A stretch of 64,000 nucleotides of DNA from Chitinophagales bacterium (GTDB taxonomy: Bacteria; Bacteroidota; Bacteroidia; Chitinophagales; Chitinophagaceae). Location of the stretch: contig JBBSJI010000002.1 in assembly GCA_038257425.1 (NCBI GenBank), forward strand, positions 9,940 to 73,939, read 5' to 3'. Below, piece after piece: positions 1 through 64,000 of the stretch. A program made the translations under genes and the position numbers. The notes beneath the pieces are model-generated. The model was not told where the DNA came from and did not search any database. It was given only the letters and a program-made list of their open reading frames with translations. Every line of letters begins with the position of its first letter. Positions within the stretch are counted from its first letter, which is position 1.

Positions 1-238
1 CCACTTTTTTTACCACAATTGCCTTCTTTGGGGCCTTTTTTATAATTTTTGCTATCTTTTTAACTGTTTTCTTTACTACAGGCTTAGGAGCAGGTTTTTT
101 AGCCACTGCCTTCTTAGCTACTGGTTTTTTTACAGCAGGTTTCTTTGCAGGGCCTGCTTTTTTTGCCGGAGCAACTTTTTTAACTGGTTTTACAGCTTTT
201 TTAGGAGCTGGTTTTGACACTTTCTTTTTTGTAGCCAT
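1..238 (-). CDS. Lys/Ala/Pro-rich basic protein, histone H1-like (N-terminal part; runs off the window)
   Basis: ATG at 238 lies one nt after the ileS stop. My reverse-strand translation is MATKKKVSKPAPKKAVKPVKKVAPAKKAGPAKKPAV..., open to the window edge. Not in the ORF track because it is truncated. Confidence 0.5.
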   Translation of the reverse strand, partial: MATKKKVSKPAPKKAVKPVKKVAPAKKAGPAKKPAVKKPVAKKAVAKKPAPKPVVKKTVKKIAKIIKKAPKKAIVVKKV

Positions 239-239
239 A

Positions 240-3200
240 CTATTGTCCTTTTTTAAGTACGTTCACTTTTAATATAGCTTCATTCACTTCAATTTCCATT
301 CCGTCGTTTAAAACAGGCAAAAAAGTAAGTGAGTCAGCTAGAATTTCGGCGCAAATATAATCTTTATATTGAATTATAGACGGTTGCAGCCCTGCATTTT
401 CACTTACTATTATATCTATCCTGTCAGCCAGGTTAAATCCACTGTCTTTTCTGATATTTTGTATCCTATTTATAAATTCCCGTGCATCCCCTTCTTTTTT
501 CAAATGGTCTGTAATTACTATATCTAAAGCTACTGTTAGCTGTCCTTTTACAGCAACTTCATAGCCCGGTATCTCATCAGTAGAAATTTCCAGGTCCTCG
601 GCATTGATAATAATTGGTTCTTCGCCTGAGGTCTTATAATCAGGATTAAGCAGGTATTCATTTTCTAAAACCTGGTCTATAACCGTATTATCAAAAGCTG
701 AGATCTGTTCAGCAGCCCATTTCATTTTTGGCCCCAATTTTTTACCCAGTGTCTTAAAATTGGCTTTAGCTTTTTTCTTAATAAAATCATTATCGGGTCT
801 CAGCACCTCAACTTCCTTAATATTGGTCTCGGCCTTAATTATTTCGGCTACTTTATTTATACGCTCTGCCATCGTGATATCCAAAGCTGGTATAAAAACT
901 TTTTGCAGTGGCTGCCTCACCTTAAGATTTACTTTCTTGTTTTTGCGAAGCGACAATATCAGTGACGAAATATCCTGGGCCAGCTGCATTCTTTTCTCCA
1001 GATCAACATCAATTACAGTGCCATTCACTTTTGGAAAATCGGTATGATGTACAGATTGTTTGTTGAACCTGTTTGATACGGTATTGAGATTATTGAATAA
1101 CCAATCAGCAAAGAAAGGGGCAACAGGAGCCATCAGTTTGCAAAGTGTTTCAAGACATTCATACAAGGTTTGGTAAGCACAAATCTTATCATGCTCATAT
1201 TCTCCCTTCCAGAACCGGCGGCGACAAAGCCTTACGTACCAGTTACTCAAATGGGCATCTACAAAATCTTCAATAGCACGGCCTACCTGTGTAGGCTCGT
1301 AAGCATCAAAATTTTCCTGTACATCTTTGATTAAACTGTTCAGGGAAGATAAGATCCACTGGTCTATCTCGGGCCTGTCTTTTACGGGGATATAATTTTC
1401 TTTAAAAGCAAATCCATCAACATTGGCGTACAATGCAAAGAACTGGTAGGTGTTGTAAAGCGTACCAAAGAATTTACGTTGCACTTCTTTAATACCTTCG
1501 CTATCAAATTTTAAACTATCCCATGGTGATGCATTGGTGATGAGGTACCAGCGGGTGGCATCGGCACCAAAACTATCAATCGTGGCAAATGGATCAACTA
1601 CGTTGCCAAGGCGCTTACTCATTTTATTACCGGCCTTATCCAAAACCAGTCCGTTACTTACTACGGTTTTATAAGCAACACTGTCGAATAATAGTACAGC
1701 CAATGCATGAAGGGTATAGAACCAGCCTCTTGTTTGGTCAACACCTTCGGCAATAAAATCTGCAGGGAAGGCCCCATCCCAACCTTTCCCAAAGGGGAAG
1801 GGGTTACCACCGTTTACTTTCTCCATATCAAGGCCCCATTGTGCGTAAGGCATGGCGCCGCTATCGAACCAAACATCAATAAGGTCTGGTACCCGTTGCA
1901 TGGGTTTGCCTAAAGGACTTACCAAAGTAATTTCATCCACATAAGGTTTATGCAGGTCAAGTATACCTTCGTGCAGGTAATGTTTATTTGTTTCGCCGCC
2001 CAAAACTTCGGCAGCTTTTTTTATTTCGTTGTTCAGTTCTTCAATTGATCCGATACATTTTTCTTCTTCACCATCTTCGGTTTTCCAAATCGGAAGCGGT
2101 GTACCCCAAAAGCGGCTACGGCTCAGGTTCCAGTCAACCATATTCTCCAGCCAGTTGCCAAAGCGGCCGGTGCCGGTGCTTGCAGGCTTCCAGTTGATGG
2201 TCTTGTTGAGTTCAACCATCCTGTCTTTAACTGCTGTGGTTTTAATGAACCATGCATCAAGAGGATAATAAATAATGGGTTTATCTGTACGCCAGCAATG
2301 CGGATAATTGTGTTCGTATTTTTCAACCTTAAAAGCACGGTTCTCTTTTTTGAGCTTAACAGCAATATCAACATTCACATCCACGTAATCTTTTTCATCT
2401 TTATAATTTTTTACATAGCGGTTGCTGAATTCACCAACGCCCTCAACAAATTTTCCCTGCTTATCAACCAGGGTTAAAATGCCGAGGTTGTTTTTTTGTC
2501 CTGCTTTAAAATCATCTGCACCAAATGCAGGTGCTGTATGTACAATGCCGGTACCATCTTCGGTAGTTACAAAATCGCCAACAATAACTCTGAAAGGTTG
2601 AGCGCTTGGCGTTATTTCCTTAATTTTTTCTAAAGTATTTGCTTCGGAGGGGAGGAGTTGTTCGTAAGAAATGCCTTCAAACTCTTTTCCTTTAAATTCC
2701 GCTATAATTTTCCATGGAATAGCCCCTCCGCCCCCCGAAGGGGAGATCTTAGACACTTCAATGTTACTCAGCTTTTCTGAATATTCACCGAAGTTTCCGT
2801 TTTCATTTTCTACCTTAAAATATTTTGTAACCAATGCTTTTGCAAGAATAACATTAATGGGAAGATGTGTATATGGGTTGAAAGTTTTTACCATTACATA
2901 ATCAATGTTAGGTCCAACAGTCAAGCCTAAGTTGGAAGGTAATGTCCATGGTGTAGTTGTCCAGGCCATAAAGAAAGCCCCCCCACCCCCCGAAGGGTGG
3001 ATTGAAGAAGACTCTGCAATTGCAGAAAAAATCTTAGCAACAGCAGGGTGTTGCTCCCTCTCCTTTGGAGAGGGCTGGGGTGAGGTTTTCAGGAGCCGAA
3101 ACATCGCCACCGCACTCGTATCCTTCACATCCTTATAAGTACCTGGCTGGTTTAATTCGTGTGATGACAAGCCCGTACCGGCAGCAGGTGAGTAAGGCTG

Positions 3201-3740
3201 AATGCTTACACTCTCATACAGGTATCCTTTCTTATACAATTCGCTCAGGCACCACCAAAGGGTTTCAACATAATTATTTTCAAATGTTACATAAGGGTCT
3301 TTCAGATCTACCCAATAACCCATTTTTTGGGTTATATCATCCCACTTATCTTTAAACCGCATCACCACTTCACGACATTTTTTATTGTAATCCTCTACAG
3401 ATATTTTTACACCGATATCTTCTTTGGTTATGCCTAATTCTTTTTCAACGCCCAACTCAATAGGCAAGCCATGAGTATCCCAACCGCCTTTACGTTTTAC
3501 CTGAAAACCCTGCATGGTTTTGTAGCGGCAAACCAAATCTTTTAATGTCCTGGAAATAACATGATGTATACCGGGCATACCATTGGCACTTGGGGGACCT
3601 TCATAGAATACAAACGGAGGGTGGCCTTCACGGAACTGAACACTTTTTTCAAAGGTTTCTTCTTTCTTCCATTTTGCCAAAATCTCTTCACTTATGGAAG
3701 GGAGGTTCAATTGCTGGTATTCGGTATATTTTACACTCAT
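240..3740 (-). CDS. ileS: isoleucine--tRNA ligase (long, type-2-like)
   Basis: 1166-aa ORF with a HIGH-region (PGIHHV), KMSKS motif (GNKMSKRLGN) and editing-domain motif WTTTPWTLP. Contains four in-frame GC-hairpin repeat units (see repeat features). Confidence 0.97.
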   Translation of the reverse strand: MSVKYTEYQQLNLPSISEEILAKWKKEETFEKSVQFREGHPPFVFYEGPPSANGMPGIHHVISRTLKDLVCRYKTMQGFQVKRKGGWDTHGLPIELGVEKELGITKEDIGVKISVEDYNKKCREVVMRFKDKWDDITQKMGYWVDLKDPYVTFENNYVETLWWCLSELYKKGYLYESVSIQPYSPAAGTGLSSHELNQPGTYKDVKDTSAVAMFRLLKTSPQPSPKEREQHPAVAKIFSAIAESSSIHPSGGGGAFFMAWTTTPWTLPSNLGLTVGPNIDYVMVKTFNPYTHLPINVILAKALVTKYFKVENENGNFGEYSEKLSNIEVSKISPSGGGGAIPWKIIAEFKGKEFEGISYEQLLPSEANTLEKIKEITPSAQPFRVIVGDFVTTEDGTGIVHTAPAFGADDFKAGQKNNLGILTLVDKQGKFVEGVGEFSNRYVKNYKDEKDYVDVNVDIAVKLKKENRAFKVEKYEHNYPHCWRTDKPIIYYPLDAWFIKTTAVKDRMVELNKTINWKPASTGTGRFGNWLENMVDWNLSRSRFWGTPLPIWKTEDGEEEKCIGSIEELNNEIKKAAEVLGGETNKHYLHEGILDLHKPYVDEITLVSPLGKPMQRVPDLIDVWFDSGAMPYAQWGLDMEKVNGGNPFPFGKGWDGAFPADFIAEGVDQTRGWFYTLHALAVLLFDSVAYKTVVSNGLVLDKAGNKMSKRLGNVVDPFATIDSFGADATRWYLITNASPWDSLKFDSEGIKEVQRKFFGTLYNTYQFFALYANVDGFAFKENYIPVKDRPEIDQWILSSLNSLIKDVQENFDAYEPTQVGRAIEDFVDAHLSNWYVRLCRRRFWKGEYEHDKICAYQTLYECLETLCKLMAPVAPFFADWLFNNLNTVSNRFNKQSVHHTDFPKVNGTVIDVDLEKRMQLAQDISSLILSLRKNKKVNLKVRQPLQKVFIPALDITMAERINKVAEIIKAETNIKEVEVLRPDNDFIKKKAKANFKTLGKKLGPKMKWAAEQISAFDNTVIDQVLENEYLLNPDYKTSGEEPIIINAEDLEISTDEIPGYEVAVKGQLTVALDIVITDHLKKEGDAREFINRIQNIRKDSGFNLADRIDIIVSENAGLQPSIIQYKDYICAEILADSLTFLPVLNDGMEIEVNEAILKVNVLKKGQ
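1771..1805 (-). repeat. GC-hairpin unit R, translated in ileS
   Basis: GCCCCATCCCAA + CCTTTCCC-AAA-GGGGAAGG. On the coding strand it reads NPFPFGKGWDGA. Confidence 0.7.
2722..2747 (-). repeat. GC-hairpin unit A, translated in ileS
   Basis: GCCCCTCCGCCCCCCGAAGGGGAGAT. The coding strand encodes ISPSGGGGA. Identical to unit B at 22 of 26 nt. Confidence 0.8.
2977..3002 (-). repeat. GC-hairpin unit B, translated in ileS
   Basis: GCCCCCCCACCCCCCGAAGGGTGGAT. The coding strand encodes IHPSGGGGA. Confidence 0.8.
3053..3086 (+). repeat. GC-hairpin unit C, translated (antisense orientation) in ileS
   Basis: GCTCCCTCTCC-TTT-GGAGAGGG + CTGGGGTGAGGT. The ileS strand encodes TSPQPSPKEREQ. Confidence 0.85.
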
Positions 3741-3810
3741 AAATTCCCTGAAACTTTTATTCTGCAGTTAGTATTGTTAAACTAGCCAGTTATACGTTTA
3801 AATAAGTGTG

Positions 3811-3818
3811 CAAAGGTA
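3811..3818 (-). promoter_or_regulatory. candidate Bacteroidota -7 box (TACCTTTG) for ileS
   Basis: The reverse strand reads TAccTTTG, matching the TAnnTTTG consensus, 71 nt upstream of the ileS ATG. Confidence 0.3.
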
Positions 3819-4072
3819 GTAAAATAGCAGAGTTCTTAAATATGGATAAATTGCTAATTTACAGGTGTAAATACCTGCGTTGCTTTCGTATAATTACAGT
3901 GCTTTATTTTTAATTCGTGTGAAAGCCCTATTCTGCCTCAGTTTCAGCCCTACTTATCCACATTTTAAAACCTTTGGCATAGAATTGGCAATTATTCTTT
4001 TAGAAAATAAGGAAGTTAGTTACTTAAAAATATATAATAAAGATTTTTGCTGGTTTAGGGTTTTATTAGGGT

Positions 4073-4112
4073 AAAAAAGACGGGGGTAGTCTTATTCCCG
4101 TCTTACTTTTTT
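4073..4112. terminator. bidirectional rho-independent terminator-like hairpin
   Basis: AAGACGGG-12 nt loop-CCCGTCTT, flanked by an A-run upstream and a T-run downstream, so it has a U-tail on either strand. Confidence 0.5.
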
Positions 4113-4248
4113 AAAATGCTAAATTAAAAAAATTAGGTTCCGCTTTAACATCCAATACACCAACACCAATACCTGTTAAAAATTATTTCTCGGAAACAGT
4201 ACAAAACGAAAAGGTTTTCATCTACTTGGAAGCCTTTTTAAATATTTG

Positions 4249-4283
4249 TAAAAATAAAAAACTGCCTTTCAGTAAAGGCAGCT
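4249..4283 (-). terminator. terminator of the HmuY-like gene
   Basis: CTGCCTTT-CAGT-AAAGGCAG hairpin about 20 nt past the stop at 4304, followed on the minus strand by TTTTTTATTTTT. Confidence 0.6.
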
Positions 4284-4303
4284 TTTAGTTTTTCAATATC
4301 AAA

Positions 4304-5371
4304 TTATTTTATAAGGCTGTATTTGAATTCTGGTTTCCCCCTTGTACCTCCATCGGTACCGATACCCATGGAGAGGCATTTTAACTTGTAGTAATTACCT
4401 GTGGCATCTTTAATTATATAGAACCTGTCGAGCCTGGCACCGGTTGCCGGTTGTGTGCTTCTCCAACTGCTGCCAATTGCCCATCGGCTGGTTGAGGGAG
4501 TAGTAAGAGCCACACTGTCTTTATTAAAAGCAGCATATGCACTTTCTGCTGTTGCTGCATTGGCATATATTTTTGAAGCGACAGTTACCCCAGATAAATA
4601 GTTTACAGCGATCAGGTCAGAAAAATTATAAGGTACGGGCCCAGCACCAAAATTCGCTTCAAATACTGAATAGCTCCAAACCAAATCCCATTTTTCCTTT
4701 TCAGGTTGTGCATCTACTATACCTGTTTCAAAAGAAATAAATTTAAAATGATATGCTGCATCTTTGGCAACCTGTATTGTTCTGAAAGTTGTTTCCTGGA
4801 TACCTGCATATTGGAGGGTATATCCCCCGTTTATATTACGCAATACCCTTAATTTAACCCAAGGCCTGGCTGCAATGCCGCCACCTGTGCCACGATTGAG
4901 AATGATCACTTTGTTATTGGCATCTGTTGCAGCTATTGCAGGTATAACTGTTTTTGTAAGATCGCCGGCTACATTATCAAAATAAGGAAGATCCTGTGGT
5001 AAGGGATTAAACTGGCTGGTTGTTAAAGTTAACCCTATGGTATCTGCCGCACCAACTGTTGCCAGGTCATTTTTTGCCAATACTTTGGCGCCGGCAACTG
5101 ATGTATTATTTAAAACAACCCTGAAATCTGATCCTGAATAAAAGCCAAGATCCCAGCCTGAACGTAATACCGGCGTTTGCCTGTCGGCTGAAAGATCGAG
5201 ATAGACAGCATTACCGGCAACAGTTCCAGCTTCGCTGCCTGCTATACCATTCAATTTAATTTGTGCGCCGTTTGATGGGGGTATTATAAAAACAGGGTCA
5301 ACATCCTTTTTACAGGCTGTGAACAATAATAAAGTTGCAGCTATTAAAATATTTTTTTGTGTGCGTATCAT
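4304..5371 (-). CDS. HmuY-like lipoprotein (putative heme-binding partner of the adjacent TonB-dependent receptor)
   Basis: 355-aa ORF with a lipoprotein signal (LLLFTAC). WDLGF and KWDLVW motifs are reminiscent of the HmuY family. It is 31 nt downstream of a TonB-dependent receptor gene. Confidence 0.6.
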   Translation of the reverse strand: MIRTQKNILIAATLLLFTACKKDVDPVFIIPPSNGAQIKLNGIAGSEAGTVAGNAVYLDLSADRQTPVLRSGWDLGFYSGSDFRVVLNNTSVAGAKVLAKNDLATVGAADTIGLTLTTSQFNPLPQDLPYFDNVAGDLTKTVIPAIAATDANNKVIILNRGTGGGIAARPWVKLRVLRNINGGYTLQYAGIQETTFRTIQVAKDAAYHFKFISFETGIVDAQPEKEKWDLVWSYSVFEANFGAGPVPYNFSDLIAVNYLSGVTVASKIYANAATAESAYAAFNKDSVALTTPSTSRWAIGSSWRSTQPATGARLDRFYIIKDATGNYYKLKCLSMGIGTDGGTRGKPEFKYSLIK

Positions 5372-5402
5372 GATGTATGCTTTTAGATAAGATGATTAAT
5401 TT

Positions 5403-7460
5403 TTATTTTTTATTCCATTGAATGTTTAAACCCACAAAGTAAGAACGCCCATAACCCACAGCCACTGTAGCGCCTGCTGAATGAATAGCGTTACTGGCAA
5501 CAGCTGTGTTTCTTGCATTGGTAACATCAAAAATATTTTTTACGCCTGTGCTAACAGAAATGTATTTATTGATCTGTGTATTGGCAGTAAAATCGGCCAG
5601 GTGATAGGCTTCTGTTTCGGCTACTATTAAAGCCTGCTGGTTTGAAGCATTGATGCCCGGCACCAGTTGAGGTCTTTTGCCTGTAAGTTTATAAAAAACA
5701 TTCAGCCTGGTTTTTATTGTGGGAATACTGTAACCTACCGAGGCATTCACTTCGGGGGTCCATAAATATTTTTTATCATCTTCTTTTATGTAGATCTTGT
5801 CATTGTAATACTGGCGGTAAAAACCAATGTATGAAAGTCCCAGCGATGCATCCAGGTTTTTGGCAGATAATTTATTTTCGAGGGTAAAACCTGCTGTTTT
5901 TGCATTGTTGATGTTTAGATAAGTGTATTGAACCGAATCAAGCGTTTCAAAATCTATCTGGTTATTAAACTGGTTATAAAAACCGGCTAATGAAATGTTA
6001 TAAGCCATGTTATTTTTTGGTATTGCGTTCCAGTTAATAGATGCATTAAAACTGTTTGAGGTTTCGGCCTTTAAGTTTGGATTGCCCACAATATTGTGGT
6101 TCACATCAACAAAATAAAAATACAGTTCTCTTAATGCAGGCGCACGAAAGCCATACGCATATGCAAAACGCAGATCAAGTTGTTTGTTTAAAATGATCTT
6201 ACTGTTAATAGAAGGAATAACAGGCGGTGCATTGTAGTCAGAATTTTTAATGAAACGTAACCCCGGGCGGATATTGATCCGGGAGTTTGGTTTTATTTCT
6301 GCAGAGATGAAAGCCGCATAATCTGTTATAGACGGGTTGTCCTGTATTCTTTCTCCGCTGGCCGCTTCGCTGTTTATATCAATACCTGGCTGTAAAGCGA
6401 TCTTGTTGCTTAGCTGGTATTGAAATGTAGTTCTGAAAACAAAACTGTTGAATTTGGAAATATCCTGTTCGCCCTCACCGGTTGTTAACTCATCTGTATC
6501 TTTTTCAAAATCGTGGCGGGAAGTTTTTGTTCTTCTTTTATAATTGGTGTAGCCAACTACAGTAGCCATCTGTAATTTTTTATTGAATGCATAACTGCCC
6601 TGTAACTGGTGGGATAACCTGTCTGTAATATATTGCTGATCTATTGCTTTATAGTTACCATAATTAATGGCTCCTTTGCTTACAATATCTTCTGCCAATG
6701 CATCAATACGATAATACATGTTCAGGCCATTTTTATCGTAACCGATCCGTGCATTACCCATCCATTGCTCTTTGGGCTTCCATGATTTTGCCCTGCCGTA
6801 AGCATCCCCGCCAAAACCATTGAAATCGTTGTGTGTGCCACCGGCAGCAAAACTCCAGTTGCTTTTTTTGTAGGCAAGAGTTACATTTTGCTGGTGAACA
6901 CCTTTATAGTTGAATGGATGGTATTCTGAGCCTGCGGTCTCTTCCTGCAATTTTGCAGTTATAGATAAAATGTCTTTACTGTATTTTTTTGTAATGATGT
7001 TGATAACACCTGCTAAAGCATCTGAGCCGTAAGATACCGACATCGGCCCTTCCACAATCTCGATTCGCTCAATGCTGTTAATGTCTACCTGGCCCAGGCT
7101 TTCACGGGTATCGCCGCGGTCAATCATTGGCACACCATCTAATAGAATTTTTACATTCCGACCACTCATGCCCATCAACTGTACATCTGTTGTACCAAGG
7201 GTATTATCGCTGCTAAAGCGAAACCCTAATTGATTATTGAGTACCTGCTGAACATTGGTAGCGCCACTTTGTTTAATGCGCTCATTATTTATAACTCTCA
7301 CCTGATAAACAGATTTCTTTAAGGATTGAGGCTTATATTGACCGGTAATGATCACCTCATCAAGTTTTTTACCTAAGAGAGAATCCTGTTGGGCAAAACA
7401 GGCATTGGATATCATTATTGCCATCAGCAATACGAATGGGTTTAGACTTTTTTTCATCAA
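5403..7460 (-). CDS. TonB-dependent outer-membrane receptor (heme/HmuR-like by context)
   Basis: 685 aa with a signal peptide and plug motifs (DEVIITG; IERIEIVEGPMSVSYGSDALAGVINIITK), followed by a long beta-barrel region. Confidence 0.9.
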   Translation of the reverse strand: MMKKSLNPFVLLMAIMISNACFAQQDSLLGKKLDEVIITGQYKPQSLKKSVYQVRVINNERIKQSGATNVQQVLNNQLGFRFSSDNTLGTTDVQLMGMSGRNVKILLDGVPMIDRGDTRESLGQVDINSIERIEIVEGPMSVSYGSDALAGVINIITKKYSKDILSITAKLQEETAGSEYHPFNYKGVHQQNVTLAYKKSNWSFAAGGTHNDFNGFGGDAYGRAKSWKPKEQWMGNARIGYDKNGLNMYYRIDALAEDIVSKGAINYGNYKAIDQQYITDRLSHQLQGSYAFNKKLQMATVVGYTNYKRRTKTSRHDFEKDTDELTTGEGEQDISKFNSFVFRTTFQYQLSNKIALQPGIDINSEAASGERIQDNPSITDYAAFISAEIKPNSRINIRPGLRFIKNSDYNAPPVIPSINSKIILNKQLDLRFAYAYGFRAPALRELYFYFVDVNHNIVGNPNLKAETSNSFNASINWNAIPKNNMAYNISLAGFYNQFNNQIDFETLDSVQYTYLNINNAKTAGFTLENKLSAKNLDASLGLSYIGFYRQYYNDKIYIKEDDKKYLWTPEVNASVGYSIPTIKTRLNVFYKLTGKRPQLVPGINASNQQALIVAETEAYHLADFTANTQINKYISVSTGVKNIFDVTNARNTAVASNAIHSAGATVAVGYGRSYFVGLNIQWNKK

Positions 7461-7625
7461 ATAATTTTATAAAATCAAAAAATAGACCGCTGTGTTTTGT
7501 TCGTTTTGGTCATTTACAAGCACAAAGTTGGTTTCGTATTGTTATAGATTTATCATGGTTTTGTCAGGATGTTAAATACCTGTTTTAAATCATAATGTTT
7601 TACGAAATGATGACAGAATACATGA

Positions 7626-7664
7626 TCAAAAACAAAACAGGTGCTGATAATTATCAGCACCTGT
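7626..7664 (-). terminator. terminator after the 753-aa receptor gene
   Basis: Perfect 14-bp-arm palindrome ACAGGTGCTGATAA/TTATCAGCACCTGT, followed on the minus strand by TTTGTTTTTG. Confidence 0.65.
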
Positions 7665-7691
7665 TATAAAATTTATTTATAAAAAGAGATT

Positions 7692-9953
7692 CTAGAATTT
7701 TGCAGCCACAGAAACAAAGAATGTTCTGCCATCAGCCGGTAAAGCGCCGGGACCGGGATAGCCACCTGCACGGCGTGTAAAATATTTTTCGTTACCAACA
7801 TTATTGATACCTGCTTTGATATTGAACCTGGCTGAAAATTTATAAACGCCGGTTAGATCAATAACAGTATAAGCAGGGATCAAGCCATTTTGTGCATTAG
7901 CAGTTGGAGTAACTGTGTTATTAGCATCTGAATACGAATAATCAACATAACTTAATTGGCCTGTTAATGAAAAGTTGTTGTATGATGCAGTAATACCTGT
8001 TCTTACAATATTTTCAGGAGCATTCTCAACCTTTTTATTTTTAAGATTTGTCTCTACCAGCTGGTTGCTGCTGTTCTTGGTAATTATTTTAAAGTTCCCG
8101 TACCGGGCATCTGTATAACTATAACTTACAAACATGCTTATATCAGCCTTTGTATTTTTCTTGCTGAATGCTTTTACCGGGCTGAATTCGATCAGTCCTT
8201 CAAAACCTTTGCTGCTGCTGTTGCCAACATTGGTACGGTAATTATAAAAGCTTCCATCGGTTCTTTGCTGAACAATGGTACCAATGCGGTTATTATATCT
8301 GAGGTAATAAATGCCTGCATCAAAGAATAAATAACTTTTTATTTTACCACGATAGCCCAGGTCTGCGTTATAACCTTTTGCATCTTTCAGGTCCTGGTCA
8401 ATAACATCTGTTGTTGGCGGTGCAGTAAGATCAGCAAACTGTACGGGGCGGTAAGCCTGCGTTATGTTGGCATATATCTCTGTTGATTTACTGGTATGAA
8501 ATTCAGTTCCAACTCCTGCAAGCACAAATCCCCTTGATTTTTTTTGATTCTGTAAAATAATTTCTGCTCCGTTTGCTGCAAAACCATTTCTTCCTCCTGC
8601 ATTACCGGTAATATATTCATACCTAATACCTGGAATGATCAGGAATTTTTTTGAAATTCTGAAAATGTTTTCTGCAAATACGGCTACATTGGTTGTATTA
8701 AAATCAATATCCCTGTTCCATATACCGTCTGATAAACTCATCTCATAATCAGTTCCTGTTGTGCCTTTGCCATCGCTGGAGTAGCGGTATGTTGTGCCTT
8801 TGTACAATCTAACACCTCCAGAAAATGTTTGTTTTGTTTTGAATAATGTGTAGTCGCTTATAAATCTTGCCTCCAGGCCGGCATTGCGGTACTTATCAGC
8901 ATTCACATTTCTTGCATTATATTGACCAGTTGATTTATTAATGCTGTCGGCAACAATAATTCCACCGGCAGGGATATAACCCACGCTGTTCCTGTCGCCC
9001 CATATTCCAAATAATTTTACATTTAGTCTTGCATGTTCATTAAAATCGTAATTGGCAATTAGTGCTGCTGTGGTCCACGTAATATCAAACCAATTCCTGC
9101 TGCGGAAGCTTTGCTTTATATCCTGCTCTATTTGTATATCCGTTAATCCCCCAGGTTGCTGGCTGCGGATGTTGGAACGCATGACTTCAGTAGTTAAAGA
9201 GAATTTTTTATTTATCCTGTAAGTAAATGTTCCAAAACCTGAGTTGGTATAATATTCACTGTTCTTTCGGTAGCCATCGGCATTGCGGTGATCGAAGAAA
9301 GCATAGTAGTGGTACTTATCGGTTTTACCACCAATGGCGTTATAACTGTTGAACAGGCCATTGCTGCCCACAGTCTGCTGTGTTTCAAATTCAAATTTTT
9401 TATTGATCTCGCTGCCGTTGCGTAAAATATAATTTACCAGTCCGCCAAACTGCGGGCCGTATTGTAAGGCGCCCTGGCCTCTTACTATTTCAATGCGCTG
9501 TACAGCCTGTAACTGCGGATTGTAATAAGCTTCGGGATACCCAAAAGGATCGGCGGCAATATCATAACCATTCTGGCGAACATTAAATTCCCAACTGCGG
9601 TTGGGGCTCAGGCCTCTTGCTGCAATGCCTATCTGTATTCCGCTGCCATCACTTTCCCAAATATGAATACCGGGTACTTTGGCTACGATCTGGCGCATAT
9701 TGTTCGTTACCACATTTCCTTTTACGTTATCCAGCACGATGAGTGCATTTTTCTTACCGGCATATATTGATGTACCCACAATTTCAGGCAATTGCTGAAT
9801 ATCAGTCTTGCTGTTACGGCCCACAATAGTTACATCGGGTAAATACTTGTGATCAGGTTCTGTTGTGTCTTTTAAATGATTGTTCTTTTGCTGTGCAGAT
9901 AATGATAAACTTAAACCCAGCAGTAAAATTGAAATATTGAATCTTTTAGCCAT
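7692..9953 (-). CDS. TonB-dependent siderophore receptor (FecA/FhuE-like)
   Basis: 753 aa with a signal peptide, plug motif (IEIVRGQGALQYGPQFGGLVNYI) and a C-terminal ...VAAKF barrel terminus. Confidence 0.9.
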   Translation of the reverse strand: MAKRFNISILLLGLSLSLSAQQKNNHLKDTTEPDHKYLPDVTIVGRNSKTDIQQLPEIVGTSIYAGKKNALIVLDNVKGNVVTNNMRQIVAKVPGIHIWESDGSGIQIGIAARGLSPNRSWEFNVRQNGYDIAADPFGYPEAYYNPQLQAVQRIEIVRGQGALQYGPQFGGLVNYILRNGSEINKKFEFETQQTVGSNGLFNSYNAIGGKTDKYHYYAFFDHRNADGYRKNSEYYTNSGFGTFTYRINKKFSLTTEVMRSNIRSQQPGGLTDIQIEQDIKQSFRSRNWFDITWTTAALIANYDFNEHARLNVKLFGIWGDRNSVGYIPAGGIIVADSINKSTGQYNARNVNADKYRNAGLEARFISDYTLFKTKQTFSGGVRLYKGTTYRYSSDGKGTTGTDYEMSLSDGIWNRDIDFNTTNVAVFAENIFRISKKFLIIPGIRYEYITGNAGGRNGFAANGAEIILQNQKKSRGFVLAGVGTEFHTSKSTEIYANITQAYRPVQFADLTAPPTTDVIDQDLKDAKGYNADLGYRGKIKSYLFFDAGIYYLRYNNRIGTIVQQRTDGSFYNYRTNVGNSSSKGFEGLIEFSPVKAFSKKNTKADISMFVSYSYTDARYGNFKIITKNSSNQLVETNLKNKKVENAPENIVRTGITASYNNFSLTGQLSYVDYSYSDANNTVTPTANAQNGLIPAYTVIDLTGVYKFSARFNIKAGINNVGNEKYFTRRAGGYPGPGALPADGRTFFVSVAAKF

Positions 9954-10037
9954 TGTTCTTTTTTAGATTGCAAAAATGCATTCATAAAAAAATAAACAAC
10001 TCTTTAATCGGGAAAACGATTTACGTAAAGAGGAAAA

Positions 10038-10994
10038 CTAGCGTAATAACAATTCACAAGGTTTAATGCCCGTGTGTTTTTTAAACGCAGTAGAAAAATG
10101 AGATATAGATGAATATCCTAATAGTAATGATACTTCAGTTACGCTAAGGCCTTTTTCGTACAATAAATATTTTGCATGTTCCATTCTCTGACTTTGATAA
10201 AAATCGAATATGGTAGTGCCGAATATCTCTTTAAATCCTTTCTTTAAATAACACTCATTGATCGCAACTTTACGGCTGAGCGCCTTGATGGTAATGGGTT
10301 CGCCAATATGCTGCAATAAAACCTCTCTTGCTTTAATGATCTTTTCCCTGTCCTCGGCATTTTGTAAAAACTTGCAGGTAAATTCTGTTTCCTTATCATC
10401 ACCCAGCATACAATCCATACTGTACAGTAACAGTATCTGTGTTTGTGCATTGATGAAAATATTTTCCCTGGTGTCAGTATAGGTATGGTTCAGCAAAGCT
10501 TCAATAGCAGTTCTTGTTTTGCCACAAAGCGGTAATTGCTTTGAAAAGGAAGTTGTATGCCTGAAAGAAAGTACGTTCTCTGTTAAGCCGGGTTCGGTAC
10601 TGTTATTGGTAAACTGGGTTAAATAAGTTGGCTTAAAACTAAAGCTTACCACATCAACGCTGTCCACTTTTTCAATACAGCTTTTGCTGGTATTGAATTT
10701 GCAAAAATCACATTCAGTTTGTTTTTGCCTGCAATACACGTTGCCGCTAACACAGAATTTAAGTTCAAGGTAATTTGCAGCAGGGTTGTTCTTTTCAACA
10801 TGATAAACCAATATACCGGTATCATCAATATTCCATTGAGGTTGTTTCTTATACCTGTTTATAGAATAATGAACAGAGCCCGGTACGGTACGGTCAACAT
10901 GTAGCAATACATCCAGGTCCTCCTGTAAAAGGGGTTGGCGGTGTGCAATGCTTAGTATATCTGTTTGATCTTTCATGTAAAAATTCAACTGCAA
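10038..10994 (-). CDS. AraC-family transcriptional regulator
   Basis: C-terminal double-HTH AraC signature (...LLGYSSISHFSTAFKKHTGIKPCE). Sits upstream of the receptor genes. Alternative start at 10976 (MKDQ...). Confidence 0.85.
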   Translation of the reverse strand: MQLNFYMKDQTDILSIAHRQPLLQEDLDVLLHVDRTVPGSVHYSINRYKKQPQWNIDDTGILVYHVEKNNPAANYLELKFCVSGNVYCRQKQTECDFCKFNTSKSCIEKVDSVDVVSFSFKPTYLTQFTNNSTEPGLTENVLSFRHTTSFSKQLPLCGKTRTAIEALLNHTYTDTRENIFINAQTQILLLYSMDCMLGDDKETEFTCKFLQNAEDREKIIKAREVLLQHIGEPITIKALSRKVAINECYLKKGFKEIFGTTIFDFYQSQRMEHAKYLLYEKGLSVTEVSLLLGYSSISHFSTAFKKHTGIKPCELLLR

Positions 10995-11179
10995 AGATAC
11001 AGATAATGTTTAAACAATGAAAGTAAAAATAGTGCAGGCTTGTTGTTTTAATGTTATTTATGCATACTTAAAATGCACTGTAATTTTCTGCAATCAACAC
11101 CTTAAAAAAAGATCAATTGTATGGTAAATTCCAGCCCAAAATAAACCCTTAATAATTACCTTAAACGCCTGTTTTTTCG

Positions 11180-11187
11180 TACCTTTG
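11180..11187 (+). promoter_or_regulatory. candidate -7 box (TACCTTTG) for gyrB
   Basis: TAnnTTTG match 58 nt upstream of the gyrB ATG. Confidence 0.3.
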
Positions 11188-11235
11188 CCTGCCGATAGCC
11201 ATCGGCATTAATTTTACAAGTTAAAAGTGATTTAG

Positions 11236-13224
<1,989 letters not shown>

Positions 13225-13292
13225 ACCGACCGTTTTTCAAACAAAAACCAAGTTTTTTTAAACTATTTATTAATATATTATAACCACACAAT

Positions 13293-13319
13293 TCAGGGCT
13301 TTTGGCCCTGATTTTTTTT
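13293..13319 (+). terminator. gyrB terminator
   Basis: TCAGGGC-TTTTG-GCCCTGA followed by T8. Confidence 0.7.
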
Positions 13320-13611
13320 ATACCAATCCCTGTTGACATAAATAAGTGAAATAATCTATTTAATAGTATAGAACCTTGGCGGTAAAGGGTTTCAGCTGTT
13401 ACTATATAGTCAACGCAGGTTAATCTGGTATAAACAATACGTTGTTTTAAGTATAAATTCCGTATAAAAAGGCTATGGCAAGCAGCGCAGTTTCAAGCTG
13501 TTTTCAAGCTAAACCCCGTAGTGGATTTTTGCCAAAATCAATATTTTTAGTAGCTTGTATCCTGAAGCTTACTACTTCAAACACTATTTACTAACCATAA
13601 ATTCATTTAAA

Positions 13612-13812
13612 ATGTCAAACATGTTAACAGCCTATTGCATGAAAACAAAGGAAAAAAACGTTCCGATGCAGGATGCAGTAATAACTAAAACTTCCCGTGG
13701 TGGCTATATGGCCCAGGGTAATGATGGAAAAGGCAATAAAATGACCACCATGCTTAGCGAAGCTAATGCACTGGAAGCCGTTAAAAACGGTGTGGCCAAA
13801 AAAGCCTGGTAA
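13612..13812 (+). CDS. small hypothetical protein (66 aa)
   Basis: ORF with an ATG at 13612 (the track ORF starts at an upstream TTG). Lys-rich, and followed by a strong terminator. No family recognised. Confidence 0.5.
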   Translation: MSNMLTAYCMKTKEKNVPMQDAVITKTSRGGYMAQGNDGKGNKMTTMLSEANALEAVKNGVAKKAW

Positions 13813-13830
13813 AAATTATTCTTACTGTAA

Positions 13831-13866
13831 AAAGGTCATTCGCCACGGCGAATGGCCTTTTTTGTT
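13831..13866 (+). terminator. terminator of the small ORF
   Basis: GGTCATTCGCC/GGCGAATGGCC stem followed by TTTTTTG. Confidence 0.7.
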
Positions 13867-13934
13867 ATTGATTATCGTAGGCAAAAGGTTAAATAAAAGC
13901 CTTAATTTCCCCTATCAACCCGGGCCTATATATT

Positions 13935-15833
13935 ATGAGAAGGATCTTTCTGCTATTTATTGAATTGGGTATCGTTTGCTGCAGCCATGCGCAAATGAAT
14001 ATTTATTCTGCCTTAACCATACCTGATTCTCTAAAGAAAGATGCAGATATGGTAATAAGAGAAGAAAATATAAGACTTTCTATTAAAGACAAAAATACAG
14101 CCAAGTACGAAGTGCACCAGGTAATTACTGTACTGAATGAGCAGGCAAAAAAATATCTTTCATTTGTTCAGTTCTCTGATAAGTTTAATATGCTGGATGA
14201 TGCAGAAATAAAAACCTTTGATCTTTTAGGGAATAAAAAAAATACATACACCAAAAAAGAAATGACCTCTTTAAATTATGGAGAAGGGCTTGTGCCCGAG
14301 GGCAAAGTAACTTACTTTTATGTTACTGCCCCATCTTATCCCATTACGGTTGAATTTAATTACACTATAAAGTTTAAAGGTATTTTCAGCTTGCCTGGTT
14401 ACGATATTCAATCACCCTGGCAATCTGTGCAGCATTCTGTTTTTGAAATTGAAGCTCCTGCCGATTTAGGAATAAGGTATAAAATGGTAAATACAGATCA
14501 TCAACCGCAAGTAAAGCAGTATGGTAATAAGCAAGTTTATACCTGGGAATCAAAAAACTTAAAAGCTTATAAACTGGAAAAACATAGCGGCCCTTCTGAT
14601 GCCTTTGTGCCATCAGTTTTTATTGGGCCTAACAAATTTCAGCTGGAAGATTATGCTGGCGATATGACAAGCTGGAAAAATTATGGATTATGGTTCAATG
14701 AGCTATATGCTAAAGTATCGGGCCTTCCGGAAGATAGAAAACAATTTTACCGGCAGATGGTGCAAAGCGCTGCCAATGATAATGAAAAGGCTGCCCTATT
14801 ATATAATTATATGCAGAACAACATGCGTTATGTAAGTATTCAGCTTGGTATTGGCGGGTTAAAGCCATTTCCTGCAAGTTTTGTAGAAGAAAAAAAATAT
14901 GGCGATTGCAAGGCATTAAGCAATTACCTCAAGTCAGCATTGGATGCGGTTGGTATAAGATCCAATCTCATTATTATTTATCGTGATTATGAACCCAAAA
15001 TTGTAGATGAAAAATTCCCCATGAATGATTTTAACCACGTCATACTTTGTATTCCACAAGAGAAAGACAGTATATGGCTTGAATGTACAAGTACTACTTT
15101 ACCCTTTGCCAGTCTTGATGAAACAACGCTAAGCCGCAAGGGGGTAATGATAACTGATGATGGCGGCGTATTGGTAAACACGCCACCAAGCAATTACAAA
15201 ACGAATTCGGAAAGTGTAAATACTGTTATTGATGTTACGGAAGAAGGAGGGGCGAAAGTAAAAATGAGTTATGCACTTTTTGGGGAGGTAAGAGATAAGG
15301 TGCTGATGCGTTTTCATGATATGAAAGATGATGAGAAGCGGAAATATTTTATAACAAATATGGATCTTAAGCAGCCGGATGAGCTTGAAATCAGCAATTC
15401 AAAAAATAAGGCTAACCCTTATCTCGTTACTGCAAAAATGGAATATGAAAAGTTATATTCATTCAATGCAGGCAGCAAACTTTTCTTTGAATCGAGGCTT
15501 TACTCCATTTTTAACGAAGAGATACCTGAAAATGAAAAAAGGATGAGAGATTATTATTTTACTTTTCCTTACGAAGCGATGGATACAACCATTTATAAAT
15601 TTCCGGCAGGATTCTCATTAGAAACCATGCCTAAAAACAAATCCATAGCATATCCATTTGCACAATATACCTGCAATTATACATGGGATGCAGCTACACA
15701 TACACTTACCTCAATAACGGTATTGCAGGTAAAAGACCGGGTGATCAAGGCTGCGGATTATCCAAAGCTTGTTGACTTTAAGAAAAAAGTAATGGCAGAT
15801 GTAAATGAAAAGATCGTGATGAAGAGACAGTAA
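13935..15833 (+). CDS. DUF3857/transglutaminase-like domain protein
   Basis: 632 aa with a signal peptide. Transglutaminase-core Cys context YGDCKALSNY, with downstream His/Asp candidates. Confidence 0.8.
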   Translation: MRRIFLLFIELGIVCCSHAQMNIYSALTIPDSLKKDADMVIREENIRLSIKDKNTAKYEVHQVITVLNEQAKKYLSFVQFSDKFNMLDDAEIKTFDLLGNKKNTYTKKEMTSLNYGEGLVPEGKVTYFYVTAPSYPITVEFNYTIKFKGIFSLPGYDIQSPWQSVQHSVFEIEAPADLGIRYKMVNTDHQPQVKQYGNKQVYTWESKNLKAYKLEKHSGPSDAFVPSVFIGPNKFQLEDYAGDMTSWKNYGLWFNELYAKVSGLPEDRKQFYRQMVQSAANDNEKAALLYNYMQNNMRYVSIQLGIGGLKPFPASFVEEKKYGDCKALSNYLKSALDAVGIRSNLIIIYRDYEPKIVDEKFPMNDFNHVILCIPQEKDSIWLECTSTTLPFASLDETTLSRKGVMITDDGGVLVNTPPSNYKTNSESVNTVIDVTEEGGAKVKMSYALFGEVRDKVLMRFHDMKDDEKRKYFITNMDLKQPDELEISNSKNKANPYLVTAKMEYEKLYSFNAGSKLFFESRLYSIFNEEIPENEKRMRDYYFTFPYEAMDTTIYKFPAGFSLETMPKNKSIAYPFAQYTCNYTWDAATHTLTSITVLQVKDRVIKAADYPKLVDFKKKVMADVNEKIVMKRQ

Positions 15834-15839
15834 ATGCTG

Positions 15840-18800
15840 TTACTGAACAGTACTCTTTTTCATCTTATCTAAAAATGAAAACAAGTCATTCATGGTTTGT
15901 ATGTTTTCTACCACCAATATCCCATTCTTTCCAACCTGTTTTAATTTGCCTTTGTTGGTACCTGTTTGTAAGAATAAAAGTATACCATTAAAAATTTCAC
16001 TCTGAAAATAAGGAGAGTCGGGATTGCTTACAAAAAAGCATTTCAGCGTTTCATTCTTTAAGAACATTTTTTCAAAACCCAGTTCCACAGCTATTTTCCT
16101 GCAGCGTACTGTTGTAAACAGATCCTCCACCTGATTGGGTATCGGGCCAAACCTGTCGGTCATTTCCCTATGAAAAGTCTGCAGGTCTTCTTCGGTCCCG
16201 CAATTATCTAAACGGCTGTAAAGAGATAATCTTTCAGTGATACTTTCCACATAGCTATCAGGTATTAAGATCTCCAGGTCGGTATCAATACTACAATCAG
16301 TAACAAAATCATCCTGCTGCTGAATTTCTGCTTTAAATAATTCTTTAAACTCGGTTCTCTTTAATTCACGGATAGCCTCATCTAATATCTTCTGGTACAT
16401 TTCAAAACCGATCTCAGCAATAAAACCACTTTGTTCTCCACCAAGCATATTACCTGCGCCACGTATATCAAGGTCCCTCATCGCTATCTGGAAACCACTG
16501 CCCAGGTCACTATATTGCTCAAGCGTATTTAAACGCTTACGGCTGTCAACAGGTAAGGTACTCATTGGCGGTGCAAACAAATAACAGAATGCTTTTTTGT
16601 TACTGCGGCCAACCCTTCCCCTTAGTTGGTGCAGGTCGCTTAAACCAAATTGATGAGCATTATTTACAATGATGGTATTTACATTAGGAATATCTACACC
16701 ACTCTCTACAATGTTTGTACAAACAAGCACATCGTATTTTTTATCCATAAAATCCAGGATGGTATCTTCCAGCTGGTCTCCATCCATTTGCCCGTGTGCA
16801 TAGGCAATACTTACATCAGGACAAAGGCCCTGTATAAAACCTTTCATCTCTGCCAAACCATTTACCCTGTTATGTATAAAGAAAACCTGTCCGCCTCTTT
16901 CTGTTTCATAATAAATAATATCCCGGATGGCGTCTTCATTAAAAACCATTACTTCGGTTTGTATCGGCTGCCGGTTTGGTGGTGGCGTATTAATTATGCT
17001 CAAATCCCTGGCACCCATCAAACTGAATTGCAGCGTTCTTGGAATTGGTGTAGCAGTAAGCGTTAAAGAATCAACAGTAGTTCTAAGTTGTTTTAATTTT
17101 TCTTTTGCGGCCACACCAAATTTCTGTTCCTCGTCAATGATCATTATACCCAAGTCCTTGAACTTTACATTTTTGTTTAGTAAAGCATGTGTGCCAATGA
17201 TGATATCAATTTTTCCAGCAGCCACTTTTTCCATCGTCTCTTTTTTCTCCTTAGCCGATTTAAAACGATTGATAAAATCAACAGTTACCGGAAAATCTTT
17301 TAACCTGTCGCCAAATGTTTTAAAATGCTGGTAGGCAAGAATGGTTGTTGGTACTAAAACTGCAGCCTGTTTTCCATCGCAGCATGTTTTAAATGCAGCA
17401 CGTATGGCGATCTCTGTTTTACCAAAGCCCACATCGCCGCAAACAAGCCTGTCCATCGGTGATGGCTTTTCCATATCACGTTTTACATCTTCCGTTGCCT
17501 TACCCTGGTCTGGTGTGTCTTCATAAATAAAGCTGGCTTCCAGCTCGGTCTGCATATAATTATCAGGGCTGTGAGCAAAACCTTCCTGGCTTTTTCGCTG
17601 TGCATATAATTTTATAAGATCAGTAGCAATATCTTTTACCTGCTTCTTCGTTTTGTCTTTTAATTTATTCCATACATCGCTGCCCAGTTTATTTATTTTA
17701 GGTACGGTACCTTCTTTGCCGCTGTACTTTCCAATCTTATGCAGCGAAGAAATATTTACATACAACAGGTCGCCATCTTTGTATTGAATGCGTACCGCTT
17801 CCTGCATTCGCCCATTGGCCTCTATCTTCTGTAAACCACTGTACACACCCACGCCATGATCAATATGCGTTACATAATCGCCGGGTTGTAATTCCCTCAA
17901 CATTTTTAATGTGAGTGCCTTGTTCTTGCTGAATGCCTGTTTTACTTTGTATTTATGGTAACGTTGAAATATCTGGTGATCGGTATAGCAAACCGTTTTC
18001 AAGTCATCATCAATAAACCCTTCGTGAATTGAAGTAGGAATTGGAATAACATTTACCTCAGCTTTAAGATCAGTAAAAATTACATGCAGCCGTTCTAACT
18101 GTTTTGGATTATCGGCAAATAAATAAATATTGTATTTCTTCTCTTCGTATTCCTTTAAATTTTTTATTAAGAGATCAAAGTTTCGGTTGAAGGCGGGTTG
18201 TTCTTTAATTGAAAATGGGATAAGAACTGTTTCTTGTTTCTCGTTTGCGAAATAAGCTTTGCTGCCAAACTCTATGATATGCCTTTGCTTAACCTGTTCT
18301 TCAATTACAGTTGCTTTTACAAAATCAGTTGCTGATACTTCAGTCTTTGATTGGTAATTGTCTTCTTCTTCAGTTGGTGCAACCGGGTTTTGCTCCAGCA
18401 ATTCTAAATAAAGTTGCAGGTCTTCTTCCTGCTGCTGAATTTTTTCTTTGATGAAATCCCAGTCCTCACTCCATACCACGGTGTTCTCCGGTAAAAATTC
18501 CATGATGGAAACTTTCTCACCAGAATCGAATTGAGTCTCCACATTGGGAATGATACTTACCTGTAATAACTTTCTTTCACTAAGCTGTGATTCCGGGTCA
18601 AATATCCGTATGCTGTCTACTTCGTTTCCAAACAATTCAACACGGTAAGGTTTTTCATTTCCAAAAGAATAAATATCAAGAATACCGCCACGTACTGCAA
18701 ACTGCCCGGGCTCATATACAAAGTCGGTACGGGTAAAACCATAGCCAACAAATTTTTCGTAAATGCTGTTGGTATCAATGGTATCGCCCTGTTTTATGGA

Positions 18801-19247
18801 AATAATATTTGCAGAGAGTGTTTTGGGCAATACCACTTTTTCAAATAAAGCTTCGGGGTAAGTTATTATTGCACCAACCCTTTCACCTAACGGATTTGAA
18901 AATCTTGTGAGGCATTCTGTACGCAACATTACATGGCTTGCATTTAGCAGCCGGTAATTTTTTTTGTTCTTGAAAGAGGAGGGAAAGTAAAAGAGATTCA
19001 AAGCACTTGTAATATTCTCAAGCGTATTGTGAAAATAAGCAGCTTCTTCTGCATCCCGTAAGATTATAATGTGATTTAACTGCGATGCGGATTTATGATT
19101 AAAAACAGCCGAAACAATGAATGGAGCAGCACTTCCATAAAGACCCTTAAGCTGAATCTTTTGAGGATTGGATGCAGTAATCCTTTCCACTATTTTAAAA
19201 CAGCGGCTGTCATTTGCATACCCGTTCAACAACATTTCCAGATTCAT
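15840..19247 (-). CDS. mfd: transcription-repair coupling factor
   Basis: 1135 aa with SF2 helicase motifs (GDVGFGKTE, IIDEEQKFG, LTATPIPRT) and a UvrB-homology N-terminus. Confidence 0.96.
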   Translation of the reverse strand: MNLEMLLNGYANDSRCFKIVERITASNPQKIQLKGLYGSAAPFIVSAVFNHKSASQLNHIIILRDAEEAAYFHNTLENITSALNLFYFPSSFKNKKNYRLLNASHVMLRTECLTRFSNPLGERVGAIITYPEALFEKVVLPKTLSANIISIKQGDTIDTNSIYEKFVGYGFTRTDFVYEPGQFAVRGGILDIYSFGNEKPYRVELFGNEVDSIRIFDPESQLSERKLLQVSIIPNVETQFDSGEKVSIMEFLPENTVVWSEDWDFIKEKIQQQEEDLQLYLELLEQNPVAPTEEEDNYQSKTEVSATDFVKATVIEEQVKQRHIIEFGSKAYFANEKQETVLIPFSIKEQPAFNRNFDLLIKNLKEYEEKKYNIYLFADNPKQLERLHVIFTDLKAEVNVIPIPTSIHEGFIDDDLKTVCYTDHQIFQRYHKYKVKQAFSKNKALTLKMLRELQPGDYVTHIDHGVGVYSGLQKIEANGRMQEAVRIQYKDGDLLYVNISSLHKIGKYSGKEGTVPKINKLGSDVWNKLKDKTKKQVKDIATDLIKLYAQRKSQEGFAHSPDNYMQTELEASFIYEDTPDQGKATEDVKRDMEKPSPMDRLVCGDVGFGKTEIAIRAAFKTCCDGKQAAVLVPTTILAYQHFKTFGDRLKDFPVTVDFINRFKSAKEKKETMEKVAAGKIDIIIGTHALLNKNVKFKDLGIMIIDEEQKFGVAAKEKLKQLRTTVDSLTLTATPIPRTLQFSLMGARDLSIINTPPPNRQPIQTEVMVFNEDAIRDIIYYETERGGQVFFIHNRVNGLAEMKGFIQGLCPDVSIAYAHGQMDGDQLEDTILDFMDKKYDVLVCTNIVESGVDIPNVNTIIVNNAHQFGLSDLHQLRGRVGRSNKKAFCYLFAPPMSTLPVDSRKRLNTLEQYSDLGSGFQIAMRDLDIRGAGNMLGGEQSGFIAEIGFEMYQKILDEAIRELKRTEFKELFKAEIQQQDDFVTDCSIDTDLEILIPDSYVESITERLSLYSRLDNCGTEEDLQTFHREMTDRFGPIPNQVEDLFTTVRCRKIAVELGFEKMFLKNETLKCFFVSNPDSPYFQSEIFNGILLFLQTGTNKGKLKQVGKNGILVVENIQTMNDLFSFLDKMKKSTVQ

Positions 19248-19358
19248 CAGGGCGGCAAAGATAAGCCGAATAAAAAATGCAATACATATTGTGTTTAAAA
19301 TTGCAATATGAAGACAACTAAAACGTTAACTATGTTGTCTTATCAGGGGTTTAATGTA

Positions 19359-19366
19359 TATTTTTG
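19359..19366 (+). promoter_or_regulatory. candidate -7 box (TATTTTTG) for the S8 protease gene
   Basis: TAnnTTTG match 44 nt upstream of the ATG at 19410. The context TATATTTTTGyAACC is shared with the acpP upstream region. Confidence 0.3.
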
Positions 19367-19409
19367 TAACCGGGCTACTTAACAAAAAATCCAATGGCTA
19401 TATAACTAC

Positions 19410-22400
19410 ATGAAAAAATACTATTCATTCTTCTTTTTTCCGGTTCTGTTATTGAGTTATGTAGCTGTAACTGCCCAGGATAATGATATGCCTGTTCGTT
19501 TTGCAGCAGGCAATTTTATTACCGGCAATAATATTAAACGCCAAAGTTTTAATCCGGGCGGTCTCCAGGTTTCTCTTTATAAGAATAATTACTATGTTTT
19601 GGTTCAGTTTCTAAAATTGCCGTCTCTACAGGTTCAAAATGATTTAAGAATGGCAGGGCTGGATCTTGAAACCTATTTACCCGGCCATGCTTACCAGGCA
19701 ACTATAAATGGCAGTTTTGATTTTTCTCAGGCCAACAAGTACGGTATAATTTCTATAAATACTATTCCAGTCTTTTATAAAATTGATAAAGCAATTTTTA
19801 CTGTAAATGAATTTAATAAAAACGATCAATCATTAATAGCTGTCAGTTATTACGCTTCTTTAAACAAAACAGCAGTAATTATTGAATTGGAAAAAGCGGG
19901 TGCTGTAATAGTTGCTACAAAATTTTCAGCAACCAACGTGGTTTTTATACGGGCAGATCTCGGCTTGATACAAGCTATTGCATCGCTGCCTTTTGTAAGT
20001 TATGTGAGCTTGCAAAATTTAACCGATAAGCCATTAAATTATAAAAGCATCGGTAAGCATGCTGTAACCAGTTTGCTTTCGCCCTCAGGAAAAAACTTAA
20101 GTGGTAAAGGCATTGTGGTTGGTGTGGGCGATAATTCAGAAATTATTACACCGCATTTAGATTTTACGGGCCGGGTTATAAACCGGGTTCCATTTCCACT
20201 CAGTTTTCATGGCATACATGTTTCCGGAACTGTGGCCGGCGCAGGTTTATTGGATCCAAAACATAATGGCATGGCTCCCCGGGCTACCATTGTAAGCCAA
20301 TACCTGAGTGATATTATAACTTCAACACCAACCTATGTAACAGATTATAATATGGTTGTTACCAATAATTCATATACAAATGCTGAAGGCGGCTGTATAG
20401 GTACAGGGGCTTACGATGTAAGCAGTAATTATACTGATAAACAAATGGGGGATTATAAAAAATTGTTGCATGTTTTTGCTGCCGGTAATGATGGTAGTAA
20501 TACCTGTTCGCCTTATCCCTTATCATTTGCAACAATCAAATCGGGCTACCAGGTTGCAAAAAATGTTTTAACCGTTGGTGCTCTTGATACATTGTATGGC
20601 CCGGCCGTTTTTACCAGCCGTGGTCCGGTAAATGACGGCCGTTTAAAACCTGAAATTGTAGCAACGGGTGTGAATGTGTTTTCCACAAGACATGCTTTTG
20701 GTTACGAAAGAAGCAACGGCACCAGCATGTCATCACCAATTGTTGCCGGGGTAGCTACTTTGTTAAATGAGCAATACCGTAAATTCAATAGCAATGCTGT
20801 TCCCCAGGCATCATTAATAAAAGCAGTACTCTGCAATACAGCAGAAGATCTTGGCAACCCCGGCCCCGATTTTACTTTTGGTTTTGGAAATTTAAATGCA
20901 AGAAGAGCTGCTGAAACAATAGAAAATAACAGGTTCTATTTAAGTAGTACAACTCCTTCAACAAATGCTTTAACAGTACCTGTAGGTGTAAGGCGTTTAA
21001 AAGTGATGTTGTACTGGAACGATACTGCTGCTGCACCAAATGCTGCTACACAACTGATAAACGATTTTGATTTAACAGTTGTTGCACCGGGAAATATTAC
21101 ACATCAACCATTGATTTTAGATGCCACGCCAGCCAATGTTAATAACACGGCTTTTGAAGGCATTGACAGGATAAATAATATTGAGCAGGTTGTAATTGAT
21201 AACCCTGTTGCAGGTAGTTACGATGTAAATGTGAATGCATTTGCATTGCCATATGGCCCATGGGAATATGTGGTAACCTATCAAATGGATATGAATGGGG
21301 TAACTGTTGAGTATCCTTTCGGTGAAGAAAAAATGGTACCGGGTGAAACAGAAGTAATACGCTGGAATGCTTATGGTGATGAAGCAAATACTTTTACACT
21401 TGAATATTTTGATGGTAGTTCCTGGAACCTGATTAATAATAATGTACCTGCAGATGCACAGTCATATTACTGGGTTGTTCCATCAACTGTAAGTAATAAT
21501 TGTTTAGTAAGAGTTAGCAGGAATTCCTCTGCATATACTGATGTAAGTAATTTTAATTTCACCGTAATTGGCCAACCGGTGGTTGCGGCTACTATACCCT
21601 GTGATGGATTTGTGCAGTTGGATTGGCCTGCCACAAGCGGCACAACTTCTTATGATATCTGGCAGCTTAAAGCAGATACCATGGCCATCATTGGCAACAC
21701 TGCCAGCCTCTCTTATTTAATACCTGGCCTCAACAGTTCAACCACTTATTGGTTTGGAGTTAGTGCAAAGAACGGAACTGTTAATGGCAGAAGATCTGTT
21801 TCAAAGTCGGCATTGCCAGCAACAGGTGTTTGTACTTTATCCATTTTTGATAATAATATGAAAGCAGTTTCTGTTGATGCACCTGTTACAGGCAGGCAGT
21901 TTACATCTTCGGCTTTAACAGCATCTGAACAAATAAGATTCACCATTAAAAACCTGGATAATGTTGCCACTGCAGGGCCTTATGACTTGTACTATCAGAT
22001 AAATGGAGGCGCAACAATTATGGAAAGCAGTTCAGTTGCCATAGCAGCGTTGTCAACCCGTCAATATACTTTTACAACCACAGCCAATTTTTCCGCCCCC
22101 GGTATTTATACCATTAAAGCATGGGTTAAAAGAACCGGTGATACACATGTATTGGATGATACAGCAGCTTTAACCATAAAGCATTTGGCAAATGGGTTAG
22201 TTACGCTTCCTGTACTTGACGGATTTGAAAATGCATTGGCAAAGGATTATATAACTAATACCATTGGCCTGGACAGTATAGATCGTGTTGATTTTAAAGC
22301 AAACACAACAAGGGGCCGTGCCCGTACATTTGTAAACACCGGCTTTGCATTAAATGGAAGCAAGGCCATAACATTGGACCAGTTTCCCGTTGGGGCATTA

Positions 22401-24689
22401 AATACTGACAGCTTATTAATGACCTATAACCTGGGCAATTACATAAGCGGCCAGCAGTTGCGGTTAGATTTCTATTATAAAAACCACGGCCAGGAAAATT
22501 ATCCCAATAACAAAGTATGGGTACGTAGCAACGATACAAAACCCTGGGTTTTAGCTTATGATCTTATTGCCAACCAGGCTGCACTTGGACAATACAAACA
22601 TGCTGTTATTAATATTAACGATGTGCTGGATACTGTTGTACCTGCGCAACCCATCAGTAGTAGCTTTCAAATAAAAATAGGGCAGCAGGCCAATACCTCA
22701 GCCAATGTGCCCTATCCCATCATTGACCAGGATGATGGCTATACTTTTGATGATGTGGGTATCCGGGAAGCAACAAATGATATTGGTATCTATCGTATTG
22801 TTTCGCCATCAATCACCGGGTGCGGCATTGCGGGCAGCCAGCCTGTTTCAATTGAAATAAAAAATTACAGTAGTACAACATTTACCTCAGTTCCTGTCTA
22901 TTATTCTGTAAATGGCGGTACAGCTATGATGGAAACCATTGCATCACTGCCTCCAGGCATTTCACCTCATACTTTTGTATTACCAGAAAATCTTTTACCC
23001 GATACAGATTACAGTTTTAATTTCTGGATATATGAATCCACTGATAATTACAGGAGTAACGACAGTATACTAAATCATAATTTTCATACCAGCTCTGTTA
23101 TCAATACTTTTCCATACCTGGAAGGATTTGAAAGCAGTGAAGCAAACTGGTACAGCAAAGGGCAGAATAATAGTTGGCAGTGGGGTACGCCAACCAAAAC
23201 AATTATCAATAAAGCAGCTAACGGAACAAAGGCATGGGTAACTAATTTAACTGGTAAGTATAATTCAAATGAAATCTCATATTTATATTCTCCCTGCTTT
23301 AATTTAAGCGGGTTAACACAACCTGTCTTATCATTCAGTCATATTTTTCAAATTGAAGATAGAACTCCTGCAGACTATAACTGGATAGAATATTCCATCA
23401 ACGGAGGTGTTACCTGGAGCCGACTTGGGATTAATGGGGCTGGTACAAACTGGTATAATGATCCCACCGGTAAAAATCAATGGCGGCCATCTTTAAAAAC
23501 ATGGCATGTTGCCAGTATTGATATCCCCACTACAGGAACTAATGTTCGCTTCCGTTTTGTTTTTACAAGTGATCTTGGATTTAACCTGGAAGGTGTTGGA
23601 ATTGATGACATTCATATTTTCGAAAAGCAATTAATTTATTCTGATGTACCAATTACAGGTTTATCACAAAACGTTAGTGGTTCAAATTGGGTACATTTTA
23701 ATTCTGCTACCGGCAGGAGAGTTGCGTCCATAAATGCAAATGGTATTAGCCTGGGTAATACCATTGTTGATGTTTATCCATATACCGGAACGGTACGCAT
23801 TGACAATAACCAATATTACCTGAACCGCAATATAGTTATAAGGCCAACCACACAACCGGGAGCAAATGCCAGTGTACGTTTTTATTTTACTGATGCTGAA
23901 GCCAAACTTTTATTGGCAGCTTCGGGATGTGCACCTTGCACTCCAACTAAAGATCCATACGAACTGGGTGTAACCAAATACAGTGGTTCTGCTTCGCAGG
24001 AAAACGGAACCCTGCTTGATAATGGCGGCGGTATTTATTCATTCATCCTGCCTGCCAATACCGAGATCATTCCTTACGATAATGGATATTATGCCGAGTT
24101 TCCGGTAAGTAGCTTTAGTGAATTATGGCTGAACAATGGCGGAGTAGGAGGAGTAAATCCATTACCCGTTAACCTGCTAACTTTTGAGGCGGTTAAGCAA
24201 AGTAAAAAGGTGTTACTACAATGGACAACAGAAAATGAATTGAATGCTGATAAATTCCTGGTAGAAAGAAGTGCAGATGGAATAACCTATACAGGTATTG
24301 GAAATGTAGTTGCTTTAAATGGCAACACTAAAAATAATTACAACCTTGTAGATGTGCAACCTTTAGCGGGCCTGAATTTTTACCGGTTGAAAATGCTGGA
24401 CAAGGATGCCAGTTTCCGCTATTCTCCTGTAAGGAAAATTAATTTTAATGATGCAGGGGATGATATAACAGTTTATCCAAACCCTGTTGTTAATGCTGCA
24501 ATATTTATTGTTTCATCAACCAATTGCAATAAGGCTATTCTCTTTGATGCTGCAGGAAAAATGATCAGGGTATTTACACTTACAGGCAGAAGTAATACAC
24601 TTGACCTGGCCGGTATTGCAAAGGGCACATACCAGCTAAGGATATTTACAGAAAACTCCATGCACACAGAGAAGATAATTATTCAGTAA
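19410..24689 (+). CDS. secreted multidomain S8 (subtilisin-like) serine peptidase with T9SS C-terminal sorting domain
   Basis: 1759 aa with a signal peptide. Triad contexts are VGVGDNS, HGIHVSGTVAG and NGTSMSSPIVAG. Has repeated Ig/MAM-like modules (PYLEGFES...WQWGTP). The last ~80 aa resemble a Por/T9SS CTD. Confidence 0.9.
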   Translation: MKKYYSFFFFPVLLLSYVAVTAQDNDMPVRFAAGNFITGNNIKRQSFNPGGLQVSLYKNNYYVLVQFLKLPSLQVQNDLRMAGLDLETYLPGHAYQATINGSFDFSQANKYGIISINTIPVFYKIDKAIFTVNEFNKNDQSLIAVSYYASLNKTAVIIELEKAGAVIVATKFSATNVVFIRADLGLIQAIASLPFVSYVSLQNLTDKPLNYKSIGKHAVTSLLSPSGKNLSGKGIVVGVGDNSEIITPHLDFTGRVINRVPFPLSFHGIHVSGTVAGAGLLDPKHNGMAPRATIVSQYLSDIITSTPTYVTDYNMVVTNNSYTNAEGGCIGTGAYDVSSNYTDKQMGDYKKLLHVFAAGNDGSNTCSPYPLSFATIKSGYQVAKNVLTVGALDTLYGPAVFTSRGPVNDGRLKPEIVATGVNVFSTRHAFGYERSNGTSMSSPIVAGVATLLNEQYRKFNSNAVPQASLIKAVLCNTAEDLGNPGPDFTFGFGNLNARRAAETIENNRFYLSSTTPSTNALTVPVGVRRLKVMLYWNDTAAAPNAATQLINDFDLTVVAPGNITHQPLILDATPANVNNTAFEGIDRINNIEQVVIDNPVAGSYDVNVNAFALPYGPWEYVVTYQMDMNGVTVEYPFGEEKMVPGETEVIRWNAYGDEANTFTLEYFDGSSWNLINNNVPADAQSYYWVVPSTVSNNCLVRVSRNSSAYTDVSNFNFTVIGQPVVAATIPCDGFVQLDWPATSGTTSYDIWQLKADTMAIIGNTASLSYLIPGLNSSTTYWFGVSAKNGTVNGRRSVSKSALPATGVCTLSIFDNNMKAVSVDAPVTGRQFTSSALTASEQIRFTIKNLDNVATAGPYDLYYQINGGATIMESSSVAIAALSTRQYTFTTTANFSAPGIYTIKAWVKRTGDTHVLDDTAALTIKHLANGLVTLPVLDGFENALAKDYITNTIGLDSIDRVDFKANTTRGRARTFVNTGFALNGSKAITLDQFPVGALNTDSLLMTYNLGNYISGQQLRLDFYYKNHGQENYPNNKVWVRSNDTKPWVLAYDLIANQAALGQYKHAVININDVLDTVVPAQPISSSFQIKIGQQANTSANVPYPIIDQDDGYTFDDVGIREATNDIGIYRIVSPSITGCGIAGSQPVSIEIKNYSSTTFTSVPVYYSVNGGTAMMETIASLPPGISPHTFVLPENLLPDTDYSFNFWIYESTDNYRSNDSILNHNFHTSSVINTFPYLEGFESSEANWYSKGQNNSWQWGTPTKTIINKAANGTKAWVTNLTGKYNSNEISYLYSPCFNLSGLTQPVLSFSHIFQIEDRTPADYNWIEYSINGGVTWSRLGINGAGTNWYNDPTGKNQWRPSLKTWHVASIDIPTTGTNVRFRFVFTSDLGFNLEGVGIDDIHIFEKQLIYSDVPITGLSQNVSGSNWVHFNSATGRRVASINANGISLGNTIVDVYPYTGTVRIDNNQYYLNRNIVIRPTTQPGANASVRFYFTDAEAKLLLAASGCAPCTPTKDPYELGVTKYSGSASQENGTLLDNGGGIYSFILPANTEIIPYDNGYYAEFPVSSFSELWLNNGGVGGVNPLPVNLLTFEAVKQSKKVLLQWTTENELNADKFLVERSADGITYTGIGNVVALNGNTKNNYNLVDVQPLAGLNFYRLKMLDKDASFRYSPVRKINFNDAGDDITVYPNPVVNAAIFIVSSTNCNKAILFDAAGKMIRVFTLTGRSNTLDLAGIAKGTYQLRIFTENSMHTEKIIIQ

Positions 24690-24706
24690 AGCATATTTTT
24701 ATTTGT

Positions 24707-24750
24707 AAAATGCTTCTGTATTTGAATATACAGAAGCATTTTTTATTTTA
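24707..24750 (+). terminator. terminator of the S8 protease gene
   Basis: AAAATGCTTCTGTA-8 nt-TACAGAAGCATTTT followed by a T-run. Confidence 0.7.
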
Positions 24751-24780
24751 TTTATTTGTAACTTACCGCAAACATCATTA

Positions 24781-25500
24781 ATGGCATTACAACCATGGCG
24801 TACCGGTAAAGTTATCCGGGTAGAAAATGAAACGAAGGACACAAAACGATACTGGATTGAGGTGCCTGAGTTAACTACTTTCGATTTTATTCCCGGGCAA
24901 TTTGTAACACTTGATCTCCCTATTCACGAAAAAGCAAATAAGCGCTGGCGAAGTTATTCTATTGCGTCCTGGCCCGATGGCAGCAATGTTTTTGAACTGG
25001 TTATCGTACTGGATAAAAAAGGAGCCGGCACCAATTATATTTTTCATGATGTGAAAGTTGGCTCAGAACTCAGTTTTCGGGGAGCACAGGGCGTTTTCAC
25101 ATTAAGGGAACCTTTGGATAAAGATATTTTCCTGATATGCACCGGTACCGGCATAGCACCTTTCCGGAGCATGGTCAATCATATAAAAAATCAAAACATT
25201 CCTCACCAGCAGGTTCACCTCATTTTTGGATGCCGTACAAAGGATAACATTTTATATTATGATGAAATGAAAAAACTGGAAGAAACCGTTTCTTCTTTTA
25301 AATATATACCAACACTTTCAAGAGAGGAGTGGGATGGTGCTACAGGATATGTGCATCCTATATATGAAGAACTCTGTAAAGATAAAGGGCCGGCCAATTT
25401 TTATTTGTGCGGATGGCGTGGTATGATTGATGAGGCTAAGCAAAGGATCCTGGAAATGGGTTACGATAAAAAAGATATCCATATTGAGATCTATGGTTGA
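24781..25500 (+). CDS. ferredoxin-NADP reductase-type FAD/NAD(P)-binding oxidoreductase
   Basis: 239 aa with RxYS FAD motif (RWRSYSIAS) and GTGIAPF nucleotide-binding motif. Confidence 0.85.
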   Translation: MALQPWRTGKVIRVENETKDTKRYWIEVPELTTFDFIPGQFVTLDLPIHEKANKRWRSYSIASWPDGSNVFELVIVLDKKGAGTNYIFHDVKVGSELSFRGAQGVFTLREPLDKDIFLICTGTGIAPFRSMVNHIKNQNIPHQQVHLIFGCRTKDNILYYDEMKKLEETVSSFKYIPTLSREEWDGATGYVHPIYEELCKDKGPANFYLCGWRGMIDEAKQRILEMGYDKKDIHIEIYG

Positions 25501-25644
25501 TTAACCGGGAGCGTGTAAGACATTTTTAAATTATGATAAAGATCATGCGCTATGATAAAGCTTTTGCTTGTGAACAAGTTTACTGAACCCTTTTTTTCAT
25601 TATCTTGTAGCACTAAATTTTTATAATTCATTAATTCAATTTCT

Positions 25645-25995
25645 ATGGGTGCTTCTTCCATGATTGTTTTGATTATTGCAGGGCTTGCATTTTCCATTAT
25701 TACAATTATGGTTGCTAAGGTGCTCACGAAGGGAACAAAAAATGCACAGAAAGGTGAGCCTTACGAATGTGGAATACCTACGCAGGGTAAAACATGGGTA
25801 CAGCTAAACGTAGGCTATTATTTATTTGCTCTTATCTTTTTAATTTTTGATGTAGAACTCATCTTTATTTTTCCATGGGCTGTTGTAGCCAAGTCGGTGG
25901 GCTGGCTTGCTTTGGTAGAGATCATCATTTTCTTTTTTATTTTATTTATGGGATTCTTATATGCACATAAAAAAGGTGCGTTGAAGTGGAAATAG
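25645..25995 (+). CDS. nuoA: NADH-quinone oxidoreductase subunit A
   Basis: 116 aa with 3 TM segments and the conserved PYECG motif. First gene of the nuo cluster. Confidence 0.92.
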   Translation: MGASSMIVLIIAGLAFSIITIMVAKVLTKGTKNAQKGEPYECGIPTQGKTWVQLNVGYYLFALIFLIFDVELIFIFPWAVVAKSVGWLALVEIIIFFFILFMGFLYAHKKGALKWK

Positions 25996-26025
25996 CGCCC
26001 ACCCAAACCCTCCCGAATGGAGGGC
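25996..26025 (-). repeat. GC-hairpin unit D (reverse orientation)
   Basis: CGCCCACCCAAA + CCCTCC-CGAAT-GGAGGG. Begins at the base after the nuoA TAG stop. Confidence 0.8.
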
Positions 26026-26040
26026 TTTAAAGAGTATAAT

Positions 26041-26619
26041 ATGCGGAACAGCTTTTCAAATAATTCAGAGTCTTCAAAAGCCCCTCCGAAGGAGGGGCTT
26101 GGGGAGGCCTCTTTTCCGGGCCAGATACAGGAACTGCCCGGCGGGGGTATTGTATTAAGCAAGCTTGATGAGGTTATCAACTGGGCAAGGTCAAACTCTT
26201 TATGGCCGCTCACCTTTGCTACAAGTTGTTGCGGTATTGAAATGATGGCCGTAGCTTCTGCAAAGTATGATTTCTCAAGATTTGGATTTGAAGTGGCACG
26301 TGCTTCACCGAGGCAGGCAGATGTAATTATTATTGCCGGTACCATAGTAAATAAGATGGGACCGGTTTTAAAAAGATTGTACGACCAGATGGCTGATCCC
26401 AAATACGTGATCGCCATGGGGGCCTGTGCTATAAGTGGCGGACCTTTTTTTTATAATACTTATTCTGTTGTTAAAGGTGCAGATCATATTATACCGGTGG
26501 ATGTATATATACCCGGTTGCCCGCCAAGGCCCGAAGCACTGTTACATGCACTGATAAGCTTACAGGATAAAATAAAAGCCGGTATGACAAGAGAGCAAAT
26601 AAAGACCGGTAAAGAATAA
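26041..26619 (+). CDS. nuoB: NADH-quinone oxidoreductase subunit B
   Basis: Cluster-N2 ligand motifs [15 protein letters not shown] and IPGCPPRPE. The track start at 26017 lies in the loop of hairpin D, so I prefer the ATG at 26041. The N-terminus contains repeat unit E. Confidence 0.93.
26080..26109 (+). repeat. GC-hairpin unit E (forward), translated in nuoB
   Basis: GCCCCTCC-GAA-GGAGGGGC + TTGGGGAGGCC. Encodes [10 protein letters not shown] in the nuoB frame. Confidence 0.85.
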
Positions 26620-26621
26620 TT

Positions 26622-27080
26622 ATGGGGAACGAAGCCTTAAAGACCAAAATAACTGAACTGGTTGCTGCTGCCACTTTTGATGAAACGGGTGAGTGGCTTA
26701 GTATTTCTGTTGACTCCAAAGATTGGCTGCCTCTTGCTCAACAACTTCACTATGAAGAAAACCTACAGTTCGATTATCTTTTCTGTTTAACGTGCATTGA
26801 TTTTAAAGCAAACCTTACGATGGTTTACCATCTTAGCTCAACCATATTCCGGCATAATATAGTTATAAAATCTGTTCTTAATAGAGACAAACCCGAAATT
26901 GAATCTGTAAGTCATATCTGGAAGACGGCGGATTTTCACGAACGGGAAGCATATGAAATGTTTGGTGTAGATTTTTTAAACCATCCCGACCTGAGGTTAT
27001 TGATATTACCTGATGGATGGGAGGGAAAGAATCCGATGCGGAAAGATTTTGAGGATCCGGTGAATATGATCAAATTGTAA
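26622..27080 (+). CDS. nuoC: NADH-quinone oxidoreductase subunit C
   Basis: 152 aa with the 30-kDa subunit motif HEREAYEMFGVDF. Confidence 0.92.
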   Translation: MGNEALKTKITELVAAATFDETGEWLSISVDSKDWLPLAQQLHYEENLQFDYLFCLTCIDFKANLTMVYHLSSTIFRHNIVIKSVLNRDKPEIESVSHIWKTADFHEREAYEMFGVDFLNHPDLRLLILPDGWEGKNPMRKDFEDPVNMIKL

Positions 27081-27081
27081 A

Positions 27082-27106
27082 GCCCCCTCAATCCCCCGAA
27101 GGGGGA
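27082..27106 (-). repeat. GC-hairpin unit F (reverse)
   Basis: GCCCCCTCAA + TCCCCC-GAA-GGGGGA, starting 2 nt after the nuoC TAA stop. Confidence 0.8.
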
Positions 27107-27123
27107 AACAAAGCAAGAGAATA

Positions 27124-28278
27124 ATGTATAGAAATACTGATATAATTAGCGAAGGTTCTCAAAGCCCCTCCTTTGGAGGGGTTGGGGAGGCCGGTGATCT
27201 GATCATCAATGTAGGGCCGCAGCATCCTGCAACACATGGTGTATTGCACCTGGTGATCACCCTTAATGGTGAAACTATTAAAAAGGTAGAGCCGCACCTG
27301 GGTTATATTCACCGCTCTATTGAAAAAATGTGTGAGAGCCTCACCTACCGCCAATTCATTTATGTTACCAGCCGCATGGATTATCTCTCTGCCCATATCA
27401 ATAACCAGGCCTGTGCGTTAACGGTAGAGAAAGGTTTGCAGGTGGAGGTTCCCGAAAGGGCTCAAGTGATTAGAGTGCTTATGGCAGAACTTACAAGAAT
27501 TGCATCGCATGAATTATGGTGGGGTGCTATGGCCATGGATATTGGTGCGTTCACACCTTTCTTTCATGCGTTCAGGGAAAGAGAGACCATTAATGATATC
27601 ATGGAAGAAACCTGCGGTGCCAGGTTAACCATGAATTATATGGTGCCTGGTGGCGTAATGCAGGAACTGCATCCCGACTTTCAAAAGAAGGTAAAAGAAT
27701 TCATCACGCTCTTTAAATCGAAAGTGCATGAGTATGATGAAATGGTTACGGGTAATATTATTTTTCAAAACCGGATGAAGGGTGTAGGTATCTTATCAAA
27801 AGAAGATGCGATTTCTTTTGGTTGCACGGGCCCTACAGGCAGGGGGAGTGGCCTGAGTTGTGATATCAGGAAATTATATCCTTACGATGCTTATAGTAAA
27901 GTGCAGTTTGAGGAGATCATTGAAACAGCCGGCGATTCACTGGCCCGTTACATGGTACGCATAAAAGAACTGCATCAATCCATACATATAATAGAACAAT
28001 TGATAGATAATATTCCCGAAGGAGATTTTCAGGCTAAGACAAAAGCCGTTTTAAAATTACCCAAGGGTGAGTTTTACCAAAGAGTGGAAACAGCAAGAGG
28101 AGAGTTTGGTGTGTACATAGTAAGTGAAGGTGGCATGACACCTTACCGGATCAAATTCCGTTCACCAGGATTTTCAAATCTTTCAGCATTGGATCATATG
28201 GCAAGAGGGAGTAAGCTGGGAGATTTGGTGGCGATGATGGGAACACTTGATTTGGTGATACCGGATATTGACAGATAA
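27124..28278 (+). CDS. nuoD: NADH-quinone oxidoreductase subunit D
   Basis: 384 aa with NVGPQHPATHGVLHLV and C-terminal DLVIPDIDR. The N-terminus contains repeat unit G. Confidence 0.95.
   Translation: MYRNTDIISEGSQSPSFGGVGEAGDLIINVGPQHPATHGVLHLVITLNGETIKKVEPHLGYIHRSIEKMCESLTYRQFIYVTSRMDYLSAHINNQACALTVEKGLQVEVPERAQVIRVLMAELTRIASHELWWGAMAMDIGAFTPFFHAFRERETINDIMEETCGARLTMNYMVPGGVMQELHPDFQKKVKEFITLFKSKVHEYDEMVTGNIIFQNRMKGVGILSKEDAISFGCTGPTGRGSGLSCDIRKLYPYDAYSKVQFEEIIETAGDSLARYMVRIKELHQSIHIIEQLIDNIPEGDFQAKTKAVLKLPKGEFYQRVETARGEFGVYIVSEGGMTPYRIKFRSPGFSNLSALDHMARGSKLGDLVAMMGTLDLVIPDIDR
27164..27192 (+). repeat. GC-hairpin unit G (forward), translated in nuoD
   Basis: GCCCCTCC-TTT-GGAGGGG + TTGGGGAGGCC. 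Encodes SPSFGGVGEA. Near-identical to unit E. Confidence 0.85.
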
Positions 28279-28283
28279 AAAAA

Positions 28284-28372
28284 TAATAATGAACAAGGAA
28301 CAAGGAATCCCGAACAAGGAAGTGGGTATTCCGATTGTTATTCATAATTCCTTGTTCCTTGTTCGATATTCA
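28284..28372. repeat. tandem-arm long hairpin X1 (GAACAAG-repeat arms)
   Basis: Left arm AATAATGAACAAGGAACAAGGAAT, right arm ATTCCTTGTTCCTTGTTCGATATTCA, giving an 18-bp perfect stem. Fills the nuoD-nuoH spacer. Arms are identical to X2. Confidence 0.9.
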
Positions 28373-28376
28373 TAAG

Positions 28377-29453
28377 ATGTGGAGTTTAAATAAAATATCG
28401 TCTTCCATTCAGGATTGGTTGAACCAAACATTCGATCCAACCTGGTCATTGATCTTTCAAATGCTCATTGCAGGCATTGCTGTGATCAGCCTGTTTGCTG
28501 TGCTGGGTTTAGTTTTAGTGTTGATGGAAAGAAGGGTTGCCGCCTGGATGCAGATCAGGCTGGGACCCAACCGGGTTGGTCCAAAAGGTTTATTACAATC
28601 CTTCGCTGATACTTTAAAATTGTTGGTGAAAGAAGGTTTAACTCCAAATGGTGCTGATAAATTCTTATTCAACCTGGCACCTATCATTGCATTGGTTGTT
28701 GCTATGCTTTTAATGGCACCTATTGCTTTTGCAAAAGATTTTCAACTCTGGAATTTAAATATAGGCGTACTGTATGTATCAGCAGTTTCTTCCATTATGA
28801 TCATCAGTATTTTAATGGCAGGCTGGGCAAGCAATAATAAATATTCATTGATGGGCGCTATGCGTAGCGGTGCACAGATCGTAAGCTATGAATTATCTGC
28901 AGGCCTTTCCATTCTTACGATAGTTGTATTAACAGGCAGCCTGAATATTTCCGACATCATTTATTCGCAGGCAGATGGCTGGTGGATATTTAAAGGACAT
29001 ATACCCGTAATCATTTCGTTTGTAATATTTATAATTGCCGTTACTGCAGAAACCAACCGGGCGCCTTTTGACCTGGCAGAAGCAGAATCAGAATTGACTG
29101 CAGGGTTTCATACTGAATATTCAGGGATGAAATTCGCCTTGTTCTTTTTAGCAGAGTATGTAAATGTATTTATTGTATGTGCTATTGGAGCCACATTGTT
29201 TTTAGGTGGATGGATGCCTTTACATATTGGTAACTGGGAAGGCTTTAATCATGTGATGGATTATATTCCATCCAGCGTATGGTTCTTTGGAAAAACGTTC
29301 TTCCTGATCTTTGTAATTATGTGGTTCAGGTGGACATTCCCCCGCCTCCGTATTGACCAGTTATTGAATTTAGAATGGAAATATTTGTTACCGATAAGTA
29401 TGTTTAATCTACTGTTGGTTACAGCGATCGCAATATTGGGATGGCATTTTTGA
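28377..29453 (+). CDS. nuoH: NADH-quinone oxidoreductase subunit H
   Basis: Motifs RLGPNRVGPKGLLQ and TAETNRAPFDLAEAESEL. I moved the start to 28377 because the track start at 28335 translates the X1 repeat arm (IPCSLFDIHK). Confidence 0.93.
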   Translation: MWSLNKISSSIQDWLNQTFDPTWSLIFQMLIAGIAVISLFAVLGLVLVLMERRVAAWMQIRLGPNRVGPKGLLQSFADTLKLLVKEGLTPNGADKFLFNLAPIIALVVAMLLMAPIAFAKDFQLWNLNIGVLYVSAVSSIMIISILMAGWASNNKYSLMGAMRSGAQIVSYELSAGLSILTIVVLTGSLNISDIIYSQADGWWIFKGHIPVIISFVIFIIAVTAETNRAPFDLAEAESELTAGFHTEYSGMKFALFFLAEYVNVFIVCAIGATLFLGGWMPLHIGNWEGFNHVMDYIPSSVWFFGKTFFLIFVIMWFRWTFPRLRIDQLLNLEWKYLLPISMFNLLLVTAIAILGWHF

Positions 29454-29476
29454 CCCCCAGCCCCCTGAAGGGGGAG
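29454..29476 (-). repeat. GC-hairpin unit H (reverse)
   Basis: CCCCCAG + CCCCC-TGAA-GGGGG, beginning at the base after the nuoH TGA stop. Confidence 0.75.
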
Positions 29477-29541
29477 TATTGCGAAGATTGTGTTGTAAAT
29501 ATTGTAGAAGTATTGAAGTAATAAAATTATAGTGTTATAAT

Positions 29542-30078
29542 ATGAGTGATGATTTAAAAAATAAAGACTTCAAAACTCCCCCCTTGGGGGGCGGGGGGGC
29601 TGGTTGGGGGGTTCAGTATTTTAAAGATATTTTCAATGCAATTAAGTCGCTGCTCATTGGCATGCGCCGTACAGGTTATTATTTTACGCATCACAAGGAG
29701 ATCATCACACAGCAATATCCTGATAACCGGGAAACATTGAATTTGCCGGAACGCTTTAAAGGCGAAGTGATCTTACTGCATGATGAAAACAATGAGCACG
29801 CCTGCACCGGTTGTACTGCCTGTGAGCTGGCATGTCCCAATGCAACTATAAAAATTGTTACGCAATTCGATATTACACCCGAAGGCAAAAAGAAAAAAGC
29901 ATTGGACAAATTTGTGTATCACCTTGAGCTGTGTACCTTATGCAATCTGTGTATCATCGCTTGCCCTACGGATGCTATAAAAATGGCACAGACATTTGAA
30001 CACAGTGTTTTTGACAGGGCAGAGCTGACTAAAATTTTAAATAAACCCGGTTCTAAAATAAGAGAAGGTATCGAGTAA
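29542..30078 (+). CDS. nuoI: NADH-quinone oxidoreductase subunit I
   Basis: Two CxxCxxCxxxCP motifs (CTGCTACELACP, CTLCNLCIIACP). The N-terminus contains repeat unit I. Confidence 0.93.
   Translation: MSDDLKNKDFKTPPLGGGGAGWGVQYFKDIFNAIKSLLIGMRRTGYYFTHHKEIITQQYPDNRETLNLPERFKGEVILLHDENNEHACTGCTACELACPNATIKIVTQFDITPEGKKKKALDKFVYHLELCTLCNLCIIACPTDAIKMAQTFEHSVFDRAELTKILNKPGSKIREGIE
29569..29611 (+). repeat. GC-hairpin unit I (forward), translated in nuoI
   Basis: TTCAAAA + CTCCCCCC-TT-GGGGGG + CGGGGGGGCTGGTTGGGGGG. Encodes KTPPLGGGGAGWG. Confidence 0.75.
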
Positions 30079-30139
30079 TAATCAGATGAGAAAAGAGAAA
30101 CAGTCGAAATGCTTAATTAATTAAGTTAAATCATAAAAT

Positions 30140-30186
30140 TAAAGCCCGGCCTCTCCCGATAATTATCGGGAGAACGAGGGTGAGGC
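30140..30186 (+). repeat. GC-hairpin unit J (forward, variant stem)
   Basis: GCCCGGCC + TCTCCCGAT-AATT-ATCGGGAGA + ACGAGGGTGAGGCC, in the nuoI-nuoJ spacer. Confidence 0.7.
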
Positions 30187-30204
30187 CATGATTGACCGGC
30201 CTGC

Positions 30205-30232
30205 TGTCATCCTGAGCGGTAGCGAAGGATCT
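30205..30232 (+). repeat. GTCATCCTGAGCGGTAGCGAAGGATCTC motif (half-unit of the third repeat family)
   Basis: Shares the GTCAnCCTGAG core with the left arm at 41151. Lies in the nuoI-nuoJ spacer. Confidence 0.4.
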
Positions 30233-30269
30233 CTTGCTGAGACTAAAAAATTGAATACGAATAATAGTT

Positions 30270-30845
30270 ATGACAGGATCTGCAATTATATTCTATTTAC
30301 TGGCCGCACTTACATTAGGAAGTGCATGGTTGGCTGTTACCACCAGGATGATCTTCAGGGCGGCAATTTATCTTTTGTTTGCGCTGATAGGTATTGCAGG
30401 TATTTATTTCTGGCTGCAATACGAATTTATTGCTGCTGTTCAGATCGTGGTGTATGTAGGAGGAATCGTAGTAATTATCATTTTTTCAATTTTCCTTACT
30501 CAGCAGGCAGGCGATCTTTTACCTAAACAGAAATTAGGCAGGCAAATATTTTCAGCACTGGCTGCATTTTGTGGAATGGCATTAGTAATGCTGCAGTTGG
30601 CACAACATGAATTTGTTGCAACTGCTAATGCTGCGATTGAACCTAGTGTAGCCAATATCGGATACCAGATGTTGGGAACAGATGATAATGGTTATGCATT
30701 GCCATTTGAAGTGGTAAGTATTTTATTGCTGGCTGCATTGATCGGTTGTATTGTGATTGCGGCCCCCTCTGAACTTCGTTCTTTCCCTGGCGGGAACCCC
30801 AAAGGGGGAGAAAAAACCCTTAGTTCAACCGAAAATAATACTTGA
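30270..30845 (+). CDS. nuoJ: NADH-quinone oxidoreductase subunit J
   Basis: 191 aa with 5 TM segments, positioned between nuoI and nuoK. The last ~27 aa are read through repeat unit L. Confidence 0.9.
   Translation: MTGSAIIFYLLAALTLGSAWLAVTTRMIFRAAIYLLFALIGIAGIYFWLQYEFIAAVQIVVYVGGIVVIIIFSIFLTQQAGDLLPKQKLGRQIFSALAAFCGMALVMLQLAQHEFVATANAAIEPSVANIGYQMLGTDDNGYALPFEVVSILLLAALIGCIVIAAPSELRSFPGGNPKGGEKTLSSTENNT
30761..30810 (-). repeat. GC-hairpin unit L (reverse; compound/degenerate), translated as the nuoJ tail
   Basis: GGCCCCCTCTGAA (compare unit K, GGCCCCTCTAAA) + TTCCC-TGGC-GGGAA + CCCC-AAA-GGGG. Encodes AAPSELRSFPGGNPKGGE. Confidence 0.45.
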
Positions 30846-30883
30846 GTAACATGGAATTTATAATTATAAAAACTGTTAAAAAT

Positions 30884-30916
30884 GTCCTCCCTTTCGGGGA
30901 GGATTTAGGAGGGGCC
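30884..30916 (+). repeat. GC-hairpin unit M (forward)
   Basis: TCCTCCC-TTTCG-GGGAGGA + TTTAGGAGGGGCC, ending 2 nt before the nuoK ATG. Confidence 0.75.
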
Positions 30917-30918
30917 GC

Positions 30919-31236
30919 ATGATGATAGAACCTGGACTATATCAATTGCTTTTTATTAGTACTGCACTGTTCTTCATTGGTGTGTACGGGTTCTTTACCC
31001 GGCGCAACCTCGTTACTATGCTCATGAGTGTTGAGTTGATATTGAACAGCGTGAACCTGAATTTTATTGCATTCAATAAATATTTGTGGTACGACAAACT
31101 GGATGGAGTTTTCTTCACCATTTTTATTATTGCCATTGCAGCCGCAGAAGCGGCGGTTGCCATAGCTATCATAATTAATTTATACCGAAGTCATAAATCT
31201 ATTGATGTGGAGAATGCGGAAGAGATGAAATTTTAA
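30919..31236 (+). CDS. nuoK: NADH-quinone oxidoreductase subunit K
   Basis: 105 aa with 3 TM segments and conserved Glu residues in the membrane helices (SVELILNS, AAAEAAV). Confidence 0.92.
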   Translation: MMIEPGLYQLLFISTALFFIGVYGFFTRRNLVTMLMSVELILNSVNLNFIAFNKYLWYDKLDGVFFTIFIIAIAAAEAAVAIAIIINLYRSHKSIDVENAEEMKF

Positions 31237-31239
31237 TAA

Positions 31240-31270
31240 CCTCACCCCAACCCCTCTCCAAAGGAGAGGG
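31240..31270 (-). repeat. GC-hairpin unit N (reverse)
   Basis: CCTCACCCCAA + CCCTCTCC-AAA-GGAGAGGG, 3 nt after the nuoK TAA stop. Its flank is the exact reverse complement of the unit O flank. Confidence 0.85.
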
Positions 31271-31383
31271 AACTGGGAGATCGAAGCGGTGAGGTGCGGA
31301 GAATTCAGTTTTAGTTTTAAAAGTTTAGGTCTTAATTTGGAACAATGATTCAAAATTTGAGAAGTATTTTTTAATAACCGATA

Positions 31384-31422
31384 TCAAACCCCCTCTCTTT
31401 AAGGAGAGGGTTGGGGTGAGGT
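31384..31422 (+). repeat. GC-hairpin unit O (forward)
   Basis: TCAAA + CCCCCTCTC-TTTAA-GGAGAGGG + TTGGGGTGAGGT, ending 4 nt before the nuoL ATG. Confidence 0.85.
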
Positions 31423-31426
31423 AATA

Positions 31427-33445
31427 ATGCCAAACACAACTTACATAACACTGATCATCTTGCTGCCACTGGCAGGCTTTATAATGCTTGGGCTTTTTGG
31501 TAGAAGATATTTTACTAAAACCTCCGGCGTTATAGGAACAGCATTGTTATTGGTTTCAACCCTGCTTGCCTTACATACTGCTTATAGCTATTTCTTTGAG
31601 TATGGAAAAGTGAATGGTGTTTATCAAAAATTAGTTCCACTTAAATATACATGGTTACAATTTTCCGAGGGCGTATCAATTGATATGGGGATCATCATCG
31701 ATCCCATCTCTGTAATGATGCTAATAGTGGTATCCTTTATTTCTTTAATGGTGCATATCTATAGCCTTGGTTATATGAAAGGCGATGAAAGATTCCCTAC
31801 TTATTTTGCATTCCTGGGGTTGTTTACTTTTTCTATGCTGGGACTGGTTATTTCTTCTAACATTTTCCAGATCTATATTTTTTGGGAGCTGGTGGGTGTT
31901 TCCTCTTTCCTGCTGGTTGGCTATTATTATGATAAACCCAGTGCAGTTGCTGCCTGCAAAAAAGCTTTTATTGTAACAAGGTTTGCCGATGTGGGCTTTT
32001 TGATCGGCATTTTAATCCTGTCTTTTTATTCAGGCACATTAGATTTTAATACATTGATCGCAACACTCACTTCTCCTGAAACCAATGGCTATAAAAATGC
32101 AGTGGCAGCATCTTTCCTGGGTGTTTCTGCATTAACCTGGGGATTAGTATTAGTGTTCATCGGTGCTGCTGGCAAGAGTGCGATGTTTCCTTTACATATC
32201 TGGCTGCCCGATGCGATGGAAGGCCCAACACCAGTCTCAGCATTGATACATGCTGCTACCATGGTGGTTGCCGGCGTTTTTTTAGTGGCAAGATTATTTC
32301 CCGTGTTTGCCATTTCAGCTCCCGGGGCTTTGAGCCTTGTTGGTTATGTTGGCGCCATCTCTGCATTATTTGCAGCAGTGATAGCCTGCACACAAACAGA
32401 TATTAAACGGGTGTTGGCTTATTCCACGATGAGCCAGATAGGATACATGATGTTTGCACTAGGTGTTTCAAAATACGGTGGCGAGGAAAGCCTGGGTTAC
32501 ACCGCATCTATGTTTCATTTGTTCACACATGCCATGTTTAAAGCATTGTTGTTTTTAGGCGCAGGTGCTGTAATACATTATATACACAGCAACGAAATGA
32601 AAGACATGGGTGGGTTAAGAAAATATTTACCCATCACCCATATTACTTTTTTAATTGCCTGCCTGGCTATTGCAGGTGTGCCGCCGTTTGCAGGGTTCTT
32701 CAGCAAAGAAGAGATCCTATTGGCTGCTTATCAAAATAACCAGGCCATTTACTGGATAGCATTGATCACTTCCGGCTTAACAGCTTTTTATATGTTCCGT
32801 TTGTACTTCAATATTTTCTGGAGCAAAGACCATCACGCACATACTCAACAGCATGCTACCGAGTTGAAATCTGAAATTACGGAAGCTGTGGCTCCCTCTC
32901 CTTTGGAGAGGGAGGGGGGTGAGGTCCATAAAGGTGAAGGTGGATTTACTATGATGATGCCTTTAGTATTATTAGCTATTGGCGCAGCAGCTGCAGGCTT
33001 TATTCCTTTCGGTCATTTTGTTAGCTCCGATGGAACAAGGCTGGAAGCTGAATTCCATTTGCAGTTTTCCATTGCTCCTGTGGCACTTGGACTGGCAGGA
33101 ATTTTTATTGCTATGTGGATGTATAAAAAAGAAAATAATAAACCCGATAGGTTTGTTGCTTCGCTGCATGGGTTATACAAAGCGGCTTATCATAAATTCT
33201 ATATTGATGAGATCTATTTGTTCATCACAAAAAAAATAATTTTTAATCTCATCGGCAGGCCGGCAGCATGGTTTGATAAAAATGTAGTTGATGGAATGGT
33301 GAATGCAACCGGCAATGGCACAAAAGATATTTCAGAAATTATAAAAAGTTTTCAATCAGGTAAGGTACAGCAATATGCTATTTACTTTTTGGTAAGTGTT
33401 ATTGGCCTGGCATTGCTGTTTATATACGTTTGGAACCCCCGCTAA
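31427..33445 (+). CDS. nuoL: NADH-quinone oxidoreductase subunit L
   Basis: 672 aa antiporter-like subunit with a long C-terminal extension. Contains in-frame repeat unit P. Confidence 0.95.
   Translation: MPNTTYITLIILLPLAGFIMLGLFGRRYFTKTSGVIGTALLLVSTLLALHTAYSYFFEYGKVNGVYQKLVPLKYTWLQFSEGVSIDMGIIIDPISVMMLIVVSFISLMVHIYSLGYMKGDERFPTYFAFLGLFTFSMLGLVISSNIFQIYIFWELVGVSSFLLVGYYYDKPSAVAACKKAFIVTRFADVGFLIGILILSFYSGTLDFNTLIATLTSPETNGYKNAVAASFLGVSALTWGLVLVFIGAAGKSAMFPLHIWLPDAMEGPTPVSALIHAATMVVAGVFLVARLFPVFAISAPGALSLVGYVGAISALFAAVIACTQTDIKRVLAYSTMSQIGYMMFALGVSKYGGEESLGYTASMFHLFTHAMFKALLFLGAGAVIHYIHSNEMKDMGGLRKYLPITHITFLIACLAIAGVPPFAGFFSKEEILLAAYQNNQAIYWIALITSGLTAFYMFRLYFNIFWSKDHHAHTQQHATELKSEITEAVAPSPLEREGGEVHKGEGGFTMMMPLVLLAIGAAAAGFIPFGHFVSSDGTRLEAEFHLQFSIAPVALGLAGIFIAMWMYKKENNKPDRFVASLHGLYKAAYHKFYIDEIYLFITKKIIFNLIGRPAAWFDKNVVDGMVNATGNGTKDISEIIKSFQSGKVQQYAIYFLVSVIGLALLFIYVWNPR
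32891..32925 (+). repeat. GC-hairpin unit P (forward), translated inside nuoL
   Basis: GCTCCCTCTCC-TTT-GGAGAGGGAG + GGGGGTGAGGT. Encodes APSPLEREGGEV. The first 22 nt are identical to unit C in ileS. Confidence 0.85.
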
Positions 33446-33459
33446 TTCTCCGCCGAGAA
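33436..33459 (-). repeat. possible degenerate GC-hairpin unit S (reverse) overlapping the nuoL stop
   Basis: CCCCCGCTAA + TTCTC-CGCC-GAGAA. Weak similarity to the F/K flank-plus-hairpin layout. Confidence 0.25.
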
Positions 33460-33523
33460 AAAGCGCTGGAATTATTTTAAAGTTGAAATGGAAGAACAAA
33501 TGTTTATTAATGATTTTAAAAAC

Positions 33524-33563
33524 CGCTCCTTCCCTATCGGGGAAGGAGAAGGAGGATGGGGCC
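33524..33563 (+). repeat. GC-hairpin unit Q (forward)
   Basis: CTCCTTCCC-TATCG-GGGAAGGAG (9-bp stem) + AAGGAGGATGGGGCC. Overlaps the first possible nuoM ATG. Confidence 0.75.
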
Positions 33564-35040
33564 GATGAATCTATCATTTTTGATATTGTTGCCACTGCTC
33601 ACTGCAATACTCATATTGCTGATGAAGAATGCTGCACAGGTTAAGTGGGTGGCACTGGCAGGCGCAACAGCCCAGTTGGTATTGAGTTTTGTATTACTTT
33701 ATCTTTTTCGTGAGCAGCAGGCTGATCGGAATACCACACAAATGTTATTTGAGCAACAATATGATTGGTTCCCTTCCTGGAACATCAGTTTCCATTTTGG
33801 AGTTGACGGTATTTCTGTGGCCATGATCTTATTAACAGCTTTTGTAGTCATCGCCGGTGTGCTGGTTTCCTGGAATGTAACCAAAATGACAAAGGAGTTT
33901 TATTTCCTCCTCATTTTATTAAGTCTTGGTGCATATGGTTTCTTTATTTCGCTTGACCTGTTCATCTTATTTTTCTTTTTAGAAATCGCTGTTATTCCCA
34001 AATATTTACTCATCGGTATCTGGGGAAGTGGTAAAAAAGAATACAGTGCCAATAAACTGGCGCTGATGCTGATGGGCGGCTCTGCACTGGTGTTGGTTGG
34101 CCTGCTCGGGGTTTATTTTTCCAATACTACACATAGTTTTGATTTAATGTACCTATCTCAAATCAATATCCCAATAAAAACACAGATGATCTGTTTCCCT
34201 TTATTGTTTGTGGGTTTTGGTGTATTCACAGCTTTGTTTCCTTTTCATACCTGGGTACCCGATGGTCACTCGTCTGCACCTACAGCAGGGTCTATGTTTC
34301 TTGCCGGCATTTCTATGAAGCTTGGTGGTTACGGTTGTTTACGTGTGGCAACATACATTATGCCCGAAGGTGCAAAGGAATATGCGGAGATCATCATTGT
34401 ACTTTCTGTCATTGCCATTTTATATGGAGCCTTTGCTACCATGATGCAGAAGGATCTTAAATATATCAATGCCTATTCATCGGTGAGTCATTGCGGATTT
34501 GTTTTACTGGGTATTGGGATGCTCACCAGAACATCCATGACAGGTGCGGTGATGCAAATGGTTTCGCATGGTTTAATGACGGCACTTTTCTTTGCTATCA
34601 TCGGCATGATCTACGAACGCACACACACCAGGCAGGTGAGTGAGATGGGAGGGTTGTTAAAGAAGATGCCTTTTATCATCTCTGTATTGTTCATTGTTGG
34701 TTTGTGTTCACTAGGTTTACCCGGACTGAGTGGTTTTGTAGCAGAGATGACCGTGTTCATGGGTTCCTGGGAACATCCTGATACATTTAGAAGGGTAGCA
34801 ACAATTCTTGCATGTCTTTCTATTGTTGTAACAGCCGTTTATATTTTACGGGCTGTTACAAAAACAGCCATGGGCCCATTAAAGGAAGGATTTGAAAGTT
34901 TGACCGATGCAACCTGGAATGAAAAATTAGCAGCACTGATACTGATAGCCGGAATTATTGCGATTGGTGTTGCACCATTCTGGCTGAATGACCTGGTTAG
35001 CCCGGGAGCGGAAGTGATTATGAATAAAATTGGTAAATAA
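33556..35040 (+). CDS. nuoM: NADH-quinone oxidoreductase subunit M
   Basis: 494 aa antiporter-like subunit. The first ATG (33556) lies in the repeat Q flank; alternative ATG at 33565 (MNLSFLILL). Confidence 0.94.
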   Translation: MGPMNLSFLILLPLLTAILILLMKNAAQVKWVALAGATAQLVLSFVLLYLFREQQADRNTTQMLFEQQYDWFPSWNISFHFGVDGISVAMILLTAFVVIAGVLVSWNVTKMTKEFYFLLILLSLGAYGFFISLDLFILFFFLEIAVIPKYLLIGIWGSGKKEYSANKLALMLMGGSALVLVGLLGVYFSNTTHSFDLMYLSQINIPIKTQMICFPLLFVGFGVFTALFPFHTWVPDGHSSAPTAGSMFLAGISMKLGGYGCLRVATYIMPEGAKEYAEIIIVLSVIAILYGAFATMMQKDLKYINAYSSVSHCGFVLLGIGMLTRTSMTGAVMQMVSHGLMTALFFAIIGMIYERTHTRQVSEMGGLLKKMPFIISVLFIVGLCSLGLPGLSGFVAEMTVFMGSWEHPDTFRRVATILACLSIVVTAVYILRAVTKTAMGPLKEGFESLTDATWNEKLAALILIAGIIAIGVAPFWLNDLVSPGAEVIMNKIGK

Positions 35041-35052
35041 CATTGCTAAATA

Positions 35053-35158
35053 AATAATGAACAAGGAACAAGGAATTTCGAATGATGAGCGTCCGCAAGC
35101 GTCTGCGGAGAATTTCGAACTTCTGAAGTCAATATTCCTTGTTCCTTGTTCGATATTC
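35053..35158. repeat. tandem-arm long hairpin X2
   Basis: Same 24-nt and 26-nt arms as X1, with a longer centre containing an inner hairpin TCCGCA-AGCGTC-TGCGGA and a direct repeat GAATTTCGAA x2. Fills the nuoM-nuoN spacer. Confidence 0.9.
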
Positions 35159-35168
35159 AAATAAAAAT

Positions 35169-36569
35169 ATGCTAAATGATTTTTTAATATTAATGAAACC
35201 TGAACTGCTGTTAACCGGTATCATTTTCCTGTTGCTGTTCATCAAGATCGGCAAAGGTTTAAAAAATGATACCATGCTGTTATTGGTACAGGTGCTGTTA
35301 TTACTGAATTTTATTTTCGGTTTCTTTTTTAATACAGATGGCTCATTGTTTGATGGTATGTACGTAACTACAAACATGATCGTGTTGCAGAAAAGTATTC
35401 TAAGCCTGGGTGTTTACCTGATCTCTTTATTATTTGCAGATTGGTTTAAGAAAAGTGAACACATGCCCGAGTTCTTTATGCTGATGTTATCAGCATTGCT
35501 GGGTATGTTCTTCCTTATTTCGAGCGGTAACCTGCTGATGTTCTTTTTAGCTTTGGAATTATCTACTATTCCCGTAGCTGCCATGGCAAATTTCGATCTT
35601 GATAAAAAAAGATCTTCTGAAGCGGCCATGAAGATGATCCTGTCTTCGGCATTCTCTTCCGGTATTTTATTGTTTGGTATTTCATTGATATATGGAGCAA
35701 CCGGTACAATCAGTTTTGCTGAAATTCCACAGCAGCTTAATGGCAGCCCTTTACAGATCCTTGCATTGGTATTCCTGTTTTCAGCATTTGCTTTTAAATT
35801 ATCTATTGTTCCCTTTCATTTATGGACGGCAGATGTATATGAAGGATCACCGATGGCTGTTACTTCGTTTCTTTCTGTTATATCCAAAGGAGCTGTTGCA
35901 TTTATTTTTATGGCAACACTGTATAAAGTGTTTCAGCCCATGCAGGAAACCTGGTACAACCTGGTGATGATCCTGTCCATAGCTACCATGATCATCGGTA
36001 ACCTGTTTGCATTACGTCAACAAAATATAAAACGCTTTCTTGCCTTTTCCTCCATTGCTCAGGTTGGTTTTATTTTAGTAGGTATCAGCAGTAATTCCAT
36101 TGAAGGAACAACATCGGTTGTTTATTTTATTTTGATCTATGTGTTTTCAAACCTGGCAGCATTTGGTGTGGCTGCAGCCATTGCAGCAAAAGCTAACCGG
36201 GAAAATATTGATGATTATAAAGGTTTGTACCAGACCAATCCTTTCCTGAGCTGGGTATTGGCACTGGCTTTATTTTCACTGGCCGGTATTCCGCCAACTG
36301 CAGGCTTCTTTGGTAAATTATTCTTATTAACTGCCGGTGCATCAAAAGGCAGCTATCTTTTCATTACGATTGCTGCACTAAATATGATCATTTCCCTGTA
36401 TTATTATTTACGTGTTGTACGGTCTGTGTTTATGGAAAAGAATGAACAGCCGGTAGAAAAAGTGGCGATCGAACCCTCTGCAAAATTTGCATTGATCATT
36501 TGCAGCGCAGGCATAATTTTAGTTGGCTTATTAAGCTGGATATATGATTACATACAAAACCTGGTTTAG
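35169..36569 (+). CDS. nuoN: NADH-quinone oxidoreductase subunit N
   Basis: 466 aa antiporter-like subunit. I moved the start to 35169 because the track start at 35139 translates the X2 repeat arm. Confidence 0.93.
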   Translation: MLNDFLILMKPELLLTGIIFLLLFIKIGKGLKNDTMLLLVQVLLLLNFIFGFFFNTDGSLFDGMYVTTNMIVLQKSILSLGVYLISLLFADWFKKSEHMPEFFMLMLSALLGMFFLISSGNLLMFFLALELSTIPVAAMANFDLDKKRSSEAAMKMILSSAFSSGILLFGISLIYGATGTISFAEIPQQLNGSPLQILALVFLFSAFAFKLSIVPFHLWTADVYEGSPMAVTSFLSVISKGAVAFIFMATLYKVFQPMQETWYNLVMILSIATMIIGNLFALRQQNIKRFLAFSSIAQVGFILVGISSNSIEGTTSVVYFILIYVFSNLAAFGVAAAIAAKANRENIDDYKGLYQTNPFLSWVLALALFSLAGIPPTAGFFGKLFLLTAGASKGSYLFITIAALNMIISLYYYLRVVRSVFMEKNEQPVEKVAIEPSAKFALIICSAGIILVGLLSWIYDYIQNLV

Positions 36570-36643
36570 AAGTTTAGGAGTTTAGAAGATTAGTTGAGTA
36601 ATCTCCTGGACCCTAAACCCCTAAACCCCTAAACCCCTAAACT
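36564..36643. repeat. tandem-arm hairpin Y with CCCCTAAA octamer array
   Basis: The left arm GTTTAGAAGTTTAGGAGTTTAGAAG opposes the right arm CCCTAAACCCCTAAACCCCTAAACCCCTAAACT. Overlaps the nuoN stop and ends 5 nt before the next ATG. Confidence 0.8.
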
Positions 36644-36648
36644 ATAAA

Positions 36649-37047
36649 ATGGCTATAAATAAAAATCACGAATTTGAAGAACTGGATGGCGTTAAATGTG
36701 GCATCGTGGAAAAGAATGTATCGCCCGAAAGAGTTGCCTTCCTGAAAAAATTACTGGAGTATAATAAATTTACGGTGGTGGTTGTTCCATCTTCTCCACC
36801 AAAAGTAGCGGCGGCTCCTGCTGTAAAAGCTGTAGAGGGAGAAGAGACGCCGGCACCACCGGCACCTGCGTCTGCAGCACCTGAAACATTCACCGTTGGT
36901 GTAACAGACTACACATACAATACAATCAATGCAATTTACGGGCGGTTGCTTAAAACACCTGATGGGCATGTAGTTACCATGGCTTACTGGCATCAAAAAG
37001 AAGCTGTGAGCCAGGATGAGATCCCTTATTATGAAGATGTAAGCTAG
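36649..37047 (+). CDS. hypothetical protein with Pro/Ala-rich linker
   Basis: 132-aa ORF with two small globular segments joined by PSSPPKVAAAPAVKAVEGEETPAPPAPASAAP. No family recognised. Confidence 0.6.
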   Translation: MAINKNHEFEELDGVKCGIVEKNVSPERVAFLKKLLEYNKFTVVVVPSSPPKVAAAPAVKAVEGEETPAPPAPASAAPETFTVGVTDYTYNTINAIYGRLLKTPDGHVVTMAYWHQKEAVSQDEIPYYEDVS

Positions 37048-37220
37048 AAATTTTATTTTAACAGACGAAACCTTTATCAATTCCTTTAACCGTCCTGCCG
37101 GTTTTATTTCTGCAATACAGCTCTCTCATTTAAATGATAAGAATCACTTTATCAGATGAGTCATGTTTTAAAAAATAAGGCAAACAAGGCATAATTATGT
37201 GTAAGATAAAACACAGAATC

Positions 37221-39971
37221 ATGTTAAAGTTAACTAAGGCTGGAAAGTTTGTTTACTTCTTTGGTGGCGGCAAAGCCGACGGAAATGAATCAATGAAAAA
37301 TCTGCTGGGCGGCAAGGGAGCCAATCTTGCAGAAATGGCAGGCCACCCAAAACTCCGGTTACCGGTACCTCCGGGATTTACGGTTACCACCGAAGTGTGC
37401 GCCTGGTTTTATGAGAATAAAAAAACGTACCCCAAAGATTTAAAGAGCCAGGTGGAAGAATCGCTGGGTAAAATGGAAAAACTCGCCGGGAAAAAATTCG
37501 GTGACGAAAAAAATCCGTTGCTTGTATCCATTCGTTCGGGTGCCAGGCGAAGTATGCCGGGCATGATGGAAACGGTATTAAATGTTGGGCTGACTGACAA
37601 AACAATTAACGGGCTTATTGAACAAAGTGGCGATGAACGTTTTGCCTATGATGCATACAGGCGCCTGATTATGATGTACGCAGATGTAGTAATGGAGAAA
37701 GGTGCCGGCATTGAAGTAAAGAATAATAAGGGCATCCGTAAAATGATGGATGAAAAACTGGAACATATCAAACAAAAAAAAGGATATGCCAGCGATACAG
37801 ATTTAACTGTTGATGAACTGAAAGAACTGGTTAAGGATTATAAGCTGACAATCAAGAAAATTTTGGGTGCCGATTTTCCCGATGATCCCTGGAAACAAAT
37901 GTGGGGCGGCATTGGCGCTGTATTCAGCAGCTGGAATGGTAAGCGGGCTATTGAATACCGCAGGATAGAAAAGATTCCGGATGAATGGGGCACTGCCGTA
38001 AATGTGCAGTCGATGGTGTTTGGTAATATGGGCAACGACAGTTGCACAGGTGTTGCTTTTACCAGGAATCCCGGCACCGGAGAAAATAAATTTTATGGCG
38101 AATACCTGGTAAATGCACAGGGCGAAGATGTGGTGGCCGGCATCCGTACACCGGCGCCGGTGAATCAATATTCGATGAATGAACAAAGCAAACAATTCAC
38201 TTCGCTGGAAAAATTAATGCCTGCGCTTTACAAAGAATTATTCGGCTATCAGAAAAAACTGGAACAGCATTATAAAGACATGCAGGATATTGAATTTACC
38301 ATTGAAAAAGGAAAACTTTATATGCTGCAATGCCGTGTTGGTAAACGAAACGGAATTGCAGCCGTAAGGATGGCAGCAGAAATGCATAAAGAAAAACTGA
38401 TTGATGCAGAAACGGCCATCATGCGGGTTGGGCCCAATCAACTGGTTGAGTTATTGCTTCCTATGATAGACCCTGCAGCCGAACTTATTACGAAGCCCAT
38501 TGCAAAAGGATTGCCGGCCGGTCCGGGTGGTGCCAGGGGACGTGTGGTGTTTACATCTAATGATGCAGTTGAATGGGCTGCTAAAGGAGAGCAGGTAATT
38601 TTAGTTCGGGAAGAAACATCGCCTGAAGATGTGGATGGAATGCATAAGGCGCATGCCATACTTACAACCAAGGGCGGTATGACATCTCATGCCGCATTGG
38701 TAGCCCGGGGCTGGGGCAAATGCTGTATTGTTGGTTGTTCTGATATTGAGATACATGCCGACACCAAAACATTTCACACAAAGACAGGCGATATCATTAA
38801 GGAAGGCGACTGGCTTAGTTTGAATGGAACCAAAGGCCTGGTATATGAAGGTAGTATGGCATTAACGGATATTGACATGGATAAGAACCAATCGTACAAT
38901 TACCTGATGAAGCTGGTTGATAAAATAAAACAGATTGCTGTTCGAACTAATGCAGAAACTCCGCAAGATGCAGCACATGCTATGAAATTTGGTGCCGAAG
39001 GTATTGGGTTGTTCCGCACCGAACATATGTTTTATGGAGAAGGAAGTGAGCAGCCGTTATTTCTGCTGCGTAAAATGATCGTGAGTAAAACTGAGCAGGA
39101 AAGAAGGTTGGCTTTGAATGAATTATTTAAGTACGTTAAGAAAGATATTAAGGACACGATGAAAGTTATGAAGGGATATCCTGTTACCATTCGTTTACTG
39201 GATCCGCCTTTACATGAATTTGTTCCGCATGATATTGATAAACTACATCAGCTTGGAAAAGAACTGGGCATCAGCATGAGTGTATTAAGAAGAAGAGTGC
39301 TGGCTTTGCATGAAAATAATCCGATGCTTGGCCACCGTGGAGTAAGGCTGGGCATTAGTTTTCCGGAAATTACAGAAATGCAGGTTCGTGCCATACTGGA
39401 AGCGACTGCCGAAATACTCAAGACCGGAAAAAAGGCATTTCCTGAAATCATGGTTCCGGTAACCTGCACGGTAAATGAATTGATACATCAGAAAGTTATT
39501 GTGGATAGAGTATACCAGGAAGTATGTGCAAAAATGAAAATGAAAAAGATCCCATACCTGTACGGAACTATGATTGAAACACCCAGGGCAGCGCTGCGGG
39601 CTGAACTGATGGCGCAAGTTGCAGACTTCTTCAGTTATGGAACCAATGATCTTACTCAAATGAGTTTTGGATTCAGTCGTGATGATATTGGCGGTTTCTT
39701 ACCTAAATACCTTGATCTGAAAATACTTCCCTACGATCCGTTTCAAACCATTGACCAGGATGGTGTAGGGGAATTGGTAAGGGCTGGTATAAACGGAGGA
39801 CGAAAAGCCAAGCCGCATCTTAAAGTGGGTATTTGTGGTGAACATGGCGGAGATGCAGACAGCGTAAAATTCTTTCACAGGCTGGGCATGAATTATGTAA
39901 GTTGTTCTCCATTCCGTGTGCCTATTGCACGTTTAGCTGCTGCGCAGGCTGCAGTTGAAAGCAAATTATAA
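37221..39971 (+). CDS. ppdK: pyruvate, phosphate dikinase
   Basis: Phosphohistidine loop GGMTSHAALVARG, N-terminal VYFFGGGKADGN, C-terminal ICGEHGGD. I chose the start at 37221; the track ORF begins at 37197. Confidence 0.96.
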   Translation: MLKLTKAGKFVYFFGGGKADGNESMKNLLGGKGANLAEMAGHPKLRLPVPPGFTVTTEVCAWFYENKKTYPKDLKSQVEESLGKMEKLAGKKFGDEKNPLLVSIRSGARRSMPGMMETVLNVGLTDKTINGLIEQSGDERFAYDAYRRLIMMYADVVMEKGAGIEVKNNKGIRKMMDEKLEHIKQKKGYASDTDLTVDELKELVKDYKLTIKKILGADFPDDPWKQMWGGIGAVFSSWNGKRAIEYRRIEKIPDEWGTAVNVQSMVFGNMGNDSCTGVAFTRNPGTGENKFYGEYLVNAQGEDVVAGIRTPAPVNQYSMNEQSKQFTSLEKLMPALYKELFGYQKKLEQHYKDMQDIEFTIEKGKLYMLQCRVGKRNGIAAVRMAAEMHKEKLIDAETAIMRVGPNQLVELLLPMIDPAAELITKPIAKGLPAGPGGARGRVVFTSNDAVEWAAKGEQVILVREETSPEDVDGMHKAHAILTTKGGMTSHAALVARGWGKCCIVGCSDIEIHADTKTFHTKTGDIIKEGDWLSLNGTKGLVYEGSMALTDIDMDKNQSYNYLMKLVDKIKQIAVRTNAETPQDAAHAMKFGAEGIGLFRTEHMFYGEGSEQPLFLLRKMIVSKTEQERRLALNELFKYVKKDIKDTMKVMKGYPVTIRLLDPPLHEFVPHDIDKLHQLGKELGISMSVLRRRVLALHENNPMLGHRGVRLGISFPEITEMQVRAILEATAEILKTGKKAFPEIMVPVTCTVNELIHQKVIVDRVYQEVCAKMKMKKIPYLYGTMIETPRAALRAELMAQVADFFSYGTNDLTQMSFGFSRDDIGGFLPKYLDLKILPYDPFQTIDQDGVGELVRAGINGGRKAKPHLKVGICGEHGGDADSVKFFHRLGMNYVSCSPFRVPIARLAAAQAAVESKL

Positions 39972-40127
39972 AGAAGTGATTTTATAAAACCTTGATCACC
40001 CTTAACGGGCAGGCCTTGGTTATTTTCTGTGAATGAAATAAATGGCATTTGCACCTGCATTGATTGTAGTCTGAAGGCTGTTGAAAGAACCGGCCGGTGC
40101 TAACAGCTCAATAACTTTCTTGTGCAT

Positions 40128-41117
40128 TTACTTCTGGCTTTCCAATACTTTAATATAATTGGCCCTTTCGTAACCGGTAGGATCTGAAATATGCTGCTGG
40201 CTCATCACGCCTTTAAAAGAATCAATACTTTCAAATCCTTTTGTAAGCATCCATGATTCCAGCTCTTTATTCATTGTTTTTAAATAACCAATGCCATTTT
40301 TGTATAAGGCCGAAGCTGTCATAGCAACATCTGCACCGGCTAAAATGTATTTGATTACTTCAATGGAACTTTGCACACCGGTTGTGGCTGCCAGCGAAAT
40401 TGGGATACGTCCATACAGAAGTGCAATCCATAATAGTGGTAACCTGATCTCATTCGATTCACTGTATTGTAAATTATGCAGCAGTGTTAATTGGTTGATA
40501 TCAAAATCGGGCTGATAAAAGCGGTTGAATAAAACCAACGCATCGGCTTTATATTCCTGCATGCGCTTGGCCATATTACCCATGGCACTGAAATATGGAT
40601 TTAGTTTTACGGCCATCGGAATTTTAACCGTGGCTTTTACTTCGTCAATAATATTCAGGTAACGATACTCAACTGCCGAAGTTGATAAATGTACATCAGC
40701 CGGAATAAAAAAGATATTTATCTCCAGGCCATCTGCACCAGCCTGTTCCATCTGCCTTGCATAACTTATCCAGCCTTCATTGGTTATACCGTTTAAGCTG
40801 GCAATAACAGGAATGTTCACTTTTTCTTTTGCCTTACGGATTATTTCCAGGTACTGGTCCGACCCTTTGTGATAAGCATCAAGGTCAGGAAAAAAATCAC
40901 TGGCCTCTGCAAACATATTGCTGGTGCTGCTTACAATGGCTTCATACTTTGCTTCTTCTTTTTTAAGCTGCTCTTCAAACAGGGAGAATAATACAACGGC
41001 ACCTGCCCCGGAATCTTCCATCTGAACAATGTTGCCAACTTCTTCTGATAAGGTACAGGCAGAAACCACGATGGGTGATTTCAGGTTTAATCCCATGTAA
41101 GTTGTTTGTAAGTCCAT
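40128..41117 (-). CDS. dihydroorotate dehydrogenase-like (PyrD/DPD FMN-domain family) protein
   Basis: 329-aa TIM-barrel flavoprotein pattern typical of class-1 DHOD/PreA-like proteins. Last gene of the PFOR operon. Confidence 0.8.
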   Translation of the reverse strand: MDLQTTYMGLNLKSPIVVSACTLSEEVGNIVQMEDSGAGAVVLFSLFEEQLKKEEAKYEAIVSSTSNMFAEASDFFPDLDAYHKGSDQYLEIIRKAKEKVNIPVIASLNGITNEGWISYARQMEQAGADGLEINIFFIPADVHLSTSAVEYRYLNIIDEVKATVKIPMAVKLNPYFSAMGNMAKRMQEYKADALVLFNRFYQPDFDINQLTLLHNLQYSESNEIRLPLLWIALLYGRIPISLAATTGVQSSIEVIKYILAGADVAMTASALYKNGIGYLKTMNKELESWMLTKGFESIDSFKGVMSQQHISDPTGYERANYIKVLESQK

Positions 41118-41150
41118 AAAAAATAATTTTAGTTTTTAAGCAATCATTAT

Positions 41151-41216
41151 GTCAGCCTGAGTTTGTCGAAGGCGGGTTCGTTATAGTACACCGGGTTCGA
41201 CAAGCTCACCCTGACA
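41151..41216. repeat. inverted repeat GTCAGCCTGAGTTTGTCGAA ... TTCGACAAGCTCACCCTGAC
   Basis: 20-nt arms (17 Watson-Crick pairs plus 1 G-U of 20) around a 26-nt centre carrying two CGGGTTCG copies. Lies between PFOR and the PyrD-like gene. Confidence 0.8.
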
Positions 41217-41233
41217 TCTCATTATTAATTATA

Positions 41234-44200
41234 TCACGCAACCGGTGTAAAGTCGCTGGCAGTTTTTGTTGCCAGTTCTTCATAATTTTTCCAGCGCTGG
41301 TTCACCATCTCCTGTGCCAGTGTCATCAGTTCTTCTGCTTCTTCAGGATTGGTTTGCGTAAGTACTTTGTAACGCAGTTCCTTGTAAGCAAATTCTTTTA
41401 ATGGCATATTGGGCCTGGTAGAATCAAGAATAAAAGGGTTCAGTTTTTTTATTCTTAAAGCAGGATTGTACCGCATCAATGGCCAGTAGCCGCTTGCAAC
41501 CGCATTGTTCTGCTGGGTAAGCCCGTCTTTCAGGTCGTAACCATGTGCAATGCAATGGCTGTATGCCAGTATCAGCGATGGTCCATTGTAAGCTTCTGCC
41601 TCACGCATGGCCAGCATGGTTTGCTGCGGATTGGCACCAAACGCAATTCTTGCTACATATACATTACCATAAGACACGGCCTGCATGGCAAGGTCTTTTT
41701 TACCGCCACGTTTACCAGCCGATGCAAATTTTGCAGAAGCAGCCGTTGGGGTGGATTTAGAACTTTGTCCACCGGTATTGCTGTACACTTCCGTATCCAG
41801 CACCAGGATATTGATATTTTTTCCACTTGCCAAAGCATGATCCAGTCCACCGTAACCAATATCATAAGCCCAGCCATCGCCTCCCACCAGCCATACACTG
41901 CGGTGAACCAACTGTTCGCAAACAGAAAATAAATGTTGTGCAGATGCTTCGTTAATAGTTAGCAATTTCTCTTTCAGTACTTCAATTCTTTTTCGCTGTG
42001 CGGCAATTTCAGATTCCTGTAATTGCGGCGCATGAATGATTTCATCTACAAATGCATTACCGAGCTGTGGCGCCAGTTGTAACAATAAGCGATGAGCCAT
42101 AGTCAATTGATGATCGGCCGTCATACGCATGCCCAGGCCAAATTCTGCATTGTCTTCAAACAAAGAATTTGACCAGGCCGGCCCTTGTCCGGCAGCATTC
42201 ATTGTCCAGGGTGTGGTTGGTAAATTGCCGCCATAGATGGAAGAACAACCTGTTGCATTGGCAACCAACAAACGATCGCCAAATAACTGCGATAGTAATT
42301 TAATGTACGGTGTTTCGCCGCAACCGGCGCAGGCTCCGGAGAACTCGAATAACGGTTCCATAAACTGTGCACCATGCACGGTGGAGAAATTAATTTCGGA
42401 GCGGTTGTTCCAGGGAAGATCTTCAAAGAAGCTGATCTGCTTTTTTATTTTTAGCGGATCGGGTTCTTTCTCTGTCATATTGATGGCTTTAAAAGAGCGG
42501 TTTATTGGATCGGAAGCAGGGCAAGCTTCAACACATAAATTACAGCCGGTACAATCTTCGGCATAAACCTGTAACGTGTATTTGGTTTCGGGAAAGCCTC
42601 TTGAATTAATGGGTGCAGATTGAAAACCATCCGGGGCATTTTTTAAAAAACCTTCGTTGTAAAATTTAGCACGTATTACACTATGCGGACAAACAAATGC
42701 GCAGTTGCCACATTGTATGCAAAGATCAGGTTCCCACAAAGGCACCTGCTCGCTGATATTTCTTTTCTCCCATTTGGTAGTGCCGCTTGGATAGGTGCCA
42801 TCAACCGACATTTTGCTTACAGGCAATTCATCACCATGTCCCGACATCATTTTTGCGGTAACATCCTTTACAAAATCAGGTGCATCTGTACCAACAACTG
42901 CAAGCATTTCGGCAGTTGAACTGGCCGCTGCAGGAACCGGTACTTCAAATAAATTTGCCAATGTTGCATCTACTGCTTCAAAATTTTTCTCTACTACTGC
43001 CCTTCCTTTTTTGGTATAGGTTTTTTCAATGGTATGTTTAATCTGTTCAATTGCTTCTTCCTTTGGCAATACACCACTTAATGCAAAGTAACAGGTTTGC
43101 ATGATGGTGTTGATCCTGCCGTTCATACCGGTGTCTTTGGCAACCGTGTTGGCATCAATAATATATAATAAAAGTTTTTTGCTGATGATCTCCTGCTGAA
43201 CAGATCTCGGTAGTTTGTCCCAAACTTCTTCTTTATTAAAAGGACTGTTGAGTAAAAAAGTTCCGCCGGATTTTATAAAGTTCAGCATCTCTACTTTTTC
43301 GGTAAAGTTGAATTGATGGCTGGCAATAAAATCGGCTTTGCTTATAAGATATGGTGCCCTGATGGGTTTTGGGCCGAACCGCAAATGAGAAACCGTTCTG
43401 GCTCCCGATTTTTTTGAATCGTACACAAAATAACCCTGGCCATAGAGGTCGGTATTTTCGCCAATGATCTTAATGGTATTTTTATTGGCACCAACTGTGC
43501 CATCTGCACCCAAACCAAAGAACAGTGCCTGCCGCCATGCTGATTCATCCAGCGTATAGGATTCATCATACTGCAAACTGGTGTGCGTTACATCATCATT
43601 AATACCGATGGTAAAATTATTTTTGGGATGATCCTTCTTCAATTCATCGTAAACAGCTTTCACCATGGCGGGTGTAAACTCTTTGGAAGAAAGACCATAG
43701 CGGCCACCGACCATATTGGGTAGTTGTTTGATTTTACCCTGCTGCAATGCACTCACCAACGTTGATAACACATCCTGGTACATAGGTTCGCCGGAAGCGC
43801 CTGATTCTTTAGTGCGGTCTAAAACTGCAATTGATGTAACAGAAGCAGGCAATGATTTTACCAAATGCTCCAAAGAGAACGGGCGATATAAACGAACCTG
43901 CACCACACCAACCTTTTCACCCGCTGCATTCAGGGCATTAACTGTTTCAGAAACGGTTTCTCCGCCAGAGCCCATAATGATGATCACTCTTTCTGCATCT
44001 GCTGTGCCTGTATATTCAAACAGTTCATACTTTCTGCCTGTCAGTTTTTCAAAATACTTCATAACATCATCAACAATACCAACGGTGTCGTCATAAAATT
44101 TGTTAACCGTTTCCCTGCCCTGAAAATATACATCGGGGTTTTGTGCGGTTCCCCTGATAAAAGGATGATCGGGATTCAGCGCTCTTTTTCGGTGTGCAAA

Positions 44201-44809
44201 AACATATTCATCCGGTATCATTGATTTTATCTGTTCGTCAGATAAAAGTTCCAGCTTATTCACTTCATGCGAAGTGCGGAAGCCATCAAAAAAATGCATG
44301 AATGGTATCCGGGAACGCAGGGTTGCTGCCTGTGCAATCAGCGAAAAATCATGCGCCTCCTGCACACTTGCAGAGCTAAGCATAGCAAAGCCGGTTGTTC
44401 TTGCAGCCATCACATCCTGGTGATCGCCAAAGATAGAAAGGCCCTGTGCTGCCAGCGAACGGGCGGCAATATGAAATACAGTAGCGGTAAGTTCACCAGC
44501 TATCTTATACATGTTGGGCAGCATCAGCATTAAGCCCTGCGATGCTGTAAAGGTTGTTGTTAAGGCACCTGTTTGTAAGGCACCATGCACGGTACCGGCA
44601 GCTCCACCTTCACTTTGCATTTCTATTACATCAGGTACATTTCCCCAGATATTTTTGATGCCTTTGGCACTCCATTCATCTGCCAGTTCGGCCATAGTGG
44701 ATGAAGGCGTGATGGGATAGATAGCACAAATTTCATTAACCCGGTAAGCAACATAAGCCGCAGCCTCGTTTCCATCTATAGTTACAATTAATTTATTTTT
44801 ATTGGGCAT
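41234..44809 (-). CDS. nifJ: pyruvate:ferredoxin (flavodoxin) oxidoreductase
   Basis: 1191-aa single-chain PFOR with two CxxCxxCxxxCP ferredoxin motifs and a TPP-binding GDGWAYDIGYGG region. Confidence 0.96.
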   Translation of the reverse strand: MPNKNKLIVTIDGNEAAAYVAYRVNEICAIYPITPSSTMAELADEWSAKGIKNIWGNVPDVIEMQSEGGAAGTVHGALQTGALTTTFTASQGLMLMLPNMYKIAGELTATVFHIAARSLAAQGLSIFGDHQDVMAARTTGFAMLSSASVQEAHDFSLIAQAATLRSRIPFMHFFDGFRTSHEVNKLELLSDEQIKSMIPDEYVFAHRKRALNPDHPFIRGTAQNPDVYFQGRETVNKFYDDTVGIVDDVMKYFEKLTGRKYELFEYTGTADAERVIIIMGSGGETVSETVNALNAAGEKVGVVQVRLYRPFSLEHLVKSLPASVTSIAVLDRTKESGASGEPMYQDVLSTLVSALQQGKIKQLPNMVGGRYGLSSKEFTPAMVKAVYDELKKDHPKNNFTIGINDDVTHTSLQYDESYTLDESAWRQALFFGLGADGTVGANKNTIKIIGENTDLYGQGYFVYDSKKSGARTVSHLRFGPKPIRAPYLISKADFIASHQFNFTEKVEMLNFIKSGGTFLLNSPFNKEEVWDKLPRSVQQEIISKKLLLYIIDANTVAKDTGMNGRINTIMQTCYFALSGVLPKEEAIEQIKHTIEKTYTKKGRAVVEKNFEAVDATLANLFEVPVPAAASSTAEMLAVVGTDAPDFVKDVTAKMMSGHGDELPVSKMSVDGTYPSGTTKWEKRNISEQVPLWEPDLCIQCGNCAFVCPHSVIRAKFYNEGFLKNAPDGFQSAPINSRGFPETKYTLQVYAEDCTGCNLCVEACPASDPINRSFKAINMTEKEPDPLKIKKQISFFEDLPWNNRSEINFSTVHGAQFMEPLFEFSGACAGCGETPYIKLLSQLFGDRLLVANATGCSSIYGGNLPTTPWTMNAAGQGPAWSNSLFEDNAEFGLGMRMTADHQLTMAHRLLLQLAPQLGNAFVDEIIHAPQLQESEIAAQRKRIEVLKEKLLTINEASAQHLFSVCEQLVHRSVWLVGGDGWAYDIGYGGLDHALASGKNINILVLDTEVYSNTGGQSSKSTPTAASAKFASAGKRGGKKDLAMQAVSYGNVYVARIAFGANPQQTMLAMREAEAYNGPSLILAYSHCIAHGYDLKDGLTQQNNAVASGYWPLMRYNPALRIKKLNPFILDSTRPNMPLKEFAYKELRYKVLTQTNPEEAEELMTLAQEMVNQRWKNYEELATKTASDFTPVA

Positions 44810-44810
44810 T

Positions 44811-46445
44811 TTAAATTGATTTAACAGGTTCGGGAATCATTTCAATGGCATGACAGGGGCATTGCTCAAAGCAAACGCCACATCCTGTGCAGGCATCGTA
44901 ATTAAATTTGTAGCGGTTACCGGCGCCCAGTTTTATAATTGCATCTTCGGGGCATGCACCAAAACAACCATCACATTCAAAACAGTTGCCACAGCTTAAA
45001 CAACGCTGGGCTTCGTACCGGGCTTCTTTTTCTGATAAGCCGGCGTTTACTTCATTAAAATTCTGAATGGCTACCTCGGGACTGAGTTTATCCTGTTCTT
45101 TTTGCGGGGCATCTGTTTTGTACCACATGTGTAGTTTTTTGTAACTGGCTGTGGCGTGTTTCTCCCGTTTTTGAAATGCATTGCCTTTTAAAAATGCGTC
45201 AATATATTTGGCGGCTTTTTTGCCCTGGCCTATTGCAATGGTGGCACTGCGGTTTTCGCCCGGCAGCATATCGCCCCCGGCAAATATCCCTTCGTGGCCG
45301 GCCATGCGTTGCATATCAATTTTAATAGTGCCGTCTTCATTTAACACGATGCCTGTTATTGAACGCAGGAAACCTGAATCCGTTTCCTGTTTATTGGCAA
45401 CAATCAATACATCTGCATCAATGGTTTCAAATTCGTTGCAACCAACCGCTTTTGCTTTCTCCACTTTCATCTGCTCCAGCGTAATTTTATTTTTGCTGAT
45501 GCTTTTAATGCTTTTTAAAAGCTGCACATCCACTCCTTCGGCGAGTGCATCTTCTGTTTCATAATCATAAGCGGGCATTAACTTTTTATCGCCGACAAAA
45601 TATACCGTGGCTTCCGATCCAAATCTTTTTACCATCCTGGCGAGGTAGAGTGCCAGCTTACCACCGCCATAAATCACTACTTTCTTTTTTATGAAAGGAG
45701 AAGGATTTGACCTGGCTTCTTTAAAAAAGCTAAAAGCATCTGTTATGTAAACAGAATCGTCATGCTCAAAATCTTCCTGGTGAATAAGGCCTGCGCCGAT
45801 ACCCAGGTAAACGGCGTCAAAACCACCAGCTTCTTTTTCCTGCAGTATATCCTGTACCTTATGATTCAGTTCTATTTTTACTCCGGCTCTTACAATTCTA
45901 CCTACTTCAAAATCGAGTATCTCTTTTGGTAAACGATAGTCGGGAATACCGGACCACATTAAACCTCCGGCATGTTCTCCGGCTTCATATACTACAACCT
46001 CGTGCCCCATGCGGGCCATGTGATAAGCAGCAGATAAGCCTGATGGCCCAGCACCAATTACCAATACTTTTTTGCCTGTTGCATGAGCTTTAAACTGTAC
46101 TGGCCATTTTTGTCTGATGGCTTCATCGCCGATGTACCGCTCCACTGCATGAATATTTACCGTGGTATCAATATGAGTTCTGTTGCAGCCCGTTTCGCAG
46201 GGCTTTACACAAACCCGGCCCATGATGGCCGGAAAGGGATTGTCTTCCACCAGGGTTTGAAATGCTTCAAAATAATTTCCTGCCTGTGCAAAGCTCATCC
46301 ATGCCTGGATGTTTTCGCCGGCAGGGCAGGCGCTGTTGCAGGGCGGCATAAAATCAACGTACAAAGGACGTTGTTTTCTCAACGGGCCTGTACCATCAGC
46401 ATGTGCTGTAAGGTCCGCCGGTTTTGTAATGTCGGTTGTTGACAT
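44811..46445 (-). CDS. GltD-like NAD(P)H-dependent FAD/Fe-S oxidoreductase with C-terminal 2x[4Fe-4S] ferredoxin domain
   Basis: N-terminal Cys cluster (CNSACPAGE), dinucleotide fold GAGPSGLSAAY, C-terminal CLSCGNCFECDGC and CTGCGVCFEQCPC. Its stop is 1 nt from the PFOR ATG. I chose the start at 46445 (MSTTD...). Confidence 0.85.
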   Translation of the reverse strand: MSTTDITKPADLTAHADGTGPLRKQRPLYVDFMPPCNSACPAGENIQAWMSFAQAGNYFEAFQTLVEDNPFPAIMGRVCVKPCETGCNRTHIDTTVNIHAVERYIGDEAIRQKWPVQFKAHATGKKVLVIGAGPSGLSAAYHMARMGHEVVVYEAGEHAGGLMWSGIPDYRLPKEILDFEVGRIVRAGVKIELNHKVQDILQEKEAGGFDAVYLGIGAGLIHQEDFEHDDSVYITDAFSFFKEARSNPSPFIKKKVVIYGGGKLALYLARMVKRFGSEATVYFVGDKKLMPAYDYETEDALAEGVDVQLLKSIKSISKNKITLEQMKVEKAKAVGCNEFETIDADVLIVANKQETDSGFLRSITGIVLNEDGTIKIDMQRMAGHEGIFAGGDMLPGENRSATIAIGQGKKAAKYIDAFLKGNAFQKREKHATASYKKLHMWYKTDAPQKEQDKLSPEVAIQNFNEVNAGLSEKEARYEAQRCLSCGNCFECDGCFGACPEDAIIKLGAGNRYKFNYDACTGCGVCFEQCPCHAIEMIPEPVKSI

Positions 46446-46559
46446 AATATCGGGTTGATGAATAGTAGAATTGCAGACCAAATTAAAATTAAGCCCTACA
46501 TTATACATTGATTTACTTCACGGTAAGTGCTGATATAAATCATATCCGCTTTATTGCAG

Positions 46560-46597
46560 CAATAAAAAAGCTGCCGGCGTTAAAGGCCGGCAGCTTT
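46560..46597 (-). terminator. glyQS terminator
   Basis: AAAGCTGCCGGC-7 nt-GCCGGCAGCTTT, with a T-rich tail on the minus strand. Confidence 0.6.
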
Positions 46598-46618
46598 GAA
46601 AAATGTAAACGGTATATT

Positions 46619-48082
46619 TTAAATGATCTTTTCCATCACCAGTTTCTTTACTTCACTTAGTGCAATCCTTTCCTGCATCATGGTATCCCTGTATCGTATC
46701 GTAACCGTATTGTCTTCTTTGGTTTGATGATCTATAGTTACACAGAAAGGAGTACCAATAGCATCCATCCTTCTGTACCTTTTACCAATCGCATCTTTCT
46801 CTTCATAAAAACACATAAAGCTGCTCTTGCAATCATCCATCAGTTCATTTGCGATTTCTGGCAGGCCATCTTTTTTTAATAAAGGAAGAATAGCCAGTTT
46901 GGTAGGCGCAATCTTTGCAGGTATTTTTAAAACCACACGGCTGTCTTCGGTTCCATCTTCTTTCAGCCATTTCTCTTCTTTATATGTCAGGCTGATGATG
47001 GTTAAGAAAAGCCTGTCTAAACCAACGGAAGTTTCTACAACAAACGGTGTATAGTTTCCGTAAGGCTTATTGGTAGCAGGATCTACATCATTATCAAAAT
47101 ACTGTATTTTCTTTTTGCTGAATTCCTGGTGTTGCTTCAAATCAAAGTCGGTACGACTGTGAATACCTTCCAGCTCTTTCCAGCCAAAGGGAAATTCAAA
47201 TTCAATATCCAAAGCTGCATCGGCGTAATGGGCAAGTTTAACATGATCATGATAGCGTAATTTTTCAGCAGGTATGCCCAAACTCTCATGCCATTTCTTT
47301 CTTTCGGCTTTCCAGAAATTATACCATTCCATTTGAGTACCGGGGCGAACAAAGAACTGCATTTCCATCTGCTCAAATTCACGCATTCGGAAAATAAATT
47401 GCCTTGCAACAATTTCGTTACGGAAAGCCTTGCCGGTTTGTGCAATACCAAAAGGTATTTTCATACGGCCGGTTTTTTGTACGTTTAAAAAATTTACGAA
47501 AATACCTTGTGCAGTTTCGGGCCTTAAATAAATGGTATCACTTTCTTCGGCCACGCTGCCTATCTGTGTACTGAACATGAGGTTGAATTCTCTAACATCT
47601 GTCCAGTTGCATGTTTTGCTGATGGCACATTTGATCTTATTGTTTTCAATCAGCTTTTTTATTCCTGTATAATCATTTGCAGCCAGCAATGAATCCATCG
47701 AGGCTAAAAGCTCCTTTGCCAATTGCTCATTGCCAATTGCCAATTGCTCTTCAGCATAGCCTTCGATCAAATGATCAATCCTATACCTTTTATTACTGTC
47801 TTTATTATCAATCATCGGGTCGCTGAAATTATCAACGTGGCCGCTGGCCTTCCAGGTGGTTGGGTGCATGAAGATAGCAGCATCAATACCCACAATATTA
47901 TCATGCATCTGGGTCATACTTTTCCACCAGTAATCACGGATGTTCTTTTTTAACTGGGCGCCATTCTGTCCATAGTCGTACACCGCCGCCAGGCCATCAT
48001 ATATTTCGGATGACTGAAAAATGTAACCGTATTCCTTACAATGAGAGATCAGCTCTTGGAAATTATTTGCTTCGTTTGCCAT
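46619..48082 (-). CDS. glyQS: glycine--tRNA ligase (homodimeric class II type)
   Basis: 487 aa from MANEANNFQELISHCKEYGYIFQSSEIYDG. Has class II motifs (FRNE, GLDRL) and a C-terminal anticodon-binding domain. Confidence 0.95.
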   Translation of the reverse strand: MANEANNFQELISHCKEYGYIFQSSEIYDGLAAVYDYGQNGAQLKKNIRDYWWKSMTQMHDNIVGIDAAIFMHPTTWKASGHVDNFSDPMIDNKDSNKRYRIDHLIEGYAEEQLAIGNEQLAKELLASMDSLLAANDYTGIKKLIENNKIKCAISKTCNWTDVREFNLMFSTQIGSVAEESDTIYLRPETAQGIFVNFLNVQKTGRMKIPFGIAQTGKAFRNEIVARQFIFRMREFEQMEMQFFVRPGTQMEWYNFWKAERKKWHESLGIPAEKLRYHDHVKLAHYADAALDIEFEFPFGWKELEGIHSRTDFDLKQHQEFSKKKIQYFDNDVDPATNKPYGNYTPFVVETSVGLDRLFLTIISLTYKEEKWLKEDGTEDSRVVLKIPAKIAPTKLAILPLLKKDGLPEIANELMDDCKSSFMCFYEEKDAIGKRYRRMDAIGTPFCVTIDHQTKEDNTVTIRYRDTMMQERIALSEVKKLVMEKII

Positions 48083-48165
48083 AGGGCGCAAAGGTAAAAA
48101 TAAATGGGTACAGAACATCAGCCTATCTTTGGGCATTACAAACGCTGGAAGTAAAAGCTTTAAAT

Positions 48166-48462
48166 ATGATAACGGACGAAAAAATAAAGCAGGTAAGAAA
48201 ACAGTTGAGGTCTGGTATTCCAGAAGGAGAAATAAAAAATGAATTGATAGAAGCAGGTTATACCGAAGAGGATATAGCTAAGGTTTTTGTTGCACACCGC
48301 CCAGATATGCGAAGCTGGTTTTTAATTTTTGCCATCCTTTTCTTATTGATCGGGATATACAGGGTTATGGTAAATACAAGCATTCTTTTCCTGTTGTTTT
48401 CTGCTGGAATGTTTGCAGCCTATTATTTTGAGGTTAACAGAATAAAAAGATCAGCAAATTAA
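48166..48462 (+). CDS. small membrane protein (2 TM)
   Basis: 98-aa ORF with a soluble N-terminus followed by two hydrophobic helices. Confidence 0.55.
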   Translation: MITDEKIKQVRKQLRSGIPEGEIKNELIEAGYTEEDIAKVFVAHRPDMRSWFLIFAILFLLIGIYRVMVNTSILFLLFSAGMFAAYYFEVNRIKRSAN

Positions 48463-48479
48463 TTTTTATCTGAATCAGG

Positions 48480-49460
48480 CTATGGCGTTGGCTTCGGCGG
48501 TGTATCGGTTGTTGGAATAACTGCTTTTGCTTCAGGTTGATGTTCGATTGGTGTTACTGATTCCACTTCAATTTCCTGCACCCAAACTGCATAGCTGTTT
48601 GGATAAATACGACTGCCGGTATGTGCTGCATATGCATGCGTAAACACTGCACCAAAATATAAGATCATAGCCGAATAATAAACCCAAACCAACATTACAA
48701 TTACAGTGCCTGCTGTTCCATAGGTAGATGACAGTTCACTGTGACCTATATAATACCCGATTAAAAATTTACCTACCATAAAAAGTGCAGCAGTGGTAAA
48801 TGCACCGGCTCTTACATGTTTCCATTTTACACGGGCATCGGGCAGTACTTTAAATATCATTCCAAATAATAAGGAGGTGATAATAAATGTGAGAATAACA
48901 TTAAAAACATAGACCATGATCACCGTGAGCTGAGGAAACACCTGGGTAAGCCGATCAAGGAGTGCATCCATTGCCCCATTAATAAGCAGCGATACAAGTA
49001 ATAAAAATCCAAGGCTTATTACCAAAGAGAAAGAAAGGAGGCGGATTACCAGCATTCTCAGAATGCCCGTTCCTTTTGGTTTTGATTTTAATTTCCAGAT
49101 ATGATTTATCGAGTCCTGTATTTCGCTGAATACACTTGTAGCACCAATTAATAAAGTAATGATGCCGACTATTGTGGCAAAATAGCTGCTCTGTGATAAT
49201 GCTGCACCACGTATAGTTTGCTGTACCTGCAACGCTGCATCATTACCCACTAATCCGGCGATCTGCTCGTATAATGTTCCCTCAATTGCCTCCCTGCCGT
49301 AGAAAATATTACTGACAGAAATTATGATGATCAGCATGGCGGGTAACGAAAAAATGGTATAGTAAGCCAGTGCGGCACTCAGTTTAAGTACCTTATTATC
49401 TATAAAATCAGAAAAGGACTGTTTGGTGATTGACCATATACTTTTTGTCAACTTTTTCAT
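48480..49460 (-). CDS. YihY/BrkB-family membrane protein
   Basis: About 6 TM helices and the family-typical N-terminus (FSDFIDNKVLKLSAALAYYTIFSLPAMLII). I chose the start at 49460; the track ORF extends to 49502 and overlaps the mazG-like gene. Confidence 0.8.
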   Translation of the reverse strand: MKKLTKSIWSITKQSFSDFIDNKVLKLSAALAYYTIFSLPAMLIIIISVSNIFYGREAIEGTLYEQIAGLVGNDAALQVQQTIRGAALSQSSYFATIVGIITLLIGATSVFSEIQDSINHIWKLKSKPKGTGILRMLVIRLLSFSLVISLGFLLLVSLLINGAMDALLDRLTQVFPQLTVIMVYVFNVILTFIITSLLFGMIFKVLPDARVKWKHVRAGAFTTAALFMVGKFLIGYYIGHSELSSTYGTAGTVIVMLVWVYYSAMILYFGAVFTHAYAAHTGSRIYPNSYAVWVQEIEVESVTPIEHQPEAKAVIPTTDTPPKPTP

Positions 49461-49464
49461 TTTA

Positions 49465-49791
49465 TCAATTAAGTTTCTTATTATTTTTATGTCTTTCCCC
49501 ATCTCTTAAATTTTTCTTTTCGAAATTTTTTTCGAGAGCTTCAGTTAAGCTAACGCCGGTTTGATTGGCCAGACAGATCAGTACCCACAAAACATCTGCC
49601 AATTCATCTGCTATATCTGTGCCCTTATCTGATTCTTTAAAAGATTGCTCTCCATATTTTCTAACCATCAGCCTGCTTAGTTCCCCAACTTCTTCCATCA
49701 GTATGCCAAGATTTGTAAGTTCATTAAAATATTTTACACCAACGGTTTTTATCCATTGGTCAATATCTGATTGTGCTTGTTGTATAGTCAT
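49465..49791 (-). CDS. MazG-like nucleotide pyrophosphohydrolase
   Basis: 108 aa with the EExxE...ADxL motif pattern (MEEVGELSR ... ADELADVLWVL). Confidence 0.8.
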   Translation of the reverse strand: MTIQQAQSDIDQWIKTVGVKYFNELTNLGILMEEVGELSRLMVRKYGEQSFKESDKGTDIADELADVLWVLICLANQTGVSLTEALEKNFEKKNLRDGERHKNNKKLN

Positions 49792-49802
49792 GAGATCTGT
49801 TT

Positions 49803-50248
49803 ATTACACTAATTAAAACTAATTACACGGATTATAAAACAATTCTTTTCCAGGTTAAGGAGCGTTCTCCAAAGTTAATAACTAATGCCAGCTTCATTCC
49901 GGAAACAGCTAAATAACTCAATCCTTGTGCTAAATGGACATCTATGATGGCTGCTACTGACTTTACTTCGATAATGATGGAGTCATAGACAACAAAATCA
50001 GCTACATAAGGATTTTGAAGGATCTTATCTTTATATTTTACAGTAAACTTCTTTTCCCTGTTATAATTAATACCTTGTTCAGCAAAATCCATTTCCATGG
50101 CATCTTTATAATTTATTTCCTTTAACCCCATTCCAAGTGTTTTATGTATCTCCATACAAACACCAATAATTCTAAAAGATTCTTCTTTAAATAATAATTC
50201 AGTCATTGCTAAAGCTAAATTGGTGTAATTCGTAAAAATCAGTGTAAT
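49803..50248 (-). mobile_element. candidate cassette: GxxExxY gene bounded by 26-nt inverted repeats
   Basis: The left end ATTACAC-N12-ATTACAC (49803-49828) and the right end GTGTAAT-N12-GTGTAAT (50223-50248) match at 21 of 26 positions as inverted repeats. Outside them only about 15 nt separate dtd from the mazG-like gene. Confidence 0.5.
49832..50206 (-). CDS. GxxExxY protein (PD-(D/E)xK nuclease-fold family)
   Basis: 124 aa from MTELLFKEESF. Contains GLKEINY (GxxExxY) and a D...EVK motif (DFVVYDSIIIEVK). Confidence 0.8.
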   Translation of the reverse strand: MTELLFKEESFRIIGVCMEIHKTLGMGLKEINYKDAMEMDFAEQGINYNREKKFTVKYKDKILQNPYVADFVVYDSIIIEVKSVAAIIDVHLAQGLSYLAVSGMKLALVINFGERSLTWKRIVL

Positions 50249-50252
50249 CCAA

Positions 50253-50705
50253 TCATTCTTTGTTTTTAGTATCAATCACAATAGTAACCGGTCCATCATT
50301 TAAAAGCGATACTTTCATATCTGCACCAAACTCGCCGGTATAAATTTTCTTCCCCAGGTCATTTTCTAATTGATTAATCATTTTTTCATAAAGGGGTATG
50401 GCAATAGCAGGTTTGCTGGCTTTTAGGTAGGATGGCCTGTTCCCTTTTTTTGTAGAAGCATGTAAGGTGAACTGGCTTACCAGTAAAATATCGCCAGCTA
50501 TATCCTTTACAGAAATATTGGGCACCTTGTTCTCGTCATCAAAAATGCGTAGGTTGGCGATCTTATTGCTTAGCCATTCAATATCTTCACTGTTATCCCC
50601 ATCTTCAATACCAATTAATACAAGTAGCCCTGAACCGATCTCAGCTTTAACCATATCATTGATACTAACACTGGCCTGCGAAACTCTTTGAATAACTGCT
50701 CTCAT
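50253..50705 (-). CDS. dtd: D-aminoacyl-tRNA deacylase
   Basis: 150 aa from MRAVIQRVSQASV, with SQFTL and the C-terminal NDGPVT motif. The track ORF extends upstream through a terminator hairpin. Confidence 0.93.
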   Translation of the reverse strand: MRAVIQRVSQASVSINDMVKAEIGSGLLVLIGIEDGDNSEDIEWLSNKIANLRIFDDENKVPNISVKDIAGDILLVSQFTLHASTKKGNRPSYLKASKPAIAIPLYEKMINQLENDLGKKIYTGEFGADMKVSLLNDGPVTIVIDTKNKE

Positions 50706-50731
50706 GTTTACAAATATAGTTTTCAAAGCGT

Positions 50732-50766
50732 AAAAAAATCCCCCGATGCATCGGGGGATTTTTTTT
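50732..50766. terminator. bidirectional terminator hairpin
   Basis: A7-TCCCCCGATG/CATCGGGGGA-T8 perfect palindrome. Confidence 0.65.
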
Positions 50767-50767
50767 G

Positions 50768-50935
50768 TTATTTTTTGTTTGCTACAAGCAATGCTAATGC
50801 CGCAATCGGAAGCGGTATCCACCAGAAATCCTGCAGCTCAGATAAATGACTGGAATCTTTGCCGATAAAATACATTGCAGCTGCTGCAATGATACATACT
50901 ACACCAAGAATGTAGAACAGTGTTTTTTTATTCAT
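50768..50935 (-). CDS. small membrane protein (55 aa)
   Basis: My translation is MNKKTLFYILGVVCIIAAAAMYFIGKDSSHLSELQDFWWIPLPIAALALLVANKK. It has two hydrophobic helices and is followed directly by the terminator. It is below the ORF-track length cutoff. Confidence 0.4.
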   Translation of the reverse strand: MNKKTLFYILGVVCIIAAAAMYFIGKDSSHLSELQDFWWIPLPIAALALLVANKK

Positions 50936-51400
50936 AACAGTTGGTTTTTTATAAATCTACTCATTACTATTTATATATGCAATAGATGCGCTGTTTACTG
51001 TGCATAATCGCATGAAAAGCCTGAAGAGAAAATTAAGTTTTACCAGGCAGCCTCAAAAAAGTTTAAAACACAGTAGATTGCTGGTGAAGTAGCGCTAATA
51101 TTTTTTTTTGGAATGGTATGATAAAGTATAAACTGCCTATAATTTCATTTTCTGCAAAAAGCACTAAAACAGCCTGAAATCAACCCATTGAATCTTTACT
51201 GAAAATTCCAAGAAATTCTGTAAAGAAATTTTAAAAAAAATGGGGAAAAGTAAGCAAAGGCAATACCCGTTTGCATCTGCAAAATTATCCACGTCTTTTT
51301 CCACACGTGTTAATATTTAAAGGTTTGTTTGTTCATGCAATACAAATATTTTCGTTTGCTTAACATTACTTAACCCATCTACCAAAGCTATTAATATATT

Positions 51401-54400
51401 ATGTCAAAGAAATCACAACCTGCAAAAGGACTACAGTTTACACGGCAGTTTACTAAAGATGACGTTAGTCCATTCGATATGTTTGAGTATGACTACCGTA
51501 CTTCCGTAATTAAAAATCCATCAGGCGAAATTGTTTTCCAGATGGATAATGTGGAAGTTCCAAAACAATGGAGCCAGATCGCTACGGATATTCTGGCACA
51601 GAAATATTTCAGGAAAGCAGGCGTACCTAAAGAAGATGGTACAACAGGTAGAGAAACAACTGTTAAACAGGTTGCACATCGTATGGCTCATTGCTGGCGT
51701 GTATGGGGTGAACGTTATGATTATTTTGCAACAGCAAATGATGCACTTATTTTTTATGATGAGTTGGTGTACTCAATTTTAAACCAGGCCTGCGTACCCA
51801 ACAGTCCGCAATGGTTTAACACCGGCCTGCACGAAGTGTATGGCATTACCGGAAAACCACAGGGCCATTATTATGTAGATGCAAAAGACGGCCAGTTAAA
51901 AAAATCGGCTAATGCTTATGAGCGTCCGCAACCTCATGCCTGCTTTATTTTAAGTGTTAATGACGATCTGGTTAATGAAGGTGGCATCATGGATCTTTGG
52001 GTACGGGAAGCAAGAATATTTAAATATGGTAGTGGTGTAGGTACCAACTTCAGCAGCATCCGTGGCGAAGGTGAAAAATTAAGCGGTGGTGGTACATCAA
52101 GCGGCTTAATGAGTTTCTTAAAAATTGGCGACCGTGCCGCAGGTGCTATTAAAAGTGGTGGTACAACAAGAAGGGCAGCCAAAATGGTTTGTCTGGATCT
52201 TGATCACCCCGAAATTGAAAAGTTTATTAATTGGAAAGTTCAGGAAGAAGATAAGGTTGCTGCTTTAATAGCTGCTGGTTATGCCAGCGATTATGAAGGT
52301 GAAGCTTACAGAACAGTAAGTGGACAAAACAGCAACAACTCCATCCGCATACCAAATGAGTTCTTTAAAATTTTGGATGAAGATGGTGAATGGGAACTTA
52401 AAGGCAGAAGTGATGGAAGGGTAATGAAAAAAGTAAAGGCAAAGGAATTATGGGAGCAGATCACTTATGCCGCATGGCGTTGTGCTGATCCCGGCACACA
52501 ATATGATACTACCATCAACGAATGGCATACCTGCCCCGAAGGTGGTCCCATCAGGGCTTCTAACCCCTGTAGTGAATACATGTTCCTGGATAACACGGCC
52601 TGTAATTTAGCCAGTGTTAATCTTCGCCAGTTCTTTGATGAAAGCGATAACAGCTTTAATGTAGCCGGTTTTGAACATACCTGCCGCTTATGGACAGTTG
52701 TTTTAGAAATATCTGTTTTAATGGCGCAGTTCCCGTCAAAAGAAGTTGCTCAATTAAGTTACGATTACAGAACACTTGGATTAGGATTTGCAAACCTGGG
52801 CTCTATGTTAATGGTAAGCGGTATTGCTTACGATAGTGAAGAGGCAAGAGGTATTGCAGGGGCTATTACCGCCATCATGACCGGGGTATCTTATAAAACT
52901 TCAGCAGAGCTTGCAAGCTTTTTAGGCGCATTTGATAAGTACGAAGAAAATAAAGTGCACATGTTACGTGTAATGCGTAACCATCGTGCTGCAGCTTACG
53001 ATGCAGCTGATGCATACGAAGGCATTGAAATAAAACCACAGGGTATCAACGCAAAATATTGTCCTGATTATTTATTGAAAGCCGCCACCAAGGCATGGGA
53101 TGATGCCGTGCAAATGGGAGAGAAGTACGGCTACCGCAATGCACAAACAACCGTAATTGCCCCAACAGGCACTATTGGCCTGGTAATGGATTGCGATACA
53201 ACCGGTGTTGAACCTGATTTTGCCTTGGTGAAATTTAAAAAATTAAGTGGTGGTGGTTATTTCAAGATCATTAACCAGAGTGTGCCACAGGCTTTGCGTA
53301 ATTTAAAATACAGCGAAAAAGAAATTGAAGAAATAGTTGCTTATGCAAAAGGACATGCATCTCTTGATAAATCTCCTTTCATTAATACAAAAACATTAAT
53401 AGAGAAAGGTTTTACACAGGAAGATATAGATAAACTGAATGGAGTATTAGGTGCAGCTTTCGAGATCGGCTTTGTTTTCAATCAATATACCTTGGGTGAA
53501 GCCTGCCTGGAAAGACTTGGATTTAAACCTGAGCAATACCAGGATTTTGGCTGGAGCTTACTGGAAGCTTTAGGATTCAGTGATGAAGAAATTGAAGCAG
53601 CTAATATTTACATCTGCGGTACTATGACGGTTGAAGGCGCTCCTTATTTAAAAGACGAGCATCTTTCAGTATTTGATTGTGCTAACAAATGCGGACAGAT
53701 TGGCGAGCGTTTCATTCATGCACACGGACATATCCGTATGATGGGTGCTGCACAACCTTTCTTAAGTGGCGCCATTTCTAAAACGATCAACCTGCCAAAC
53801 GAAGCCACACAGGATGAAATTGCAGACTCGTACAGGTTAAGCTGGGAGCTGGGTTTAAAAGCCTGTGCTTTATACCGTGACGGTTCTAAATTATCACAAC
53901 CATTAAGCAACAAGAGCGATAAGAAAAAGAAACTTGATGAAGCGATCAGTGAAGAGAATGCAGCAGCATTGGCCGCTGATATTTCTACCATGGTTGATAT
54001 GGGTAAGTTAACTATTGATGACCTGCTGGATGAAATGAACAAGCGTGTGCAGAACAGCGCCGATACAACCTTAAAGCGCCAGCTGGCCATGATCGTTGAA
54101 AGGCGTGCATTACCAGCCAAGCGCAGGGGCTTTACACAAAAAGCAAAAATAAACGGGCAGGCATTGTTCCTGCGTACCGGTGAATATAATGACGGAACCT
54201 TAGGAGAAATATTTATTGATATGGCCAAAGAAGGCGCTACCATGCGTAGTATGCTCAACTGTTTTGCCATAGCTATTTCTATCGGCCTCCAATATGGTGT
54301 GCCTTTAGAGGAGTATGTTGAGAAATTTGTTTTCACCCGTTTTGAGCCAAGCGGTATGGTTGATCATCCGAATATCAAGAGCGCAACATCCATTATTGAT

Positions 54401-54763
54401 TTTATCTTCCGTTCACTGGCCTATGAATATTTAGGTAGAAACGATTTAGTTCATGTATTGGATGCACCCGAAGTACAAAATTTAGGTAACGCAGAGTGGG
54501 ACCAGAATACACCTACCATTGGCGACCGTAAACCTGAGCTGAGTGAAGTGAGGGTGATTGCAGGCGCAACCAATGGTGCAACACAACCGGCCCAGCACCG
54601 CACTGCTCATGTAAAAGCACCGAATGGTATGGATGCCGTAAATGCAGCAGCTAAAAGCATGCAAAGCGATGCACCTGCCTGCAATACATGCGGACATATA
54701 ACAGTACGCAGCGGCACCTGTTACAAATGCCTGAATTGTGGTAATAGTATGGGCTGTAGTTAG
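51401..54763 (+). CDS. nrdJ: adenosylcobalamin-dependent (class II) ribonucleotide reductase
   Basis: 1120 aa with active-site regions NPCSEY and TNFSSIRGEGEKLSGGG. C-terminal Cys-rich tail CNTCGH...CYKCLNCG. Confidence 0.93.
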   Translation: MSKKSQPAKGLQFTRQFTKDDVSPFDMFEYDYRTSVIKNPSGEIVFQMDNVEVPKQWSQIATDILAQKYFRKAGVPKEDGTTGRETTVKQVAHRMAHCWRVWGERYDYFATANDALIFYDELVYSILNQACVPNSPQWFNTGLHEVYGITGKPQGHYYVDAKDGQLKKSANAYERPQPHACFILSVNDDLVNEGGIMDLWVREARIFKYGSGVGTNFSSIRGEGEKLSGGGTSSGLMSFLKIGDRAAGAIKSGGTTRRAAKMVCLDLDHPEIEKFINWKVQEEDKVAALIAAGYASDYEGEAYRTVSGQNSNNSIRIPNEFFKILDEDGEWELKGRSDGRVMKKVKAKELWEQITYAAWRCADPGTQYDTTINEWHTCPEGGPIRASNPCSEYMFLDNTACNLASVNLRQFFDESDNSFNVAGFEHTCRLWTVVLEISVLMAQFPSKEVAQLSYDYRTLGLGFANLGSMLMVSGIAYDSEEARGIAGAITAIMTGVSYKTSAELASFLGAFDKYEENKVHMLRVMRNHRAAAYDAADAYEGIEIKPQGINAKYCPDYLLKAATKAWDDAVQMGEKYGYRNAQTTVIAPTGTIGLVMDCDTTGVEPDFALVKFKKLSGGGYFKIINQSVPQALRNLKYSEKEIEEIVAYAKGHASLDKSPFINTKTLIEKGFTQEDIDKLNGVLGAAFEIGFVFNQYTLGEACLERLGFKPEQYQDFGWSLLEALGFSDEEIEAANIYICGTMTVEGAPYLKDEHLSVFDCANKCGQIGERFIHAHGHIRMMGAAQPFLSGAISKTINLPNEATQDEIADSYRLSWELGLKACALYRDGSKLSQPLSNKSDKKKKLDEAISEENAAALAADISTMVDMGKLTIDDLLDEMNKRVQNSADTTLKRQLAMIVERRALPAKRRGFTQKAKINGQALFLRTGEYNDGTLGEIFIDMAKEGATMRSMLNCFAIAISIGLQYGVPLEEYVEKFVFTRFEPSGMVDHPNIKSATSIIDFIFRSLAYEYLGRNDLVHVLDAPEVQNLGNAEWDQNTPTIGDRKPELSEVRVIAGATNGATQPAQHRTAHVKAPNGMDAVNAAAKSMQSDAPACNTCGHITVRSGTCYKCLNCGNSMGCS

Positions 54764-54791
54764 GCCCCTCTAAATCTCCCCCAAGGGGAGA
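54764..54791 (-). repeat. GC-hairpin unit K (reverse)
   Basis: GCCCCTCTAAA + TCTCCCC-CAA-GGGGAGA, beginning at the base after the nrdJ TAG stop. Confidence 0.8.
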
Positions 54792-54986
54792 CTTGTTAAC
54801 AGTTTGAATAAGCACGAACATAAATTAAACCATCAGTGTAAAAACCGGTGGTTTTTTTGTGGGTCAAATTTTATCTCTTTGGTCATCATCGTTGTAAATA
54901 TGATTTTGTCGTTTTTTTTGTTTTTAAAAAACAATTGCTGAGCATTTTTAGTTCCGTCAGGATATTGTTGTGGGTAGAGACCAGGC

Positions 54987-55028
54987 AAAAGCACAAAGCG
55001 TTCCTTCGGAACGCCTCGTGCTCTTTTT
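54987..55028. terminator. bidirectional terminator between the convergent nrdJ and 790-aa genes
   Basis: AAAAGCAC-AAA-GCGTTC-CTTCG-GAACGC-CTC-GTGCTCTTTTT, nested in an outer GGGTAGA/TCTACCC stem. Confidence 0.55.
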
Positions 55029-55076
55029 GGGTTTATTCTACCCATGAAATGTTCCTACGGAATAAGTGCAAGAGAT

Positions 55077-57449
55077 TTATTTCTTCCTCACAAAATCCCT
55101 TAAATAACTGCAGGTGCTGAAAGCCTCTTTATAAAAAGCTGTGTTGCCATATTCTTTTACAAACTGCGGAAAATATTTATTCTGCTTGAATTTTATAAAG
55201 TACAGATCTTCATCAGTACTCATCTTATCATAGTTGCTTGTATAATCTTCATATTGCGGCCTGTGTAATTGCTTCTGTGCACATTTAGCCATCATGAACA
55301 GACAACGGGCTTTAAAATTCTTATCGGTGCTTGCTTTCATTGCTTTTTCAAAATAGTTGTGTGCTTTAAAAACACCATAGTATTCTTTTTGAAAACCAGT
55401 TGCATTCTTCGGTATATAATAACCATCGCTGCCGCTACGGTCATAATGTACCAGTTCCCAGGTATGTCCGTAATAACTCGTATTGTACATGCCGAGCGCC
55501 AGTTTATAATAACTATTTGCAGCCAGTGCCGGTTGTTTTGCCTGTTGCTCAAGCTTCAGCATTTGTTGTGCAAAAGCAAGTTTGCTTATAGTGAATTTTT
55601 TATCTGAAGCAAACTGTTCTTCACGGTCGTATAAAATATCTACGAACGGATTTTTATTGATCCCTTCTTTGTCGGCTGATCTTTTAAACCAGGCTATGGC
55701 TTTGCTGTAATTATTCTCTCTTAAATAAGAAGTTCCGGCAAAATCTATCACTTCTTTTTTTGTAACCGAGTTATGACTGAATAGATAGCTTTCGAATTTA
55801 TTCGGTTGTTTACCGTTCTGCAAGGCATAAAGTTTTTCAACATCTTTACTCATCAGGTTATTTCTTAAAAAAGACAATCCATTATAATGACTGCTCATGA
55901 TCCAGTCTGCAGCACCAATGGATAAGGTTTCTTTTGCCAGGTCTCCCTGCTCATGGTAGCGCTTTGCTATGATCTCACTCATGAGGTTTCGGTAAATATT
56001 TCGCCATTGCTGTACCTGCCAATAGTCTACTTCCACGGGCTTCTCATTTTTCACCCTTTCTTCCAGCCATTTTATGGATGGTAATAATTGCTCTTCAAAT
56101 GCAGCATCAATTTTATCCTGCTCATTAATGGTTATCAGTAAATTGGTGAGGGCCCATTGATCTTTTACTTTTTGGGTAAGCTGCATTTTATTGGCAGTTG
56201 CCAGGTATTTTTTTGCAACAGCATAATCCTTGATCATGTAAGAGGCATAGGCTGCCGAGGTTTCAAGCAGCCCTGCATTTTTTACTGCAGGCGATTGAGC
56301 AGCTTCGTGTAAAAAAGAAGCCAATGCCTGTACTTCTTTTCGGGCATCGGTAATAATGCTGTCTGAATCAGCATCCGTCCAGGTAAAATAAAAAGCCTTG
56401 CCGCCTTGTACATTTTGTAATACAGGGGTAAGGTATTTTTCTTCCAGTTTGTTTATCTCCCTTACTACCAGTGCTTCAAGTTGTTCGCTGGAAGGATGAA
56501 GCCTGAAGATATCTTTGAGGTTACCCAGGTCATTGTTTGTGCTGCCTAATGTAAACAGGGCAATGATGTCAGCTTTTTCTTTATCATTCTTACCCATAGC
56601 AATGTATTCAGCTTTACCAGCTTCTGAATTTACGCTCCATTTAAAGCCCAGGTAATTAGATATTTTTTTTGCATTGGTAGCTGCAAAAACTTTACTGAAT
56701 AAATAAGCTGCTTCTTTTTGCTGGCCGCTGCGGAATAAGGCGCCAGCCTTTAAAGCCAGGCTCAATGGTTGCAATACGCTGTTGCTTGTAGTTTTAGTAA
56801 CATATTCATCATACCAGTTTATAGCATCGGCATATCTAACGCTGTAATGCGCAAGCCTGATAAACTGGTAAGCATATTTTAATTTGAAGATATCTTTTTT
56901 TGCAGCTGCGTATAATTGTTGACCGCTTTTGATAAGCTTAACCATTTTAAGGCTGTCTCTTTCTGCTGGTTGCCAATCAATCTCTCCGCCAATAACATAA
57001 GGCTCTACCTGTTTTGCATACAGAATATATCCAAGCGCTTCTATATCTTTTGTGCGGATAAAATAATCCGTCATGCTGTTTTGTTTTACCGAGTCGGGTA
57101 TTTTTAGGGGTTGATTTTTTTCAATGTGGTAGTATAGATTATTGAGGTCTTTCAATGAAAATTTGTTTACCAGTTTTTTTGCATCAGCATTTTTTACAGG
57201 AACTCCGCAATAAGCTGCCCATTCCCCGGCAAGTATATCAGGCACTGATGCAGGCTCATTTGAATCGTATAAAAAATTATAGCCCGTATAATAAAAAGGG
57301 CGGTAGCCATTTGCTTCCGGCAGGTTTTGATGAAAGAAGGAGGTGTAATAATCATAAGGGTCGGCTTCGGGTCCGCATCCAATAATGTTTTGCGGAAAAG
57401 AAACAATGGCCATGCTAATACAGGCTGTTATAAATGCTTTCCAGTTCAT
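55077..57449 (-). CDS. large hypothetical lipoprotein, helical-repeat (TPR-like) rich
   Basis: 790 aa with a lipoprotein-type signal (...NIIGCG) and many Y/A-rich helical repeats. No family recognised. Confidence 0.75.
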   Translation of the reverse strand: MNWKAFITACISMAIVSFPQNIIGCGPEADPYDYYTSFFHQNLPEANGYRPFYYTGYNFLYDSNEPASVPDILAGEWAAYCGVPVKNADAKKLVNKFSLKDLNNLYYHIEKNQPLKIPDSVKQNSMTDYFIRTKDIEALGYILYAKQVEPYVIGGEIDWQPAERDSLKMVKLIKSGQQLYAAAKKDIFKLKYAYQFIRLAHYSVRYADAINWYDEYVTKTTSNSVLQPLSLALKAGALFRSGQQKEAAYLFSKVFAATNAKKISNYLGFKWSVNSEAGKAEYIAMGKNDKEKADIIALFTLGSTNNDLGNLKDIFRLHPSSEQLEALVVREINKLEEKYLTPVLQNVQGGKAFYFTWTDADSDSIITDARKEVQALASFLHEAAQSPAVKNAGLLETSAAYASYMIKDYAVAKKYLATANKMQLTQKVKDQWALTNLLITINEQDKIDAAFEEQLLPSIKWLEERVKNEKPVEVDYWQVQQWRNIYRNLMSEIIAKRYHEQGDLAKETLSIGAADWIMSSHYNGLSFLRNNLMSKDVEKLYALQNGKQPNKFESYLFSHNSVTKKEVIDFAGTSYLRENNYSKAIAWFKRSADKEGINKNPFVDILYDREEQFASDKKFTISKLAFAQQMLKLEQQAKQPALAANSYYKLALGMYNTSYYGHTWELVHYDRSGSDGYYIPKNATGFQKEYYGVFKAHNYFEKAMKASTDKNFKARCLFMMAKCAQKQLHRPQYEDYTSNYDKMSTDEDLYFIKFKQNKYFPQFVKEYGNTAFYKEAFSTCSYLRDFVRKK

Positions 57450-58494
57450 GCGTTGGGTATTTGCTTAAAATTAGGGAATCAAGATGGTAGAGTGATACCC
57501 GTAGCCGGGTATTTTTTATGTGCCTGCCGATCTCATGGGCGGCAGCCAGTATTTCTTTTATATCGCTTTGCTCATCCCGTAGTATATCTCCCTTTTTTAA
57601 AGCATGCCCCTCCAATAAAGTATCCTTTAAAATTTCATAACGGTTCCCTGTTCTCTTTGAAAATGAATTTTGGAATACAGCCTGGGGTAAATTTTGTATT
57701 AAACCGGTGTATATATTATTACGGTATAAAACCTTCCAGTTGAATAATGGCAGGGCAATATCCAGGGGCAAAGGATAGCTGGAAAGGTTGCCAATATATT
57801 TTTTTAACTCTGTCGTTTGTAAAATGGAATTTTTTGTGGCAGGGTCTTTTAAATTACCCATATTATAACACATTAGTAACCCCCTGTCAACAGGCGGTAT
57901 GCCGGTCTTGTTAATAAATTTTATTTGATGCAGGCGTATGGTAGCTGATAAAGGGGTTTTGACAAACCTTTTTTTAAACTGTTTTATTAAATCAAAATAT
58001 TTTTCTTTAGTTGAAGCTGTCCAGTCACAGTCAAATTGTATTTCTAAAATATCGTTAAATGCATTTCCTGAGATAAGTTTAAAAGTAAGGTCTGCAATAT
58101 TATTGCCAAGCACTGCAATTTGTGAAGTATCAATTTTACTGATGCATTCGTTGGTGATAAATATCACGGGAATGATATTGCATTTAAAATTATTGGTGCC
58201 CGCTGATCTTAAAGATGCTATAGAAGTTTCATTAACAGTAAGCTTCGCCACAGGCACGGGGCCTTTGGCAGACTCATTCCAATCCACATCAAAGAATTTA
58301 AGGTAGATCGTTTTTACCTTGAGGGAATCCAGCCTTTGCTTTTCAAAATCGGTTAGGCTTAAAACTGATTTCCAGTAATAGAACGAGCGTTCGATCTGCC
58401 TGTCTTCCCTTTTTTCATTGCATGAGGATAGGCAAATGGGGAGAAATACTATAGCAACATAGAGAATAAAATGACCAGGGTTTAATAAAAACAT
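57415..58494 (-). CDS. hypothetical lipoprotein
   Basis: 359 aa with a lipoprotein signal (LPICLSSC). Its 3' end overlaps the next gene by 35 nt. Confidence 0.75.
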   Translation of the reverse strand: MFLLNPGHFILYVAIVFLPICLSSCNEKREDRQIERSFYYWKSVLSLTDFEKQRLDSLKVKTIYLKFFDVDWNESAKGPVPVAKLTVNETSIASLRSAGTNNFKCNIIPVIFITNECISKIDTSQIAVLGNNIADLTFKLISGNAFNDILEIQFDCDWTASTKEKYFDLIKQFKKRFVKTPLSATIRLHQIKFINKTGIPPVDRGLLMCYNMGNLKDPATKNSILQTTELKKYIGNLSSYPLPLDIALPLFNWKVLYRNNIYTGLIQNLPQAVFQNSFSKRTGNRYEILKDTLLEGHALKKGDILRDEQSDIKEILAAAHEIGRHIKNTRLRVSLYHLDSLILSKYPTHELESIYNSLY

Positions 58495-58547
58495 TAGTTC
58501 AAAAATAGGATAAAAAATAACTGATGTCTAGTGCTTATATTTGCCGC

Positions 58548-59030
58548 ATGACATCTTCATTTTTTACCTACGATAAGAAAAAAGTAATACAGGCATTGCG
58601 GTATCATTTTATAACCCGTCGGGAGATCAAGATAATGATGATACTGGTGAATGTATTTGCTATTTTGTCTGCCGGGCTGTTCTTTTTTAAGAAGATATCA
58701 CCTTTTGCATTTTTAATAAGCTCGCTTTTATGGTTTGCCCTAATGGTCCTGTTCTGGTTTGTGATGCCTTATATGGTGTACCGGAAAGCAGAAACATTTA
58801 AAGACCGTTTTAAAGCAATATTGGGAGAAGATGTTTTCCGTATAGAGAATGAAAGAGGTGGCAGAAGCTGGAACTGGAGCGACTTCAGCACCTGGATTGA
58901 AAGCCCACATTTTTATCACCTGTATTTTAACAGCCGCTCATTTTTTATTGTACCCAAAGATGCGTTTGAAGGGGATGATGTGCATGAGGCAAGGAAGATA
59001 TTGAGGGCGAAGATCCATAAAAAGTCGTGA
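58548..59030 (+). CDS. YcxB-like membrane protein
   Basis: Two TM helices followed by a PH-like C-terminal region ending ...FFIVPKDAF. Family assignment is tentative. I chose the start at 58548. Confidence 0.6.
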   Translation: MTSSFFTYDKKKVIQALRYHFITRREIKIMMILVNVFAILSAGLFFFKKISPFAFLISSLLWFALMVLFWFVMPYMVYRKAETFKDRFKAILGEDVFRIENERGGRSWNWSDFSTWIESPHFYHLYFNSRSFFIVPKDAFEGDDVHEARKILRAKIHKKS

Positions 59031-59138
59031 GTCTTGAGTCGTAAGTTGGGAGATGAGAACATCAAGGGTCTTGAAGCTTTGTGGAGTTAAAGCAGCATTA
59101 AATCAAAGGGGCCTACTCCGAGCTCCCGACTCTCAACT
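59028..59138. repeat. tandem-arm hairpin Z (GAGTCnn-repeat arms, imperfect)
   Basis: The left arm TGAGTCTTGAGTCGTAAGTTGGGAG opposes the right arm CTCCGAGCTCCCGACTCTCAACT. Exactly spans the gap between the two convergent stop codons. Confidence 0.5.
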
Positions 59139-59565
59139 ATAATTTCTTCTCCATTATAAAATGCGGAATAGTTACTTCGGTAAATTTATCACCAACTACT
59201 TTATAGCCGAGTTTTTCGTAGAAGCCTACTGCAGTTTCCCTGGCATGCATGATCAGCTTTTTGTATCCTTTGTCCCTCGATATCAGCTCAGCAAAATTCA
59301 TCATACTGGCACCAATACCTTTGCCCTGTAAATTATTCTGAACCGCCATTTGCCTTAACCTTAAGCTGTTATTTCCCGTTTTGGTAAGCATACAGCAGGC
59401 CAGCATTTCATCCTCGTCAAAAGCACCTATTAAAATATCCTCTTTTTCTTTTTCCAATTCATCAGGACTAAACTTCAGCCCAAGAGGCTGGCGTAATATC
59501 TCATTCCTCAGCTTTACCATCTGCTGGTATTCTTTAGTGCCGTGGTCTATTTGTTTTAAGGCCAT
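59137..59565 (-). CDS. GNAT-family N-acetyltransferase
   Basis: 142 aa with the acetyl-CoA binding motif QGKGIGASMM. Confidence 0.85.
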   Translation of the reverse strand: MALKQIDHGTKEYQQMVKLRNEILRQPLGLKFSPDELEKEKEDILIGAFDEDEMLACCMLTKTGNNSLRLRQMAVQNNLQGKGIGASMMNFAELISRDKGYKKLIMHARETAVGFYEKLGYKVVGDKFTEVTIPHFIMEKKL

Positions 59566-59802
59566 AACAGAATCATTGTTTTTGTGATAAAGGTTGGGGT
59601 TTTATTTAGAGACGGGTTAACAATATACAATTTTTTTGCTATTATGGCATCTATGATAAAAAACAGGTATAGGTTTCATTGTACATATTTAATCAATAAA
59701 TAAGTTACAGCAAAAAGTAACTTAATAGCATAGTAACTATTATTCAGTTTCTAAAGAATTTATCAAACAATATCTATTTCTTTGTAATTACCTCAAAATG
59801 TA

Positions 59803-59810
59803 TATTTTTG
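59803..59810 (+). promoter_or_regulatory. candidate -7 box (TATTTTTG) for acpP
   Basis: TAnnTTTG match 29 nt upstream of the acpP ATG, with a TTG about 20 nt further upstream. Confidence 0.35.
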
Positions 59811-59838
59811 CAACCAATACAAACTAAATTTAATTATC

Positions 59839-60075
59839 ATGTCAGACATTGCAACAAGAGTAAAGAAAATAATTGTTGACAAATTAGGAGTAGATGAAGC
59901 AGAGGTTACGCCGGAAGCTTCTTTTACCAATGATTTAGGTGCCGATAGCTTGGACACCGTAGAACTAATTATGGAATTTGAAAAAGAATTTAATATTTCT
60001 ATTCCGGATGAGCAGGCTGAGACCATTACTACTGTAGGTCAGGCCAATGCTTACTTAGAAGAGCATGCTAAGTAA
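59839..60075 (+). CDS. acpP: acyl carrier protein
   Basis: 78 aa with the phosphopantetheine site [11 protein letters not shown]. Confidence 0.97.
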
Positions 60076-60102
60076 TTAATTTAATTATCACAGGCAAATT
60101 TT

Positions 60103-61356
60103 ATGGAATTAAAACGGGTTGTAGTTACCGGATTGGGAGCACTAACTCCATTGGGCAAAACTGTTGAGGATTATTGGCAGGGTTTGGCTGAAGGTGTTAG
60201 TGGTTGTGATTTTATCAAACAATTCGATTGCAGTAAGTTTAAGACCAGGTTTGCCTGTGAGGTTAAAAATTTTGAACCCACCGATTACCTCGACCGGAAA
60301 GAAGCCCGGAAAATTGACCGCTTTACCCAATTTGCTTTAATTGCCAGCGATGAAGCGATCAAAGATGCAGGCATCAGCAAAGAAAATGTTGATGTTGACA
60401 GGGTGGGCGTGATCTTTGCCAGCGGCATTGGCGGCATCACTACTTTTTATGAAGAAGTATGCAACTATGCTTTAGGCGACGGTACTCCACGTTACAATCC
60501 CTTCTTTATTCCTAAAATGATATTGGATATTGCTGCAGGGCAGATATCTATGCGTCATGGTTTCAGGGGACCTAACTATGCAGTTGTAAGCGCCTGCGCC
60601 AGCAGTACCAATGCAGTTATTGATGCATTTGATACCATCAGGTTGAATAAGGCCGATATTATTGTTAGCGGTGGCAGCGAAGCGGTTATCAGCTCACCGG
60701 GTGTTGGTGGTTTTAATGCCATGAAAGCCCTGAGTGAAAGAAATGATGATCCTGCAACTGCAAGCCGCCCTTTTGATAAAGACCGCGACGGTTTTGTTAT
60801 GGGAGAAGGTGCCGGTGTATTAATTCTTGAAAGCCTCGAGCATGCCCTTGCAAGAGGTGCAAAGATCTATTGCGAAATTGCCGGTGGTGGTGCCACAGCC
60901 GATGCACACCATATTACAGCTCCGCATCCCGAAGGTTTGGGTGCCCAGAATGTGATGAATGTAGCATTAAAAGATGCAGGCATGAAGCCTGAAGATATTG
61001 ATTATATCAATGTACATGGTACTTCAACCCCGCTTGGCGATTTGGCCGAAACAAAAGCCATATTGAACGTATTTGGTGATCATGCTTATAATCTGAATAT
61101 CAGTTCTACCAAAAGTATGACAGGGCATTGCCTGGGTGCTGCAGGTGTGCTGGAAGCACTGGCCTGTATCATGGCGATTGTAAAAGACATTATTCCTCCA
61201 ACCATCAATCACTTCACTGATGATCCTATGCTGGATCCAAAGCTTAATTTTACTTTCAACAAAGCACAGCACCGTACCGTAAATGCAGCCCTCAGCAATA
61301 CCTTTGGTTTTGGCGGGCACAATGCCAGTGTTATTGTAAAAAAATATGTTGCTTAA
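60103..61356 (+). CDS. fabF: beta-ketoacyl-ACP synthase II
   Basis: 417 aa with active-site Cys (VVSACASS) and His-His contexts (ADAHHITAP, NVHGTSTP). Confidence 0.96.
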   Translation: MELKRVVVTGLGALTPLGKTVEDYWQGLAEGVSGCDFIKQFDCSKFKTRFACEVKNFEPTDYLDRKEARKIDRFTQFALIASDEAIKDAGISKENVDVDRVGVIFASGIGGITTFYEEVCNYALGDGTPRYNPFFIPKMILDIAAGQISMRHGFRGPNYAVVSACASSTNAVIDAFDTIRLNKADIIVSGGSEAVISSPGVGGFNAMKALSERNDDPATASRPFDKDRDGFVMGEGAGVLILESLEHALARGAKIYCEIAGGGATADAHHITAPHPEGLGAQNVMNVALKDAGMKPEDIDYINVHGTSTPLGDLAETKAILNVFGDHAYNLNISSTKSMTGHCLGAAGVLEALACIMAIVKDIIPPTINHFTDDPMLDPKLNFTFNKAQHRTVNAALSNTFGFGGHNASVIVKKYVA

Positions 61357-61428
61357 TCGTTATTATTTATCCCTTCCTTTTGTTTTAAGCCTTTACCTCA
61401 GTAGTTATAAATATTATATCTTTCAAGT

Positions 61429-63057
61429 ATGAAAAAATATTTGTTTACTATTTGTCTACTTACAACAATACATGCATTTGCACAGGATGTAAAGATTTCT
61501 AAAGCGATAAAACAGGCCATGGGCCGCATAGATACCAATACGATCCGTTCTCATATTGCATTTCTGGCAGATGACAAACTGAAAGGCCGTTACCCGGGAA
61601 CCGAAGGATTTCAGACTGCTGTTGATTATGTGATTGACCAGTATAAAAAAATTGGTTTGCAACCCGGAGGAGATAATAATGGATTTACGCAAAAGCTCGT
61701 TATCCGAAAATCGTTGGTGAATAACCCCTCCTCGGTTGCCATATTAAAAGATAAAAATGGCAATACCGATTCGCTGGGTTTTGTGAGGGATTTTGCACCG
61801 GTAGCTCATCCATTAATTGAAAATATAAATACCGAAGGACAATTGGTTTTTGCAGGTTATGGAGTTGAAATTCCGGGTGGTTATTCAGATTATAATGGTA
61901 TTGATGTAAAAGGGAAAATTGTTGTTGTTATCAATGGGGCACCACCAGGGTTGATGTCAACCTTAACTGCACATTTTTCAAATGCAGGAAATAAAATGAA
62001 TACGGCATTCACAAAAGGTGAAATTGGTGTTATAACAGTTAATACAACATTGAGACCCGGAACAAACCTAAATCCAACAATACAATCAAATACAACATTA
62101 AATCCTAAAAAAACAACAGCTTATGGTCTTGGGTTTACAGGAAATTTGAAGGCTGTTTTAAATGGTACAACCTATTTTCTTAAAAAGATTTTTTTAAACT
62201 CCGGCAAAAATATGGAGCAGGTGCTGGCTGATTTAAAAAAAGGTAAACCCTCATCGTTTGATCTGCCATTCAGTATTGCGGTTTCATACCAAACAATACA
62301 TATCGATTTTGAAAGTTATAATATTGTTGGTCTTATTTCCGGCAATGATAAGGTTTTAAAAAACGAATATATTGTTCATTCGGCCCATCTTGATCATTTG
62401 GGAATTGGAAGGGTTGTAAACGGAGATTCAATTTATAATGGTGCACATGATAATGCTTCGGGTGTTGCTTCATTGCTGGAGATAGCCAGGATTTACAAGA
62501 ACTCCGGGGCAAAGCCTAAGCGTTCTGTATTGATTGTAATGGTTACCGGTGAAGAAATGGGGCTGATAGGGTCATCATATTTTGCAGCTAATCCAACTGT
62601 GCCAAAAGCATCAATAGTTGCTGATGTAAATACAGATATGCCAACAGTGATTTCTCCGCTTCTTTCAATAGTTCCACTCGGCGCAGAACATTCAAGTATT
62701 ATGAACAATGTAAAGTTTGCAGCAGGATATCTTGGTTTGGAAGTTGAAAAAGATCCTGAACCTGACGAAAACCGTTTTGTACGCAGCGACCAGTACAGTT
62801 TTGTAAAGAATGGGATCCCGGCGCTGCATATAAAATATGGTACAAAAACCAATGTGCCCGGTTTTAATCTCATCGATTTTGTAAAACAATGGAGAGCAAA
62901 ATATTATCACCAGGCGGCCGATGGCATGGATGGTATATTTAATTTTGCTGCTGCAAAAACCTATGTTCAACTAAATTTTCTTATCAGTTATTCAATAGCA
63001 CAAACTTTGGAGCGGCCTAAGTGGAATAATGGCGACCTGTTCGGAACGATCAAATAA
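61429..63057 (+). CDS. M28-family aminopeptidase with PA domain
   Basis: 542 aa with a signal peptide and zinc-ligand contexts (HSAHLDHLG, GAHDNASG, TGEEMGLIGS). Confidence 0.85.
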   Translation: MKKYLFTICLLTTIHAFAQDVKISKAIKQAMGRIDTNTIRSHIAFLADDKLKGRYPGTEGFQTAVDYVIDQYKKIGLQPGGDNNGFTQKLVIRKSLVNNPSSVAILKDKNGNTDSLGFVRDFAPVAHPLIENINTEGQLVFAGYGVEIPGGYSDYNGIDVKGKIVVVINGAPPGLMSTLTAHFSNAGNKMNTAFTKGEIGVITVNTTLRPGTNLNPTIQSNTTLNPKKTTAYGLGFTGNLKAVLNGTTYFLKKIFLNSGKNMEQVLADLKKGKPSSFDLPFSIAVSYQTIHIDFESYNIVGLISGNDKVLKNEYIVHSAHLDHLGIGRVVNGDSIYNGAHDNASGVASLLEIARIYKNSGAKPKRSVLIVMVTGEEMGLIGSSYFAANPTVPKASIVADVNTDMPTVISPLLSIVPLGAEHSSIMNNVKFAAGYLGLEVEKDPEPDENRFVRSDQYSFVKNGIPALHIKYGTKTNVPGFNLIDFVKQWRAKYYHQAADGMDGIFNFAAAKTYVQLNFLISYSIAQTLERPKWNNGDLFGTIK

Positions 63058-63150
63058 CAAAAATTCAGCAGGAATAATTTTTCGCCGGGCAGATTGTTTC
63101 TTTTATTTTGACATCAAATAAGATTAATTTCACGCAAACATTTATCCGTC

Positions 63151-63861
63151 TTGCAATTCATTAAAGATTTTTTTAAGAGTCAGAACAATAACCGGGAGTT
63201 TAAAAAACAACTGAGTAATGTGCTGGGTTTTACCCCCGGAGAAATTACGCTCTATAAAACTGCACTGAGCCATCGCAGTGTAAGGGAAGGTGCTGATGAA
63301 AATAATGAAAGGCTTGAATTTTTAGGAGATGCGGTTTTAAGTTCTGTAGTTGCACATTATCTTTTCAGGAAATATCCTTACAAAGGCGAAGGTTTTTTAA
63401 CAGAGATGAGGAGCAAAATGGTAAACCGCCAGAAGCTGAATGATATAGCTTTAAAGATGGGACTTAAGAAAATTACTTTTTATAATAAATATGATAATGC
63501 TTTAAAGATCTCCCAGATCTTTGGGAATACACTGGAAGCATTGATCGGCGCCGTTTACCTGGATAAAGGTTATGCAGGTACACACAGGTGGGTTGAGCGG
63601 TACATCATTATGCCACATATGTTTATGGATGACCTGGAAGATGTGGAAATTAATATTAAGAACAGGCTATATGGCTGGGCCAATAAGAACGGTAAAGCAT
63701 TAGAGTTTGAAACCCTTGATGAAAAATTTGAGAATGGCCGCAGACTGTTTACCATCGGCGCAACTGTAGATGGAGAGCTGATTGCAGAGGCAAAAGGATA
63801 CAATAAAAAAGATGCCAGCCAGATAGCTGCACAACTGGCGGTGGATAAATTAGGGTTATAG
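63151..63861 (+). CDS. rnc: ribonuclease III
   Basis: RNase III signature ERLEFLGDAVL and a C-terminal dsRBD. Apparent TTG start. Confidence 0.92.
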   Translation: MQFIKDFFKSQNNNREFKKQLSNVLGFTPGEITLYKTALSHRSVREGADENNERLEFLGDAVLSSVVAHYLFRKYPYKGEGFLTEMRSKMVNRQKLNDIALKMGLKKITFYNKYDNALKISQIFGNTLEALIGAVYLDKGYAGTHRWVERYIIMPHMFMDDLEDVEINIKNRLYGWANKNGKALEFETLDEKFENGRRLFTIGATVDGELIAEAKGYNKKDASQIAAQLAVDKLGL

Positions 63862-63866
63862 AAACT

Positions 63867-63980
63867 GTTTCTCGTTTCTTGTTACCCGTTCATTTGATTT
63901 CCGGATTTTTGAGTTAACAAATACAGTTTTTAATTTAATGCAACGAGAAACGAATAACGATTAACAAGAAACAAGAAACC
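63867..63980. repeat. tandem-arm long hairpin X3 (AACAAGA-repeat variant of X1/X2)
   Basis: The left arm GTTTCTCGTTTCTTGTTA pairs with the right arm TAACAAGAAACAAGAAAC at 17 of 18 bp. Starts 5 nt after the rnc stop and ends 1 nt before the next ATG (63982). Confidence 0.75.
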
Positions 63981-64000
63981 ATGCATTTTGGAATTTTAGG

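Follow-up and report, generated by a model that had tools for sequence, protein, structure and literature searches.

The ileS gene of a Ferruginibacter-like member of the Bacteroidota carries, within an intact reading frame, copies of a short GC-rich hairpin repeat. These copies are probably (at a rough estimate of 0.6) nuclease-less remnants of a small selfish element, in which two units of the same kind serve as the terminal inverted repeats (TIRs) around a DUF559 nuclease gene. The window, as the term is used below, is the whole 64-kb stretch of DNA analyzed. The core idea of an earlier note on this DNA, namely that an essential protein tolerates a dispersed palindromic repeat within its reading frame, holds.

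Repeat units in ileS

The host gene and its units are located in the window as follows.

240-3740, minus strand: ileS, a single intact ORF of 1166 aa encoding a type-2 isoleucyl-tRNA synthetase (IleRS), the host of the units
1771-1805, minus strand: unit 1, hairpin CCTTCCCC/TTT/GGGAAAGG and flank TTGGGATGGGGCC, with the peptide NPFPFGKGWDGA at residues 646-657
2721-2765, minus strand: unit 2, solo, complete, and 45 nt long, delimited by codon alignment against empty sites
2977-3002, minus strand: unit 3, the right-hand end of a doublet, hairpin and then G-flank on the coding strand, with the peptide IHPSGGGGA
3003-3052, minus strand: the doublet centre, encoding (E)QHPAVAKIFSAIAESS around the perfect palindrome TCTGCAATTGCAGA, predicted to be helical
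3053-3086, plus strand: unit 4, left-hand doublet end, C-flank and then hairpin on the coding strand, with the peptide TSPQPSPKEREQ

The protein was identified as IleRS by its nearest solved homolog (8C8W, E=6e-228, PDB phmmer) and by the Pfam domains PF00133, PF08264, PF09334, and PF19302, which were read on an identical database protein (P0001). Four units had been described inside the 1166-aa frame, at 1771-1805, 2722-2747, 2977-3002, and 3053-3086; the frame, the coordinates, and the peptides (NPFPFGKGWDGA, residues 646-657; ISPSGGGGA, 332-340; IHPSGGGGA, 247-255; TSPQPSPKEREQ, 219-230) are borne out by the sequence. The units had also been put at ~70% GC in a genome of ~40% GC. The background is correct (0.399 for the window, 0.408 for the ileS coding sequence), whereas the units spread between 0.60 and 0.77 (0.60, 0.77, 0.77, and 0.65 in the order of their coordinates).

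The earlier note proposed an alignment of IleRS indels against the units, which gave a different result at each of the three sites: an exact match for unit 2, one loop replacement for units 3 and 4, and a failure for unit 1. Unit 2 consists of the leader AACATTGAAGTGTCTAAGAT, the hairpin CTCCCC/TTCG/GGGG(GG), and the flank CGGAGGGGCT, and is read as NIEVSKISPSGGGGA within the CP1 editing domain. Relative to the empty site AEVK-L-L-PWK, the 45-nt insertion coincides exactly with one full unit. The site is empty in 77 of 80 Chitinophagaceae loci and in ~110 of 120 close relatives; the unit is present in the window, L001, and L002 in the 80-locus comparison and in 8 of the 120 close relatives, i.e., it shows presence/absence polymorphism. 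Two other loci (L040 and L048) have different, independent units at this site, the one in L048 being read in another frame, and the loop has thus been used recurrently.

Units 3 and 4, described earlier as separate, together belong to a single palindrome of ~110 nt (2977-3086), of which they form opposite ends in inverted orientation; its folding energy is -58.9 kcal/mol, and its centre is perfectly palindromic (TCTGCAATTGCAGA). The doublet allele, ~38-42 aa long, occurs in ~40 of 120 relatives in place of a 17-aa loop, which is a single replacement and not a pair of insertions. The doublet centre is conserved in the doublet-bearing loci L002-L004, L007, L012, L015, and L072 and more diverged in L001, with an excess of synonymous change (pN/pS 0.36).

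Unit 1 lies in the loop between DVWFDSGAMPYAQW and FPADFIAEG, and its stem and flank are of the same type as those of the unit preceding nuoM (n7, 33526-33564). Its interpretation as an insertion fails, since distant genera (Terrimonas, Lacibacter, and others) possess the homologous loop GLDYEKLKAGDPKPFNNNFDGA of identical length (66 nt) without a palindrome, one of the refuting outcomes named in the earlier note. Unit 1 bears the signature of the family but occupies a loop variant that is old and equally long, and it is hence no clean insertion. The allele is found in ~29 of 120 close relatives; at the same loop, L050 and L068 show a clean unit insertion relative to six empty relatives.

The ileS loops concerned are hypervariable in length across the Chitinophagaceae, and their alleles are patchily distributed on the neighbor-joining (NJ) tree of relatives, a pattern that could equally have arisen by recombination instead of repeated insertion. 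In a model of the CP1 domain (pLDDT 75.6), the units are predicted to form coil between the conserved strands 210-216 and 255-261; unit 2 is predicted to be a coil that links helix 317-326 to strand 344-350, and the doublet centre as helices at residues 225-230 and 232-244 of the full-length protein (pLDDT 86-91). The solved structure 8C8W has a turn of five residues at the spot where the window IleRS has 38. Foldseek matches of the CP1 model to IleRS editing domains reach a TM score of only ~0.4. The CP1-domain model was used because a full-length AlphaFold model of IleRS (70 close relatives) had a mean pLDDT of 45.5 and was unusable for mapping units 1-4; unit 1 was placed on the structure by sequence alignment to 8C8W.

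Layout and abundance of the repeat family

The palindromic family has ~16 copies in the window with one common layout, in which a full unit of ~45 nt is formed by an A-rich leader, a C-rich/G-rich hairpin (a stem of 4-9 bp and a loop of 3-5 nt), and a G-rich flank after the hairpin (GGGGTGAGG, GGGGAGGC, or GGATGGGGCC). The ileS units share the hairpin and the subsequent G-rich flank with the units in the nuo spacers, as had been noticed earlier. The unit had been defined as this hairpin plus flank, both of which are present, but so defined it is too short: the hairpin is preceded by a leader, (R)GTCTTCRAARG, which is conserved and extends the unit to ~42-45 nt. Stems vary among copies yet stay complementary (CCCTCTCC/GGAGAGGG, CCCCTCC/GGAGGGG, CCTTCCCC/GGGGAAGG, and CCACCC/GGGTGG).

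A strict scanner for hairpin plus flank detected 10 sites in the window, versus 0-1 sites (0.05 on average) in each of 20 windows simulated with a second-order Markov model, which corresponds to an ~200-fold enrichment over chance. A covariance model of the units was abandoned, since MAFFT aligned the hairpins in shifting register, and a sequence profile with simulated windows was used instead. The units are open in 73% of frames, compared with 52% for random 45-mers, and this modest effect led us to reject freedom from stop codons as an explanation. No direct repeats indicative of target-site duplication were found at the ileS, nuo, MetH, LeuRS, L202, or L206 junctions, where the sole feature is an additional inverted complementarity of 2-4 nt.

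Units in the nuo operon

The family had been located in the nuo spacers and in ileS, which is correct but incomplete, as its units also occur in frame in nuoL and at the termini of Nuo proteins, where they form the N-terminal part of NuoB, NuoD, and NuoI and the C-terminal part of NuoJ.

25993-26111: nuoA/nuoB doublet, right unit read as part of NuoB (+45 nt), absent from L081
27082-27197: nuoC/nuoD doublet, right unit read as part of NuoD, SQSPSFGGVGEA (+36 nt)
29451-29617: nuoH/nuoI doublet, left unit providing the TGA stop of nuoH, right unit in the N-terminus of NuoI
30785-30917: nuoJ/nuoK doublet, left unit lengthening the C-terminus of NuoJ, absent from L081
31232-31425: nuoK/nuoL doublet, its ends being the best matches to DUF559-element ends (E=1e-5 each)
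32887-32932, plus strand: solo nuoL unit, in frame as APSPLEREGGEV, within a 78-nt insertion relative to L081 (profile E=4e-4)
33526-33564, plus strand: pre-nuoM unit (n7), directly 5' of the nuoM start codon

The relative L081, which is 87-91% identical, lacks four of the nuo units and has an orthologous nuoK/nuoL doublet with different stems, and the NuoL loop is either filled or empty across 120 relatives. The interior of the nuoA/nuoB doublet weakly resembles (9/12) the start region of native nuoB; if it indeed holds a homolog of the native start, the doublets may represent two separate insertions and not deletion derivatives.

Association of the units with DUF559 nuclease genes

The exact unit pattern was found in at least 120 metagenomic stretches, on contigs of 30-64% GC, including units inside MetH, LeuRS, PurL, AspRS, IspG, and others. 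All six DUF559 domains detected in the unit-bearing stretches are in frame within host ORFs (MetH, LeuRS in three cases, a type I R subunit, and a solute-binding protein) and are bordered by units, which form inverted pairs in five of the six. The nuclease genes located in frame in a host are listed below.

L086: in MetH
L106, L120, and L178: in LeuRS
L181: in HsdR
L202: in a HisA-like host

The DUF559 genes of L202 (trpB-trpA spacer) and L206 (Hymenobacter) are likewise bracketed by inverted units; they were found by protein similarity with a query including the end-encoded peptides, but the two matches cover only 68 and 83% of that query. A check at the DNA level of eight DUF559 genes on Bacteroidota-type contigs revealed units at the edges of all eight and an inverted pair around seven. 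The arrangement of units around cyanobacterial and Azospirillum DUF559 genes is less regular. Unit-encoded peptides are also present at the termini of ~20 of 120 DUF559 proteins, in the frame used by ileS unit 4, which is that of LTPNPSPKERG at the left end of DUF559 elements. The nuclease assignment is supported by PF04480 matches (E=2e-30 to 7e-36), by the visible motifs DF, E[VI]DG, and V[IL]RF, and by the nearest solved structure, 3HRL (E=1e-18).

The three LeuRS insertions all lie between ...FK[VI] and VFTTRPDT. This site is the counterpart of ...AMFRL / FFMAWTTTPW in IleRS, given the established homology of the Thr-rich motif in class Ia editing domains, and the insertions occupy the position equivalent to the ileS doublet.

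A profile of 10 element ends, taken from repeat ends elsewhere and not picked by the unit pattern, recovers ileS unit 4 (E=5e-5), ileS unit 1 (1775-1804, E=3e-3), and the nuo units, with no matches in 20 simulated windows; units 2 and 3, which have short CCCC/GGGG stems, are beyond its reach. Since no DUF559 gene or remnant was detected in the window, in 81 related loci, or in 240 relatives of IleRS and NuoL, the window genome is linked to DUF559 by similarity of end sequences only. A relaxed profile search of all six-frame stop-to-stop segments of at least 12 aa in the window likewise gave only noise, the ileS doublet centre included, and the doublet interiors were rejected as deleted DUF559 genes; a by-eye likeness of EHPAISKIFSAIAES to DUF559 termini was not used as evidence, given this outcome.

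Origin of the ileS units

The four units belong to one family of short GC-rich hairpin repeats, and we propose that this repeat serves as the TIR of a selfish element of small size. In its full form the element is ~0.5 kb long, has two inverted units of ~35-40 bp around a DUF559 gene encoding a Vsr-like PD-(D/E)xK nuclease, and resides in spacers or in frame in host genes; ileS would keep only nuclease-less forms. Units 4 and 3 would then represent an inverted pair of ends with a short centre between them, unit 2 a solo right end with its leader that was gained within the Ferruginibacter lineage, and unit 1 an old, possibly converted copy. The similarity of ends suggests a descent of the ileS copies from full elements, and DUF559 is the presumed enzyme that moves them, although we know of no transposition chemistry for a lone Vsr-like nuclease. 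The reading frame of the essential host genes is preserved by every insert, including independent insertions and two different frames, i.e., insertion is compatible with translation. Tolerance would be favored by the low number of stop codons and by the Pro/Ser/Gly-rich character of the peptides; the copies that persist would be those that have a length divisible by three, land in surface turns, and leave a working enzyme. In IleRS, the CP1 editing domain would provide two such turns and a catalytic-domain loop the third, and at these turns the inserts would be translated as additional loop residues, presumably harmless to the host enzyme.

A broader reading, which we put forward tentatively and give somewhat less than an even chance, is that these ~0.5-kb DUF559 cassettes with hairpin inverted repeats constitute a class of selfish elements that we found described nowhere. 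The elements would colonize Bacteroidota, Cyanobacteriota, and perhaps Pseudomonadota; insert themselves in frame into the surface loops of proteins that are essential (IleRS, LeuRS, MetH, PurL, NuoL, and others); be produced by read-through within the host protein as one of its internal domains, intein-like but with no protein splicing; use their repeat ends as flexible Pro/Gly/Ser linkers as well; and decay to nuclease-less scars as in ileS, with a steady gain of loops in conserved enzymes. No prior description of the family was found in a literature search that included DNA and peptide motifs and left subscription journals mostly uncovered; this agrees with the claim that no equivalent is known from the Bacteroidota, and does not prove it.

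An unlikely alternative is that the units are of the REP/REPIN type and owe their mobility to a tyrosine transposase (RAYT or TIRYT) whose gene lies elsewhere in the genome, DUF559 being a passenger or a homing-type nuclease gene that targets repeat pairs. The units resemble REPs, BIMEs, and REPINs in their size (30-45 nt), hairpin, and frequent inverted pairing; the flank GGGGTGAG fits GGGGWSAS, which was reported for TIRs flanking TIRYT genes (PMC3733652); RAYT subclass 2.6 occurs mostly in Bacteroidetes, flanked by "atypical secondary structures", and the REPs of subclass 2.4 insert in frame into their own transposase genes (PMC6006769). The less regular arrangement of units around the cyanobacterial and Azospirillum DUF559 genes points in the same direction. 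Nevertheless, neither a GTAG nor a CGTC tag was found at the hairpin foot of the 16 window units and 10 element ends, which have an AAAG-type leader and a GGGGTGAGG-type flank, and no ORF with both HUH and Y motifs was found in ~0.75 Mb (the window and L001-L081). In addition, the eight unit-edged DUF559 genes, seven of them bracketed by inverted pairs, look like genes between an element's own ends.

An origin of the hairpins as host regulatory structures under selection at their present sites, acting for example in mRNA processing or stability or in translation coupling within nuo, with the copies in coding regions as by-products or a means of tuning translation speed, seems distinctly improbable. 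Such a role would fit the five nuo spacers in which an inverted pair is able to fold over the start-codon region, the Shine-Dalgarno-like position of G-rich flanks 5-12 nt 5' of start codons, and the complementarity that stems keep while their sequence changes. On the other hand, the L081 nuo operon looks functional without four units, the unit also occurs in unrelated genes and on contigs of 30-64% GC, and presence/absence polymorphism together with association with a nuclease gene are hallmarks of selfish DNA.

In yeast mitochondria, some GC-rich hairpin elements are bypassed by ribosomes. By this precedent, the segments could be present in DNA but missing from the mature protein through bypassing or removal, in which case the frame would be irrelevant; we consider this very improbable, as every insert is in frame and stop-free in essential genes, across independent insertions and two frames, the doublet centre has a synonymous excess (pN/pS 0.36), and no intein or Hint domain is among the Pfam matches of full-element hosts. 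It is just as hard to believe that the segments are ordinary lineage-specific, GC-rich loop expansions or artefacts of metagenome-assembled genomes: the loops are hypervariable in length and the length of unit 1 is that of an old loop variant, but the same sequences also occur in non-coding spacers in both orientations, exceed chance ~200-fold, recur in independent assemblies from NCBI, JGI, ENA, and Logan, and are shorter than sequencing reads, which contradicts this explanation for units 2-4 and leaves it possible only for part of unit 1.

Significance

In-frame selfish DNA in essential enzymes is usually seen as a Rickettsia curiosity or as the domain of inteins. Here, a single 64-kb window from a free-living lineage of soil and freshwater contains it in the genes for at least five housekeeping proteins. 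Such units will mislead gene callers, resulting in split genes and false N-termini, and will distort alignments and phylogenies of marker genes such as ileS and leuS. If true, the link to DUF559 would mean that one of the larger "unknown" nuclease families gains a function and a lifestyle, and it would account for recurrent Pro/Ser/Gly-rich indels and spurious small ORFs in annotations of Bacteroidota and cyanobacteria. It would also provide a natural experiment on the load of an extra loop or domain on a tRNA-synthetase editing domain, as well as a tractable route to a new site-preferring mechanism of DNA insertion.

Comparison with known systems

The mobile GC clusters of yeast mitochondria are likewise short GC-rich palindromes that spread in an AT-rich genome and sometimes enter coding sequence; they differ in being organellar, in belonging to an unrelated sequence family, and in having no nuclease gene.

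Inteins and Vsr-like homing endonucleases (I-Bth0305I family; "fractured genes", PMC2677866; PD-(D/E)xK survey, PMC3424549) share with the full elements a selfish nuclease in frame at conserved sites of essential genes, membership in the Vsr/DUF559 clade, and repeated colonization of the same site in orthologs (three times in LeuRS). The in-frame nuclease is seen in full elements at other loci, whereas the window itself has none. The Pfam matches in hosts of full elements comprise only host domains, DUF559, and the related nuclease model MTES_1575; since no Hint or intein domain is among them, the insert presumably stays in the mature protein. Hairpin inverted repeats, nuclease-less derivatives, and many unrelated target genes further distinguish the element from inteins.

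REPs, BIMEs, and REPINs (PMC3116915; PMC3733652; PMC6006769) are similar in that they are GC-rich hairpins of 20-45 nt, with inverted pairs folding into a long hairpin, and are found mostly at gene ends but sometimes in frame in ORFs, where they can give stop codons. The units are indeed short imperfect palindromes, often in inverted dimers; however, the gene between unit pairs encodes a DUF559 PD-(D/E)xK nuclease and not an HUH tyrosine transposase.

MITEs, such as QMITE of Coxiella (PMC5896051; see also PMC3184786 and PMC10969869), are gene-less, non-autonomous TIR pairs that extend or interrupt ORFs in frame. The units agree with MITEs in having TIRs in common with a gene-carrying element, as the DUF559-element ends match units of the window. 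They show neither a target-site duplication at the junctions inspected nor, by the relaxed profile, a DUF559-derived interior in the window doublets. Other differences are that the presumed parent has no DDE transposase, that solo ends are common, and that the interior of the nuoA/nuoB pair may include the native nuoB start region (the weak 9/12 match).

The Rickettsia palindromic elements (RPEs; Ogata et al., 2000, cited in PMC3733652 and PMC3184786) are dispersed palindromes that lie in frame in housekeeping genes and also in non-coding DNA, are translated as surface peptides, and are polymorphic among relatives. The same behavior, a dispersed palindrome in frame in an intact ORF, is seen for ileS units 2, 3, and 4 as well as for nuoL, nuoB, and nuoD, and the ileS doublet is RPE-sized (~110 nt, ~37 aa). 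The comparison with RPEs made in the earlier note is therefore apt for behavior, but RPEs are not the only precedent, since in-frame REPs and MITEs were reported in several phyla (PMC3733652; PMC6006769; PMC3184786; PMC5896051). By analogy, the units appear to work like RPEs, a likeness of behavior alone, and membership in RPE-1 to RPE-8 is unlikely. The host here is free-living and belongs to the Bacteroidota, in contrast to an obligate intracellular alphaproteobacterium; the basic unit measures only 30-45 nt, is GC-rich in a 40% GC genome, and occurs singly or in inverted pairs; and, whereas RPEs have no known autonomous partner, the units described here match the ends of a nuclease element.

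Repeat units in ileS

The ileS product is a type-2 isoleucyl-tRNA synthetase (IleRS), with Priestia megaterium IleRS2 as the best solved homologue (8C8W, E = 6e-228), and the IleRS Pfam domains are present on a public protein identical to it. The nearest genomes are Ferruginibacter MAGs of the Chitinophagaceae (amino-acid identity up to 90%). The earlier note had reported four GC-rich palindromic units read in frame within this intact gene, and re-checking the window sequence reproduced their coordinates and peptides.

240-3740, minus strand: ileS, intact ORF, 1166 aa
1771-1805: unit 1, IleRS residues 646-657
2722-2747: unit 2, IleRS residues 332-340 (whole insert 2721-2765)
2977-3002: unit 3, IleRS residues 247-255
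3053-3086: unit 4, IleRS residues 219-230
2977-3086: doublet (units 4 and 3 inverted around a short centre), predicted fold -58.9 kcal/mol, perfectly palindromic centre TCTGCAATTGCAGA

The GC content of the units is 0.60-0.77 vs. 0.41 for ileS. A Lys/Ala-rich, histone-H1-like coding stretch lies directly downstream of the gene (2-238, minus strand) and runs off the window edge.

Each unit consists of a C-rich arm, a loop of 3-5 nt, a G-rich arm, and a G-rich flank (GGGGTGAGG, GGGGAGGC, or GGATGGGGCC), and approximately 12 further copies of this layout occur at 25.9-33.6 kb. A strict hairpin-plus-flank scan yielded 10 sites in the window, whereas twenty Markov-2 simulations averaged 0.05. The repeat observation as a whole is borne out, and the ileS units are members of a dispersed repeat family. 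An A-rich leader, (R)GTCTTCRAARG, is conserved ahead of the hairpin among copies set in one orientation, which brings the length of the full unit to about 42-45 nt. The stems vary among copies, yet remain complementary (CCCTCTCC/GGAGAGGG, CCCCTCC/GGAGGGG, CTCCCC/GGGGAG, CCTTCCCC/GGGGAAGG, CCACCC/GGGTGG). The usual arrangement is an inverted pair of 110-195 nt (C-flank-hairpin, spacer, hairpin-G-flank), each predicted to fold into a single long hairpin.

Variation of the ileS loops

The ileS loops holding units 3 and 4 (site A), unit 2 (site B), and unit 1 (site C) were compared in 80 Chitinophagaceae loci and 120 closer proteins (identity at least 81%). Nearly all relatives have the empty form of site B, ...AEVK-L-L-PWKI, whereas the window and two related loci (L001, L002) carry 45 additional nt (2721-2765) that correspond exactly to leader, hairpin, and flank. 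Among the 120 close relatives, the unit-2 insert was found in 8 and a different unit (ASxKGGGLEGA) in 2; loci L040 and L048 contain further independent units at this site, the latter in another reading frame. The site A loop lies between ...VAMFR and FFMAWTTTPW and comes in two forms: a short one of 17 aa (AIKNEKLKIKNVDGEVF) and a long one of 38-42 aa, in which very variable unit-encoded peptides flank a conserved centre, EHPAISKIFSAIAES. The long form is present in about 40 of the 120 relatives and also in L072, whose overall identity is just 69%. The stem sequences of the two hairpins differ between species, but both remain hairpins.

At site C, the window sequence GLDMEKVNGGNPFPFGKGWDGA is one of two alleles within the genus (the alternative being HFPFENKETFKQN) and has the same length as GLDYEKLKAGDPKPFNNNFDGA of Terrimonas, Lacibacter, and others, whose DNA lacks the palindrome; hence unit 1 does not qualify as a clean insertion. 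Unit 1 nevertheless bears a perfect family signature in its DNA and is matched by an outside profile of element ends (E = 3e-3). A clean unit insertion in the same loop was observed in L050 and L068 relative to six empty relatives. The expected coincidence of indels with units was therefore exact for unit 2, took the form of a single loop-allele replacement for units 3 and 4, and failed for unit 1. The interpretation in the earlier note is partly supported: the principle of palindromes lying in frame in an essential gene stands, but not unit 1 as such an insertion. At least unit 2, the nuo copies, and the nuoL copy are insertions, and the same loops have been struck repeatedly.

The site A and C alleles are patchily distributed among the 120 relatives at least 81% identical (window 1738-1870, residues 624-668). 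Together with the L072 doublet, this pattern is suggestive of intragenic recombination or of ileS segments being exchanged among lineages of the Chitinophagaceae. Some MAG records (L061, L024, L026, L039) bear the title 'Brevundimonas vancanneytii' or 'Chitinophaga pinensis', yet their IleRS are 71-74% identical to the Ferruginibacter-like protein of the window; these taxonomic labels are probably wrong.

Every insert in essential genes keeps the reading frame, and pN/pS is 0.36 in the ileS doublet centre vs. 0.17 in flanking ileS, consistent with inserts that are translated and tolerated. A full-length AlphaFold model of IleRS was discarded for mapping (pLDDT 45.5). In a CP1-domain model (pLDDT 75.6), strands 210-216 and 255-261 enclose units 4 and 3, which are modelled as coil flanking two confidently predicted helices; unit 2 is also modelled as coil, with a helix on one side and strand 344-350 on the other. 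Foldseek recognised the IleRS editing domain, with a TM-score of only about 0.4. Structure 8C8W has a 5-residue turn where site A of the window has 38 residues.

Units in the nuo operon

The nuo operon of related locus L081 (87-91% identical) is collinear with that of the window, and the alignment breaks at the units: L081 lacks the nuoA/B, nuoJ/K, and nuoL/M units as well as the internal nuoL insert. The NuoL loop reads ...AVAPSPLEREGGEVHKGEGG in the window, FWNKEHHPHGEHHGEGGF in the 644-aa baseline form, and APSPLERAGGEV, SPSPLERGWGEV, or TPSPSGEGRGEV in dozens of relatives. In the window, NuoB gains 15 residues and NuoD gains 12 from units, which also provide the NuoI N-terminus, a C-terminal extension of NuoJ, and the nuoH stop codon. 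The interior of the nuoA/B pair weakly matches the native nuoB start region (9/12), which, if real, would favour two separate insertions.

The start codons of nuoK, nuoL, and nuoM are preceded, at a distance of 5-12 nt, by the G-rich flanks of right-hand units (30905-30921, 31412-31429, 33545-33567). These flanks read AGGAGG or GAGGT and resemble Shine-Dalgarno sequences; one study describes this phylum as a non-user of such sequences (PMC6847099). A second, AT-rich inverted-repeat family, AATAATGAACAAGGAACAAGGAAT, is also present.

28280-28372: AT-rich repeat, nuoD/nuoH spacer
35042-35168: AT-rich repeat, nuoM/nuoN spacer

A look-alike, ..EQGTEEQGTRNK.., is translated in the IleRS site A loop of L050 and L047, and a related AAGAAATAAGAAATGAGAAA palindrome occupies the nuoC/D spacer of L081 (1845-1960), where the window has a GC-rich pair.

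Association with DUF559 genes

The exact subtype CCCTCTCCNNNGGAGAGGGN{1,4}GGGGTGAGG occurs in at least 120 stretches of public metagenome contigs (GC 30-64%). Almost one-quarter of the units found there (35/145) sit deep within open frames of at least 200 codons, including those for MetH, three LeuRS, PurL, AspRS, IspG, a DinB-like polymerase, an FGGY kinase, a TonB receptor, and T9SS-tailed proteins. The units are very likely dispersed repeats that are read in frame.

Pfam revealed an in-frame DUF559 domain (PF04480, Vsr-like PD-(D/E)xK nuclease) inside MetH and inside two of these three LeuRS (metagenome loci L106 and L120). A DUF559 profile search of the window, its related loci, and the metagenome loci found six such domains, every one in the metagenome loci; the window and its relatives contain neither a DUF559 gene nor a remnant of one. 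All six lie in frame in larger ORFs: MetH, three LeuRS, a type I R subunit, and a solute-binding protein. Units occur at the edges of each, as an inverted pair in five. The MetH element, DFIRPKD / LTPNPSPKERG - DUF559 - PLSFGEGLGVRS / IQEEGLDYIGAF, has near-perfect inverted ends of about 35 nt. The three LeuRS insertions (L106, L120, L178) all fall between ...FK[VI] and VFTTRPDTIFG, at the entry to the editing domain just ahead of the Thr-rich motif, a point which, by the established homology of class Ia editing domains, is the counterpart of IleRS site A (...AMFRL / FFMAWTTTPW).

A search with the MetH element peptide retrieved 309 proteins (E ≤ 1e-10) from Bacteroidota (Hymenobacter, Cyclobacteriaceae) and Cyanobacteria (Nostoc, Fischerella), mostly 110-190 aa long and carrying the annotation 'very-short-patch-repair endonuclease' or 'endonuclease domain-containing protein'; about 20 of the best 120 have unit-encoded terminal peptides in the ileS unit 4 frame. 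DNA was checked for two loci whose called ORFs are free of unit peptide. In L202 (trpB-trpA spacer, 40% GC), a DUF559 gene lies between inverted units TTCACCTCACCCCAGCCCTCTCCTTGAGGAGAGGG ... CTTCCTTCTCCTCAAGGAGAAGG..GGATGAGGTGAA, and in L206 (Hymenobacter roseosalivarius, 59% GC) between CCTCACCCCCCGGCCCCCTCTCCAGGGGGGAGAGGGGG ... CTCCCCCTCTCCCCCTGGAGAGGGGGCCGGGGGGTGAGGC. L202 contains a second DUF559, which SSPSGAGGHG joins to the N-terminus of a HisA-like protein; this peptide has the form of ISPSGGGGA in ileS. Two inverted units thus bracket DUF559 in seven of eight cases (the exception being L105), several of them in frame in essential genes. In Picosynechococcus and Azospirillum plasmid records, DUF559 genes adjoin similar hairpin-plus-G-flank units in a less regular arrangement.

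A profile of ten element ends not selected by the unit pattern matched the nuoK/L pair (E = 1e-5), ileS unit 4 (5e-5), the nuoL unit (4e-4), and ileS unit 1 in the window, and nothing in twenty simulated windows; ileS units 2 and 3 were not recovered. The units are probably the ends of DUF559 elements.

In L086, L106, L202, and L206, inverted complementarity of the two element ends extends 2-4 nt past the conserved CCTCA...TGAGG into copy-specific bases (GA/TC, AGT/ACT, TTCA/TGAA, TTG/CAA), and several empty sites have a GGNGARG-like string at the future G-flank position; both could hint at how targets are chosen. Gene calling goes astray around the elements, with host genes split or misnamed (L202 4580-5396; L206 1-2932; proteins P0303, P0342, P0294, P0300): small DUF559 ORFs are called 'lysyl-tRNA synthetase', 'methionine synthase', or 'DNA methyltransferase', and one purL has been divided into two. 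In-frame DUF559 hosts may accordingly be far more numerous than those examined.

Origin and spread of the units

We assign a probability of about 0.6 to the combined explanation that the in-frame repeats derive from DUF559 elements. The ileS copies would be nuclease-less derivatives: a pair of ends (units 4 and 3), a solo right end with leader (unit 2), and an old copy (unit 1). DUF559 would drive unit spread, selection would retain only frame-preserving copies in surface turns, and the Pro/Ser/Gly-rich peptides may serve as harmless linkers. That DUF559 itself moves the units is a tentative proposal to which we give slightly less than even odds. Several points speak against the DUF559 explanation as a whole: the window and its related loci lack DUF559, the profile of element ends misses units 2 and 3, no target-site duplication was seen, a lone Vsr-like nuclease is not known to have any transposition chemistry, and the nuoA/B interior weakly matches the native nuoB start. 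A serious rival is movement by a REP/RAYT-type mechanism, with DUF559 a passenger or a homing nuclease targeting pairs; the unit flank conforms to GGGGWSAS, a motif of repeats associated with TIRYT, and the Bacteroidetes have a RAYT subclass of their own with 'atypical' hairpins.

Comparison with known systems

Among the known homing endonucleases of introns and split inteins are Vsr-like nucleases (PMC2677866, PMC3424549); Pfam matches of hosts carrying the full element include no Hint domain. The listed papers that mention DUF559 describe, in title or abstract, neither an inverted-repeat element nor an in-frame lifestyle, and the peptide motifs PLSFGEG, PSPKERG, GEGLGVR, and SPLERG are absent from the papers listed for them; since most subscription journals lie outside the literature covered, the novelty of such an element is probable rather than certain. 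The units behave like Rickettsia palindromic elements, which the earlier note considered the only well-known precedent. That view was too narrow: further precedents are REPs inside ORFs (PMC3733652), REPs lying in frame in cyanobacterial and Bacteroidetes RAYT genes (PMC6006769), and MITE-ORF fusions (PMC3184786, PMC5896051). In-frame selfish repeats are a known kind; the link of the present units to a functionally uncharacterised nuclease family is unexpected and testable.

Follow-up and report, generated by a model that had tools for sequence, protein, structure and literature searches.

The window, by which we mean the whole stretch of 64,000 nucleotides analysed here, carries on its minus strand the gene of a type 2 isoleucyl-tRNA synthetase (IleRS) of 1166 aa (240–3740), and within this gene two inverted GC-rich hairpin units and the spacer between them occupy 110 nt at 2977–3086. 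Unit B (2977–3000, minus strand) is the reverse one and reads GCCCCCCC-CCACCC-CCGAA..GGGTGG on the plus strand. In the sense of the mRNA it is the right arm of the pair, CCACCC ttcggg GGGTGG GGGGGC, and it codes for IHPSGGGGA. With an A in its pyrimidine arm and a short tail it is a degenerate and poor triplex unit that is not called by our scanner for hairpins with a mirrored tail, while its orthologues in relatives are arms with a better-formed unit structure. Unit C (3056–3085, plus strand) is the forward unit, CCCTCTCC ttt GGAGAGGG ctg GGGTGAGG; it runs antisense to IleRS, is the left arm in mRNA sense and codes for SPQPSPKERE. The spacer (3001–3055, minus strand; coding for (E)QHPAVAKIFSAIAESSS) holds two small hairpins, namely the exact palindrome TCTGCAATTGCAGA at 3013–3026 and a second one formed by GCAACAC/GTGTTGC. 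Taken alone the palindrome of 14 nt is statistically unremarkable (0.48 matches expected with up to 2 mismatches), but it is retained in most orthologous IleRS copies, and the spacer as such is conserved across 10 orthologous DNA copies.

Translation of the block gives 37 Pro/Ser/Gly-rich residues in frame, TSPQPSPKEREQHPAVAKIFSAIAESSSIHPSGGGGA followed by FFMAWTTTPWTLP, and leaves the reading frame of the 1166-aa ORF intact. The inverted arrangement of unit, spacer and unit, the palindrome and the in-frame block next to an IleRS motif, all put forward in a preliminary description of this DNA, are thus present in the window sequence, except that the block ends four residues ahead of the W in WTTTPW and not three. 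The pair sits in the hypervariable turn at the transition from the Rossmann fold to the CP1 editing domain, and the enzyme apparently tolerates the translated loop of 37 residues. Among 199 IleRS sequences from independent assemblies the same block was found in 47, so it is not an assembly artefact; a short native loop is present in 95 at this position and other inserts, including other repeat classes, in the remaining 57. In the alignment the solved IleRS2 structure 8C8U has 5 residues only at the position of the block.

Forward units standing alone occupy three further sites of IleRS, taking the window and its relatives together. The one at site 2 (2718–2745, minus strand; CTCCCC ttc GGGGGG CGGAGGGGC) has no partner, codes for SPSGGGGA and is present in some relatives only. 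The unit at site 4 (1773–1801, minus strand; CCTTCCCC ttt GGGAAAGG tt GGGATGGG) codes for PFPFGKGWDG and looks like an old, possibly fixed copy, because PFPFGKGW falls into those columns of the alignment that at least half of 120 close homologues fill, a threshold on columns rather than a count of occupancy.

Unit architecture and distribution

In a unit, a loop joins the pyrimidine arm to a purine arm, which is followed after a linker of 2–3 nt by a G-rich tail mirroring it. From 250 perfect pyrimidine/purine hairpins in 2 Mb of sequence, 199 possess a perfect triplet-compatible mirror 0–5 nt downstream on exactly one side, and for hairpins with stems other than the seed ones this was true for 60 of 86, compared to 10.7 expected (maximum 20; 1000 arm/tail permutations). 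Opposite an A of the purine arm the tail carries A in 199, T in 95, C in 2 and G in 2 cases. A reading of the tail as a G-quadruplex was discarded, as many subfamilies have two G-runs only. In the 64-kb window the scanner for a hairpin with mirrored tail found 15 units versus 0–1 in ten shuffles, and an earlier scanner found 17 versus 0–2, showing that the units are not due to chance.

As judged from architecture and sequence, the units are members of the known class of BoxC/PIT/TM_ECO intrastrand purine-motif triplex repeats. Unit C fits this architecture perfectly and also agrees with the consensus CCCTCNCCC-N3-6-GGGNGAGGG-N3-GGGNGAGGG (Holder 2015, PMC4666352) when compared with the E. coli copy between mtlA and mtlD, CCCTCTCC atgt GGAGAGGG ct GGGGTGAGGG, and with Table 1 of the same paper; the other subfamilies in the window keep the BoxC architecture but not the consensus sequence. 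A literature search for the exact unit sequence gave no hits. The intergenic location typical of the E. coli class does not hold for the units described here, about half of which are in frame inside genes in this lineage: 8 of 17 lie inside ORFs in the window, and if ORFs of at least 150 aa are counted, the relatives have 26 of their 54 units and the metagenome loci 70 of their 228 units inside one. Solo units make up at least a third of the total, and what is repeated is the single unit of about 30–45 nt and not the 110-nt block.

The nuo operon was said to contain the reverse-then-forward arrangement in six intergenic places, where we find four intact pairs and a fifth one between nuoL and nuoM with a decayed reverse unit. 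The tails-out pair between nuoA and nuoB (25999–26107) has its reverse unit (25999–26024) about 4 nt past the nuoA stop codon and its forward unit (26081–26107) within the N-terminus of NuoB. Between nuoC and nuoD (27083–27190; reverse 27083–27106, forward 27165–27190) the nuoD start codon at 27124 is located between the arms, as is the nuoI start codon (29542) in the pair between nuoH and nuoI (29454–29597), while the pair between nuoK and nuoL (31240–31420) has near-identical arms and is wholly intergenic. The four intact pairs are thus not purely intergenic, since three of them have their forward unit within the 5' coding part of the gene that follows. Further forward units, all on the plus strand, are found as solo copies directly upstream of the nuoK start (30885–30913) and in frame within nuoL (32892–32924) as well as directly upstream of the nuoM start (33526–33560), the reverse partner of the latter being decayed in the window and intact in a relative (L206). 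Outside the operon a solo reverse unit (54765–54791, minus strand) follows the class II ribonucleotide reductase gene (51401–54763), 2 nt past its stop codon.

Pairing and turnover of the units

Units occur singly and, preferentially, as tails-out pairs. In 120 metagenome loci taken without selection, neighbouring units no more than 300 nt apart gave 39 tails-out (−+), 2 tails-in (+−) and 18 same-strand arrangements (binomial p = 8e-10), and in the Ferruginibacter-like loci 17 tails-out and 0 tails-in ones, so that the preferential pairing of the two orientations, on which the preliminary description had staked its interpretation, was not refuted. Doublets are strongly favoured, their arms often belonging to different subfamilies (13 of 17 pairs are heterodimers) and their spacers being unrelated; the five pairs of the window have five unrelated spacers, and a search of 1.1 Mb that tolerated up to 5 of 24 mismatches found the IleRS spacer at IleRS site 1 only. 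At one locus (L148) two pairs have the left arm in common, and their spacers begin alike. An excess of homodimers, as expected of an inverted duplication or of terminal inverted repeats, was weak at best, with 17 of 35 where the background is 34% or less. Target-site duplications at the outer ends, for which a search had been proposed, were not consistently found among about 30 pairs inspected; the nuoK–nuoL pair alone is flanked by TAATAA at either end, where the sequence is AT-rich.

The IleRS block behaves like a single allele, which is either present entirely or has the short native loop in its place, and no allele with the same spacer and one arm cleanly absent was seen there. In a comparison with a block-free relative, as had been suggested, between two loci with proteins 97% identical (L081 against L082), 108 nt stand in the place of 45 nt of native sequence, so the pair replaces the native loop of 15 residues rather than interrupting it. 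The arms come from different subfamilies and are exchanged between IleRS orthologues while the spacer stays, with coordinated changes in the 5' arm, the 3' arm and the tail. One locus has the forward arm only (L019), another a decayed right arm (L012) and a third spacer remnants without GC units (L010). At orthologous sites arms are thus replaced by other family members, whereas flanks and spacer persist, and the units show the same behaviour at the N-terminus of NuoD and at the nuo junctions in five relatives.

A monophyletic origin of the block-bearing IleRS was rejected, as their nearest neighbours have the native loop (P0037 with the block and P0048 with the native loop are 97.3% identical) and the gene is a mosaic; this points to recombination over repeated transposition without deciding between them. 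The identity of the spacer, 0.71–0.83, equals that of the flanking codons and is therefore uninformative with regard to a recent transfer. A weak peptide similarity to unit-free long-loop alleles hints that the site-1 spacer might be host sequence. The same might be true for the spacer between nuoC and nuoD, for which a single unit-free relative (L205) also has the start codon and the first eight codons that are found between the arms.

Interpretation of the block and a candidate partner

With a probability of about 0.75 we take the block to be a tails-out heterodimer of two BoxC/PIT/TM-type units that is translated as a loop of IleRS. As single-stranded DNA a unit would fold back twice to give a purine-motif triple helix, and in the IleRS pair two such arms would enclose a short gene-specific sequence. 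In E. coli no triplex was detected in vivo, and purine-motif triplexes cannot form in RNA (Holder 2015, PMC4666352). Because of the latter we infer that the elements act and spread at the level of DNA. Spreading would proceed by copy-and-overwrite, with a break or nick at or near a unit being repaired from another copy, and not by cut-and-paste with target-site duplication. An independent insertion of single units would not account for the strong tails-out bias, and the whole block may have arrived at IleRS in one step.

A candidate for the enzyme involved is the DUF559 (Vsr-like) endonuclease. Of 15 loci examined, 8 have a DUF559 gene between the arms of a tails-out pair, once in frame within a MetH-like ORF, and units are found within 170 nt of the DUF559 ORF in 14 of the 15 loci from several phyla, examples including E. 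coli ycjD with TM_ECO no. 9; in four loci DUF559 lies between pairs and not inside one. Neither the window nor the loci of its relatives yielded a DUF559 gene, and a Pfam search of 20 further ORFs gave no transposase in the window, which has a PDDEXK_3 protein at 49832–50275 with no units adjoining. Tentatively, and at odds clearly below even, BoxC/PIT units and DUF559 endonucleases of the PD-(D/E)XK type might form a widespread two-part system similar to REP/RAYT or to a homing element, which may span Bacteroidota, Cyanobacteria, Deinococcus and Proteobacteria including E. coli with its ycjD. The nuclease would recognise the folded unit and trigger the copy-and-overwrite repair, the footprint of which would be the tails-out pair, and in this way weakly constrained DNA between conserved flanks could be rewritten, including loops in essential proteins such as IleRS, NuoD and MetH.

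The preliminary description had interpreted the pair differently, as a mobile MITE-like composite of about 110–190 nt made of unit, spacer and unit. Such a composite would be derived, as a non-autonomous form, from a longer element having the same inverted ends, and it would have reached IleRS in a single event. We regard this as unlikely, even if several of our results agree with it. These are the tails-out preference in both sets of loci, the presence or absence of the IleRS block as a whole, the common left arm and spacer start of the two L148 pairs and the eight loci with an enclosed DUF559 ORF, which have the appearance to be expected of a MITE's autonomous relative. DUF559, however, is not a known transposase and is located between pairs in four loci. 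Moreover, it is the single unit that repeats, with solo copies within the same IleRS gene, and the spacers of different pairs are unrelated, that of IleRS being unique in 1.1 Mb. The arms are mostly heterologous and change places between orthologues, a consistent target-site duplication is missing, the native loop has been replaced, and the nuoD start region between the arms exists in a relative without units.

It is also improbable that we are dealing with a functional element selected by the host, in which the pairs would be kept as a useful flexible loop of IleRS or for the structure of the polycistronic nuo mRNA, where a hairpin would follow each stop codon and a hairpin with an SD-like GGAGG/GAGG tail would precede each start codon. 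Reverse units do lie within about 0–7 nt of a stop codon in the nuo operon and at the ribonucleotide reductase gene, forward units abut or just follow start codons in five genomes, hairpins are kept at orthologous sites, and the IleRS RNA of 126 nt folds with a dG of −52.7 kcal/mol (z = −3.5). On the other hand, Bacteroidota rarely use Shine–Dalgarno pairing, the mirrored tail points to a DNA triplex that is not possible in RNA, and the whole window gave no match to Rfam at gathering thresholds. Presence, absence and subfamily of the units vary among genomes that are 90–97% identical in these proteins, close relatives function without them, and the PIT elements of E. coli show no promoter or terminator activity (Holder 2015, PMC4666352).

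Comparison with known repeat systems

The least probable reading is a REP/REPIN system mobilised by a RAYT (Y1 HUH) transposase: as in REPs, including their BIME and REPIN arrangements, the units are short structured palindromes occurring as singletons and inverted doublets with spacers of 5–120 nt, and heterodimers are frequent, spacers variable, intragenic doublets coding for 20–30 aa occasionally in frame, most REP families favour the doublet with its tails outside (Di Nocera 2013), and some RAYT subclasses of Bacteroidetes are associated with atypical structures (Quentin 2018), but the units have no GTAG or CGTC tag and end in G-rich mirror tails, which are not a REP feature. Furthermore, a six-frame motif scan of 2 Mb gave a single RAYT-like ORF (L167, 2646–3200), which is flanked by GTAG-type REPs, CCTACAAGG...CCTTGTAGG, different from these units, so that no unit in the sequence scanned has an associated RAYT.

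With MITEs the pairs have in common the small size (65–190 nt), the inverted structure-forming ends and the possibility of a longer version bearing an ORF; they differ in having no consistent target-site duplication, no common internal sequence and no identical ends, and their candidate partner is a PD-(D/E)XK nuclease and not a transposase. The Rickettsia palindromic elements (RPE) are likewise translated in-frame inserts in essential genes at tolerant surface positions, and at IleRS the frame is kept, the position is structurally tolerant and many kinds of inserts are present at the site in relatives. RPE are single elements of 100–150 nt as opposed to units of about 30 nt and their pairs, and they are apparently unrelated in sequence and structure.

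The intrastrand triplex repeats of E. coli (PIT/TM_ECO) were reportedly described by Hoyne, Maher et al. in 2000. BoxC/PIT elements have been known since the 1990s, and to our knowledge no function, in vivo structure or mobilising enzyme has been assigned to them. Both they and the units described here have a pyrimidine stem, a loop, a purine stem, a loop of about 3 nt and a mirrored purine stem, unit C has the arms and the tail of the E. coli copies (CCCTCTCC / GGAGAGGG / GGGGTGAGG), and both are dispersed multi-copy elements with heterodimeric inverted pairs at loci unusually variable between close relatives, with no transposase known for either. That the three-way match of pyrimidine arm, purine arm and mirror tail is kept in dozens of natural stem subfamilies is evolutionary evidence that the triplex-forming potential itself is maintained, and the adjacency to DUF559, which includes E. 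coli ycjD, offers a concrete candidate for a protein partner that is open to test in a model organism.

The two sets differ in the host, which here is a Ferruginibacter-like lineage of Bacteroidota, in the stems, which form many subfamilies of 5–10 nt rather than 9 nt, and in the pairs, four of five being tails-in with gaps of 16–27 nt in E. coli compared to 56:2 in favour of tails-out with gaps of 5–213 nt here. Their location is also distinct, as all 23 copies of E. coli K-12 are intergenic, whereas 8 of 17 units in the window and about a third to half of them elsewhere are in frame, essential genes included; it is this restriction to the space between genes in E. coli K-12 that makes the IleRS block unusual. 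In the Bacteroidota lineage the elements are routinely translated within essential genes (IleRS, subunits of complex I and a MetH-like gene), where they inflate and vary the length of conserved marker proteins, shift the called start codons in metagenome-assembled genomes and illustrate how protein loops and gene starts are reshaped by short structured repeats.

Triplex-type units in the isoleucyl-tRNA synthetase gene and in the window

The isoleucyl-tRNA synthetase (IleRS) gene, encoding 1166 aa on the minus strand (240..3740), contains at 2977-3086 a tails-out heterodimer of BoxC/PIT-type triplex units, i.e. a reverse unit followed by a forward unit with their tails pointing outwards, which is translated within a permissive turn of the enzyme. 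As had been stated in the preliminary description, a reverse unit (2977-3000) and a forward unit (3056-3085) enclose a palindrome-containing spacer, and the block is translated in frame, the coding strand reading TSPQPSPKEREQHPAVAKIFSAIAESSSIHPSGGGGA and then FFMAWTTTPWTLP. The spacer measures 55 nt, its exact palindrome is TCTGCAATTGCAGA (3013-3026), and the distance to the W is four residues and not three. As RNA the 126-nt region forms a closing stem from both outer tails and four hairpins (dG -52.7 kcal/mol, z = -3.5), and no Rfam match was found across the whole window.

In each unit a pyrimidine arm is followed by a 3-6-nt loop and the complementary purine arm, which a 2-3-nt linker joins to a G-rich tail. 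This tail mirrors the unit's own purine arm and is not its complement; opposite an A of the arm it has A or T. When hairpins were collected from about 2 Mb of DNA without using the tail, 199 of 250 perfect pyrimidine/purine hairpins were followed within 0-5 nt by a fully compatible mirror on one side, and only one had mirrors on both sides. Among non-seed stems a perfect mirror was present in 60 of 86 hairpins compared to 10.7 (maximum 20) in 1000 arm/tail permutations, and the tail base opposite an A of the purine arm was A (199), T (95), C (2) or G (2). Such a mirror pattern follows the pairing rule of a purine-motif triple helix formed by fold-back (G.G:C, A.A:T, T.A:T).

Two scanners detected 15-17 units in the 64 kb, whereas shuffled sequence gave 0-2. 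Twelve of them are located in the nuo operon and four in IleRS, namely the block pair and single units at 2718-2745 and 1773-1801, and a further one (54765-54791) begins 2 nt past the ribonucleotide reductase stop codon; 8 of 17 lie in coding sequence. The IleRS unit at 1773-1801 codes for PFPFGKGWDG, a position at which solved IleRS homologues presumably carry a HYPFEN-type segment. This copy seems to be old and may have become fixed in the protein, because the alignment columns of PFPFGKGW are filled in half or more of the 120 close homologues (occupancy not counted).

Replacement at the IleRS loop and at the nuo junctions

For IleRS we compared 199 sequences, composed of 120 proteins with at least 81% identity and 79 of 80 genome loci, which revealed a hypervariable stretch reaching from AMF(R/K) to (E/V)FF(L/M)AWTTTPW. 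A short native loop such as AIKNEKLKIKNVDGE was found in 95 sequences, the block (unit, EHPAISKIFSAIAES, unit) in 47 and other contents in 57, including repeat classes of the EQGTRNK, GTTCAAAG and AGTGGGC type; five residues separate the flanks of the loop in 8C8U, a solved type 2 enzyme. Block-bearers are dispersed across the IleRS tree. Protein P0037, which has the block, is 97.3% identical to the native-loop protein P0048 and 93% to its closest block-bearing relative, and the block-bearing locus L072 shows 85% identity to its native-loop neighbours vs 75% to other block-bearers. Comparing the genes of P0037 and P0048 (loci L081 and L082), the block represents 108 nt that replace 45 native nt, the native loop not being interrupted. 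As the identity of these two genes is mosaic and swings from 0.79 to 0.99 in 90-nt windows, frequent recombination within IleRS among these populations is suggested.

Ten orthologous DNA copies of the block have kept the spacer and not the arms: the left hairpins carry CCCTCTCC, CCCCTCC, TCCCTCC or CCCCCC and the right ones CCACCC, CCCCC, CCCTCC, CCCCTTCTCC or CTCCCTCTCC, with each variant arm accompanied by a tail fitting its own stem. Since three segments have to change in concert for this, exchange for another member of the family seems more likely than stepwise mutation. The spacer was not found beyond the IleRS site in 1.1 Mb searched, and as its identity across genomes is no greater than that of the flanking codons it holds no dating information. 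Incomplete forms also occur at this site, with only the forward arm in L019, a decayed right arm in L012 and a partial spacer with a different repeat to its left in L010. Taking the window and its relatives together, single forward units are present at three further IleRS sites, every time in sense orientation.

The nuo operon was compared in five relatives. The arrangement is regular here: the reverse unit begins about 0-7 nt from the upstream stop codon, and the forward unit stops just 5' of the start codon of the next gene or is located a few codons within that gene. Both the presence and the subfamily of units differ among the genomes. At nuoJ-K, the window and L204 alone carry a forward unit, and L203 and L206 have nothing; at nuoL-M, L206 has a full pair, of which the reverse unit is decayed in the window. 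NuoD homologues (P0121-P0240) fall into three N-terminal classes spanning proteins with 84-94% identity: 371 aa without a unit, 377 aa starting with MYRETEII without a unit, and 383-387 aa with the same start and one of several unit subfamilies. Because the unit-free locus L205 also has the MYRETEII start region, the nuoC-D inter-arm sequence can occur without arms. Locus L245, whose NuoD is 94% identical to that of the window, carries a complete pair at this junction with an unrelated 80-nt spacer entirely upstream of a different start codon. Like the IleRS loop, the nuo junctions are overwritten repeatedly. In NuoB, NuoD and NuoI, both the called start and the N-terminus depend on the units (26017-26041, 27124, 29542); the mechanical start of the nuoB ORF (26017) lies within a hairpin and the true start is probably 26041.

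Additional repeats were observed in these regions. In the nuoH-nuoI spacer of L204 (about 12283-12672) a ~80-nt module made of reverse unit and spacer is repeated in tandem about five times, between a reverse and a forward unit. A second repeat class with the inverted repeat GAACAAGGAACAAGGAAT...ATTCCTTGTTCCTTGTTC is located in the nuoD-H (28280-28372) and nuoM-N (35048-35160) spacers of the window, and its words, translated as EQGTRNK, appear within the IleRS variable loop of the Sediminibacterium-like loci L047, L050 and L051. In a third class after nuoN of the window (36569-36645), GTTTAGG-like units face CCCTAAAC units in an inverted array, which is found at the same junction in L206 too. 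Finally, L167 encodes a RAYT-like ORF (NHFH ... YVHLNP; 2646-3200) between GTAG-type REPs (CCTACAAGGTTTTGAAAACCTTGTAGG), and since its contig also holds two triplex units, two repeat systems are present in one genome.

Paired orientation and the DUF559 association

A metagenome scan using the 19-mer of the forward unit of the IleRS block gave 120 loci with a GC content of 0.30 to 0.66, and about 80% of the hits had a GGGGTGAGG-type tail. Counting adjacent units at most 300 nt apart and assigning orientation by the mirror tail, we found 39 tails-out, 2 tails-in and 18 same-strand pairs in these metagenome loci (p = 8e-10), and 17, 0 and 3 in the window and its close relatives, with gaps of 5 to 213 nt within the pairs. 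The strong pairing of orientations and the non-random, recurrent arrangement agree with the preliminary description, which had regarded the 110-nt block including its spacer as a MITE-like mobile entity. This last part, however, is probably wrong, as 13 of 17 pairs are heterodimers, their spacers are unrelated and no target-site duplication is consistently visible. One 1210-aa ORF of L148 (2231-4059) has three tails-out pairs within 2 kb, and two of these pairs have identical left arms and spacers that begin with the same 11 nt, which may reflect a segmental duplication within a repeat protein or true pair copies. Most likely, single units spread at the DNA level, often replacing existing copies, with a strong and so far unexplained preference for ending as tails-out pairs around weakly constrained DNA.

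A lead to a candidate protein partner came from L086, where a tails-out pair surrounds a DUF559 (Vsr-like PD-(D/E)XK) ORF of about 111 aa and the unit-ORF-unit segment (3952-4384) is wholly in frame within a 1420-aa MetH-like ORF (3421-7683, minus strand). Five further DUF559 homologues, chosen regardless of their termini, are all flanked by units, four inside a tails-out pair (L209, L213, L224, L233) and one with a partial left arm (L235). Units also adjoin the ORF in eight plasmid or chromid copies (L237-L244) from Cyanobacteria, Deinococcus, alpha- and beta-proteobacteria, with a pair around the ORF in L239 and L243 and one pair on each side of it in L237, L238, L241 and L244. Downstream of the E. 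coli DUF559 gene ycjD (L236), whose stop codon lies within the loop of a unit-like hairpin, TM_ECO no. 9 follows at 168 nt (chance expectation about 0.005). Altogether, 14 of these 15 loci from several phyla have a unit at most 170 nt from the ORF. Neither the window nor the loci of its relatives contain a DUF559 gene, and within our incomplete coverage of the literature no paper was found that ties DUF559 or ycjD to these repeats. The window has a PDDEXK_3 ORF (GxxExxY-type PD-(D/E)XK nuclease; 49832-50275) adjoining the D-Tyr-tRNA deacylase gene, with no units flanking it. A copy-and-overwrite mechanism with the DUF559 protein as candidate nuclease would, if true, explain why target-site duplications are missing, why native sequence is replaced, why arms turn over and why the sites are locally hypervariable.

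Relation to BoxC, PIT and TM_ECO elements

The unit class itself is already known from the literature under the names BoxC, PIT elements (Hoyne, Maher and colleagues, 2000) and TM_ECO (Holder et al. 2015, PMC4666352), with the published consensus CCCTCNCCC-N3-6-GGGNGAGGG-N3-GGGNGAGGG. The fetched E. coli copies share arms and tail with the forward unit of the IleRS block, as exemplified by the mtlA-mtlD copy CCCTCTCC atgt GGAGAGGG ct GGGGTGAGGG. According to Holder et al. (2015, PMC4666352) single-stranded DNA of the E. coli element folds into a triplex in vitro, a triplex was not detected in vivo, RNA cannot form purine-motif triplexes, the element has neither promoter nor terminator activity and its loci are unusually rearranged among strains. 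In contrast to the tails-out excess observed here, of the five inverted pairs that their Table 1 lists for E. coli K-12, four are tails-in and separated by 16-27 nt. The element is also exclusively intergenic in K-12 (Holder et al. 2015, PMC4666352), whereas units are frequently intragenic here: ORFs of 150 aa or more hold 26 of 54 units in the relatives (22 in sense and 4 in antisense orientation) and 70 of 228 in the metagenome loci, entire pairs among the latter. In this respect they resemble some REP families and the Rickettsia RPEs, for which intragenic copies are known as well (Di Nocera et al. (2013)).

Follow-up and report, generated by a model that had tools for sequence, protein, structure and literature searches.

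Palindromic repeats crowding the gene junctions of a Chitinophagaceae nuo operon look like mobile DNA with a favoured landing site

Layout of the nuo operon and its junctions

The 64,000-nt stretch of DNA analysed here (the window), whose host is a Ferruginibacter-like Chitinophagaceae bacterium, carries an 11-gene nuo operon (25645..36569, + strand), delimited from open reading frames and their translations, Pfam matches (obtained for NuoB, NuoD, NuoI and NuoL) and gene calls on the matching Logan contig. Its gene order is A, B, C, D, H, I, J, K, L, M, N, with nuoE, nuoF and nuoG absent from the operon. A first-pass annotation had reported palindromes in nine of the ten nuo junctions, and this stands, with the junction contents set out below; a palindrome also occupies the junction between nuoN and the next gene. 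That annotation had further described one palindromic repeat throughout, lying between cistrons and ending with an element (Y) at the operon's 3′ end. The repeats instead comprise at least four unrelated families; GC units E, G and I lie inside N-terminal coding parts of nuoB, nuoD and nuoI that have no later in-frame start, and Y is followed by a 132-aa gene that is syntenic in nearly all relatives.

At nuoA–nuoB, unit D (25996..26024, −; CCCTCC-attcg-GGAGGG-ttt-GGGTGG) lies directly 3′ of the nuoA stop and unit E (26080..26112, +; GCCCCTCC-gaa-GGAGGGGC-tt-GGGGAGGCC) is translated in the NuoB N-terminus; nuoB–nuoC is a 2-nt gap. At nuoC–nuoD, unit F (27081..27106, −; TCCCCC-ttc-GGGGGA-ttg-AGGGGG) directly follows the nuoC stop and unit G (27165..27192, +; CCCCTCC-ttt-GGAGGGG-tt-GGGGAGG) is translated in the variable N-terminal linker of NuoD. 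The nuoH–nuoI junction holds unit H (29453..29474, −; CCCCCT-tc-AGGGGG-ct-GGGGGT), which overlaps the nuoH stop by 1 nt, and unit I (29578..29612, +; CCCCCC-tt-GGGGGG-c-GGGGGG, then another G run), translated in the NuoI N-terminus. At nuoI–nuoJ, unit J (30146..30188, +; GGCC-TCTCCCG-ataattat-CGGGAGA-acg-AGGGTGAGGCC), whose mirror is imperfect, is accompanied by a GTCATCCTGAG unit; the GTCATCCTGAGCGGTAGCGAAGGATCTC unit (30205..30235, +) forms a separate repeat family, with a related palindrome at 41149-41217. Two relatives (L003 and L056) carry the unit J subfamily at nuoK–nuoL, where a third (L005) has a close variant (stem TCCCTCTC). A degenerate reverse GC unit at the 3′ coding end of nuoJ (30762..30815, −) is a weak call from direct sequence reading; NuoJ homology in relatives stops near residue 168.

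Further downstream, unit L (30885..30916, +; TCCTCCC-tttcg-GGGAGGA-ttt-AGGAGGG) occupies nuoJ–nuoK and ends 2 nt 5′ of the nuoK ATG, and nuoK–nuoL holds unit N (31238..31270, −; CCCTCTCC-ttt-GGAGAGGG-gttg-GGGTGAGG), of the E. coli TMECO no. 1 subfamily, and unit O (31391..31422, +; CCCTCTC-tttaag-GAGAGGG-ttg-GGGTGAG), which ends just 5′ of the nuoL ATG. Another unit forms an in-frame insertion within nuoL (32892..32926, +), and unit Q at nuoL–nuoM (33526..33563, +; CTCCTTCCC-tatcg-GGGAAGGAG-aag-GAGGATGGG) overlaps the nuoM start region. Elsewhere in the window, an inverted pair lies in frame in ileS (2969..3092), adding ~38 residues, and unit K (54764..54791, −) abuts the stop codon of a class II ribonucleotide reductase gene. 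GC units of the window are largely arranged as inverted pairs (D/E, F/G, H/I, N/O and the ileS pair), and degenerate copies are seen in unit J, the nuoJ 3′ end and the ileS partner. Because several are translated in frame (in NuoB, NuoD, NuoI, NuoL and IleS), GC units are not limited to intergenic DNA.

The remaining palindromes, X1, X2 and Y, are of another kind, all three being hairpins with 7-nt periodicity. X1 (28285..28373, +), a long hairpin with 7-nt periodicity (AATAATGAACAAGGAACAAGGAAT ... ATTCCTTGTTCCTTGTTCGATATT), fills nuoD–nuoH (fold z −5.9); X2 (35053..35165, +), a hairpin of the X family, fills nuoM–nuoN (fold z −5.4); and Y (36563..36645, +), a palindrome of GTTTAGR / CCCTAAAC heptamers, separates nuoN from the conserved 132-aa gene (fold z −3.6).

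Triplex anatomy and enrichment at nuo

Each GC unit consists of a pyrimidine arm, a loop, a purine arm, a 1–5-nt linker and a mirror copy of the purine arm. When 120 pure pyrimidine/purine hairpins were collected without a tail filter and each scored on both strands, 97 carried a perfect purine-arm mirror 1–5 nt downstream; asymmetric arms gave 83 mirror copies versus 9 direct copies, and a permuted-arm control for the mirror tail yielded z ~15. The 33 distinct arms show three-way covariation, with an arm-to-tail code of G to G (532), A to A (101) and A to T (37). Judged by this anatomy, GC units are class II intrastrand triplex motifs of the BoxC/PIT/TMECO type (Holder et al. 2015, PMC4666352, citing Hoyne et al., Maher laboratory, 2000), a motif demonstrated to fold as single-stranded DNA. 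Units N and O, the nuoL-internal unit and the ileS unit at 3056-3085 match E. coli TMECO no. 1 nearly base for base. A comparison with REP or Correia elements, proposed earlier, is apt as an analogy but not as a family assignment.

A strict detector found 11 GC units in the window versus ~0.2 in shuffles, and 10 of 12 perfect or near-perfect units fall in nuo, which makes up 17% of the window (binomial p=1e-6). The crowding claimed for this operon thus holds, and it recurs in 80 related Chitinophagaceae loci, where the density of GC units in nuo is 9-fold that of the flanks (88 versus 9 units, six of the latter surrounding atpC); they were denser in nuo in 24 loci and denser in a flank in none (p=1e-7), and units were carried by 56/727 nuo junctions versus 4/394 flank junctions (p=2e-7). 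These densities are relative to 53 kb of the window and 628 kb of flanks from the 80 loci. As the enrichment is real and recurs in many related genomes, something non-random acts at nuo. The comparison of related genomes, which the first-pass annotation had suggested, also showed that junction contents change fast: relatives at 91–97% NuoD identity carry other families at the same junction or empty junctions, and two loci (L003 and L027) have compact nuo junctions. Occupancy is uneven (~25% at nuoC–nuoD, nuoD–nuoH and nuoH–nuoI, 1% at nuoB–nuoC), a contrast that holds across lineages and across families.

Complete cassettes in relatives and the origin of the repeats

No cassette gene lies within the window, so its elements are tied to cassettes through common end sequences and through relatives. 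There, a gene for a DUF559 protein (Vsr-like PD-(D/E)XK endonuclease) is found between inverted triplex units. In the closest relative (L001, 97% NuoD identity), nuoD–nuoH reads as the nuoD TAA, a 35-nt inverted repeat, the DUF559 ORF and a second 35-nt inverted repeat before the nuoH ATG; the hairpin arms and mirror tail of unit H are identical to those in the inverted ends of DUF559 cassettes (linker ct in unit H versus cgga). DUF559 adjoined the units in 7 of 120 metagenome loci selected solely for presence of a unit, in one of which (L100) MetH contains, in frame, a unit pair together with the DUF559 domain. Reciprocally, among L001 and nine loci found via DUF559 homologues of its protein (seven at nuoD–nuoH, two at a miaB-like junction, one after smpB), a reverse unit lay upstream of DUF559 in 10/10 and an intact forward unit downstream in 6/10. 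The VSR/DUF559 clade contains a group I intron homing endonuclease (PMC3424549). In E. coli, the DUF559 gene ycjD and TMECO no. 9 are 168 nt apart.

A second cassette type carries a PF05635 gene, whose product is a '23S rRNA intervening sequence protein' (a four-helix bundle) with, to our knowledge, no mobility function. PF05635 genes were bracketed by heptamer-periodic inverted repeats in 11/11 cassettes (8 in nuo junctions of fetched loci plus 3 further look-ups, two at nuoJ–nuoK and one at nuoM–nuoN). Six of the 11 have X-type arms; such cassettes sit at nuoJ–nuoK and nuoM–nuoN in several genomes, with a complete example at nuoM–nuoN in L223, and the arms of Y are of the type bracketing PF05635 genes in L051 and L061. 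On these arm sequences X1 is an ORF-less relative of PF05635 cassettes. Among the 80 fetched loci, all 12 ORFs found inserted between nuo genes read in the sense direction, and so did the cassette genes of each locus examined afterwards. Nuo junctions of relatives also host genes for IS200-like transposases and ORF6N proteins, L209 and L210 show nested insertions, and a genuine REP-RAYT system, whose repeats differ (GCTCCGTAGGAGC), lies in nuoL–nuoM of L056 and L078. We found no target-site duplication or demonstrable insertion event. Insertion targeting of nuo, one of two earlier suggestions, gains support from at least seven DUF559 cassettes at nuoD–nuoH with the same triplex ends, from the sites of the PF05635 cassettes and from the differing or empty junctions of close relatives.

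Taken together, the nuo repeats look like mobile DNA with a favoured landing site rather than purpose-built RNA signals, and they are probably, though far from certainly, ORF-less (MITE-like) derivatives of site-preferring selfish cassettes whose gene was later lost. Such cassettes would repeatedly insert in sense into conserved housekeeping operons, in the exact interval that separates one gene's stop codon from the following start. In the first type, a DUF559 gene would be bounded by ~35-nt inverted repeats that are triplex motifs with tails outward, and pairs D/E, F/G, H/I and N/O, the pair in ileS and the units standing alone would be remnants without the gene; in the second, inverted arms of 7-nt periodicity would enclose a PF05635 gene, with X1, X2 and Y as candidate gene-less hairpins. 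The DUF559 nuclease may drive spread through homing or a structure-specific cut at triplex/hairpin ends, and nuo may be favoured because its very conserved coding flanks would give recurrent target sites. Insertions may be tolerated because of in-frame read-through, A-rich start contexts supplied by the elements and hairpins that are folded out of the way in the mRNA; if mRNA processing or stability is affected at all, this would be a secondary effect. Recurrence of cassettes at one junction could reflect vertical inheritance with losses instead of repeated homing.

Transcript-level selection would also be expected to yield uneven occupancy and X elements that consistently point in the sense direction. 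The hairpins would then be selected cis-acting structures of the polycistronic nuo mRNA acting in segmental stability, RNase III processing or translational coupling, with a 3′ hairpin downstream of each stop, a 5′ hairpin upstream of each start, the long X and Y stems as RNase III sites in the manner of rRNA intervening sequences and a fold joining stop and start. We consider this unlikely, even though the predicted folds are strong (−58.7 kcal/mol, z −7.4, for the H/I pair, besides X1, X2 and Y), reverse GC units start 0–5 nt past a stop in 36/43 cases, X elements nearly always keep one orientation relative to transcription, and RNase III acts on the stems of 23S rRNA intervening sequences. 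GC units occur in both orientations, inside unrelated ORFs (ileS, nuoL, MetH and LeuRS) and across phyla on contigs of 18–72% GC with no link to nuo, while some close relatives have fully compact nuo operons and whole selfish genes occupy the same sites. Moreover, the mirror tail fits a purine-motif DNA triplex, whose third strand is reported not to form in RNA, and E. coli PIT elements showed no promoter or terminator activity (PMC4666352).

Quite improbable, in our estimation, is neutral trapping, in which elements insert anywhere but survive longer in the tight spaces separating important genes, where only precise excision is tolerated, ordinary deletions clearing them elsewhere. Several unrelated families do pile up at the same junctions, filling the stop-to-start space wholly, and the degenerate copies and nested insertions fit such persistence; however, targets of 2–20 nt would rarely be hit at random, yet flanks with much larger intergenic space hold far fewer copies, precisely the same junction, nuoD–nuoH, is repeatedly occupied by closely related DUF559 genes, as is nuoJ–nuoK by PF05635 genes, and the units are structurally perfect rather than decayed. 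That short G/C-rich palindromes in an AT-rich genome are a chance or compositional artefact, as stems of just 6–10 bp and a mean column identity of 47% between units might suggest, has negligible probability given the covariation and enrichment statistics, and is ruled out by the shuffle and permutation controls.

Comparison with known systems

BoxC/PIT/TMECO motifs share with GC units the block order, the G·G.C, A·A.T and T·A.T code, frequent inverted pairs and locus variation between close strains. In contrast, stems here are diverse and just 6–10 nt long, units also lie outside intergenic DNA, and they are concentrated in one operon and linked to a DUF559 gene, whereas the E. coli study detected neither an operon or functional bias nor a mobility gene close to the motifs (PMC4666352). 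REP/REPIN systems (mobilised by RAYTs, which are IS200-like Y1 transposases) likewise consist of short structured repeats in inverted doublets, often at gene ends, that outnumber an associated single-copy gene itself bracketed by the same repeats; the partner gene here is a PD-(D/E)XK-type DUF559 nuclease rather than a Y1 transposase, and GC units lack the GTAG head and have a triplex tail. Rickettsia palindromic elements, which are inserted into protein-coding genes without breaking the reading frame, resemble the in-frame GC units, although sequence and host phylum are unrelated and we know of no triplex tail or associated nuclease gene in them. T4-like phages carry free-standing homing endonuclease genes that parallel the cassettes: both are small sense nuclease genes wedged between conserved co-transcribed genes, and their presence differs among relatives. 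Only the cassettes have structured inverted-repeat ends and abundant gene-less derivatives, and homing or cleavage by DUF559 is in their case putative.

For X and Y, 23S rRNA intervening sequences (some with a PF05635 'S23p' ORF) offer the parallel of long inverted-repeat stems with or without a PF05635 gene, in a host locus that is both strongly conserved and strongly transcribed. They differ in that the host here is a protein-coding operon and the arms are tandem heptamers; excision of X and Y by RNase III is hypothetical. Tandem heptamer repeats adjoining start codons are also represented by the cyanobacterial STRR. The TAACTGA repeats of Bacteroidetes share with X and Y the phylum, the 7-nt periodicity and a position a few nucleotides upstream of start codons, operon interiors included, but the heptamer arrays described here are inverted, hairpin-forming arms that can enclose a PF05635 gene (PMC4679880 for TAACTGA).

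Repeat content and enrichment of the nuo operon

An operon of 11 nuo genes (nuoA, B, C, D, H, I, J, K, L, M and N; 25645-36569, + strand) is supported by ORFs, translations, Pfam matches and the genes called on a matching contig from Logan. Its closest NuoD relatives, at up to 97% identity, come from Ferruginibacter and other Chitinophagaceae MAGs. The operon is without nuoE, nuoF and nuoG; an FNR-like FAD/NAD-binding oxidoreductase gene lies upstream (24781-25500) and a pyruvate:ferredoxin oxidoreductase gene lies nearby (41234-44809). The first-pass annotation had described one palindromic repeat at nine of the ten nuo junctions, and the junction contents that it listed were borne out with three corrections. 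Rather than one repeat, at least four unrelated families are present, among them short GC-rich hairpins with a mirror tail (GC units) and the AT-rich, heptamer-periodic hairpins X1, X2 and Y. Units E, G and I, taken to be intercistronic, fall in sequence that encodes the N termini of NuoB, NuoD and NuoI, where a later in-frame start codon is absent. Element Y, placed at the operon end, precedes a conserved 132-aa gene (36649-37047) that has no Pfam match and shows conserved synteny in nearly all of the 80 relatives. A further GC unit lies in frame within nuoL, and nuoJ carries a degenerate one at the 3′ end of its coding sequence. Scanning the window for Rfam families and tRNAs yielded neither.

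A detector for pyrimidine/purine hairpins with a G-rich tail found 11 GC units in the window compared to ~0.2 in order-1 Markov shuffles, and 10 of the 12 well-formed units lie inside nuo, which makes up 17% of the window (p=1e-6). Perfect units were also counted in 80 related loci with 10-kb flanks: 88 fell in nuo versus 9 outside (9-fold per kb), 24 loci were denser in nuo and none was denser in the flank (p=1e-7), and counts per junction were 56/727 for nuo versus 4/394 for the flank (p=2e-7). The claimed enrichment at nuo therefore holds both within the window and across these relatives. Six of the nine flank units surround atpC (ATP synthase epsilon; 1854-2548 and 4097-4749 of comparison loci L050 and L056, respectively), indicating that a second energy operon is also hit. 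The X family is distributed similarly, with 27 copies in nuo versus 3 outside in one count and 39 nuo copies with zero convincing flank copies in a pattern scan. The only X-like element of the window outside nuo is a heptamer-periodic hairpin (GTTTCTTGTT... / ...AACAAGAAAC) at 63867-63979, after the last complete gene.

Comparison of nuo among relatives, which the first-pass annotation had proposed, revealed rapid turnover. Element content differs between close relatives: some operons are compact, with 2-20-nt gaps (e.g., loci L003 and L027), and others carry X/Y and further heptamer families at various junctions, which argues for a compact ancestral operon whose junctions were filled repeatedly and differently. 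The nuoC/nuoD, nuoD/nuoH and nuoH/nuoI junctions are filled in about one-quarter of genomes, and nuoB/nuoC in 1 of 74.

Anatomy and spread of the GC units

Each GC unit comprises, in order, a pyrimidine arm, a loop, the complementary purine arm, a linker and a mirror of the purine arm, the last being neither its complement nor a direct copy. Among the 120 pure pyrimidine/purine hairpins detected, each scored on both strands with no tail required, 97 bear a perfect mirror tail; the stems of these 97 span 6-10 nt, the first loop 2-6 nt (mode 3) and the linker 1-5 nt (mode 3). For asymmetric arms, perfect mirror tails outnumber direct copies 83 to 9, and an arm-swap (permutation) control gives a much poorer match than observed (z about 15). 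The three blocks covary across 33 distinct arms, with a tail code of G-G 532, A-A 101 and A-T 37. A single-family model fails, as mean column identity is only 47%; the GC units are thus a structural class and not one sequence family. One strand holds pyrimidine, purine and reverse-Hoogsteen purine blocks, the third mirroring the purine arm via G*G.C and A*A.T / T*A.T triplets, in agreement with the ITxF definition (stems 6-15 nt, loops 1-6 nt; PMC4666352). Judged by sequence, the GC units are class II purine-motif intrastrand triplex motifs, the predicted structure known as BoxC, PIT element or TMECO. In vitro, single strands of such DNA fold into a highly stable triplex, a result obtained with E. 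coli TMECO oligonucleotides only (PMC4666352).

GC units usually occur as inverted pairs with their tails outward, and 36 of the 43 reverse units in nuo start 0-5 nt past the stop codon of the preceding gene. The stop codon was rejected as part of the unit on the basis of metagenome copies, of whose 142 tails only 11 come within 0-4 nt of a stop; the close contact with stop codons in nuo is mostly a product of its compact junctions. Nor were the G-rich tails accepted as Shine-Dalgarno sites of nuoK, nuoL and nuoM: although suitably spaced, they obey the mirror rule everywhere, including within ORFs and in reverse orientation. Bacteroidota, moreover, are not known to rely on Shine-Dalgarno pairing.

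The subfamily containing CCCTCTCC was found in at least 120 metagenome loci, on contigs of 18% to 72% GC. None of the 120 loci listed includes a clear nuo operon (two have weak, partial NuoD or NuoI matches, neither adjoining the unit), so nuo specificity of the triplex unit is rejected: the unit spans very different bacteria, and its concentration in nuo is a lineage phenomenon. Insertion in frame is tolerated. Among units with a defined gene context on low-GC metagenome contigs, 21/55 lie inside long ORFs, and in the window an inverted pair at 2969-3092 lies in frame in ileS (ORF 240-3740, - strand), where it matches exactly the ~38 extra residues (query residues 217-254) absent from solved IleS structures. 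A leucyl-tRNA synthetase ORF with two in-frame triplex units was observed in locus L193.

Gene-carrying cassettes at the same junctions

X1 (nuoD/nuoH; 28285-28373) and X2 (nuoM/nuoN; 35053-35165) have common arms (AATAATGAACAAGGAACAAGGAAT / ATTCCTTGTTCCTTGTTCGATATT), and Y (36563-36645) consists of GTTTAGR / CCCTAAAC heptamers; each of the three displays 7-nt periodicity and strong predicted RNA folding (z of -5.9, -5.4 and -3.6, respectively). An X-element mini-ORF (ATGAACAAGGAA...) was considered as a translational relay and rejected: it is open through the element in 18/36 copies, about chance because X arms have no stop codons in any frame, and a peptide search with it returned the window's own copy only. 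An X-type element was also seen in a viral contig of 67% GC.

In relatives, insertions of more than 330 nt at the junctions carry small sense-strand genes. Genes of PF05635 (“23S rRNA intervening sequence protein”, a four-helix bundle) occupy nuo junctions of eight loci, each of the eight lying between inverted repeats (23-56 nt, 76-91% complementary) with heptamer periodicity; X-type arms occur in L018, L040 and L045, and GTTTRAG-type arms in L051 and L061. Three further homologues, from a protein-only look-up, lie at nuoJ/nuoK and nuoM/nuoN, all with X-type arms, and overall 11/11 examined nuo-junction PF05635 genes are bracketed by inverted repeats with at least 15 matched bases. The nuoJ/nuoK homologues recur in many contigs and in the isolate Ginsengibacter hankyongi. 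Given these heptamer and X-type arms, X1, X2 and Y are best read as gene-less versions of PF05635 cassettes.

The triplex units have a counterpart gene of their own. At nuoD/nuoH of L001, the closest relative, the sequence runs from TAA through a 35-nt inverted repeat (AACCCCCTCCGCCCCCTAAAGGGGGAACTTTGGAG), a DUF559 gene (122 aa, E=1e-31), the reverse-complement repeat and “at” to the nuoH ATG, and the hairpin arms and mirror tail of unit H in the window are identical to those of these cassette repeats. The empty junction reads GACAGATAAAAAATGTGGAG, and comparison of empty and filled sites (L003 versus the window, L004 and L001) places insertion exactly between stop and start, with no clear target-site duplication in that comparison; no individual insertion event was identified. 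Among the 120 unit-selected metagenome loci listed, seven have DUF559 adjoining the units; in locus L100 (Ga0302186_10000016), a MetH ORF (3421-7623) contains an in-frame DUF559 domain exactly between inverted units at 3952-3984 and 4352-4384. Reciprocally, nine loci were fetched via DUF559 homologues of the L001 protein and, together with L001, all ten bear a reverse unit upstream and 6/10 an intact forward unit downstream, the sites being nuoD/nuoH (7), a miaB-like junction (2) and the region after smpB (1). In E. coli K-12 (NC_000913.3 1351205-1351760; locus L208), ycjD, whose product carries a DUF559 annotation, is followed 168 nt downstream by TMECO no. 9; the 2015 TMECO survey does not mention this association and reports that a mobility function had never been found near TMECO (PMC4666352). 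Our literature search found DUF559 nowhere tied to triplex motifs. DUF559 falls in a Vsr-like PD-(D/E)XK clade together with a group I intron homing endonuclease of the I-Bth0305I type (PMC3424549), and the nearest solved structure to the protein is 3HRL. Several close DUF559 homologues (P0003, P0013, P0014, P0021 and others) were named “cyclase” or “HisF” by JGI, which hints at another recurrent insertion site adjoining hisF.

Other inserted genes and repeats were also noted. IS200-like Y1 transposase genes with their own REP array occupy nuoL/nuoM in L056 (16226-17078) and L078 (14112-14975), and a further Y1 gene lies in the nuo operon of L041 (14417-14848); the GCTCCGTAGGAGC...GTTAGTAG arrays flanking all three genes identify a REP/RAYT-type system. 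The window ORFs scanned with Pfam include no transposase. ORF6N-domain genes (184 aa, sense) lie between nuoH and nuoI in L061 (12733-13287) and L080 (5086-5640). A further repeat family, GTCAnCCTGAG...CGAAGG, occurs at 30205-30235 and 41149-41217 of the window and at about 3385-3425 of L209; L209 and L210 each have a copy within the hairpin of a triplex unit at the right end of the DUF559 cassette. Another small nuclease-family gene in the window, PD-(D/E)XK_3 (PF13366; 49832-50206, - strand), may, as an impression, be selfish. Exact-protein look-ups retrieved a single public contig with an identical NuoC, L207 (Logan SRR19962009, 11833 nt), which stops in nuoK immediately upstream of the nuoK/nuoL repeats, and many DUF559 and PF05635 homologues lie on contigs of 0.5-3 kb. 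Nuo-junction repeats may interrupt short-read assemblies.

Origin of the repeats and relation to known elements

We consider it probable that the nuo repeats are gene-less remnants of selfish cassettes and that the third strand of the GC units fits propagation better than a role in mRNA. RNA is reported not to form purine-motif triplexes (PMC4666352), and for this reason a conserved third strand points to a structure in single-stranded DNA. As we picture it, the cassettes would be selfish elements, those with triplex ends spread by the DUF559 nuclease, with a preference for stop/start junctions of very conserved co-transcribed genes, cassette genes would be expressed by transcription of the host operon, and gene loss would leave the inverted-repeat pairs and hairpins of the window. 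Recurrence at nuoD/nuoH in seven loci and the fold-level kinship to homing enzymes are consistent with homing. More tentatively, at slightly less than even chances, we propose that triplex motifs are generally the terminal inverted repeats of widespread DUF559 cassettes homing into stop/start junctions and permissive in-frame sites of conserved housekeeping genes, that heptamer hairpins are the ends of PF05635 cassettes, and that nuo in Chitinophagaceae is the preferred ground of both, with the window holding the decay products of an ongoing invasion.

Against this origin from cassettes stands a selected role in RNA, through stability segments, RNase III processing or translational coupling, which the first-pass annotation had offered beside insertion targeting. 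The strong folds, the regular positions, the single orientation of X elements and the junction-specific occupancy would all suit such a role; we nevertheless judge it unlikely, since it leaves unexplained why the arms covary as in a DNA triplex, why the units occur across phyla and within ORFs, why some relatives are compact and why selfish genes reside at the junctions. Neutral trapping of insertions between essential genes, which we consider somewhat less plausible still, would account for persistence and leaves the recurrence of near-identical cassette genes at the same junction unexplained. Chance origin of the repeats is excluded by the controls.

BoxC/PIT triplex repeats have been catalogued since the 1990s with neither an associated gene nor a mechanism of spread, and DUF559 now provides a concrete, testable candidate through three ties (L001 nuo, unrelated metagenome contigs and E. 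coli ycjD). Likewise, hairpin cassettes in a protein-coding operon are now linked to PF05635, the enigmatic protein family of rRNA intervening sequences. Literature searches combining nuo with repeats, or Chitinophagaceae with palindromes, returned nothing. The Chitinophagaceae nuo operon offers a natural system for selfish insertion between, and in frame within, essential genes without breakage, and is equally suited to a direct test of the RNA-processing idea.

Among known systems, the cassettes resemble MITEs in that gene-less copies and gene-carrying cassettes have common terminal inverted repeats (triplex units with DUF559, X arms with PF05635). In REP/REPIN-RAYT systems, a Y1 transposase is flanked by the same repeats, whereas triplex units flank DUF559, and the repeat flanking the Y1_Tnp genes of L056 and L078 differs from them. 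The nuo PF05635 loci, together with X1, X2 and Y, share the organization of 23S rRNA intervening sequences, in which a PF05635 gene, or none, lies in a long inverted-repeat stem. The strict TMECO/BoxC consensus, CCCTCNCCC N3-6 GGGNGAGGG N3 GGGNGAGGG (PMC4666352), is matched by no window unit. Units N and O, the nuoL-internal unit and that at 3056-3085 are close (CCCTCTCC...GGAGAGGG...GGGGTGAGG) but have stems of 7-10 nt, and E. coli TMECO no. 1 (CCCTCTCCCTGTGGGAGAGGGCCGGGGTGAGGGC) belongs to their subfamily; the remaining units, with stems unlike TMECO, are of the same kind and not strict TMECO. TMECO copies are reported exclusively from intergenic DNA and favour no operon or function (PMC4666352), whereas window units also lie in frame in nuoB, nuoD, nuoI, nuoL and ileS and, across the 80 related loci, perfect units are 9-fold denser in nuo. 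The nuo elements comprise triplex motifs, a known kind, and heptamer hairpins; what appears to be new is their concentration in nuo, the presence of copies in frame and, above all, the association with DUF559 and PF05635 cassettes.
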